Positions 1 through 29,502 of a stretch of DNA of 29,502 nt are shown piece after piece. Both the position numbers and the translations under genes were made by a program. Each line of letters starts with the position of its first letter. Within the stretch, counting starts at the first letter, position 1. Under the pieces are notes generated by a model. The model had not been told where the DNA came from and did not search any database. It saw nothing but the letters and a program-made list of their open reading frames with translations. The DNA lies in contig JBFJNB010000001.1 of the NCBI GenBank assembly GCA_041633655.1, forward strand, positions 1-29,502, read 5' to 3'. This DNA comes from Lysobacterales bacterium. GTDB taxonomy: Bacteria > Pseudomonadota > Gammaproteobacteria > Xanthomonadales > SZUA-38.

Positions 1-1
1 G

Positions 2-244
2 CTCGACTCGGGTGGCAACACGATCCCACTCGGGCAGACGACGACGCTGGCGAACACGACCGTCACCTACATCCCGCCTGCGGGCGTCACCGTGACGACC
101 TCGTTCTCGTACCAGCTGTTCAGCCAGGTGACGGGGTTGTCGAGCGCGGTGGCCGAGGTCAATGTCGCGGTCGTGGCGCTGATCGACCTCTGTGCTCAAG
201 TCGGTCGTACCGGGACCTTCCCGAACTGTGTGGAGGGGCAGTAA
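2..244 (+). CDS. 3' fragment of an exported/surface protein ending in an Ig/cadherin-like (Big_9-type) repeat; truncated by the window edge
   Basis: Frame 2 is open from base 2 to TAA 242-244 (followed by TAG): LDSGGNTIPLGQTTTLANTTVTYIPPAGVTVTTSFSYQLFSQVTGLSSAVAEVNVAVVALIDLCAQVGRTGTFPNCVEGQ*. VTYIPPAG...SFSYQ resembles the vtYtPxxgfxGxDsFtY signature of Big_9/cadherin-like repeats. An intrinsic terminator follows. Not in the ORF track because it lacks a start. Confidence 0.6.
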   Translation, partial: LDSGGNTIPLGQTTTLANTTVTYIPPAGVTVTTSFSYQLFSQVTGLSSAVAEVNVAVVALIDLCAQVGRTGTFPNCVEGQ

Positions 245-280
245 TAGCTAGGCATAATCCAGCCGAGATCGGCTGACTCG

Positions 281-316
281 AAAGCCCCGCGCGGGAAACT
301 GCGCGGGGTTTTTTTT
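281..316 (+). terminator. Rho-independent terminator (possibly bidirectional)
   Basis: AAAG-CCCCGCGC-gggaaact-GCGCGGGG-TTTTTTTT: 8-bp GC stem (285-292/301-308) followed by 8 T. A second small hairpin, CAGCCG-agat-CGGCTG (260-275), precedes it. Confidence 0.85.
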
Positions 317-341
317 GGCGTCGGCCCGGTATCATCGCGCG

Positions 342-974
342 ATGGAGCATCAGTTCTGGCTCGACAAGTGGCGCGCCAATCAGCTCGGTTTTCACCGCGA
401 CAGCGTCCATCCGTTCCTGACCGAGCACTGGTCGGCGCTGGGCCTGGCGCCGGGTTCCCGTGCGCTGGTGCCTTTGTGCGGCAAGGCGCTCGACCTGCAC
501 TGGCTGGCCGAGGCCGGCCACCGGGTGCTCGGGATCGAGCTGAGCGAACTCGCGGTCGCGGCGTTTTTCGCCGAAGCCGGCCTCCGGCCAACCATCGACC
601 AGGCCGGCCCGTTCCGGCGCTATCGGGCCGGTCCGATCGAGATCCTGGCCGGCGATTTTTTCGATTTGACGGTTGCGCTGGCCGGCGAGGTCGCGGCGAT
701 CTTCGACCGCGCCGCGCTGGTTGCGCTGCCCGAGCCTCAGCGGCGCGCTTACGTGGCGAAAATCCGTTCCCTGACCGCGCCCGGGACCGCGGTCCTGCTC
801 GTGACCCTCGAATATCCCGGCGGCGCAATCAATCCACCCCCTTTCAGCCTCGACGCGGCCAGCGTGACCGGGCTGTACCGGGATTGGACCTCGATCGAAT
901 GGCTCGGCGAGCGCGCGGATCAGGTCAAGGGAGTCGCGTGCCGCGAGCACGCCTACCGGCTGCGCGCCGGTTGA
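342..974 (+). CDS. tpm: Thiopurine S-methyltransferase (SAM-dependent; bacterial TPMT family)
   Basis: MEHQFWLDKWRANQLGFH start, RALVPLCGKALDL SAM-binding motif, GIELSELAV, GDFFDL, FDRAALVALP and PPFS are TPMT hallmarks. ATG 342 chosen over the ORF-track start 315, which lies inside the terminator. Confidence 0.92.
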   Translation: MEHQFWLDKWRANQLGFHRDSVHPFLTEHWSALGLAPGSRALVPLCGKALDLHWLAEAGHRVLGIELSELAVAAFFAEAGLRPTIDQAGPFRRYRAGPIEILAGDFFDLTVALAGEVAAIFDRAALVALPEPQRRAYVAKIRSLTAPGTAVLLVTLEYPGGAINPPPFSLDAASVTGLYRDWTSIEWLGERADQVKGVACREHAYRLRAG

Positions 975-998
975 CCCTCGCGCCGCGCCGCCCCTTCC

Positions 999-1065
999 CC
1001 GAAAAAAATGGCGAATCCACCGGTTCGCCGCGCCAGATTTTTCACCCCGCCCGAAAATAACGGCG
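999..1065. promoter_or_regulatory. Putative upstream activator sequence (three 15-bp motif copies) for sigma54 promoter 1
   Basis: CCGAAAAAAATGGCG (999-1013, +), GTGAAAAATCTGGCG (1031-1045, -), CCGAAAATAACGGCG (1051-1065, +). The same motif triad recurs before the other two sigma54 promoters. Confidence 0.7.
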
Positions 1066-1099
1066 TCCGTCTCGACCAGACGGCCGTTGATCCTCCGAA

Positions 1100-1112
1100 A
1101 AACAACGACTTA
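1100..1112 (+). promoter_or_regulatory. Possible IHF site between UAS and sigma54 promoter 1
   Basis: AAACAACGACTTA versus consensus WATCAANNNNTTR (1 mismatch), at the position typical for IHF in sigma54 promoters. Confidence 0.35.
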
Positions 1113-1118
1113 GTTTGT

Positions 1119-1134
1119 TGGCACGTGGATTGCA
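1119..1134 (+). promoter_or_regulatory. sigma54 (RpoN) -24/-12 promoter 1
   Basis: TGGCACG-TGGA-TTGCA matches TGGCACG-N4-TTGCW exactly, with GG-N10-GC spacing, 36 bp before ATG 1171. Confidence 0.85.
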
Positions 1135-1170
1135 GCAGCGCCCGGGGTACCCAGCCCAAAAGGGAAGCCG

Positions 1171-3351
1171 ATGGCATTCGAAGAACCAGTGGTGGCCCCG
1201 GCGCATTCGCAACCGGCAACAGACGCCCCGGTGCCGATGCCCAAGGCGCGCCTGATGGTGGTCGAGGACGAGGCGCTGGTGGCGCGCGACATTCAGGGGC
1301 GCCTGCGGGCGATGGGGTATCAGGTGGTGATGGTGTGCACCGGGCCGGACGAGGCGGTCGTCGCGGCACAGGAGCTGGAACCGGATCTGATCCTGATGGA
1401 CATCAACCTGAACGCCAAACGCGACGGCGTCGAGGCGGCCGCCGAGATCCGTCGGCGCAAGGACATCCCGATCATCTTCTGCACCGCGTACTCCAACGAC
1501 GAGGTGCTGCAGCGGGCCAAGATCACCGCGCCCTACGGCTACACCCTGAAGCCGTTCGACAACCGGGAACTGGAAATCAACATCGAGATTGCGCTGTTCA
1601 AGCACCGGATCGAGTTGAAGCGCCGGCGTGACGCGGCGCGCCTGGCCGCGGCGATGAACAGCATCGAAGACGCGGTCATCGCCTGTGATCCCAACGGTGA
1701 GGTGTTCCTGTTCAATCCGCAGGCTCAGGCGATCCTCCGGATTTCCGAAGCCTACGCCGTGGGCAGCCGGATCGACGACCTGCTGCACCTGAGAGACCCC
1801 GACGGCGGCCGCGAGCGAATCCGGATCATCGACGGCGTGATCGGCGAGGGCCGCGAGTACCACAACGCCCGCCAGCGCCTGATCAACGCGCGCGGCGAAG
1901 AAGTCCCGGTGGAGGTCAGCGCCACCCATATCGATTCCGACGACGGCAGCCTGGCCGGCGTCGTGATCGCGTTTCGCGACATCGCCCAGCAGCTCGCCTA
2001 TGAGGAGCAGATCGCCCGCAACGCGTTCGTCGAGCCGCTCACCGGCCTGCCCAACCGACGGGTGTTCATGGATCGGCTGACGATGGCCCTGCGCGTGGCC
2101 AACCTGAGGCCGGACAGCCAGTGCGCGGTGCTGTTCATCGATCTGGATCGGTTCCGGCTGATCAACGACGGCCTCGGTCACGAAAACGGCGATGAGGTAT
2201 TGAAGCGCACGGCCGGGCGGATCCAGCGCGCGATCCGTGACGTCGACACGCTGACCCGGCTGTCGGCCGACACCTTCGTCTGTCTGCTCGATCCGATCGA
2301 AAGTGCCCAGCAGGCGCTCGACATCGCCTCTCTGATCCAGGCCGCGGTGGCGCGCGACATCAAGGTGCGGGAGCGCGAGATCAAGCTGACCGCGACGGTG
2401 GGCATCGCGCTCAGCAACGCGATGCGCTATCAGGACCCGGCCGAGATGCTGCGCGACGCCGACACGGTAATGCACCAGGCCAAGCAGCGGGGTCCGGGCT
2501 CGCAGCTCGTGTTCGACAGCGGCATGCACGAGACCGCGGTCAAGTTCCTGGAATGGGAAAGCGGCCTGCAGCGGGCGGTCGAGCGGGGGGAACTAGCGGT
2601 CTACTACCAGCCGATCGTCGAGTCCGGGACCAATCGCATCGTGGCGCTGGAAGCGCTGTTGCGCTGGCACAGCGACCGGCTGGGGACGATCGCGCCGGAG
2701 GAGTTCATTCCGGTGGCCGAGAGCAACGGCCTGATCGTCCCGATCGGCGAATTCGTCACCGCCGAGGTCTGCCGCCAGATGAAGGCCTGGCGGGAAGCCG
2801 AACTGCCCGAAATCGAGGTCGCGATCAACCTGTCCGCGGGCCAGTTCATCGATGCCAACCTGATGCGCCGTATCAGCCGCGTGCTGAGCGAGCACGAGCT
2901 GAGGCCCAGCCGGCTGCATTTCGAGATTACCGAGAGCGCGGCGATGGCAGACGTCGAAACCAGCGTCAAGATCCTGCGCGAGTTCAAGGCGCTGGGCGTG
3001 CGCATCGCGCTGGACGATTTTGGAACCGGCTACTCCTCGCTGACCTATCTCAAGCAGTTGCCGATCCACATGCTGAAGATCGACCGCTCCTTCGTCACCG
3101 ACATCGTGGGCGATGCCGACGACCAGACCATCGCCAAGGCGATCATCGCGATGGGACACGAATTACGCCTGAAGGTGCTGGCCGAGGGGGTCGAGAGCGC
3201 GGAGCAGGCCGCCCTGCTCGAGGACTTCGGCTGTGACCTGCTGCAGGGTTTTCATTTCGGACACCCGGTGCCAGCCGAGGCGATCACGCCGATGCTGCGC
3301 TCGCAGGAGTCCAGCCGCGCGCGCGCCCACGGTCTGCGCATCGCGTCATGA
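1171..3351 (+). CDS. REC-PAS-GGDEF(degenerate)-EAL response regulator; probable c-di-GMP phosphodiesterase
   Basis: REC: LMVVEDE...DLILMDINL...FCTA...KP. PAS ends in IAFRDI. GGDEF fold (EPLTGLPNRR, LFIDLDRFRLIND) with signature SADTF. EAL domain retains EALLRW, INLS, EITE, DDFGTGYSS, LKIDRSF, AEGVE and QG. Confidence 0.92.
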   Translation: MAFEEPVVAPAHSQPATDAPVPMPKARLMVVEDEALVARDIQGRLRAMGYQVVMVCTGPDEAVVAAQELEPDLILMDINLNAKRDGVEAAAEIRRRKDIPIIFCTAYSNDEVLQRAKITAPYGYTLKPFDNRELEINIEIALFKHRIELKRRRDAARLAAAMNSIEDAVIACDPNGEVFLFNPQAQAILRISEAYAVGSRIDDLLHLRDPDGGRERIRIIDGVIGEGREYHNARQRLINARGEEVPVEVSATHIDSDDGSLAGVVIAFRDIAQQLAYEEQIARNAFVEPLTGLPNRRVFMDRLTMALRVANLRPDSQCAVLFIDLDRFRLINDGLGHENGDEVLKRTAGRIQRAIRDVDTLTRLSADTFVCLLDPIESAQQALDIASLIQAAVARDIKVREREIKLTATVGIALSNAMRYQDPAEMLRDADTVMHQAKQRGPGSQLVFDSGMHETAVKFLEWESGLQRAVERGELAVYYQPIVESGTNRIVALEALLRWHSDRLGTIAPEEFIPVAESNGLIVPIGEFVTAEVCRQMKAWREAELPEIEVAINLSAGQFIDANLMRRISRVLSEHELRPSRLHFEITESAAMADVETSVKILREFKALGVRIALDDFGTGYSSLTYLKQLPIHMLKIDRSFVTDIVGDADDQTIAKAIIAMGHELRLKVLAEGVESAEQAALLEDFGCDLLQGFHFGHPVPAEAITPMLRSQESSRARAHGLRIAS

Positions 3352-3653
3352 CGAGCGTGAGCGCAACGATGCGACTGGCCGATCTGGTGGACATCGACCC
3401 GTATCTGCACATGCCGCTGAACCTGCAGGTCAAGACCGCGCTGGCCCGCCTGCTCGACCGCGGCGAATTGAACGGTCAGCTGCCTTCGCCGGGGCAACTG
3501 GCGCGCGAGCTGCGCGTGTTCTCGGGTTCCATTCGGCGGGCCTACGACGAACTGGTCGCCGACGGCCGGCTCTGCACCGAGGGGTTCGACTACCGGGTCG
3601 CCGCCGCGGAATCGCCGCGCGGCGCATCGGAGCTGGAGACGGAATTGCGGTAG
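3348..3653 (+). CDS. Small GntR-family winged-HTH protein without an effector domain
   Basis: IDPYLHMPLNLQVKTALARLLDRGELNGQLPSPGQLARELRVFSGSIRRAYDELVADG matches the GntR/YtrA-type N-terminal wHTH pattern. ATGA overlap with the upstream stop suggests translational coupling. Confidence 0.75.
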   Translation: MTSVSATMRLADLVDIDPYLHMPLNLQVKTALARLLDRGELNGQLPSPGQLARELRVFSGSIRRAYDELVADGRLCTEGFDYRVAAAESPRGASELETELR

Positions 3654-3802
3654 GCGGTGGGCCGATCAGCGCTTTGCCGAGGCGGGCGACCCCACGGGAG
3701 CCCAAATCCGGCGTTCCATCGTCAACCGGGCAGAGCACCGAGCGCTCGCAAAAAAACCGGGCACTCTCGCTTTTACCCACCGCCTGCCGCATCCAATCGC
3801 GG

Positions 3803-3861
3803 CTGAAAAAACTGGCGCCTCGTTGCCGCCATTTTTTTCGATCGGGCCGAAAATTTTGCCG
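3803..3861. promoter_or_regulatory. Putative UAS (three 15-bp motif copies) for sigma54 promoter 2
   Basis: CTGAAAAAACTGGCG (3803-3817, +), TCGAAAAAAATGGCG (3827-3841, -), and the weaker CCGAAAATTTTGCCG (3847-3861, +). Confidence 0.7.
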
Positions 3862-3912
3862 TCGACCCGGCAAAAAGGACCGGAAACGCGCCCGGCAGAG
3901 CGATTTTCGTGT

Positions 3913-3928
3913 TGGCACGGTTGTTGCT
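3913..3928 (+). promoter_or_regulatory. sigma54 -24/-12 promoter 2
   Basis: TGGCACG-GTTG-TTGCT is an exact consensus match, 54 bp before ATG 3983. Confidence 0.85.
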
Positions 3929-3982
3929 GCTTCTAACGGGAAGCGAGAGGGAGTGCATCGAGATCAGACGCACGAAAGGGGT

Positions 3983-6175
3983 ATGAACCGTTTTCAGACC
4001 AACGTTGAACCCCCGGCTCGCCGCGCGGCGCGGTGGCTGCTGGTCGTGGCAGCCGCGCTGCTGATAGGCCCGTCGCCCGTGGATCGGGTGAGCGTGCCGG
4101 TCGCGGGCGCAGCGCAGGCCCGCGGCGCGATCCTCCAGGGTGCCGACGTCGAGCGGCTGGTGGCGATTGCGACCGAGCACGGCTGGGAGGTCACCCACCG
4201 CCTCGAGCTGATCGACGCGATTGCGGTTCGCGCCGCGCCGCGGCAGGTGCGCGCGGTCACCGGCGCGCCGGAGGTCATCCGGGTATGGCCCAACCGCACG
4301 CTGCGCGTCGCCGGTGCCGCCGCCAAGACCATGCACGAGTACATGAAGACCGAGCCGTTTCCGACTTTCTTCGGCAACGCGGTCTATCTGGGGTTGCGCA
4401 ATTCGGGTCAGGCCGGAATCGAGATCGATACGATCGAGCTGACCTGGCCGAGCGCGAACGGCGCATTGGTCGCGGTCCTCCGCGACGACCGCGAAGAGGT
4501 AGGCGCGGCCGACCTGGTCGCGACCCTGTCGCCGGACGGTCAGTCCTACGCGCTCGACCTGGCGACCGCGCCGTATCCCCGGTTGCGCCAGAGAATCAAC
4601 GGCGGCGGTGACGCCGTACTGGGATTCCGGTTCGAGCACGAGCCGGTCACCGGGATGGACGCCTACCGTCTCGCGTTCCGATTCGCCGACGGCAGCGCGC
4701 TGACCTTCACCCGCGGCGAGGGCGTGCTGCTGCAAGGGCGCCGCCGGGACACGTTCTTCCCGACCGTGGTGCGCGCCGACCAACTGCATCGCGAGGCCGT
4801 GACCGGCGCCGGCGTGAACATCGCATTCATCGATACCGGCATCTACGAGGTCGACGGCCTGGCCCAGGACACGACCGGGGAGTCGCGCATCCTGGCCGGT
4901 TACAACGCGATCACCGGCACCCTGGTCGAGCTGGACGATTCCGGGACCTACGTTTCCGATCTTCTGTTCGGCACCGGGTTCGAGTCCGACCTGGACGGGC
5001 CGGAAACCGTGTCCGACCTGGATTCGGTCCAGGACGGTTATGGCCACGGCTCCCACGTGACCTCGGCCGCGGTTCTGTCCGAGGCGAGCAAGGACTTCAC
5101 CACCGGTGCGTTCAGCGGCAGCTACAGCGGGATCGCGCCCGACGCCGGGGTCGTCAGCGTCAAGGCGCTCAGCGACAGCGGTCAAGGCAGCTACGCCGAC
5201 GTAATCCGCGGGATCGGCTTCGTCGTGACCAACATGGACCGCTACGCGATTCGCGTGCTGAACCTGTCGATCAGCGCGCCGGTGCACTCGCACTATTGGG
5301 ACGACCCGCTCAATCAGGCGGTGATGCGGGCTTGGGCGGCCGGGATCGTCGTGGTCGCCTCGGCGGGCAACACCGGCCCGGATCCGATGACCATCGGCGT
5401 GCCGGGCAACGTCCCCTACGTGATCACCGTCGGCGCGATGAGCGACAACTTCTCGCCCACCGACGTCAGCGACGATTTCCTGAACGATTTCTCCGCCACC
5501 GGCCCGACCTACGAGGGTTTCGTCAAGCCCGAGGTCACCGCGCCTGGCGGGCATATCCAGGGCCTGATGCCGAAGCGCTCGCACCTGGCCACGACCTACC
5601 CGCAGTTTCACGACGCCAACGTCTGGTTCATGATGTCCGGCACCTCGCAGGCCGCGGCGATCGTCAGCGGCGTCGCGGCGCTGGTGCTGCAGCAGCACCC
5701 CGGCCTCACCCCCGATCAGGTGAAATGCCGGCTGATGAGCAGCGCCCGGCCGGCGGTGGACGGCGACGATGGGCTGGCGCTGAGCATCTTCCAGCAAGGC
5801 GCCGGCCTGGTCGACGCATACGCCGCGGTCAACTCCGATGCCGACGGCTGCGCCAACCAGGGGCTGGACGTGCACGCCGATCTGGCGGGCGCCGCCCATT
5901 ATGGTGGGCGCGCCAACCGGGACGCGGACGGGAACTACTACATCATGGGGCTGGACGGCTACTTGTGGGCCGATGGGTATTTGTGGGCCGACGGGTATCT
6001 GTGGGCCGACGGGTATCTGTGGGCCGACGGGTATCTGTGGGCCGATGGTTATCTGTGGGCCGACGGTTACCTGTGGGCCGACGGCTATGTTTGGAATGAC
6101 GGTGCGGTGCAGCCCGACGGCTACTTGTGGGCCGACGCGGCGATCGGGGTCAACACCTGGGTACCGAACCAATAA
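3983..6175 (+). CDS. Exported S8 subtilisin-like serine protease 1 (signal peptide, I9-like prodomain, inserted domain, catalytic domain, Trp hexapeptide tail)
   Basis: Catalytic motifs IAFIDTG (Asp), GYGHGSHV (His), SAGN (oxyanion Asn), MSGTSQAAAIVSG (Ser). N-terminal hydrophobic stretch WLLVVAAALLIG; prodomain HRLELIDAIAV...VIRVWPNR. ATG 3983 has GAAAGGGG upstream and follows the sigma54 promoter. The ORF-track extension from 3233 overlaps other genes. Confidence 0.92.
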   Translation: MNRFQTNVEPPARRAARWLLVVAAALLIGPSPVDRVSVPVAGAAQARGAILQGADVERLVAIATEHGWEVTHRLELIDAIAVRAAPRQVRAVTGAPEVIRVWPNRTLRVAGAAAKTMHEYMKTEPFPTFFGNAVYLGLRNSGQAGIEIDTIELTWPSANGALVAVLRDDREEVGAADLVATLSPDGQSYALDLATAPYPRLRQRINGGGDAVLGFRFEHEPVTGMDAYRLAFRFADGSALTFTRGEGVLLQGRRRDTFFPTVVRADQLHREAVTGAGVNIAFIDTGIYEVDGLAQDTTGESRILAGYNAITGTLVELDDSGTYVSDLLFGTGFESDLDGPETVSDLDSVQDGYGHGSHVTSAAVLSEASKDFTTGAFSGSYSGIAPDAGVVSVKALSDSGQGSYADVIRGIGFVVTNMDRYAIRVLNLSISAPVHSHYWDDPLNQAVMRAWAAGIVVVASAGNTGPDPMTIGVPGNVPYVITVGAMSDNFSPTDVSDDFLNDFSATGPTYEGFVKPEVTAPGGHIQGLMPKRSHLATTYPQFHDANVWFMMSGTSQAAAIVSGVAALVLQQHPGLTPDQVKCRLMSSARPAVDGDDGLALSIFQQGAGLVDAYAAVNSDADGCANQGLDVHADLAGAAHYGGRANRDADGNYYIMGLDGYLWADGYLWADGYLWADGYLWADGYLWADGYLWADGYLWADGYVWNDGAVQPDGYLWADAAIGVNTWVPNQ
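5954..6133 (+). repeat. 18-bp coding tandem repeat: (DGYLWA)x7, DGYVWN, DGAVQP, DGYLWA
   Basis: Read directly from the DNA. Units vary at synonymous positions (gac/gat, ggc/ggg/ggt, tac/tat, ttg/ctg); units 3-5 are identical. Confidence 0.95.
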
Positions 6176-6186
6176 ACGAGTGGGCA

Positions 6187-8361
6187 ATGAGAACGCGAAC
6201 TGAAACCAGCACACTCTCCCTTTTTGCTGCGGCGCTCGGGGTCCTGATCGCGGCCGGGGTTACCCGGACCGTGCCCGCGCCGTCGGTCGATGTCGGACCG
6301 GCGGAGCGCTACATCGTGCGCGGCGCAGACCTGGAGCAGGCGCGCGCCGCGGTGCGGGGGGTCCAGGGCGAGATCATTCGAGAGCTCGGGATCATCGACG
6401 CGGTCGGCGCGCGGCTGACCCCGCGCCAGAAATCGGCGCTCGAGGCGCTGGATTCGGTGCGCGGCGTCTACCCCGACCGCGCGGTCGAGCTCAACGCCAA
6501 ACCGGGCGGCGGCAACGGTAATTCCTGCGACGAGCAGGTCATGCTCGATCGGTTCGAGTCCGACGCCTACAACAACAACGATGGCACCGCCTCCTTCCAG
6601 GGGAACTGGTACGAATGGATCGGCGACGGCGGGGCGCGCAATGGCGCGATCCACGTCAACGGCGGCATGCTGCACTTCGCCGGCCCGGCCCCGGACGGCC
6701 GGTTCGCGCTGGAGCGCTATTTTCGGATCGATTCTCTGGCCTATGTGAACCTGACCTTCGATGTTGAGGCCAGCGCCGCCACCGGGGCCGACGACGTGCT
6801 GATGCTGTACTCGGTCGACGAGATGGGGGGCGCCGACGAACTGCTGAGCATTCGCGCCGACGAGGTCAAGAACCTGACGCATCTGTCGGTGGACCTGACG
6901 ATCGAGTACTGGAACATCTGGGCGGTCGGATTCGAGGTCGTGTCCGGGCTGCAGACGAGCGACCAGCGGTTTTCGATCGACAATTTCAAGATGGCCATCA
7001 GCATCGAGCATCCCGGTGACCAGGACAACGAGCTGATCGGCGCCGAACGCGTCCGCGAGCAGCTCGGGCTGGACGGGCGCCAAATCGGAATCGCCTTCGT
7101 CGACACCGGCTACACCCATTTCATGGGGGACAACGACGAGGTCGGCGGCAACGGCGGCGTCACGACTTATTCGGTCCTCGCCGGCTCACCCGCCGACGCC
7201 CACGGCCACGGCACCCACGTGATCAGCGCCGCGACCCATAACATGAGAGGCCCGAGCCTGTGTTCGAAGGCGCCGAAGCTCGGCGTGGCACCCGCCGCCG
7301 ACGTCGTCTCGGTGCGCGCGTTCGATGCCCAGGGGCAGGGCACCTATCTGGACGTGATCGCGGCGATCGACTGGGTGGTCCAGATCAAGGACCTGCACAA
7401 CATTCGGGTCCTCAATCTCTCGTTCGGCGCCACCCCTCAATCCAACTACTGGAACGATCCGGTCAACCTGGCGGCGATGGCCGCGTGGCAGGCCGGCATC
7501 GTGGTCGTGACCTCGGCCGGCAACTCCGGTCCCGATCCGATGAGCATCACGGTACCCGGCAACGTGCCCTATCTGATCACCGTGGGCGCACTGACCGACG
7601 ATTACACCGGCTCGATCGCCGGCGACGACCGGGTCGCGAGCTTCTCCGCCGCCGGCCCGACCCATGAGGCATTCGTCAAGCCCGACCTGATCGCCCCCGG
7701 CGGCCACATCCTGGGGACGATGCCCTACGGCAGCACGCTGCGGATGCTGTATCCGGAATACGTCGATCCCGACGACGACCACTACTTCACGATGTCCGGC
7801 ACCTCCCAGGCCGCGGCCGTGGTCAGCGGTGCGATTGCGCTGATGCTGGATGACGATCCCGGCCTGAGCCCGGACGACGTCAAGTGCCGGCTGCTGAGCA
7901 GCGCGATGCAGGCCACGCTCGGCGACGGCACGCCGGCCTACAGCCCGTTCCGTCAGGGCGCCGGCCTGATCAACGTGGACCGAGCGATTGCGAGCACCGA
8001 GACCGGCTGCGCCAATCAGGGGCTCAATATCGCGCTCGACCTCGCCGGACTGGAGCACTACGTGGGTCCGGTCCGGGCCGACGCTCAGGATCAGTTCTAC
8101 CTGGTCCGGGCCGACGGCACCATCCTGAGCGATGATTCATTCTGGAACGAAACCTCGGTCTGGAACGAAACCTCGGTCTGGAACGAAACCTCGGTCTGGA
8201 ACGAGACCTCGGTGTGGAACGAGACTTCGGTCTGGAACGAGACCTCGGTCTGGAACGAGACCTCGATTTGGAACGAAACCTCGATTTGGAACGAGAGCAA
8301 CTTCCTGAACAACGGATTGACCGCGTCGATGTCCGTTTCGGTCTGGATCGAACCGGAATAA
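6187..8361 (+). CDS. Exported S8 subtilisin-like serine protease 2 with inserted domain and Trp hexapeptide tail
   Basis: IAFVDTG, AHGHGTHV, TSAGN and MSGTSQAAAVVSG motifs; hydrophobic N-terminus LSLFAAALGVLIAAG; I9-like YIVRG...ELGIIDAVGARL. Starts 11 bp after the protease 1 stop, so probably co-transcribed. Confidence 0.92.
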   Translation: MRTRTETSTLSLFAAALGVLIAAGVTRTVPAPSVDVGPAERYIVRGADLEQARAAVRGVQGEIIRELGIIDAVGARLTPRQKSALEALDSVRGVYPDRAVELNAKPGGGNGNSCDEQVMLDRFESDAYNNNDGTASFQGNWYEWIGDGGARNGAIHVNGGMLHFAGPAPDGRFALERYFRIDSLAYVNLTFDVEASAATGADDVLMLYSVDEMGGADELLSIRADEVKNLTHLSVDLTIEYWNIWAVGFEVVSGLQTSDQRFSIDNFKMAISIEHPGDQDNELIGAERVREQLGLDGRQIGIAFVDTGYTHFMGDNDEVGGNGGVTTYSVLAGSPADAHGHGTHVISAATHNMRGPSLCSKAPKLGVAPAADVVSVRAFDAQGQGTYLDVIAAIDWVVQIKDLHNIRVLNLSFGATPQSNYWNDPVNLAAMAAWQAGIVVVTSAGNSGPDPMSITVPGNVPYLITVGALTDDYTGSIAGDDRVASFSAAGPTHEAFVKPDLIAPGGHILGTMPYGSTLRMLYPEYVDPDDDHYFTMSGTSQAAAVVSGAIALMLDDDPGLSPDDVKCRLLSSAMQATLGDGTPAYSPFRQGAGLINVDRAIASTETGCANQGLNIALDLAGLEHYVGPVRADAQDQFYLVRADGTILSDDSFWNETSVWNETSVWNETSVWNETSVWNETSVWNETSVWNETSIWNETSIWNESNFLNNGLTASMSVSVWIEPE
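8143..8304 (+). repeat. 18-bp coding tandem repeat: (WNETSV)x6, (WNETSI)x2, WNESNF
   Basis: Counted from the DNA: tggaacga(a/g)ac(c/t)tcg(gtc/gtg/att); the first three units are identical. Confidence 0.95.
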
Positions 8362-8382
8362 GCCCGGTGCCGACGCCCTGAC

Positions 8383-8441
8383 CCGAAAAATCTGGCGCCG
8401 GAGCCGGCGCCAGATTTTCCTATCCGCGCCGTTTTTTTCGG
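8383..8441. promoter_or_regulatory. Putative UAS (three 15-bp motif copies) for sigma54 promoter 3; the first two form a perfect 14-bp inverted repeat that may also terminate the upstream operon
   Basis: CCGAAAAATCTGGCG (8383-8397, +), TAGGAAAATCTGGCG (8408-8422, -), CCGAAAAAAACGGCG (8427-8441, -). Inverted repeat AAAATCTGGCGCCG-gagc-CGGCGCCAGATTTT at 8387-8418. Confidence 0.7.
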
Positions 8442-8495
8442 CCGTCTCGCGGCCGTAAGTTCTTTTCTGCGCAGAAACAAAGAGATACCAAAAGT

Positions 8496-8511
8496 TGGCA
8501 TAGGGCTTGCT
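8496..8511 (+). promoter_or_regulatory. sigma54 -24/-12 promoter 3
   Basis: TGGCATA-GGGC-TTGCT with correct GG-N10-GC spacing, 39 bp before ATG 8551. Confidence 0.8.
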
Positions 8512-8550
8512 GCAATCTGACTGCAAAGCAAGGTGTTTTGGGGCGCGTCA

Positions 8551-10770
8551 ATGTCATCGATAAAAAGAACCCACCAGCGAGTTCTCGCCGCCGCGGCCGC
8601 GGTTGCGGCGGTCGGCCTCGTCGTGTTGGGTTCGGCGGTGATGCCGGTGGCGCACGAAGCCGGTGACCGCTCGTCGACCGCTCGCTACATCGTCGCCGGC
8701 GCCTCGAGCACCGCGGTGAGCGACATTCTCACCGCCCGCGGGGTAGAGATTCTGGCCAGGCTCGAAATCATCGACGCCGTCGGCGCCGAGTTGACCGCGA
8801 CCCAGGTCGAAGCGCTGACCCGGGTCCCGGGCCTGCGGCTGCACCGAGATCGTGCGCTCAAGGTCCAGTCCGCGGGTGGTACGTCCTGCGGCGAGACCGT
8901 GATGCTCGATCGCTTCGAGAGCGACCGGTTCGACAACAACGATGGCAACGTGCCCTGGGACGGGCCGTGGAAGGACACCGACGAGACAGACGGTGCCAAC
9001 CACGGCTTCTCGCGGGTCGAGGGCGGCAAGGTCCGGCTGTGGGGCAGCAACGAGGACGACGAGGACACCGGCGTGATTCGCAAGGCGGTGCTGCAGGCCG
9101 GACAGTACGCCTACCTGTCGTTGGATCTGGAGACCAACGGCGTGATGCCGAGGCGCGCCGAATTCGAGCTGGAGATCATCGTCGACGGGATCGATTACAA
9201 GCTCGAATTGATGGACCTCGAACCCGACATGAAATTCACGCGCAGCTACAACCTGGCCGCCTTTGCCGGCAAGAAGATCCGGGTCGAGCTCGAGCTGGAA
9301 GACGCCGGCGACGAGGTCAGGAATGGTCAGCGGCCGCTGCTCAGCATCGACAACGTCAAGATCGTCCAGTCGCCGGACAATCCGGGAGCCTACGCGGCCG
9401 ACCTGGTCGAGGCCACGGTGCTGCACGATGCTGGAATCGACGGCTCCGGCGTGACCATCGCCTTCGTCGACTCCGGCGTCGACCCCAACAGCGAATCGAT
9501 GTTCAAAGGCAACGGCCAGTCTCGTCTTAAGGGCCACTACTCGGTCAACGGCAGCGGCTCGAACGACGGCCACGGCCACGGTTCGCACCTGGTCAGCGTG
9601 GCCACCCAGGCGTCGGCCGCTCCCAGCTCCTGCGTCACAGACGGTGGGAGAAAGCTGGGTATCGCCCCGGGCGCGGATGTGGTCGCGGTGCGAGCGTTCG
9701 ACAACCACGGCCACGGAACCTATCTCGGCGTGATCCAGGCGCTCGACCTGGTGCTGTCGATGAAAGACCTCCACGACATCCGCATCGTCAATCTGTCCTT
9801 CGGCGCGACCCCGGAGTCCACTTACTGGGACGACCCGGTCAACCAGGCGGTGATGAAACTGTGGGCCGAAGGCCTGGTGGTCGTGACCTCGGCTGGCAAC
9901 GAGGGGCCGGACCCGATGTCCATTACCGTGCCCGGCAACGTGCCCTACGTGATCACCGTCGGCGCGATGACCAACAACTACACCACCAGCGACTCCAGCG
10001 ATGACCGGGTCGCCACATTCTCCGGCGCCGGCCCGACCGCGGAGGGCTTCGTCAAGCCGGATCTGGTCGCTCCCGGCGGCCACCTGGCCGGCATCATCGG
10101 CGCCGGCAACACGCTGGCCTATGACCTTGCCGCTTACGCGGACCAGAACGACGGTGACTATTTCCTTGCCTCCGGCACCTCGCAGGCCGCGGCCGTGGTC
10201 AGCGCGGCGGCTGCCTTGCTGCTGCAGTACGACCCGAGCCTGACCAACGATGAGGTCAAGTGTCGCCTGATGGAGGGCGGCAAGCTGGCCACGCTGGCGA
10301 ACGGCGATCTGGCCTACAGCCCGTTTCGTCAGGGCGCCGGCCTGCTGAACCTGTACGCGGCCGTCAACGCGCAGCCCAATGGCTGTCCAAACGACGGGTT
10401 GGACGTTCACGCCGATCTGTATCAGGGGATTCATTTCACCGGACCGGTCCGGGCGGACGCCCAGGGCCACTTCGAGATCGTTCAGGCCGACGGCAGCCTC
10501 TGGAGCCAGGGCTCGTTCTGGAACGAGGGTTCATTCTGGAACGAGAACACGGTTTGGAACCAGGGTTCGCTCTGGAGCGAAACGTCGTTTTGGAACGAGA
10601 CCTCGATCTGGAACGAAACCTCGATCTGGAACGAGACCTCGATCTGGAACGAAACGTCAATCTGGAACGAGACCTCGATCTGGAACGAGACCTCGATCTG
10701 GAACGAGGGGGGGCTGGGGAACACGGCTTTGGTGCCGATGGTGCTGGCCGTGGCCAGGGATCAGCAGTAG
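8551..10770 (+). CDS. Exported S8 subtilisin-like serine protease 3 with inserted domain and Trp hexapeptide tail
   Basis: IAFVDSG, GHGHGSHL, TSAGN and ASGTSQAAAVVS motifs; long hydrophobic N-terminus VLAAAAAVAAVGLVVLGSAV; I9-like YIVAG...RLEIIDAVGAEL. ATG 8551 is preceded by GGGGCG. Confidence 0.92.
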   Translation: MSSIKRTHQRVLAAAAAVAAVGLVVLGSAVMPVAHEAGDRSSTARYIVAGASSTAVSDILTARGVEILARLEIIDAVGAELTATQVEALTRVPGLRLHRDRALKVQSAGGTSCGETVMLDRFESDRFDNNDGNVPWDGPWKDTDETDGANHGFSRVEGGKVRLWGSNEDDEDTGVIRKAVLQAGQYAYLSLDLETNGVMPRRAEFELEIIVDGIDYKLELMDLEPDMKFTRSYNLAAFAGKKIRVELELEDAGDEVRNGQRPLLSIDNVKIVQSPDNPGAYAADLVEATVLHDAGIDGSGVTIAFVDSGVDPNSESMFKGNGQSRLKGHYSVNGSGSNDGHGHGSHLVSVATQASAAPSSCVTDGGRKLGIAPGADVVAVRAFDNHGHGTYLGVIQALDLVLSMKDLHDIRIVNLSFGATPESTYWDDPVNQAVMKLWAEGLVVVTSAGNEGPDPMSITVPGNVPYVITVGAMTNNYTTSDSSDDRVATFSGAGPTAEGFVKPDLVAPGGHLAGIIGAGNTLAYDLAAYADQNDGDYFLASGTSQAAAVVSAAAALLLQYDPSLTNDEVKCRLMEGGKLATLANGDLAYSPFRQGAGLLNLYAAVNAQPNGCPNDGLDVHADLYQGIHFTGPVRADAQGHFEIVQADGSLWSQGSFWNEGSFWNENTVWNQGSLWSETSFWNETSIWNETSIWNETSIWNETSIWNETSIWNETSIWNEGGLGNTALVPMVLAVARDQQ
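10501..10716 (+). repeat. 18-bp coding tandem repeat, 12 Trp units: WSQGSF WNEGSF WNENTV WNQGSL WSETSF (WNETSI)x6 WNEGGL
   Basis: Counted from the DNA; units degenerate towards the 5' end and are homogeneous in the 3' half. Confidence 0.95.
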
Positions 10771-10787
10771 CACTGCGGCCGCGCGGC

Positions 10788-13910
<3,123 letters not shown>

Positions 13911-13947
13911 CGACCGTGCACTCATTCGGCCGCGCGCCTGCCGGATT

Positions 13948-13976
13948 TTGCCGGTGCTTGGACAACGGCATAAAAT
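13948..13976 (+). promoter_or_regulatory. Putative sigma70-type promoter for the sensor gene pair
   Basis: TTGCCG-N17-TAAAAT in the short divergent intergenic region; no sigma54 consensus was found here. Confidence 0.45.
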
Positions 13977-13994
13977 GGTACGCCTTCCACGGGC

Positions 13995-16900
13995 ATGAAA
14001 CGCGGCAAGCCAATGATCGACCGAATCCGGATTCTATCCTTTTCCGGCCCGCTCGTGCTCCTTTGGTGGATCGGGTCGGCGGTCGCACTGGAGCAGCGTC
14101 ACAACATTCGCTTCGACCGCCTCGGTCTGGAGGAGGGCCTGTCGCAGGAGACCGTCTACGACATCCTGCAGGATCGCGACGGGATCCTCTGGCTGGCGAC
14201 CCAGGAGGGACTGAACCGGTACGACGGTTATACGATCCGAACCTATCTCCACGAGCCCGATGAGCCCGGCACGCTGTCGCACGACTGGGTCTGGACCGTG
14301 CTCGAGGATCGCTCCGGGACCTTGTGGGTCGGCACCGACGGGGGCGGACTGAACCGGTTCGACCGGCGCACCGGTTCCTTCATCCACTATCGGCACGCGG
14401 AGCACGATCGGGCGACGCTTTCCAACGACGTGGTTCGGGTGGTGTTCGAAGACCGCGACGACGGCCTTTGGGTGGGCACCGACGGTGGCCTCAATCGGTT
14501 CGATCCCGAAACCGGCACGTTTCGCCGCTTCCGCCACGACCCGGCGGACCCGTTCAGCATCTCGGACGACCGCGTGCGCGCGGTGGTCCAGGACCGGCGC
14601 GGACTGCTGTGGGTTGCCACCGACGGTGGCGGTTTGAACCAGATGGATCTGGCTCGCGACAACTTCCATCAGTTTCGCCACGACCCGAACAACCCCGGCT
14701 CGCTGAGCAGCGATCGGGTGCGCAGCCTGTACGAAGCGCGCGACGGGATGTTGTGGATCGGCACCTACGACGGCGGCCTGAACCGCTACAACCCGCGCAC
14801 CGGCACGTTCAAGCACTATCAGGGACAGGGAACCGGCCTGGAGAGCGACTTCGTGCGCGAGATGCTCCAGGATCACCGCGGGGTGCTGTGGGTCGCCACC
14901 GACAACGGGCTGCACGAGTACCGACCCGAGAGCGACACCTTCGTGCGTTATGGCAGCGACGTGGCCAATCCCAAGAGCCTGGCCGACAACCGCACCATTT
15001 CGCTGTTTCAGGATGCCGGCGAGGTGCTTTGGGTCGGCACCTACGCCGGACTCAACAAGTGGAACTATCAGACCATCGCGTTCCGCCTGTACCGGGGGGC
15101 TCAGGCGAACGGCCTGCGCAGCGACGCCATTCTGGCCTTTGCCGAGACCAACGGCGGCGACTGGTGGATCGGCACCTACGAGGGGCTGTACCGCTACCGC
15201 AGCGAGTCCGGGATGTTCGAGCTGCAACCGCTGGAGATCGCGCCCGGCCAGCCCGGCGACGAGCGCATCACGGCGCTGGCGACCGACCCCGGCGGTGAGC
15301 TTTGGATCGGAACCCGTGCCGGCGGCTTGTTTCGGTTGGACCCGCGGACCGGGCAAACCACTCATTATCCGGCGACCAGCGCCCCGGGCGGGCTCTCCGT
15401 GGGCGGCGTCACCGCGCTCAGCGTCGATCAGGAAGAGTCCCTGTGGGTGGCGACGTTCGGGGGCGGGCTGTACCGTCACGACCGCGCGCTGGATCGGTTC
15501 GAGGCCTACCGGCACGATCCCGAAGATCCCGCCTCGCTCCCGAGCAATCGGGTGGTCTCGATCCTGATCACCGACAACGGCGAGATCTGGGTGGGCACCT
15601 TCGGCGCCGGCGCCGCGCGCCGGTCGGCCGAGGCCGGCGGATTCCTGACCTTCACCAACGAGCCCGGCGACAAGACCAGTCTCTCCAACAATACCGTGTG
15701 GGCGATCCACGAGGACCTGCGCGGAAACCTGTGGTTCGGCACCCAGGGCGGTGGCCTCAACCTGCTGCCGGCGGATCAGCGCACCCTGGTCGATCCGGCT
15801 TTCCAGCGCTTTGGCCGCCGCCAGGGCCTGCGCAGCCAGGTCGTGTACGGCGTGTTGTCCGACGACCAGGGCAACATCTGGGCCAGCTCCAATCGTGGGC
15901 TCGTGCGCCTGGTGCCCTCGAGTGGGCGGGTCACCCACTACGATACGCATCACGGACTGCAGGCCTACGAATTCAATTCGGGGGCCTACCTGCGTACCCG
16001 CCGCGGGGAGATGCTGTTCGGCGGCTCCAAGGGCTTCAACGCCTTCTTTCCGTCCGAGGTGCGACTGCGCGAATACAAACCGCCGGTGGTCCTGACCAAC
16101 GTGTTCAAGGTCAACGAACCACTGGTGCGTCCCGGCGGCTTGCAGCGGCTCGAGCACCTGGATCTGGCGGCCGAAGATTATCTGGTGACGTTCGAATTCT
16201 CGGGGCTGGATTACAGCTCTCCCGGCGACAACGCATACCGTTACAAGCTCGAGGGCTACGACACCGACTGGATCGAATCGGGATCGGTGCGACGCGCCTC
16301 GTACACCAACCTGCCCAGCGGCCAATACCGCTTCATGGTGCTCGCGGCCGGACCCGGGGGGGTGTGGAGCGATCCCAGCATCAACCTGGACGTCATCGTG
16401 CACCCGCCCTGGTACTTGAGTCCGGTCGCCTATCTCGCCTACGCCCTCGGGTTGATCGCGGCGCTGCTGGCCGGGTATGCGCTGCACCGCCGACGCCTCG
16501 CGCGCGAGGCCAGTTTGAGGGTCGAGCTCGAGCGCGAGATCTCCGATCGCACCCAGGAGCTGGTCGAGCGCGGGCTGGAACTCGAGGAGCGCAACCGCGA
16601 ACTGCGCGCGCTGAACACGCGCCTGGAAGAGACTTCGATCACGGATCCGCTGACCGGGCTGAACAATCGACGCTTCGTTCGGGAGTTCATGCAGAAAACC
16701 GCCGGCTCACTGGATCGGCGACTGGAGAAACTGCCGCTGGCCACGGTTCAGAAGCATGGCCCGAGGCTGTTCTGCATCGTGCTGGACGTCGACGGGTTCA
16801 AGCCCCAGATCGAGCGCTTCGGTCCGGCCTTCGGGGATCGGGTGCTGGAGCGGATCGGGCGTGATCTGCGCGGCTTGTGTCGCGAGGCGGACCTGGTGGC

Positions 16901-17342
16901 CCGGTGGGGCGAGGACCAGTTCCTGCTGGTTGGCGAGACCGCCGACGTCGAGATCGTAATGGCCATCGCCGAGCGCCTGGTCAGCGTGATCTCCGAGATC
17001 GACCACCGCACCGCCGACAACGAGCTGGTGCGGATCACGATCACCGCGGGACTGACCCTTTATCCGTTTTCGATCGTGCAGCCGCACCTGTTCACCTGGG
17101 AGCAGGTGACCGCGATCTCCCAACAGGCGACCGTGCTGGGCAAGCAGAAGGGCGGGAATCGCTGCGTCGGGATCGGGGTCGGTTCACTGGGCCTGTCGCG
17201 CGGCGATTTCAAGAAAATCCTCAGCGACCCCGACGGGATGGAGCGGCGCGGCGCGATCAAGATTCATTTCATCGGTCCGGGCGCCAGGGCAACGGCGGTA
17301 GAGGACCCGGACGAAACCGAGGGTGGGCCGCATGCCGCGTAG
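13995..17342 (+). CDS. Membrane sensor: periplasmic beta-propeller (Reg_prop) repeats + Y_Y_Y + TM + degenerate GGDEF (alternative start 14013)
   Basis: GLSQETVYDILQDRDGILWLATQEGLNRYDG and many LWVGTxGGGL repeats; Y_Y_Y (YRYKLEGYDTDW...ASYTNLPSGQYRFMV); PPW followed by a TM helix; coiled coil; TDPLTGLNNRR, VLDVDGFK and RWGEDQF. Confidence 0.9.
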   Translation: MKRGKPMIDRIRILSFSGPLVLLWWIGSAVALEQRHNIRFDRLGLEEGLSQETVYDILQDRDGILWLATQEGLNRYDGYTIRTYLHEPDEPGTLSHDWVWTVLEDRSGTLWVGTDGGGLNRFDRRTGSFIHYRHAEHDRATLSNDVVRVVFEDRDDGLWVGTDGGLNRFDPETGTFRRFRHDPADPFSISDDRVRAVVQDRRGLLWVATDGGGLNQMDLARDNFHQFRHDPNNPGSLSSDRVRSLYEARDGMLWIGTYDGGLNRYNPRTGTFKHYQGQGTGLESDFVREMLQDHRGVLWVATDNGLHEYRPESDTFVRYGSDVANPKSLADNRTISLFQDAGEVLWVGTYAGLNKWNYQTIAFRLYRGAQANGLRSDAILAFAETNGGDWWIGTYEGLYRYRSESGMFELQPLEIAPGQPGDERITALATDPGGELWIGTRAGGLFRLDPRTGQTTHYPATSAPGGLSVGGVTALSVDQEESLWVATFGGGLYRHDRALDRFEAYRHDPEDPASLPSNRVVSILITDNGEIWVGTFGAGAARRSAEAGGFLTFTNEPGDKTSLSNNTVWAIHEDLRGNLWFGTQGGGLNLLPADQRTLVDPAFQRFGRRQGLRSQVVYGVLSDDQGNIWASSNRGLVRLVPSSGRVTHYDTHHGLQAYEFNSGAYLRTRRGEMLFGGSKGFNAFFPSEVRLREYKPPVVLTNVFKVNEPLVRPGGLQRLEHLDLAAEDYLVTFEFSGLDYSSPGDNAYRYKLEGYDTDWIESGSVRRASYTNLPSGQYRFMVLAAGPGGVWSDPSINLDVIVHPPWYLSPVAYLAYALGLIAALLAGYALHRRRLAREASLRVELEREISDRTQELVERGLELEERNRELRALNTRLEETSITDPLTGLNNRRFVREFMQKTAGSLDRRLEKLPLATVQKHGPRLFCIVLDVDGFKPQIERFGPAFGDRVLERIGRDLRGLCREADLVARWGEDQFLLVGETADVEIVMAIAERLVSVISEIDHRTADNELVRITITAGLTLYPFSIVQPHLFTWEQVTAISQQATVLGKQKGGNRCVGIGVGSLGLSRGDFKKILSDPDGMERRGAIKIHFIGPGARATAVEDPDETEGGPHAA

Positions 17343-20300
17343 CCTCGCGGCCTGGGCCCTCGCGGCACTGCTCGCGGCAGGCGCCGCGCCGGCCAAGGAC
17401 AACCTGGTCTTTTCCCACCTGACGGTCGACCAGGGATTGTCGCAGGAGTTCATCACCGCGGTGGTCCAGGACCCTTACGGCTTCATCTGGGTCGGCACAC
17501 AGGAGGGACTGAATCGCTTTGACGGCCGCCGGTTCGAGGTGTTCCTGAATGAACCCGGCAACCCCCAGTCGCTGCCCCATGACTGGGTGACCGATCTGCT
17601 GGTTGCCGCCGACGGACGGCTGTGGGTCGGGACCCGTGGCGGTGGCCTGAGCGTGTTCGATTACTCCCGTTCGAGGTTCGAGCCGTTCGGGGGGCTCGAG
17701 CAAGGCTTCGGCCAGCTCGCGATCCGCTGCCTGCACCAGGACCAGAACCGGATCATCTGGGCCGGCACCGACAACGACGGGATCGTGCAGATCGACCGGG
17801 ACGGCACGGTAGCGCGGCTGCGGCACGACCCGCTGGATGCGACCAGCCTGTCGGACGATCGCGTGCGCGACGTCGTCAGCGACCCCCAGGGCCGGGTGTG
17901 GGTCGCGACCGAGGGGGGCGGCCTGAACCTGTGGGACGATCAGACCGGGAAGTTCGAGGCTTTTCGGCACTCGCCGCAGGTGGCCGATACGCTCAGTTCC
18001 GACCGCCTGCTGAGCCTGTTTGCCGCGCCCGACGGAACGATCTGGGTCGGCACCTACGACGCCGGGCTGTCGGTCGTCAATCCGTTTCGCCGGTCGGTGG
18101 TGCGCCTGGGTCACTCGCCGGAAGATTTCTTCAGCCTGTCGTCGAATCGGGTGCGGGTCGTCTATCAGGACGTCGACGGGCGGATCTGGGTTGGTACCGA
18201 CAACGGCCTGGATCTGTGGGATCCGGACCGGCGCGGGTTCCACCGGTATCGATCCGAAAGTGGGGCACGCGGTTCGCTCTCGGACAACCGGATCACGACC
18301 CTGATGCAGGACCGGGGCGGGGTGCTCTGGGTGGGCACCTATGCCGGACTGAACAACTGGAACGCCCGGGTCGGATCGATTCAGCACTACCGGCGGGAAG
18401 CCGAGGCACCCAGCTCCCTGAGCAGCGACGTGATTACCTCGTTCGCCGAGGATCGCAACGGCCGGCTGTGGGTCGGCACCTGGGGCGGCGGTCTGAACCG
18501 GATCGATCTCGCGAGCGGGCAGATCGTTCATTACCGCGCGGGCGAGGGATCGCTGGCCGACGACCGGGTCATGTCCCTGCTGGCGGATCGCGGCGGCCGC
18601 TTGTGGGTGGGCACGCTGAGCAGCGGCCTGCATCGGTTCGATGCCGATCGGGAGGCTTTCACGCGCTATCGCCATGACCCCGAGGATCCGGCCAGCATCA
18701 GCGCCAACGCGATCACCAACATCTTCGAGGACAGCCGCGGCTGGATCTGGGTGGCCACCTTCGGCGGCGGCCTGAATCGGCTCCAACCGGACGGTGTCTT
18801 CACCCGCTACATGGCCGGGCCCGCCGACGAGGGCCGCCTCAGCAGCAACCGCGTGATCGATATCGCGGAGAACGACGACGGCAAATTGTGGCTCGCCACC
18901 GACGGTGGCGGGATCAACATCTTCGACCCGATTCAGGAGCGCTTCGAGCGGGTACTGCCCGACCCGGAACGCCCCGATTCGCTGGCCAGCGCCGCGGTGG
19001 TCTCGGTGCTGATCACCAAAACCGACATCTGGCTCGGCACCCGGGATTCCGGTCTCGATCGACTGGCGCAGGCCGACTATCGGGCCGGGCGCCTCAAGTT
19101 TCGGCACTACACCCGGCAGACCGGGCTGCCGAGCAATGCGATCCAGGGCGTCCTCGAGGACGACACCGGGATGATCTGGTTGTCCAGCAATAAAGGGATC
19201 ACCGCGATCGCGCCCGAAAACGACCGAATTCGTAACTTTCGCGAGCCCCACGGTCTGCAGGGTGCCGAATTCAATAGCGGGGCCCATTACAAGGCCCAGG
19301 ACGGGACGCTCTACTTCGGCGGCAACAACGGTTTCAACCGCTTCAATCCGCGCAACCTGTTCTGGTCCAGCAACGCCTACAAGCCGCCGGTGGTGTTGAC
19401 CGGTTTGACGATTTTCGGCGAGGCAGTGACGTTCGACCGGCCGCTGGCGGAGGTCCGATCGATCGCGCTGAACTACTCCGACTACGTGGTCGGTTTCGAG
19501 TTCGCGGCGCTGGATTACACCAACCCCGAGGCCAACCGCTACCGCTACCGGCTGGAGGGTCTGGAGGACAACTGGAACGATTCCGGAAATATTTCTCGCG
19601 CCACCTACACCAACCTGGCACCCGGCAGGAACTACATGTTCCGGGTGCAGGCGGCCAACAGCGACGGGGTCTGGAGCGATCAGGAGCTCGCCATCGCAAT
19701 CACCGTGCGTCCGCCGCCGTGGATGACCTGGTGGGCTTACCTGGTGTACGCGCTGTTGGCCCTGGGTGTCGCGCTGGTGGTGAGCGGCCTGCTCATCCGC
19801 CGCACCCGGGCACAGACCGAAAAGCGGGCCAACGAGCGCCTCCGCATGTACCTGCACTGTCTCGACGAGGCGGCCGACGCGGTCGCCATCCTGGAGCCCG
19901 ACGGCGAGATTGCCTACCACAACCGCGCGCTGGCCGAGATGCTCGAGCACCAGGCCGGCGGCGCGCTGCGGCCGTCCCAGCTGTTCGCTTCGGAGGACTC
20001 CGCCCGCCAGGCGCTGGCCGAGGTGGCCGAGCACGGTCGCTGGCAGAAAACGATGCCGCGGCCCGGTGATCGCGTCGACGCCTATCTCGATTTGACCTTG
20101 ACCCAGGTCGGGATGGATGGCGCGGGCAGCGCGATCATTGCGATCGCCCGCGACGCGACCGAGCGGAAACAGACCGAGGACGAGCTGAAGCGCTACCGCG
20201 ACCGGCTGGAAATGCTGGTGCACAAGCGAACCCAGGAACTGGAGCAGGAGATCGGCGAGCACAAGCGCACCGAGAACCAGTTACGGATCTCATTGGACGA

Positions 20301-20928
20301 AAAGGAACTGCTGCTCAAGGAGGTGCACCACCGGGTCAAGAACAACATGCAGGTGGTGTCCAGCCTGCTTCACATCCAGACCGAGACCATCGAGGATCCG
20401 GCCGTCATCGCGATGCTCAACGAGAGCCAGAACCGGATCCGCTCGATGGCGCTGATCCACGAGAGCCTGTATCAGTCCGACAACCTGCTGCAGATCGACT
20501 TCGACGATTACCTGAGGCTTCTGACCGGCAAGCTCAACCGGATTTACGAAACCCCGGGCGTGAGCGTGGCGATCGAAATCGAGTCGCGAGACGTTCAGCT
20601 CGACATCGAGCGCGCGGTGCCGTGCGGGCTGATCGTCAACGAGCTGGTTTCCAACTCGCTCAAACACGCGTTCAAGGGGCGCGACGGCAGCGGTCGGATC
20701 GCGGTTCGGGCGGGGCGCCAGGAATCCCATTTCGTGCTCGAGGTCTGCGATGACGGGGTCGGGTTCCCGGAGGGCGTGGATTTCCGGGAGATGGCCTCGA
20801 TGGGGATGGAGATCGTCTGCATCCTGGCCGGCCAGCTCAAGGGCACGATCGAACTGGAGCGCCAGCATGGCACCTGCTTCGTGATTCGCTTTCCGGTCGG
20901 CGACGAGGATCACTCCGAGGCCGCCTGA
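17332..20928 (+). CDS. Sensor histidine kinase: Reg_prop propellers + Y_Y_Y + TM + PAS + coiled coil + HisKA_2 + HATPase_c
   Basis: Same propeller/Y_Y_Y architecture (YRYRLEGLEDNW...ATYTNLAPG); PAS ending ARDATERK; H-box LLKEVHHRVKNNMQ, N-box ELVSNSLKHAF, G1 VCDDGVGFP. Start overlaps the upstream stop by 11 bp. Confidence 0.92.
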   Translation: MPRSLAAWALAALLAAGAAPAKDNLVFSHLTVDQGLSQEFITAVVQDPYGFIWVGTQEGLNRFDGRRFEVFLNEPGNPQSLPHDWVTDLLVAADGRLWVGTRGGGLSVFDYSRSRFEPFGGLEQGFGQLAIRCLHQDQNRIIWAGTDNDGIVQIDRDGTVARLRHDPLDATSLSDDRVRDVVSDPQGRVWVATEGGGLNLWDDQTGKFEAFRHSPQVADTLSSDRLLSLFAAPDGTIWVGTYDAGLSVVNPFRRSVVRLGHSPEDFFSLSSNRVRVVYQDVDGRIWVGTDNGLDLWDPDRRGFHRYRSESGARGSLSDNRITTLMQDRGGVLWVGTYAGLNNWNARVGSIQHYRREAEAPSSLSSDVITSFAEDRNGRLWVGTWGGGLNRIDLASGQIVHYRAGEGSLADDRVMSLLADRGGRLWVGTLSSGLHRFDADREAFTRYRHDPEDPASISANAITNIFEDSRGWIWVATFGGGLNRLQPDGVFTRYMAGPADEGRLSSNRVIDIAENDDGKLWLATDGGGINIFDPIQERFERVLPDPERPDSLASAAVVSVLITKTDIWLGTRDSGLDRLAQADYRAGRLKFRHYTRQTGLPSNAIQGVLEDDTGMIWLSSNKGITAIAPENDRIRNFREPHGLQGAEFNSGAHYKAQDGTLYFGGNNGFNRFNPRNLFWSSNAYKPPVVLTGLTIFGEAVTFDRPLAEVRSIALNYSDYVVGFEFAALDYTNPEANRYRYRLEGLEDNWNDSGNISRATYTNLAPGRNYMFRVQAANSDGVWSDQELAIAITVRPPPWMTWWAYLVYALLALGVALVVSGLLIRRTRAQTEKRANERLRMYLHCLDEAADAVAILEPDGEIAYHNRALAEMLEHQAGGALRPSQLFASEDSARQALAEVAEHGRWQKTMPRPGDRVDAYLDLTLTQVGMDGAGSAIIAIARDATERKQTEDELKRYRDRLEMLVHKRTQELEQEIGEHKRTENQLRISLDEKELLLKEVHHRVKNNMQVVSSLLHIQTETIEDPAVIAMLNESQNRIRSMALIHESLYQSDNLLQIDFDDYLRLLTGKLNRIYETPGVSVAIEIESRDVQLDIERAVPCGLIVNELVSNSLKHAFKGRDGSGRIAVRAGRQESHFVLEVCDDGVGFPEGVDFREMASMGMEIVCILAGQLKGTIELERQHGTCFVIRFPVGDEDHSEAA

Positions 20929-21857
20929 GCTCGGCCGGCGCGAATCAGCTCCTGGACCGCCGCGAGCGGACGGGGCCAGGGCCTGGCGGCCTGGACTTCC
21001 AGCGGCAGCCCGGCGACCGCGCTGCGCGCGGCGGCACGGTCCGGATAGATCCCATACAGCAGCGCGTAGTACCGCACCCGGTCGCGCTCGAATCCGAACA
21101 CCGCCAGCTCGCCCTCGAGCCGATGATCGTGCACGAAGATTGCGATCCGCGGGCGCTCGCTCAGCGCCACCAGCTGCAGCGTGTAGCGCTCCGGTTCCTG
21201 CGCCAGCAGCCAGTCGGGACCGTTCAACGCGAACCCGGTTGAAGCCCGGCCCGGATCGGCCGCGCGAGACTCGCCGCTCCGCCCAGCGGTATCCGCCGCC
21301 GGTTCCGTCGCCGGCGGCGCCTGGGCCAAGATCTGCAGCGCGCGCGGGTGGCCGTTGGCCGCGGCACGCCGGTACCAGGCCAGCGCCTCGTCCTCGTCGC
21401 GGGCCACGCCGCGCCCGTGAAGGTACTGGGTGCCGAGGTTGAACTGGGCCGGAGCGAAGCCCTGCTCGGCGGCAAGGGTCCACCAGCGCGCGGCCTGCGC
21501 CTCGTCGTGGGGTACCCCGCGCCCGTGGTGGTACGCGTTGCCGAGATTGAACTGGGCCGCGGGCAGGCCCTGCTCGGCGGCGTGGGCGAACCAGAACGCG
21601 GCTTGGGCCTGGTCCTGGGGCACACCGTTGCCCTCCGAGTACAGGATCGCCAGCCCGAACTGGGCCCGCAAGTCGCCTCCGGTAGCCAGCGGAATCCAGA
21701 TCCGGGCCGCGTCGGTGTAGCGGCCGGCGTCGTACGCGTCGCGCCCGGCGCGATAGCCCTCCTGCGCCACCGCCGCCGCCGCGATGGCCAACCACGCCGC
21801 CCCCGCCAGCGCGTGGCTGGCGAATCGGATGAGGCCCGCTGCGCGCAATGGGACCAT
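20910..21857 (-). CDS. Exported Sel1-like repeat protein with a C-terminal DamX-type SPOR domain
   Basis: Signal peptide ending AVAQ; three SLRs (AQFxLGxxYxxGxGVxxDxxxAxxWxxxAAxxG); C-terminal WLLAQEPERYTLQL...YALLYGIYPDRAAARSAVAGLP...PWPRPLAAVQ resembles the DamX SPOR domain. Confidence 0.85.
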   Translation of the reverse strand: MVPLRAAGLIRFASHALAGAAWLAIAAAAVAQEGYRAGRDAYDAGRYTDAARIWIPLATGGDLRAQFGLAILYSEGNGVPQDQAQAAFWFAHAAEQGLPAAQFNLGNAYHHGRGVPHDEAQAARWWTLAAEQGFAPAQFNLGTQYLHGRGVARDEDEALAWYRRAAANGHPRALQILAQAPPATEPAADTAGRSGESRAADPGRASTGFALNGPDWLLAQEPERYTLQLVALSERPRIAIFVHDHRLEGELAVFGFERDRVRYYALLYGIYPDRAAARSAVAGLPLEVQAARPWPRPLAAVQELIRAGRAQAASE

Positions 21858-21976
21858 CGGGTCTGGCCTGGCCTGGGTGGCCCATTATAGGAGAATCGGG
21901 CGCTGCGGAAATTACGGATACTTCGAAGCCGCACCCGGGGCTAGAGTGAAAGTCGGGCCGGTCGTTGGAGCCAGTC

Positions 21977-22525
21977 ATGCATAGCTTTATCGGTGATTTG
22001 CGCCGCGAGCACGGGGAGATCATCACCCTGATGAAGATCCTGTCCGCGGAAGTGCACCGGATTGCCGGCGACGAGGTCCCGAACTATCGCGTGATGCACG
22101 ACATCCTGTTCTACATGACCCGCTATCCGGACCTGTTTCACCATCCGAAGGAAGAACTGCTGTTCGATCGCCTGCTCGAGCGCACCGACGAGCCCCGGGA
22201 ACTGATCGCGCAACTGCGCGACGAGCACGTCGAGATTGCCGCGAAGGGGACACGATTGCTGGAGCTGTTGCGCTCGGTGCTCAGCGAGCAGGTCGTCAGT
22301 CAGCGGGAAATCTATGCCACGTTGAACGACTACGTGCGCGGCCAGCGATTCCACATCAGCAACGAGGAGACCGACGTATTCAGGCTGGCCGAGGACCACC
22401 TGACCGAGGCCGACTGGGAGGAGTTGAACTTGCGCATCGAAACCGACTTCGGAGAGTTTTCGCGCGAGCTGTCGGCCCGCTACGCGCGGATGCACCAAGA
22501 CATCTGCGCCGAAGCGACAGGATAG
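21977..22525 (+). CDS. Hemerythrin/HHE cation-binding domain protein
   Basis: Metal-ligand pattern LRREH...HHPKEE...LRDEH...HISNEE; GGAG RBS before ATG 21977. Confidence 0.85.
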   Translation: MHSFIGDLRREHGEIITLMKILSAEVHRIAGDEVPNYRVMHDILFYMTRYPDLFHHPKEELLFDRLLERTDEPRELIAQLRDEHVEIAAKGTRLLELLRSVLSEQVVSQREIYATLNDYVRGQRFHISNEETDVFRLAEDHLTEADWEELNLRIETDFGEFSRELSARYARMHQDICAEATG

Positions 22526-22541
22526 CCTTACGGTTTCCGGG

Positions 22542-23276
22542 CTAACGCCCGAAAACCGCCTGCAATAGATCGCTGGTGCGCGCCAGCGGGTCCTCGCGGA
22601 TCAGCTTTTCCTGCTCGGCCACATGGTGGAACAGGCCGTCGAGCGCCTTGTCGGTAACGAACCGGTCCAGGTCGGTGTCCTCGGAGTCGATCAGCGAGCC
22701 GAGCATGCCGCTGCCCTTGGACTGGAGTTTCTTGTAACTCGCGGTGACCCCGGTCGACTCGGTGGCCTGGCGCACGATCGGCAGCAGGCGCTCCACCAGT
22801 GCCGGCTCGGAGGTGCGGCGGAAATACTGGGTAGCTGCGTCGTCGGGGCCCGAGACGATCTGGGCCGCCTCCTCGATCGTCATCTGCTCGATCGCGGCGG
22901 AGAAGATCTCGGCCGCTGCCGGCACCGCCTGCTCGGCGGCCCGGTTCATCGTCTGCTGGAAGTCGTCGACATAGCGGTCGGCGCCCAGGCGCCGCGCGGC
23001 CTTGGCCAGCGGTGCCACCGAGTCCGGAACCGGGATGCGCACCAGCTCGTCGCCCCAGAACCCGTCCTCGCGGCCGAGCGTTTCGATCGCGACCTTGACC
23101 CCCTTGGACAGGGCCTCGCGCAGGCCGTCGGCCATCTGGCCCTCGCCCAGTTCCGCCGGTTCCTCGGACTCCTGCTCGCCGCCGAAGACCGACTTCAGTT
23201 TGTCCTTGAAACCGGCGTGGGCACCGAAGCTCCCCGCCAGCAGGGCCGCAAGCAAAAACCGCATCGTCACTTTCAT
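22542..23276 (-). CDS. DUF4197 family exported protein
   Basis: GLREALSKG...LGREDGF...VRIPVP...MNRAAEQAVP...MTIEEAAQIVSGPDDAATQYF...KALDGLF...EKLIREDP...LLQAVFG family pattern; signal peptide ending AHA; GAGGG RBS before ATG 23276. Confidence 0.88.
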   Translation of the reverse strand: MKVTMRFLLAALLAGSFGAHAGFKDKLKSVFGGEQESEEPAELGEGQMADGLREALSKGVKVAIETLGREDGFWGDELVRIPVPDSVAPLAKAARRLGADRYVDDFQQTMNRAAEQAVPAAAEIFSAAIEQMTIEEAAQIVSGPDDAATQYFRRTSEPALVERLLPIVRQATESTGVTASYKKLQSKGSGMLGSLIDSEDTDLDRFVTDKALDGLFHHVAEQEKLIREDPLARTSDLLQAVFGR

Positions 23277-23414
23277 TGAACCACCCTCTCTGGTGTTGTC
23301 GCGAGCGCGCATGATAATCGAGGAAGGGCCGGGGTCGGGGAGCGGCCGACACTATTTGACAATCGCCGCGGGCGCGACACGGGTCCGGAAATTGGTTATA
23401 TTCAGTCCCTACGT

Positions 23415-23513
23415 AATCCCCAAGGGGTGGCCGTGAACGCGGCCTGAGACGCCTTCTCAACGGGAGGCGAACCCTTCGAACCTGATCCGGTTAATGCCGG
23501 CGTAGGAATGGGC
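23415..23513 (+). ncRNA. TPP (thi-box) riboswitch aptamer
   Basis: GGGGTG...CTGAGA...ACCCTTCGAACCTGATCCGGTTAATGCCGGCGTAGGAA contains all conserved TPP segments, upstream of thiamine uptake genes. Confidence 0.95.
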
Positions 23514-23535
23514 ACCCTCCGAGGCCGCCGTTACC

Positions 23536-23561
23536 GGATCTCCGAAAAGCCTGGGAGATCC
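23536..23561 (+). promoter_or_regulatory. RBS-sequestering hairpin (riboswitch expression platform)
   Basis: GGATCTCC (23536-23543) pairs with GGAGATCC (23554-23561), which covers the GGAG SD directly before ATG 23562. Confidence 0.8.
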
Positions 23562-25610
23562 ATGAACCAGCTACCGATTCTGATCTTTCTCGCCGCCGCA
23601 GCGAGCGGCGAAGAGCAGCCGCGGGTGGAGGAGATCACGGTCACCGCCGACCTGCGCGCCGACACCCCGCTGCGCGAGTTGCCGGTCTCGGCCACGGTGC
23701 TGGACGAGGCGTCCCTGCGCGAGGCCGGCGAGCAGCACTTCCAGGAGACCCTGGAGCTGATTCCGAACCTGAACTGGTCCTCGGCGACCAACCGCCCGCG
23801 CTTCCTGCAGATCCGCGGCATCGGCGAGCGCAGCCAGTACGAGGGCGCGCCCAATCCGTCGGTCGGGTTCGTGATCGACGACATCGACTTCTCCGGCATT
23901 GGCACGCTCGCGACGCTGTTCGATACCGAGCGGGTCGAGGTTCTGCGAGGCCCGCAGGGGACCCGCTACGGGGCCAGCGCGCTGGCGGGGCTGGTCTACG
24001 TGCGTACCGCAGAGCCGACGTTCACCCCCGAGTTGCGGCTGCAGGGCCTGATCGGCGACGACGGCGCCCGCGCCGCCGGGGTGGCGGCCGGCGGGCCGCT
24101 CGGGCAGGATTCGACCGCGGCCTATCGGGTGTCGCTGCACCGCTATGCCGCCAACGGCTTCCGGTTCAACGACTACCTGATGAGCGATTCGACCAACGAG
24201 CGCCTCGAGACCGCGGCCCGGGCCCGGCTGCGCTGGCTGCCGAGCCCCGCGCTGAAACTGGATTTCAGCGCGCTTTACGCCGACATCGACAACGGCTTCG
24301 ATGCGTTCGCCCCGGAAAACACCTTCGTGGTGCACAGCGACCAACCCGGCCGCGACGCCCAGCGCTCGCTGGGTCTGGCACTGCGCGCGACCTGGACCGG
24401 CTGGGAGTGGGCCGAACTGGTCAGCATCAGCTCGGCGGCCGAGTCCGACGTCGACTACAGCTTCGACGGCGACTGGGGCAACCCGACGTACTGGGGCGAG
24501 TTCTCACCCTACGACTTCACCTCGGCGACCGACCGCGAGCGGCGTACCGTCAGCCAGGAACTCCGGCTGGTGGCTCCCCATTGGGTGGCCGGCGTTTATC
24601 TGTTGAAACTCGAGGAGTCCAACCGGTTCAACGACCGGTTCAACGGCGAGGTGTTCCGGACCCTCGTGAGCGACTACGAGGCGCTGTCGGCGGCGGCGTT
24701 CGGCCAGCTCGATCATCGCCTCGGCGAGCGCGGTACGCTGACCCTGGGTCTGAGGCTGGAGCGCCGGGCCGCCGATTACGTCGACGACGGCGGCCTCGAC
24801 CTGGAACCGCGCGACACGATGGCCGGCGGGCGCCTCGCGCTGGCCCGCGACCTCGGCGCCGGTCAGCGCGCCTACCTGTCGCTGGCGCGCGGGTACAAGG
24901 CGGGCGGCTTCAATCTGGGCTTGAGCGTCCCGGAGGCGCGGCGCGAGTTCGCACCCGAGCAATTGTGGAGCCTGGAAGCCGGGCTCAAGGGCTCGTTCCA
25001 GGACGGGCGGCTCAGTACCCAGTTGGCGCTGTTCCACGCGTGGCGTGACGACATCCAGGTCGAAACCTCGTTCCAGGTCGACCCGACCGACCCGCTGACG
25101 TTCGTATTCTTCACCGACAACGCCGCCAGCGGGGTCAACTACGGCCTGGAGGCCGAGTTTCGCTACCACGCCGGGTCGTGGGACGCGTTCGGCGCGCTGG
25201 GGCTTCTGAAGACCCGGTTCGAGGACTTCGCCACCCCCGAGCGGGATCTCGCCGGCCGCAAGCAGGCCCACGCGCCCGGCTATCAGCTCGCGCTCGGCGG
25301 CGAATACCGGTTCGGCCGCGGCTGGTTCGCGCGCGCGGAGCTGACCGCCCGCGACGAGTTCTTCTACTCCGACAGCCACGACCAGGTGTCCGAGCCGTAT
25401 GAGCTGGTCAACCTGAAGCTCGGGTACCGCGGGCAGCGCTGGGAAGTCTACGCCTGGGGCCGCAACGTGTTCGACCAGGACTATGCTACCCGGGGGTTCT
25501 TCTTCGGGCTGGAGCCACCCGAGTATCCGAACCGGCTGTACCTGCAAAAGGGCGATCCGCGGCACCTCGGGATCACGCTGCGCTGGCAACTGGGAGGAGA
25601 ACCCGAATGA
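23562..25610 (+). CDS. TonB-dependent receptor, probable thiamine uptake
   Basis: TonB box EEITVTA; plug IRGIG...VGFVIDD...RVEVLRGPQGTRYG; barrel RGYKAGGFN, GRNVFDQDY. TPP riboswitch upstream and PnuT/kinase downstream. Confidence 0.9.
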   Translation: MNQLPILIFLAAAASGEEQPRVEEITVTADLRADTPLRELPVSATVLDEASLREAGEQHFQETLELIPNLNWSSATNRPRFLQIRGIGERSQYEGAPNPSVGFVIDDIDFSGIGTLATLFDTERVEVLRGPQGTRYGASALAGLVYVRTAEPTFTPELRLQGLIGDDGARAAGVAAGGPLGQDSTAAYRVSLHRYAANGFRFNDYLMSDSTNERLETAARARLRWLPSPALKLDFSALYADIDNGFDAFAPENTFVVHSDQPGRDAQRSLGLALRATWTGWEWAELVSISSAAESDVDYSFDGDWGNPTYWGEFSPYDFTSATDRERRTVSQELRLVAPHWVAGVYLLKLEESNRFNDRFNGEVFRTLVSDYEALSAAAFGQLDHRLGERGTLTLGLRLERRAADYVDDGGLDLEPRDTMAGGRLALARDLGAGQRAYLSLARGYKAGGFNLGLSVPEARREFAPEQLWSLEAGLKGSFQDGRLSTQLALFHAWRDDIQVETSFQVDPTDPLTFVFFTDNAASGVNYGLEAEFRYHAGSWDAFGALGLLKTRFEDFATPERDLAGRKQAHAPGYQLALGGEYRFGRGWFARAELTARDEFFYSDSHDQVSEPYELVNLKLGYRGQRWEVYAWGRNVFDQDYATRGFFFGLEPPEYPNRLYLQKGDPRHLGITLRWQLGGEPE

Positions 25611-25852
25611 ACGTATCCGTCGAGATCAGCCTGTACCCGCTGGCGGCCGACTACGTGCCGCCGATCCGTGATTTCATCGAGCGCCTGAACCGCCATCCGG
25701 GGCTTCAGGTGACGACCCATCGGATGAGCACCGAGGTCCATGGCCCGTACCGGCAGGTGATGGCCGCGCTCAGCGAGGAAATGCAGCGGAGCCATCGCGA
25801 TCAGCGCGCGGTGTTCGTGCTGAAGGTGCTCGGCGGCGAGCCGCCGGAATAA
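25607..25852 (+). CDS. YkoF/MTH1187-like thiamine-binding protein
   Basis: MNVSVEISLYPL...FIERL...MSTEVHG...VFVLK pattern; GGAGGA RBS; ATGA overlap with the TBDR stop. Confidence 0.82.
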   Translation: MNVSVEISLYPLAADYVPPIRDFIERLNRHPGLQVTTHRMSTEVHGPYRQVMAALSEEMQRSHRDQRAVFVLKVLGGEPPE

Positions 25853-25862
25853 TCAGACCTCC

Positions 25863-26438
25863 GTGGGAGCCGTCACTCTGGAACACCTGGCCGCGCTGCT
25901 GGCGGTCATGTACCTGCTGCTCGCGGTGCGTGAAAACATCTGGTGCTGGGCCTGCGCATTCCTGAGCACCGCCCTTTACGTCTACGTGTTCTATGGCGTG
26001 GCGCTGATGTCCGAGTCGCTGTTGAACGGCTTCTACCTGGTGATGGCGGTGTACGGCTGGTGGCAGTGGCGCCGGGGCGGCGGCGATCGGGGTGAGCTGC
26101 CGATCCAGTCGTGGTCGTGGCGCCGCCCCCGGGGGGTGATCGGCGCGACCGCGCTGTGGGTGCCGCCGCTGGGCTGGTACATGCAGACCCGCCACGGCGC
26201 GGCGTTGCCGTACCTGGATGCGTTCACCACCTGCTTCGCGGTGGTCACCACGTTCATGGTCGCACGCAAGGTGCTGGAGAACTGGATCTACTGGTTCGTG
26301 ATCGACTCGGTCTCGATCTACCTTTATCTGGTGAAAGGGCTCTATTCGACCGCGGCGCTGTTCGGCCTCTACCTGGTGCTGATCGTGCTCGGCTGGAGGC
26401 GCTGGCGCCGCAATTTTCTGGCGCAGCAGGCGGCGTGA
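25863..26438 (+). CDS. pnuT: PnuC-family transporter, thiamine-type (PnuT) by context
   Basis: Multi-TM protein with ENIWCW, YGWWQW, LDAFTT and RKVLENWIYWFVID (WxxW) motifs; lies in a TPP-controlled operon. Confidence 0.85.
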   Translation: MGAVTLEHLAALLAVMYLLLAVRENIWCWACAFLSTALYVYVFYGVALMSESLLNGFYLVMAVYGWWQWRRGGGDRGELPIQSWSWRRPRGVIGATALWVPPLGWYMQTRHGAALPYLDAFTTCFAVVTTFMVARKVLENWIYWFVIDSVSIYLYLVKGLYSTAALFGLYLVLIVLGWRRWRRNFLAQQAA

Positions 26439-27271
26439 CCGGGCACCCGGACATCGACGCCCGCCTCGAAGCGATCCCGCAGCTCACCGCCGCCGGAGTG
26501 CGCGGCTGGCGGGTGCTCGCGCAAGGGTGGTCCAATCTGAGCCTGCGGGTCGAAACCGACCGCGGCCGCTGGGTGGTGCGCCTGAACCGCGAGGTGCCCG
26601 GGGTCGACCGCGAGGTCGAGGCCCGGGTGCTCGCGGCGGCCGCGCCGGCCGGCCTGGCGCCGCCGGTGATCGCCTGCGATCCACGCGCCGGCTATCTGAT
26701 CACCGAATACCTCGATGCACCCGCCTGGCGCCGCCGGGACCTGGACCGGCCCGGCCGGCTGGACCGGCTTGCGCGCCGCGTGCGCCGGCTGCACCAACTC
26801 GAAGTCGAGGTGCCGCCGTTGGACGTCCCCGCGACGATCGACGGCTATCTGGCTCGCGCCGGGGCGGTTGCCCCGGAACTTCGCGCCGCCGCGGCGAGGC
26901 TGCTGGCCGAACTCGAGGCCGCCGGCTACTTCGACTGCCGCACGGTGCTGTGCCACCATGACCTCAATGTTGGGAACATCATCGGCGAGGCCCCGATCCG
27001 GTTCGTCGACTGGGAATTCGCCCGCCGGGGCCATCCGGCTCTGGACTTAGGGTTCGTCATCCAGTATCACGATCTGCCGGCAGACTCGGCCGCGGCGCTG
27101 GCCGCGGCCTATTACGGCAGCGCCGCCCGGGATGCACCCGAGCAGGTCGCGCTGGCGGTACGTCTGGCACAATTGCTGGAGCTTTCATGGCTGAGCGCGC
27201 GGGCGGCGCAGGGCGACCTCGATCCCGGCGCGCGCGAGCGTCTGAAGCGCCTGGCCCAGGCGCGTTCGTGA
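26435..27271 (+). CDS. Choline/aminoglycoside phosphotransferase-fold kinase, probable thiamine kinase
   Basis: GWSNLSL, VDREVE, LCHHDLNVGNI (Brenner motif) and FVDWEFA; GTG start overlaps the pnuT TGA. The ORF-track start at 26111 overlaps pnuT and was not used. Confidence 0.82.
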   Translation: MTGHPDIDARLEAIPQLTAAGVRGWRVLAQGWSNLSLRVETDRGRWVVRLNREVPGVDREVEARVLAAAAPAGLAPPVIACDPRAGYLITEYLDAPAWRRRDLDRPGRLDRLARRVRRLHQLEVEVPPLDVPATIDGYLARAGAVAPELRAAAARLLAELEAAGYFDCRTVLCHHDLNVGNIIGEAPIRFVDWEFARRGHPALDLGFVIQYHDLPADSAAALAAAYYGSAARDAPEQVALAVRLAQLLELSWLSARAAQGDLDPGARERLKRLAQARS

Positions 27272-27412
27272 ATCCGATGAAGGCGATGGAGAATCGGGCA
27301 CATCCGTGTGCCCTGTCAGCACGGGAGGACGAAATCGGAGGGAGGGGGGAGATCTCCGATTTCTACGAAAAGTATAATACGTTATGCTTCGTATAACAAT
27401 GGACCAAAAGTC

Positions 27413-29464
27413 ATGATCGGCGCCGCGCTGGTGATTGCGGCCTCGGTCGGGGCGCCCGGAGAGGCCGCCTCCGCGACCACCGATCACGGCGCGATCGAGC
27501 TGGTCCAGGTGACCGCGTCGCGCCGCGCCGAGGCCGTGAGCCGGGCGATCCCGGCGGTCACGGTGATCGACACCGAGGCCATTCTGGCCGCGGCCCCGCA
27601 GATTCCAGCGGACGTATTTCGGGGCCGGCCCGGGGTGTACGTGCAGCAGACCACGCCCGGGCAGGGGATTCCGATCGTGCGCGGGCTCAAGGGCTCCGAG
27701 GTGCTGCACCTGGTCGACGGGATGCGCCTCAATAACGCGCTTTTTCGCAACGCCCCGAATCAGTACCTGGGGCTGGTCGAGGCTGCCAACCTGGAGCGGG
27801 TCGAGGTGGTGCGCGGCCCGGCCTCGACCCTGCACGGGGCCGACGCGATGGGTGGGGTGGTGCAATTGATCACCCGGCGCCCCGAGTACCGAGACCAGCC
27901 CGGTCGCCGCTGGCTGGCGCGAGCCACCGCGGCCACCGCCGATGCGGCGCTCGGCGGCTGGCTCGCGTTCGAGGCGGGCGATGCGACCCGCGTGGCGCGC
28001 GTTCAACTCGGCGCCCAGGATATCGGCGACCGGCGCACCGCAGCCGGCACCGTCCGGCCCTCCGGGTACCGGGCACGCTCGCTGAGCGCGAGCCTGCGCG
28101 CGCGCCGCGGCGACCATGCGGAGTGGCAACTGGACCTCCAGCATCTGCGCCAGCCGAGCACCCCGCGGATCGACGAGCTGGTGCCCGGCTTCGGTCAGGA
28201 CCAAGCCGCCTCGAGCGAGTTCTCGTTCGAACCCAACCAGCGCGATTTCGTCCATGCCCGCTACGCGAGCACCCGCGCGAGCGGCTGGTTCGACGAATTC
28301 GAGGTCGACCTCGCCTATCAGCGCATCCGCGACGACCGTCGCTCTCGGGCGCTCGACTCCCCGGAGCGGGTGCTCGAGCAGAACTCCAGCGAGCTCTACG
28401 GCCTGACGGCTCAGTTCCGGCGCGATGCCGGGGCCCGGGCGGACCTCGTATACGGGCTGGAGCTGTATCACGACCGGGTCGCCAGCGCCCGCCAGACGCT
28501 AGCTATCGATACCGGGGTCAGCGCGCCGGTCACCGCGCGATTCCCGGACGGATCCAGCATCGGCAGCGGGGCGGTGTACGCCCACCTGCGCCACCGGGCA
28601 GGGCCCAGGGTGACCCTGGACGGGGGTCTGCGCTACAGCTGGTTCGACATCGATCTGGCGCGGGCCGACCGGCCGCTGGGAGCGGAGCTCGATCTCGACG
28701 AGCTGACCTTCAGCGGCGGGGCGCGCCTGGACCTGGGCGAGCACTGGCACCTGACCGCCAACCTCGGCCAGGGTTTCCGCCCGCCCAACATCTTCGATCT
28801 GGGCACGCTCGGCCCGCGTCCTGGCAACCGCTTCAACGTCGCCAATCCAGGACTCGGGCCCGAACGCCTGCTGAGCCTGGACGTCGGCCTCAAGTGGGCC
28901 AACGAGCGCTGGGAGGGCGAATGGGTCGCTTTCGGTGCCGACTACCGCGACAAGATCACCTCGGTGCCGACCGGCGCGTTCACGCCCGACGGGCGCGAGG
29001 TGATCCAGAGCCAGAACGTCGCCGCGCTGAAGCTGGGCGGGATGGAGTTCGGGGTGCGCTATTTCGGCGCCGCCGACTGGGAGATCTCCGCGGCACTGAA
29101 CCACCTGCGCGGCACCGAGACCGGCGCCGACGGAGTCCGCACGGCGGCCGACCGGATCCCGCCGCTGAACGGGCGCCTAGACTTCACCCGGCGCCTCGGC
29201 GAGCGCTGGTCGGGCTCGCTGCGCGCCGACTTCGCCCGCCAGCAGGCGCGGCTGTCGCCACGCGATGCGGCCGACCCGCGGATCGACCCCGACGGCACCG
29301 CCGGCTGGGCCACCTTGTCGCTGGCGCTGGACTGGCGCCCGGCGCCGCGCTGGCGCCTTCGCTTTGGGTTGGACAACGTATTCGACCGGGCCTATCGCGA
29401 ACACGGCTCCGGGATCGACGGGCGTGGGCGCAGCCTGGTGCTGACCGCGGACGCCCAGTGGTAG
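27413..29464 (+). CDS. TonB-dependent receptor, substrate unknown
   Basis: IELVQVTA TonB box; plug QQTTPGQGIPIVRG...LVDGMRLNN...RVEVVRGPASTLHGADAMGGVV; barrel GFRPPN, LGPERL, DNVFDRAYREH; C-terminal Trp. Confidence 0.9.
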   Translation: MIGAALVIAASVGAPGEAASATTDHGAIELVQVTASRRAEAVSRAIPAVTVIDTEAILAAAPQIPADVFRGRPGVYVQQTTPGQGIPIVRGLKGSEVLHLVDGMRLNNALFRNAPNQYLGLVEAANLERVEVVRGPASTLHGADAMGGVVQLITRRPEYRDQPGRRWLARATAATADAALGGWLAFEAGDATRVARVQLGAQDIGDRRTAAGTVRPSGYRARSLSASLRARRGDHAEWQLDLQHLRQPSTPRIDELVPGFGQDQAASSEFSFEPNQRDFVHARYASTRASGWFDEFEVDLAYQRIRDDRRSRALDSPERVLEQNSSELYGLTAQFRRDAGARADLVYGLELYHDRVASARQTLAIDTGVSAPVTARFPDGSSIGSGAVYAHLRHRAGPRVTLDGGLRYSWFDIDLARADRPLGAELDLDELTFSGGARLDLGEHWHLTANLGQGFRPPNIFDLGTLGPRPGNRFNVANPGLGPERLLSLDVGLKWANERWEGEWVAFGADYRDKITSVPTGAFTPDGREVIQSQNVAALKLGGMEFGVRYFGAADWEISAALNHLRGTETGADGVRTAADRIPPLNGRLDFTRRLGERWSGSLRADFARQQARLSPRDAADPRIDPDGTAGWATLSLALDWRPAPRWRLRFGLDNVFDRAYREHGSGIDGRGRSLVLTADAQW

Positions 29465-29502
29465 ATCCGGCCGGGACGCGTCAGTACCGGCGCCTGCTCG
29501 AC

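Follow-up and report, generated by a model that had tools for sequence, protein, structure and literature searches.

Candidate enhancer sites of a sigma-54 activator with a doubled DNA-binding domain, upstream of S8 protease and c-di-GMP phosphodiesterase-type genes in a Lysobacterales bacterium

Nine 15-bp sequences are arranged as three triads 5' of three predicted sigma-54 promoters in the window, which is the whole stretch of DNA analyzed here (29,502 nucleotides). They are very likely enhancer sites (UAS) of the enhancer-binding protein (bEBP) encoded next to them at 10788–13925 on the minus strand. The sequence-only reading had proposed this assignment, and every computational test run agrees with it; the sites remain predicted ones. 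The kind of system, a bEBP enhancer, is already known, and the new element appears to be the pairing of an asymmetric site with a doubled DNA-binding domain. To our knowledge, most sigma-54 activator families still lack a known cognate DNA site. The present case indicates that a site can be assigned from sequence alone to an activator family that has not been studied, and such a family-level assignment would serve as a regulon predictor for secreted S8 proteases, c-di-GMP phosphodiesterases, and sensor kinases.

Layout of the sites, promoters, and target genes

Triad 1 consists of CCGAAAAAAATGGCG (999–1013, plus strand, 26.2 bits), GTGAAAAATCTGGCG (1031–1045, minus strand), and CCGAAAATAACGGCG (1051–1065, plus strand). 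Triad 2 consists of CTGAAAAAACTGGCG (3803–3817, plus strand), TCGAAAAAAATGGCG (3827–3841, minus strand), and CCGAAAATTTTGCCG (3847–3861, plus strand), and triad 3 of CCGAAAAATCTGGCG (8383–8397, plus strand), TAGGAAAATCTGGCG (8408–8422, minus strand), and CCGAAAAAAACGGCG (8427–8441, minus strand). These coordinates and strands had been given by the sequence-only reading and were all exact on recheck. Its distances were also correct: the end of the last copy lies 55, 53, and 56 bp 5' of the first G of the -24 GG at promoters P1, P2, and P3, the first copy starts 121, 111, and 114 bp before the GG, and copies 2 and 3 are separated by the same 5-bp gap at P1 and P2.

The consensus of the nine 15-mers is CCGAAAAAWNTGGCG, and the core of the word is GAAAAWWNYGGCG. 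Dyad symmetry is absent within the 15-mer, one half being an A-run and the other TGGCG. The sites occur on both strands and also as tandem direct repeats. Each window promoter has three sites, and promoters of the relatives have two to four. Neighboring sites lie approximately 20–22 bp, or two helical turns, apart in arrays of three. The two weakest copies in cross-validation were those at 3847, which matches most poorly at the GGCG end and scored 13.7–16.2 bits with an independent family position weight matrix (PWM), and at 8408, which scored 12.7–13.5 bits with the family PWM.

The predicted promoters, all on the plus strand, are P1 (TGGCACGTGGATTGCA, 1119–1134, with GG at 1120–1121 and GC at 1132–1133), P2 (TGGCACGGTTGTTGCT, 3913–3928), and P3 (TGGCATAGGGCTTGCT, 8496–8511). 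In each of them the GG and GC of the -24/-12 elements are 10 bp apart within TGGCAC-N5-TTGCW, and the boxes lie 37–55 bp 5' of the start codons at 1171, 3983, and 8551. The genome encodes rpoN on contig C254 (PF04552, E 3e-69). P1 precedes an operon at 1171–3653 (plus strand; Pfam, NCBIfam) for a REC-PAS-GGDEF-EAL protein (1171–3351) and a small winged-HTH protein (3348–3653); the 4-bp overlap of the two genes suggests that they are co-transcribed. P2 precedes an operon at 3983–8361 (plus strand) for two S8 subtilases, 3983–6175 and 6127–8361 (Pfam Peptidase_S8, E 1e-42 and 1e-44). P3 precedes the gene for a third S8 subtilase, S8c, at 8551–10770 (plus strand; Pfam), whose orthologues in the related genomes G001 and G007 share 69% and 55% identity, respectively. 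The predicted targets are one gene of c-di-GMP phosphodiesterase type and three for S8 proteases of secreted type. A search for sequencing runs containing the sequence found marine-metagenome DNA runs only and no RNA runs.

The sites had been described as standing at a fixed distance from the promoters. This holds in the sense of helical phase and not of absolute length, which is lineage-specific (44–68 bp here and 77–144 bp elsewhere). The distance from the proximal site to the GG was phased over 20 promoters with a period of 10.5–10.75 bp (R 0.53, Rayleigh p about 0.0025; the promoters come from related, non-independent lineages), and neighboring sites of the same orientation were 21.1 +/- 1.5 bp apart. 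The window sites, 53–121 bp 5' of the GG and on one face of the helix, have the geometry of a UAS, for which several sites some 80–150 bp 5' of the transcription start are expected.

The inverted copies could instead be no more than intrinsic terminators of the upstream genes, in which a GC-rich stem end followed by a T-run would make the likeness between sites generic. Directly after the S8b stop codon, sites 1 and 2 of triad 3 do form a strong hairpin (8387–8418, plus strand; RNA fold -24.7 kcal/mol, z -5.5), which may also terminate the S8a-S8b operon. A terminator scan gave weak candidates at 1010–1029 and 3813–3828, which overlap sites. However, the corresponding site 1/2 pairs of triads 1 and 2, like the orthologous regions of G001 and G007, fold no better than shuffled sequences (z -1.7, -1.9, -0.9, -2.0, and +0.7), and terminators were rejected on folding as the general explanation of the sites. 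Moreover, same-orientation tandem arrays in other taxa cannot form hairpins, and clusters of the word are missing from the rest of the genome, which is expected to hold hundreds of terminators. We consider it extremely improbable that the sites are merely terminators.

Distribution of the word in the genome and in other phyla

We scanned the whole 2.92-Mb assembly, a metagenome-assembled genome (MAG) that is 69% complete. With the window PWM, clusters of at least two sites were found at the three window places only, and site pairs within 60–80 bp were likewise confined to the three window triads. The motif is thus neither a generic A-tract nor a terminator and is not common genome-wide. Outside the window the PWM gave 0 clusters, versus 3 with the reversed PWM. 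The remaining single high-scoring 15-mers are isolated, away from sigma-54 boxes, and apparently mostly inside ORFs. Three of the 17 strict TGGCAY-N5-TTGC boxes of the genome carry a triad by the window-trained PWM, and all three are in the window. In a leave-one-triad-out analysis, a PWM was built from two triads and the third was ranked among all non-training genome positions (5.8 million). The left-out sites ranked 1, 6, and 7 in triad 1, 2, 1, and 64 in triad 2, and 1, 132, and 2 in triad 3 (in site order), so that seven of the nine fell at ranks 1–7.

The family-level PWM detected a fourth, weaker triad on contig C258. Since the genome is 69% complete, the statements on uniqueness and on the regulon are lower bounds. 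The earlier claim that the motif defines the regulon of the bEBP stands for this 69%-complete MAG only; further caveats are the C258 triad and a paralogous bEBP on contig C54 that probably reads a very similar word.

The C54 paralogue raises the question of the binder. It is 41% identical to the window bEBP and has the same double HTH with an almost identical HTH1, so it could bind the enhancer sites mainly or in addition, as cross-regulation by proteins of near-identical specificity. The loci of its orthologues (L044/L069 and L045/L076) have similar words, among them CGCCGGTTTTTCC and AAAAAAATGGTG, 89–148 bp 5' of sigma-54 boxes, and the weaker C258 triad is paralogue-like. Because the orthologues of the C54 paralogue adjoin such similar words, the binder is not assignable by sequence alone. 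Nevertheless, no C54-type paralogue was found in G007 (94% complete, searched with the full-length bEBP as the query), yet A6-7-TGGCG triads are kept there at four promoters both beside and away from the orthologue of the window bEBP. The window sites are themselves of this A6-7-TGGCG type, with a T before GGCG and a long A-run, whereas sites of the paralogue type are mostly CGGCG. The targets also adjoin the window-bEBP orthologue in the window genome, G001, and G007. Binding mainly or also by the paralogue is thus unlikely, and we retain the adjacent bEBP as the cognate activator.

At orthologous loci, where the sequence-only reading had suggested looking for the motif, it recurs together with a sigma-54 box in G001 and G007, whose bEBPs are 77% and 58% identical to that of the window. 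The sites lie 5' of the predicted sigma-54 promoters that serve S8 protease and EAL genes, both linked and unlinked. In G001 they are 56 bp from TGGCATAAGATTTGCA, 5' of the S8c orthologue. In G007 the distances to four sigma-54 boxes, among them those on the unlinked contigs C28 and C124, are 54, 52, 44, and 66 bp. Another G007 triad has no recognizable sigma-54 box and stands 53 bp away from the start codon of the bEBP gene, so some arrays may act differently, for example in autoregulation. Within the same family, unlinked S8 loci of four genomes with a paralogous activator (G010, G012, G013, and G014) have a sigma-54 box and site clusters, and the S8 loci of two genomes with no such activator (G005 and G008) have neither. 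A loose IUPAC pattern with one mismatch was uninformative in G001 and G007 (253 matches in G007 versus 137 for the backwards control), and a single exact pattern match on G001 contig C45 was unrelated to the window.

The word was also found at distant loci encoding tandem-HTH bEBPs, in Pseudomonadales, Colwellia, Kangiellaceae, and Acidobacteriota. At 31 such loci (560 kb) the window PWM gave 9 clusters and the reversed PWM 0. De novo motif search in 24 sigma-54 upstream regions of the distant loci alone returned the same word, GAAAATTTCGGCG, with an LLR of 317 versus 226–237 in shuffled sequences, and an independent PWM from these loci recovered all nine window sites at 12.7–19 bits. In other taxa, many arrays consist of three copies in tandem, all with the same orientation and spaced by about 21 bp. 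Several phyla share this combination of the word, the predicted promoter type, the target genes, and the activator C-terminal domain; across genomes, the motif is found along with the activator and accompanies the target genes.

A third explanation is that the sites are architectural, namely intrinsic A-tract bends or sites for a nucleoid protein such as Fis or IHF, which would aid looping and not be the activator's own. Their A/T-rich centers and their 15-bp size, like that of the Fis core, agree with it, as do the A-tract-rich spacers between the sites and P1–P3; inspection of these spacers by eye gave no convincing IHF sites. Neither the invariant GGCG end nor the CG that precedes the A-run, however, is a feature of Fis or IHF sites. 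In addition, the other 14 strict sigma-54 boxes of the genome lack a triad by the window PWM, the word tracks one activator family across phyla, and the arrays at -80 to -140 occupy activator positions and not the interval between activator and promoter. A purely architectural role is therefore very improbable compared with that of enhancer sites.

The activator and its doubled DNA-binding domain

The adjacent bEBP named by the sequence-only reading does exist (10788–13925, minus strand). Its gene product, of 1045 aa, comprises REC, PAS, degenerate GGDEF, GAF, and sigma-54 AAA+ domains, an acidic Pro-rich linker, and a tandem HTH. Walker A and the GAFTGA loop are intact, so the genome encodes an activator with an intact AAA+ domain and a DNA-binding domain. 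The bEBP matched no NCBIfam equivalog above its cut-off, and we found nothing in the literature on this activator architecture or on the motif. The family comprises about 300 clusters at 50% identity, hosted almost exclusively by uncultured marine and soil bacteria. A plus-strand ORF at 10767–13973 (1068 aa) has no Pfam match and was dismissed as a shadow of the minus-strand gene.

Among the related loci compared, the bEBP is the sole DNA-binding gene conserved in the module. The small winged-HTH protein of the P1 operon was ruled out as the site binder because tblastn found no homologue of it in the other loci searched.

The C-terminal DNA-binding domain (10791–11213, minus strand; residues 905–1045) contains two Fis-like units with one recognition helix each, as judged from alignments and an AF2 model. 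In this monomer model, built without DNA, the tandem HTH folds as one compact domain (pLDDT 95.1, pTM 0.88). The first unit superimposes on Fis (1etk_A) with Z 6.6 and an rmsd of 2.0 over 65 residues, and the second aligns to Fis residues 23–94 (E 1.7e-4). Both the long helix and the HTH with a G-x-x-x-x-T-x-R-K/R recognition helix of the Fis-like fold were found. Foldseek against the PDB returned no match to the whole tandem domain, only local Fis matches to its halves. The base before GGCG appears to vary with the second HTH: it is T in 14 of 19 sites at loci with an HTH2 of the 'SEPT' type and C in 28 of 37 sites at other loci. This covariation is suggestive, the loci being of related, non-independent lineages.

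Proposed assembly and comparison with known systems

From these features we propose how the sites might work. The two fused Fis-like HTH units would act as a single-chain pseudo-dimer, in which the GGCG end would be recognized by one unit and the CG/A-tract end by its partner, the two together spanning the A/T-rich center with its narrow minor groove, much as the Fis dimer spans its 15-bp core. Under this proposal the site would be asymmetric because the two heads differ, and the sites would work in either orientation because a linker of roughly 50 residues joins the AAA+ lid to the DNA-binding domain. Three sites on one DNA face would raise the local protomer concentration and nucleate the AAA+ hexamer, which would reach promoter-bound E-sigma54 by looping over the A-tract-rich 55-bp spacer and drive open complex formation. 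The REC, PAS, degenerate-GGDEF, and GAF inputs presumably gate the activity.

A wider model, which we regard as possible though doubtful, goes further. With the tandem domain as a single-chain pseudo-dimer, one protomer, not a dimer, would occupy each asymmetric 15-bp site in either orientation, and arrays of three sites spaced by two helical turns would template half of the AAA+ ring. The word would then serve as the conserved cis code shared by a module found across phyla, whose degenerate-GGDEF activator, presumably a c-di-GMP sensor, would turn on secreted S8 proteases together with its own c-di-GMP phosphodiesterase. If true, this assembly would be an exception to the rule of a palindrome read by a dimer, which NtrC, NorR, and their kin follow, and the module would, in several phyla, connect c-di-GMP signaling with the control of extracellular proteolysis by sigma-54.

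NtrC-type enhancers, with tandem dimer sites 5' of glnAp2, share with the window the Fis-type HTH, an array of several sites along the same face of the DNA between about -80 and -140, and, by analogy, the hexamer assembly on DNA proposed here. They differ in that their sites are 17-bp palindromes bound by dimers, whereas the window 15-mer has no internal dyad. Some window-type sites end in TGGTGCA, which we take to resemble an NtrC half-site.

The norVW enhancer of E. coli likewise has three activator sites 5' of one sigma-54 promoter, all of them essential (PMC2831303), and both activators have a GAF domain. In NorR the site array assembles and stabilizes the active higher-order AAA+ oligomer, and by analogy we suggest the same role here. 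In contrast, NorR binds as a dimer with one HTH per chain to inverted repeats, GT-N7-AC (PMC2831303), a dyad that CCGAAAAAWNTGGCG lacks, and the window word is asymmetric, present in either orientation, and paired with two HTH per chain.

The 15-bp core bound by Fis itself has an A/T-rich center with a narrow groove that the protein does not contact (PMC4784862), and each half of the bEBP domain is Fis-like, with a 15-bp site that has an A/T-rich center and G/C-containing ends. Nevertheless, Fis is a homodimer of separate chains on a quasi-symmetric, degenerate site with Arg85-G contacts at +/-7, whereas the bEBP fuses two unlike units, has Glu or Pro at the Arg85 position, and would recognize a specific, asymmetric site.

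FleQ, FlrA, and VpsR are sigma-54-family activators in c-di-GMP circuits, and GGDEF/EAL proteins are targets or neighbors of the window bEBP as well. These three have a single HTH and their AAA+ domain is the site of c-di-GMP binding, whereas the window activator has a degenerate GGDEF domain fused to it; the window word is presumably unrelated to the FleQ box. Two HTH per chain could read an asymmetric composite site, as in Tc3 transposase, Myb R2R3, and the paired domain. These proteins are not sigma-54 activators and their homology is limited to the generic three-helix fold, to which the second HTH unit of the bEBP conforms in its matches to the Tc3 and Myb repeats (Z about 5.6).

Nine sites and their distribution in the genome

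The window is a complete contig (C1) of assembly G000, which comprises 2.92 Mb in 515 contigs, is 69% complete and has 68% G+C. The same-genus and same-family relatives of G000 are MAGs labelled Lysobacterales, and a read-archive search found the window sequence in marine-metagenome DNA runs only. The window carries genes for a TPMT methyltransferase (315-974), a REC-PAS-GGDEF-EAL protein (1171-3351), a winged-HTH protein of 101 aa that overlaps the preceding gene (3348-3653), and three S8 subtilases, S8a (3983-6175), S8b (6127-8361) and S8c (8551-10770). The adjacent bEBP named in the sequence-only reading was located on the minus strand (10788-13925), convergent to the S8c gene. This sigma-54 activator of 1045 aa, designated P0001, is divergent from a Reg_prop/Y_Y_Y/GGDEF gene (13995-17342), which is followed by the gene for a Reg_prop/Y_Y_Y/PAS/HisKA_2 kinase (17323-20928). 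A plus-strand ORF of 1068 aa (10767-13973) lies exactly opposite the bEBP gene and had no family match; it was rejected as a high-GC shadow ORF, which could mislead annotation. Near-perfect 18-bp direct repeats, ggaacgaNacctcgattt, are present at the 3' end of the S8b gene (8250-8300), and the tail of its protein is therefore repetitive.

The nine candidate enhancer sites form triads at 999-1065, 3803-3861 and 8383-8441. Their coordinates and strands all proved exact on re-check. The 15-mers share the consensus CCGAAAAAWNTGGCG, with no conservation of their flanks. The triads precede canonical sigma-54 boxes, TGGCACGTGGATTGCA (P1), TGGCACGGTTGTTGCT (P2) and TGGCATAGGGCTTGCT (P3), and sigma-54 is encoded in G000. 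The distances to the -24 GG dinucleotide, 55, 53 and 56 bp from the last copy and 121, 111 and 114 bp from the first, were also correct, as were the two dyads with 5-bp gaps.

We scanned the whole assembly with a log-odds matrix built from the nine sites. Only 15 positions reached the score of the lowest-scoring true site, including the nine sites themselves. Site pairs within 60-80 bp occurred at the three triads only, and an array was present at three of the 17 strict sigma-54 boxes of the genome, namely P1 to P3. The remaining high-scoring copies were isolated, away from sigma-54 boxes and apparently mostly within ORFs. The word is thus not a generic A-tract or terminator element common throughout the genome. 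When the matrix was trained without one triad and the omitted sites were ranked among about 5.8 million positions, they ranked 1, 6 and 7 (triad 1), 2, 1 and 64 (triad 2), and 1, 132 and 2 (triad 3).

Only one sigma-70-like promoter was matched in the first 14.5 kb. Its sequence is TTGCCG-17-TAAAAT (13948-13976, plus strand), and it lies just 5' of the Reg_prop-GGDEF gene; thus, the sensor genes of G000 seem to be outside the control of the sigma-54 arrays.

Arrays in near relatives and a paralogous activator

The bEBP of the same-genus MAG G001 is 77% identical to P0001. Sites precede its orthologue of the third protease gene in a different order, followed by TGGCATAAGATTTGCA, and the GG lies 56 bp beyond the end of the proximal 15-mer. 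In G007, a genome that is 94% complete and has a 58% identical bEBP, four sigma-54 boxes are accompanied by arrays: one beside the kinase gene (54 bp), one 5' of two linked proteases (44 bp), one on the unlinked contig C28, 3' of the GGDEF-EAL orthologue and driving a protease gene (52 bp), and one on the unlinked contig C124, 5' of another protease (66 bp). The leader of the C28 protease gene (locus L088) contains an extra strong copy, CAGGAAAAACTGGCG, 3' of the sigma-54 box at about 220-245. A fifth G007 array, a triad on contig C17 (locus L040, 19805-19866), has no recognisable -24/-12 box. The Reg_prop-GGDEF and bEBP genes are divergent and 226 bp apart there, and the triad lies between them, at a distance of 53 bp from the start codon of the bEBP; it could reflect autoregulation or a degenerate promoter. 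The equivalent spacer in the window (13926-13994) is only 69 bp long and contains no site.

S8 homologues were found in seven of seven family genomes with the tandem-HTH bEBP, versus two of eight without it. Unlinked protease loci in G010, G012, G013 and G014 combine a sigma-54 box with a site cluster; the protease loci of the two bEBP-less genomes, G005 and G008, lack both.

Similar words may also be read by a second protein. Contig C54 of G000 (locus L043, 1280-7610) encodes a paralogous tandem-HTH bEBP with 41% identity and no REC-PAS, followed by its own Reg_prop/Y_Y_Y/GGDEF gene, and words closely resembling those of the window are found near orthologues of this paralogue. The 9.8-kb C54 contig itself yielded neither a sigma-54 box nor a site cluster. 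The family-level matrix alone detected a fourth array in G000, on C258 (locus L092, 680-732), with the sites CGGAATATCGGCG (plus), CGCCGGAATTGCG and CGCCGGTATTTTC (both minus). It lies 93 bp 5' of TGGCACGTTGATTGC and precedes a MASE1-PAS-HisKA-HATPase-REC hybrid kinase gene (833-3409; region 680-841). The array has sites of the CGGCG type and may belong to the C54 paralogue. However, a full-length bEBP query found no C54-type paralogue in G007, which retains the A-run/TGGCG array type. This comparison favours the adjacent protein, rather than the paralogue, as the probable binder of the window's sites.

Distant loci and array geometry

A search for the tandem-HTH domain, with one genome per species, identified 35 loci in Lysobacterales, Pseudomonadales (Azotimanducaceae and Kangiellaceae), Colwellia, Acidobacteriota (Polarisedimenticolaceae and Thermoanaerobaculia) and Myxococcota. 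In most of them, the activator gene lies beside a Reg_prop/Y_Y_Y/GGDEF gene, at least one S8 protease gene and an EAL or GGDEF-EAL gene. The activator is the sole conserved DNA-binding protein of these loci; the small winged-HTH protein of the window had no homologue in the others. The window-trained matrix detected nine clusters in eight of the 31 loci outside the window's family (560 kb), versus none with the reversed matrix. In the rest of G000 outside the window (2.89 Mb), the real matrix gave no cluster and the reversed matrix three.

We then performed an unsupervised seed-and-refine motif search on 24 sigma-54-like boxes of the distant loci only, using their -170 to -30 regions, with no input from the window. 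The search converged on GAAAATTTCGGCG, with a total log-likelihood of 317 versus 226-237 in ten shuffles. This is the word of the sequence-only reading, which had proposed a motif search on related loci. With the distant-loci matrix, every one of the nine window sites was recovered, with scores of 12.7-19 bits, and at least two such sites occurred in 1% of random 180-bp windows of G000. A partial tenth copy with the CG/A-run half only, CCGAAAAACAACGAC, lies between triad 1 and P1 (1095-1109) and is below threshold with both matrices.

The arrays consist of two to four sites each, and neighbours in the same orientation are 21.1 ± 1.5 bp apart, corresponding to two helical turns. The "fixed distance" first noticed holds in the window's lineage, where the proximal site lies 44-68 bp from the GG (by the 15-mer edge 44, 52-56 and 66, in steps of about 11 bp), but is 77-144 bp elsewhere. 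Over 20 phylogenetically non-independent promoters, distances were phased with a best period of 10.5-10.75 bp (scan range 7-16 bp; R 0.53, Rayleigh p about 0.0025), indicating that the fixed distance is the form that a face-of-helix constraint takes in one lineage.

An unlikely alternative is that the site copies are terminators. In triad 3, sites 1 and 2 pair as a perfect hairpin with a 14-bp stem (8387-8418; z -5.5, -24.7 kcal/mol), which lies 26 bp 3' of the S8b stop codon and could double as terminator and enhancer. However, the matching regions of triads 1 and 2, G001 and G007 folded no better than shuffles, and a terminator consensus scan gave weak candidates only. In several taxa (loci L053, L056, L063, L074 and L079), all copies have the same orientation, which excludes hairpins there. 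An asymmetric, specific word occurs in phased arrays 5' of sigma-54 promoters and is inherited together with one family of activators and the genes that these target. This comparative evidence from relatives, distant loci and de novo motif discovery supports the proposal that the word is the site of the adjacent bEBP.

The doubled DNA-binding domain and its proposed mode of reading

P0001 consists of REC, PAS, GGDEF, GAF and sigma-54 AAA+ domains in this order, and no NCBIfam equivalog scored above its cut-off. The AAA+ domain carries GESGTGKE and GAFTGA. The GGDEF profile match begins at position 29, with YGGAVFA at the expected GG[DE]EF signature. The AAA+ lid is followed by an acidic Pro-rich linker of about 50 residues and two HTH_8-like segments, both kept in orthologues and paralogues (alignment A1) and in 32 more sequences of other taxa (alignment A2). 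In the AlphaFold2 model computed with A2, residues 905-1045 form a single compact domain of nine helices (pLDDT 95.1, pTM 0.88). A structure search with the whole domain found no match among solved chains. The first half superimposed on the whole Fis monomer (Z 6.6, rmsd 2.0 Å, 65 residues), and the second-half profile matched Fis residues 23-94 (E 1.7e-4), with AALMGVxxxTxRxWL aligned to ALMMGINRGTLRKKL. As each half matches Fis, the domain is a Fis-like unit duplicated in tandem. Among 1.84 billion representatives, 313 clusters carry it at E ≤ 1e-10, which makes it rare, and it is invariably C-terminal, in proteins of 950-1070 aa when full length.

As the predicted UAS enhancer of a bacterial enhancer-binding protein, the element is of a known kind. 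Three features set it apart from the described UAS cases found: the site is asymmetric and orientation-free, the DNA-binding unit is doubled, and a link to S8 proteases and c-di-GMP enzymes crosses phyla. A literature search found no description of the activator family or the word.

We propose that the tandem Fis-like domain would read the 15-bp word. The core site spanned by a Fis dimer is 15 bp long, and its A/T-rich centre is uncontacted and requires a narrow minor groove (PMC4784862). For two fused, non-identical Fis-like units, the expected target site is 15 bp long, A/T-rich at its centre and different at its two ends, as observed in the word, which has CG and an A-run at one end and YGGCG at the other. 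Free site orientation would be accounted for by the long flexible linker. [quoted passage not shown]

Among loci L046-L080, SEPT opens the second recognition helix in the lineage of the window and in Colwellia and Kangiellaceae; elsewhere PPT predominates. The base preceding GGCG is T in 14 of 19 sites with SEPT, and C in 28 of 37 (T in 9 of 37) elsewhere, in few, related lineages. This covariation is a weak hint of possible direct readout.

Follow-up and report, generated by a model that had tools for sequence, protein, structure and literature searches.

Three consecutive subtilase genes in the stretch of DNA analysed here (29,502 nucleotides from a Lysobacterales bacterium, hereafter the window) each end in a run of six-residue units centred on tryptophan, and this tail is a conserved C-terminal module specific to one large clade of exported subtilases ('AprX', Tk-SP-like). 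Sequence comparison confirmed that the three tails are the local form of a widespread module and are not peculiar to the window. Our preferred, though tentative, explanation is that the tail is a non-catalytic array of exposed Trp residues that would anchor the secreted enzyme on a polymer or a partner.

Three tandem subtilases and their tails

The genes encoding p1 (3983..6175; 730 aa), p2 (6187..8361; 724 aa) and p3 (8551..10770; 739 aa) are arranged in tandem on the + strand, with p2 starting 11 nt past the p1 stop, and each carries in-frame 18-bp repeats at its 3' end. All three open reading frames encode exported S8 subtilases. They begin with signal-like hydrophobic segments, match PF00082 at 145.6 bits (p1, E=2.4e-42), 153.3 bits (p2) and 145.3 bits (p3) against a gathering cut-off of 21.8, and contain the D[TS]G, HG[TS]H, NLS and SGTSQA motifs of the Asp-His-Ser triad and oxyanion Asn. 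By motif reading, the catalytic Asp, His and Ser of p1 lie in FIDTG (4826-4840), HGSH (5045-5056) and SGTSQA (5636-5653), respectively. The corresponding motifs are FVDTG (7096-7110), HGTH (7207-7218) and SGTSQA (7795-7812) in p2, and FVDSG (9463-9477), HGSH (9577-9588) and SGTSQA (10171-10188) in p3, which is 50% identical to p2.

The AF2 model of p2 (mean pLDDT 79) has a subtilisin fold with an N-terminal propeptide: the catalytic domain reaches 90+, aa 40-101 form a propeptide-like beta-alpha-beta-beta-alpha-beta unit (pLDDT about 97), and a beta-sandwich insert occupies aa 117-272. The full-length model recovers subtilases only, the best Foldseek match being ProN-Tk-SP (3afg, E=1e-24); Tk-SP from Thermococcus kodakarensis (PDB 3afg, 9ues) is also the best solved-structure match of p2 by sequence (E=1.5e-39). 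Tk-SP and p1-p3 share a pre-pro architecture, an N-propeptide and a C-terminal accessory part, whereas the match is limited to p2 residues 255-574 and never extends into the tail, and Tk-SP lacks Trp hexads. Homologues of p1-p3 bear the JGI label 'serine protease AprX'. The C-terminal part of Tk-SP is a beta-jelly-roll domain.

Perfect matches to a sigma54-type -24/-12 element lie on the + strand 55 nt upstream of the p1 start (TGGCAC-N5-TTGCT, 3913..3928) and 40 nt upstream of the p3 start (TGGCAT-N5-TTGCT, 8496..8511). Direct reading of the sequence downstream of p2 revealed a perfect, GC-rich hairpin with a T run behind it (8386..8420, + strand). This is likely the terminator of a p1-p2 operon, and was missed by a consensus scan whose rule requires a longer loop.

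TRF and codon reading place the tails, in frame, where the initial annotation had put them (5954-6133, 8143-8304 and 10501-10716), and its shared consensus W-[NSA]-[EDQ]-[TGN]-[SYT]-[VIFL] holds over all three. They are one homologous repeat type. The Trp spacing is exactly six residues throughout, with 8+1, 9 and 12 units in p1, p2 and p3, respectively, all unit and copy numbers being those of the MAG assembly alone. The p1 tail opens with the N-cap HYGGRANRDADGNYYIMGLD (5897..5956, + strand), a conserved hairpin before the repeats that was delimited from alignments and, in an AF2 run on the tail only, is modelled at pLDDT ~80, residues 6-8 and 14-16 forming strands. The hexad array that follows (5957..6136, + strand) reads, in a G-first register, as 7 x GYLWAD, GYVWND, GAVQPD (no Trp) and GYLWAD; by codon, it comprises 7 x WADGYL, WNDGAV, the Trp-less QPDGYL and WADAAI. 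TRF detects an 18-bp array here at 5964-6088 (6.9 copies, 92% matches). The C-terminal cap AAIGVNTWVPNQ (6137..6172, + strand) is a variant form of the end motif typical of the family, [ST][IV]NxWVxQE, and its WVPNQ ending recurs in P0092, P0108 and P0077.

The p2 tail has the same layout on the + strand. Its N-cap HYVGPVRADAQDQFYLVRADGTILSD (8056..8133; alignment A2) forms strands at aa 629-631 and 637-640 in the AF2 model, with pLDDT 82-88. The Trp hexads (8143..8304) comprise 6 x WNETSV, 2 x WNETSI and WNESNF, correspond to an 18-bp TRF array at 8141-8294 (8.6 copies, 94% matches), and are continued by degenerate same-phase units up to 8349. Alignment with the family end motif identifies SMSVSVWIEPE (8326..8358) as the C-terminal cap. 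In p3, the N-cap HFTGPVRADAQGHFEIVQADGS (10432..10497, + strand; alignments A2 and A3) precedes 12 Trp hexads (10501..10716, + strand), of which WSQGSF, WNEGSF, WNENTV, WNQGSL and WSETSF are diverged and are followed by 6 x WNETSI and WNEGGL; the TRF array covers 10499-10709 (11.7 copies), with periods of 36 and 54 bp also present. The end of p3 is degenerate (GNTALVPMVLAVARDQQ, 10717..10767, + strand): the Trp-Val of the cap is lost, resemblance to the family motif is confined to the final DQQ, and a search of the other two frames found no cap.

The pattern TGG-N15 x7 gave 11 matches in the window against 0 in 100 shuffles, and in the source MAG (2.9 Mb, 69% complete) it is confined to the p1, p2 and p3 genes. 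Identical units differ only synonymously, by GAT/GAC, GGG/GGT/GGC, TAT/TAC and TTG/CTG in p1 and by GAA/GAG, ACC/ACT and GTC/GTG in p2. A large share of this variation was probably copied together with 36- or 54-bp blocks, so the differences represent few independent synonymous events. The earlier proposal that selection acts on the peptide is borne out, with conservation across homologues providing stronger evidence than synonymous variation arising in so few events.

Distribution and anatomy of the tail family

At least three in-phase Trp hexads are present in 111 of the 120 best homologues (35-55% identity). A tail profile matches 244 cluster representatives, nearly all of them S8 proteins or their fragments; the 144 newly listed representatives comprise 90 S8 proteins, 42 short sequences (mostly gene fragments) and 12 unrelated proteins, which carry G-x-L-x-N-x hexads. 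Scanning genomes for TGG-N15 x7, as a sample and not a census, returned mostly out-of-frame DNA repeats, and among the matches listed credible in-frame Trp runs occurred only at S8 C-termini. The named carriers belong to Pseudomonadota, Acidobacteriota and Chloroflexota, to which tail-like clusters in the ESM Atlas add Actinomycetota. Stand-alone secreted tails are rare (P0191 and P0210).

The module runs from an N-cap, H[YF]xGPAxxDxxGxYY, through the hexads to the end motif. The N-cap directly follows the catalytic domain in p1, p2 and p3; across alignments A1-A3 its H, G and G..YY columns hardly vary, and 120 of 123 sequences have His at the H column. The family hexads have the unit consensus W-[NS]-[QE]-G-[YS]-L, in which Trp is invariant; of 864 distances between neighbouring W residues in 119 tails, 582 equal exactly 6. 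The residue at W+3 is almost always small (G 75%, S 10%, A 7%, T 4%), the charge at W+2 differs by lineage (E/D, Q/N or K/R), and hexads that lack Trp retain the small/hydrophobic skeleton with E, G or S at the Trp position. Each of the three window proteases has three or more in-phase hexads that combine Trp with a small W+3 and a hydrophobic W+5. Within the last 12 positions of 119 tails, W is conserved in 107, V in 103 and the final E in 99. The end motif, written as [ST][IV]NxWVx[QPN][EQ], is recognised in p1 (GVNTWVPNQ) and p2 (SVSVWIEPE), not in p3 (ARDQQ).

Unit number varies from 2 to >25, and the units are either homogenised, as in the window, or diverged. Some relatives have periods of 8, 11 or 12 residues, with 8 and 11 found in P0081, P0111 and P0069. 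One clade of 14 tails shows no indel over 102 residues at identities of 46-95% (median 57%), which suggests a constraint on length.

Searches of Pfam and NCBIfam with full-length p1, p2 and p3 returned the S8 domain only, leaving the tails uncovered except for a borderline match of the p1 tail to PF12779 (WXXGXW; 18.1 bits against a cut-off of 18, E=0.003). PF12779, which PMC8078820 lists with the repeat families of unsolved structure, resembles the tail in being a short Trp/Gly-centred bacterial repeat; however, its spacing is W-x-x-G-x-W where that of the tail is W-x-x-G-x-x-W, and it models neither the tail caps nor the link to S8. Most homologues do not match it: at E<=10 it is found in five of 68 tails (best 0.003), and the p2 and p3 tails have no match. 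The same 68 tails gave no match to W_rich_C (PF07483), CW_binding, ChW or WG_beta_rep at E<=10, a PDB sequence search with the p3 tail and the tail profile returned nothing relevant even at E<=10, and a search of open-access full-text literature found no description of a Trp-hexad tail.

Several kinds of C-terminal signal were considered and rejected. An RTX beta-roll or T1SS signal would not fit a period of six, the lack of a GGxGxDxUx nonapeptide or the N-terminal signal-like segments, and Pfam gave no RTX-type match on the full proteins or on the 68 tails. Inspection of the end motif, which has no transmembrane segment, basic cluster or terminal aromatic residue, led us to reject the PEP-CTERM, GlyGly-CTERM, LPXTG, T9SS and OMP beta-signal types of sorting signal. 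PglB-type N-glycosylation was also set aside: WNETS contains an N-x-T sequon without an acidic -2 residue, and most of the family has N-Q-G.

Predicted structure and candidate roles of the tail

In the explanation we favour, the module would be tripartite: a short hairpin cap that folds, then hexads in variable number built on the skeleton small-[Y/S]-hydrophobic-W-[N/S]-[E/Q/D], then an acidic end motif that is short and conserved. The Trp residues, together with Tyr in many relatives, would be exposed to solvent and form a multivalent array. Candidate anchors are a substrate or matrix rich in glycans, the surface of the cell, or a co-encoded Reg_prop/Y_Y_Y sensor through its periplasmic beta-propeller. 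The tail monomer would not be an autonomous globular domain, and may become ordered only upon binding or self-association. Such an array is consistent with a module that is conserved and selected, as the prevalence of the hexads and the invariance of their Trp indicate, and specific to one protease clade. The wide range of unit numbers, whether homogenised or diverged, suits units that all do the same job, and the stand-alone secreted tails suit an independent binding or ligand unit. The composition, rich in W, Y, N, Q/E/D and G, is that of residues that contact carbohydrates and other ligands. Neither two AF2 runs nor the ESM Atlas gave a confident fold, and the tail has no PDB sequence match.

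Bacillus Vpr, an S8 peptidase that assembles into active extracellular fibrils (PMC10657474; PDB 8jmw), offers a precedent for extracellular self-association of such enzymes, an assembly that may keep activity concentrated close to the cell. Vpr resembles p1-p3 in the catalytic domain only and lacks a Trp-hexad tail. The variation of W+2 charge between lineages speaks against any single electrostatic target for a Trp array. The strict skeleton of the Trp-less units and the indel-free clade also look more like an ordered repeat fold than like a loose array of stickers, and solenoids typically carry a cap at either end. The anatomy of the module, its conservation throughout the family, its restriction to S8 proteins, the absence of a confident predicted fold and the synteny with the sensor are observed, and from them we infer the exposure of the Trp residues, their binding function and the identity of the target.

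Those features lead to the principal alternative, which we consider possible though doubtful: an ordered beta-solenoid whose outer face carries Trp (and Tyr) ladders and whose ends are sealed by the N- and C-caps. It could be a single-chain left-handed beta-helix with 18 residues per coil, or a multi-chain helix or cross-beta assembly. The initial annotation had read the hexads as left-handed beta-helix coils, and the part of that reading that stands is the in/out pattern of residues. The hydrophobic residue before W, N/S/A after it and the W+3 residue (G/S/A/T, 96% small) would face inwards and W, E/Q/D and Y/S outwards, and the skeleton survives where Trp is lost. Twelve hexads in unbroken phase in each of p1, p2 and the 102-residue class, the absence of indels in that class at 46-95% identity and the conserved caps also argue for an ordered fold. 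The tail profile weakly matches the G-x-L-x-N-x hexads of autotransporter, PEP-CTERM and LbH-containing proteins; Atlas neighbours of P0249, a PEP-CTERM protein, include the PATR, pentapeptide and Pmp families; and Hexapep occurs in 16-23% of members in some Atlas clusters of tail-like S8 C-termini.

The part of the beta-helix reading that did not stand concerns the match to known hexapeptides and the predicted structure. In the L-W-N-Q-G-Y register, the tail shares with the left-handed beta-helix (PF00132, LpxA-type) the six-residue period and the aliphatic and small residues at positions 1 and 5 of the Hexapep consensus [LIV]-[GAED]-X2-[STAV]-X, but at position 2 it has the invariant Trp in place of G, A, E or D. 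Hexapep was found in 0 of 68 tails at E<=10 and on none of full-length p1-p3, and hhalign of the tail profile against residues 400-900 of P0227, which have Pfam Hexapep/LbH matches, gave a probability of 1.3%. Both AF2 runs predict the repeats as disordered, in line with the predictive half of the outcome (disorder predicted and measured) that the initial annotation had named as speaking against its reading: the tail of full-length p2 is at pLDDT 42-62 with no regular secondary structure, and the repeats of the p1 tail, run with 107 aligned tails, are at 30-42 without strands. The ESM Atlas likewise has no confident model for tail-like clusters, nor a model for a G-x-L-x-N-x hexad protein. A multi-chain fold would evade monomer prediction. 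Periods of 8 and 11 residues (P0081, P0111, P0069) misfit an 18-residue coil, as do unit numbers that are often not multiples of three. A 1:1:1 hetero-trimer of the three paralogues, one of the roles first suggested, is not a general function of the tail because seven related loci each show a single S8 gene. As a main model, a Trp-zipper-like beta-hairpin meander with G in the turn was rejected: the W+3 residue belongs to the 'small' class (G/S/A/T, with Thr in p2 and p3) and not to the 'positive-phi' class (G/N/D), and AF2 also predicts no hairpins.

The gene neighbourhood suggests a second kind of alternative. In the window and in six of the seven related loci the S8 gene adjoins one for a membrane sensor of Reg_prop/Y_Y_Y type with c-di-GMP or kinase output, and at two related loci the S8 and sensor genes overlap by 4 nt. 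The window itself encodes two Reg_prop/Y_Y_Y sensors (13995-17342 and 17323-20928) and a sigma54 activator, in addition to the sigma54-type matches before p1 and p3. This synteny is consistent with a Trp array that docks on the sensor, but it speaks for a link between protease and sensor and not for the tail in particular, and a tail-bearing homologue in Thalassomonas (L131) has no adjacent sensor. The tail could instead be a tethered string of peptides acting as a signal for the co-encoded sensors, which would act through c-di-GMP and sigma54 to control the same genes; the protease or a paralogue might cut it into Trp hexapeptides, or it might be presented uncut. We regard this as unlikely. 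Units within an array are identical in peptide and differ in DNA only synonymously, the paralogues differ in their unit (GYLWAD, TSVWNE, TSIWNE), and the repeats would be accessible because they are predicted to be unstructured. Subtilisins favour large hydrophobic P1 residues. The recurrent protease-sensor pair, with the sigma54 activator and promoters of the window, and the stand-alone secreted tails also fit a signal. Against it, many clades have all-different units at a fixed tail length, which is unexpected for a multi-copy peptide precursor, there is no flanking processing motif, recent 18-, 36- or 54-bp duplications can explain the unit identity in the window, and nothing ties the tail, as opposed to protease products, to the sensor.

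A related proposal appears slightly less probable still: the double-propeller Reg_prop/Y_Y_Y sensors encoded alongside would have the tail as their cognate ligand, either intact, docking the protease, or as Trp hexapeptides released by self-processing. If this were true, each protease would form with its sensor a self-contained peptide-signal circuit setting c-di-GMP levels, in the window with feedback on the proteases' own sigma54 promoters, and the units GYLWAD, TSVWNE and TSIWNE would be specificity codes.

It is improbable that the tail is a C-terminal pro-sequence that, as in aqualysin I and other exported subtilases, aids folding, export or latency and is removed on maturation. Processing of C-terminal extensions is common among secreted subtilases, and Tk-SP, the closest relative of solved structure, carries accessory parts at both its N- and its C-terminus. 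The extreme C-terminus, which is conserved and ends in Q-E, could serve as a recognition element, and the tail is predicted to be flexible in the AF2 models. However, this explanation leaves the invariant Trp in every six residues, the 2 to >25 units and the stand-alone tails unexplained, and AF2 places the tail undocked from the catalytic domain and active site. The pro-sequence of aqualysin I, PPC and P-domains occupy the same place after the catalytic domain of exported S8 proteases and are, like the tail, plausibly non-catalytic and possibly processed, but they have no sequence relation to it (Pfam gave no PPC, P_proprotein or other domain match) and are globular or non-repetitive, whereas the tail repeats with a Trp period and closes with a conserved end motif. 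Finally, functionless low-complexity expansion by replication slippage, to which the 92-94% identity of the 18-bp arrays and the 17/18 identity of the p2 and p3 unit consensus (against ~74% in catalytic-region DNA) might point, is effectively refuted by cross-species conservation, with Trp, the hexad skeleton and both caps maintained across phyla and fully diverged DNA and tail lengths fixed within clades.

Implications for subtilase biology

Hundreds of secreted subtilases from soil and water bacteria of several phyla bear a tail with an invariant Trp in every six residues. Secreted subtilases are among the best-studied enzymes, yet this tail has no Pfam or NCBIfam model and no PDB sequence. 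Once named and solved, it would give the domain catalogues a further repeat family and show how these proteases are localised or controlled. Since the gene is paired with that of a Reg_prop/Y_Y_Y sensor, it could also give a testable entry to what such c-di-GMP sensors read outside Bacteroidota. The window, with three differently tuned copies of the tail under predicted sigma54 promoters, provides a convenient natural comparison set.

Tandem subtilases and their repeat arrays

The window has a G+C content of ~66% and forms one entire contig of a 2.9 Mb, 69% complete MAG. Three exported subtilases, p1 (3983-6175, 730 aa), p2 (6187-8361, 724 aa), and p3 (8551-10770, 739 aa), are encoded head to tail on its + strand. 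Each has a signal-like hydrophobic segment at the N-terminus and a Peptidase_S8 domain (E ~1e-42 to 1e-45) with an intact Asp/His/Ser triad and oxyanion Asn, and all three are ordinary family S8 members. The AlphaFold2 model of p2 (mean pLDDT 79) has four parts: a propeptide-like beta-alpha-beta-beta-alpha-beta unit (aa 40-101, pLDDT ~97), a beta-sandwich (aa 117-272, pLDDT 55-85) inserted between propeptide and catalytic domain, a confident catalytic domain, and a low-confidence tail. The insert (window about 6535-7002) has no Pfam match; it has equivalents in p1 and p3 and is seemingly absent from many homologues of about 560-600 aa. ProN-Tk-SP (3afg) is the top solved-structure match of p2 by both sequence and fold, but the sequence match spans residues 255-574 and leaves the tail outside.

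Perfect sigma54 -24/-12 matches (TGGCAY-N5-TTGCW) are found on the + strand at 1119-1134, 3913-3928, and 8496-8511, respectively 40-55 nt upstream of the start codons of a REC-PAS-GGDEF-EAL gene, p1, and p3. No such match precedes p2, which starts 11 nt after p1, and p1-p2 therefore look like one operon on the arrangement of these sequence signals. A GC-rich perfect hairpin followed by TTTT (8386-8420, + strand) lies 3' of p2; it went undetected in a simple terminator scan, its loop being shorter than the scan rule allows.

The initial annotation described tails with Trp at every sixth residue on all three proteases, and this observation stands as written. TRF identified 18-bp arrays at 5964-6088, 8141-8294, and 10499-10709, the units read by codon match those listed in that annotation, and the Trp residues are spaced exactly six apart in all three tails. 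The pattern TGG-N15 x7 has 11 matches in the window versus 0 in 100 shuffles, and within the MAG is confined to the p1, p2, and p3 genes. Units encoding the same peptide vary at synonymous sites only. However, TRF periods of 36 and 54 point to block duplications, so few independent synonymous events are represented, and this variation would on its own be modest evidence for selection on the peptide. The p1 unit GYLWAD is close to the family consensus, while the p2 and p3 units TS[VI]WNE represent a WNE subtype common to the nearest relatives (proteins P0001, P0003, and P0004).

Further features of the arrays were recorded. The repeat consensus units of p2 and p3 (8143-8304 vs 10591-10698) share 17/18 DNA identity against about 74% for the catalytic regions, a likeness compatible with constraint combined with codon bias, or with gene conversion involving the tandem paralogues. 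Every WNETS unit (8143-8304 and 10573-10698) contains an N-x-T sequon, without the -2 acidic residue that PglB-type enzymes need; WNVS, WNLS, WNAS, and WNGS units occur in relatives (P0006, P0148, P0172, and locus L130). Long ORFs over the repeats in other frames or on the opposite strand (8097-8531 and 8137-8526, - strand; 5838-6203 and 10379-10912, + strand) are by-products of periodic sequence, not genes.

Anatomy and spread of the tail family

A search with p3 returned S8 homologues that are 35-55% identical to it, many of them annotated as 'serine protease AprX', and 111 of the best 120 carry at least three in-phase Trp hexads (six-residue repeats) at the C-terminus. Cut at a nearly invariant His after the catalytic domain, the tails share an N-cap (H[YF]xGPAxxDxxGxYY[LV]xD), the hexads, a short Ser/Thr/Ala-rich linker, and an end motif ([ST][IV]NxWVxQE) at the extreme C-terminus, in that order. 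AlphaFold2 predicts a hairpin for the N-cap, and does so also for an isolated tail (pLDDT about 80). Of 119 tails, 107 retain the W of the end motif, 103 its V, and 99 its final E; the motif is kept in p1 and p2 and degenerate in p3, for which no restoring alternative frame was found. Neighbouring Trp residues in these tails are exactly six apart in 582 of 864 cases, and the unit consensus (in per cent) is W-[N32 S29 D10]-[Q32 E20 N12 D11]-[G75 S10 A7 T4]-[Y49 S15 F8]-[L45 A11 V9 I9 T9].

Among 1.84 billion cluster representatives, a profile built from 68 tails matched 244 proteins at E<=1e-3, of which 74 reached E<=1e-10. Of 144 newly listed proteins, an S8 domain is present in 90; another 42 are short, mostly gene-call fragments, and 12 are unrelated long proteins matching via G-x-L-x-N-x hexads, which include autotransporter, PEP-CTERM, T9SS, trypsin-like protease, and LbH-containing tail-fibre-like proteins. 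Large autotransporter, PEP-CTERM, and T9SS proteins and a trypsin-like protease (P0153, P0188, P0212, P0247, P0249, and P0264; tail-profile E 1e-6 to 1e-15) have G-x-[LIV]-x-N-x hexads with a variable residue where the tails have Trp. Two of the short proteins, P0191 and P0210, comprise signal peptide, N-cap, and Trp tail with the protease domain absent, and P0238 and P0245 comprise signal, propeptide, and tail without a catalytic domain; such proteins may be secreted tails that stand alone, or artefacts of assembly or gene calling.

A TGG-N15 DNA-pattern scan over the genomes of 185,579 species gave at least 120 loci. Among the 120 listed and assessed, credible in-frame Trp runs occur only at S8 C-termini, in Acidobacteriota, Gammaproteobacteria, and Chloroflexota. 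The Trp tail is a trait of the protease family and not peculiar to this locus. Neither Pfam nor NCBIfam has a model for it, apart from PF12779 (WXXGXW), a repeat without known structure (PMC8078820), to which the p1 tail scores 18.1 bits (cut-off 18). The tail profile matched no PDB chain even at E<=10, and a full-text literature search found no description of a Trp-hexad tail. Among C-terminal extensions of subtilases, this tail represents a new variant that is not yet catalogued.

Fold of the tail

We tentatively prefer to view the tail as non-catalytic: a multivalent array of exposed tryptophans, set between the folded N-cap and the conserved end motif, that would anchor the exported enzyme on a polymeric target or a partner. 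Candidates would be the cell surface, a substrate or matrix rich in glycans, or the propeller of a neighbouring sensor, and the tail may order, if at all, only upon binding or self-association. That such S8 enzymes can self-assemble is shown by the peptidase Vpr of Bacillus, whose extracellular fibrils are active (PMC10657474); unlike p1, p2, and p3, Vpr has no Trp-hexad tail.

A left-handed beta-helix with a Trp ladder had been proposed initially, and this interpretation is supported in part: the residue pattern fits but the predictions do not, and the proposed fold is unproven. Read as L-W-N-Q-G-Y, the hexad has hydrophobic, N/S/A, and small (96% G/S/A/T) residues at inward positions, and W, E/Q/D, and Y/S at outward positions. 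In Trp-less hexads between Trp residues 12 apart, the hydrophobic residue is kept, the small residue less strongly so (G/S/A/T 69% at W+3, the third residue after Trp), and E/G/S stands in place of Trp. Because this skeleton is kept, Trp seems to be added, in an exposed position, to an underlying hexad scaffold. Twelve hexads run in unbroken phase in p1, in p2, and in the 102-residue tails of one clade, 14 of which align without indel at 46-95% identity. Together with caps at both tail ends, as solenoids have, these features favour a beta-solenoid, autonomous or multi-chain, that bears Trp ladders. We nonetheless consider this doubtful. Hexapep matched 0 of 68 tails, hhalign gave 1.3% probability for the tail profile against the region of protein P0227 with Pfam Hexapep/LbH matches, the left-handed beta-helix consensus is G/A/E/D at the position that the tails fill with Trp, and some relatives have periods of 8, 11, or 12 residues. 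Two independent AlphaFold2 runs showed no regular structure in the repeats, one on full-length p2 using 123 sequences (tail pLDDT 42-62) and one on the isolated p1 tail using 107 aligned tails (pLDDT 30-42, strands absent from the repeats). No confident model of tail-like clusters was found in the ESM Atlas. Nor is a 1:1:1 hetero-trimer of the paralogues, also suggested initially, the general role, since only one S8 gene is present at each of the seven related loci that were inspected.

Neighbouring sensors and the role of the tail

Four regulatory genes flank the proteases. The REC-PAS-GGDEF-EAL gene lies upstream of p1, while a block spanning 10788-20928 encodes a REC-PAS-GGDEF-GAF sigma54 activator (10788-13925) and two Reg_prop/Y_Y_Y beta-propeller sensors, one ending in GGDEF and the other in a HisKA_2 kinase. 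Downstream of this block are two TonB-dependent receptor genes (23508-25610 and 27308-29464, + strand) and an APH/choline-kinase-like gene.

The seven related loci are those of homologues on long contigs. In six (L132-L137) a Reg_prop/Y_Y_Y sensor with GGDEF or hybrid-kinase output adjoins the protease gene, the sole exception being the Thalassomonas locus, where a neighbouring sensor of this type is absent. L133 and L134 show a 4-nt overlap between the sensor gene and the stop codon of the protease gene, and L135 also carries a GGDEF-GAF-sigma54 activator like that of the window.

Besides the tethering array that we prefer, the tail might be a peptide string or a tethered ligand that the adjacent sensor reads, a possibility we think unlikely; that it is a removable C-terminal pro-sequence seems quite improbable. 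Functionless slippage is effectively excluded by the cross-phylum conservation. Among the clues to function, the conserved pairing of protease and sensor is the best at hand.
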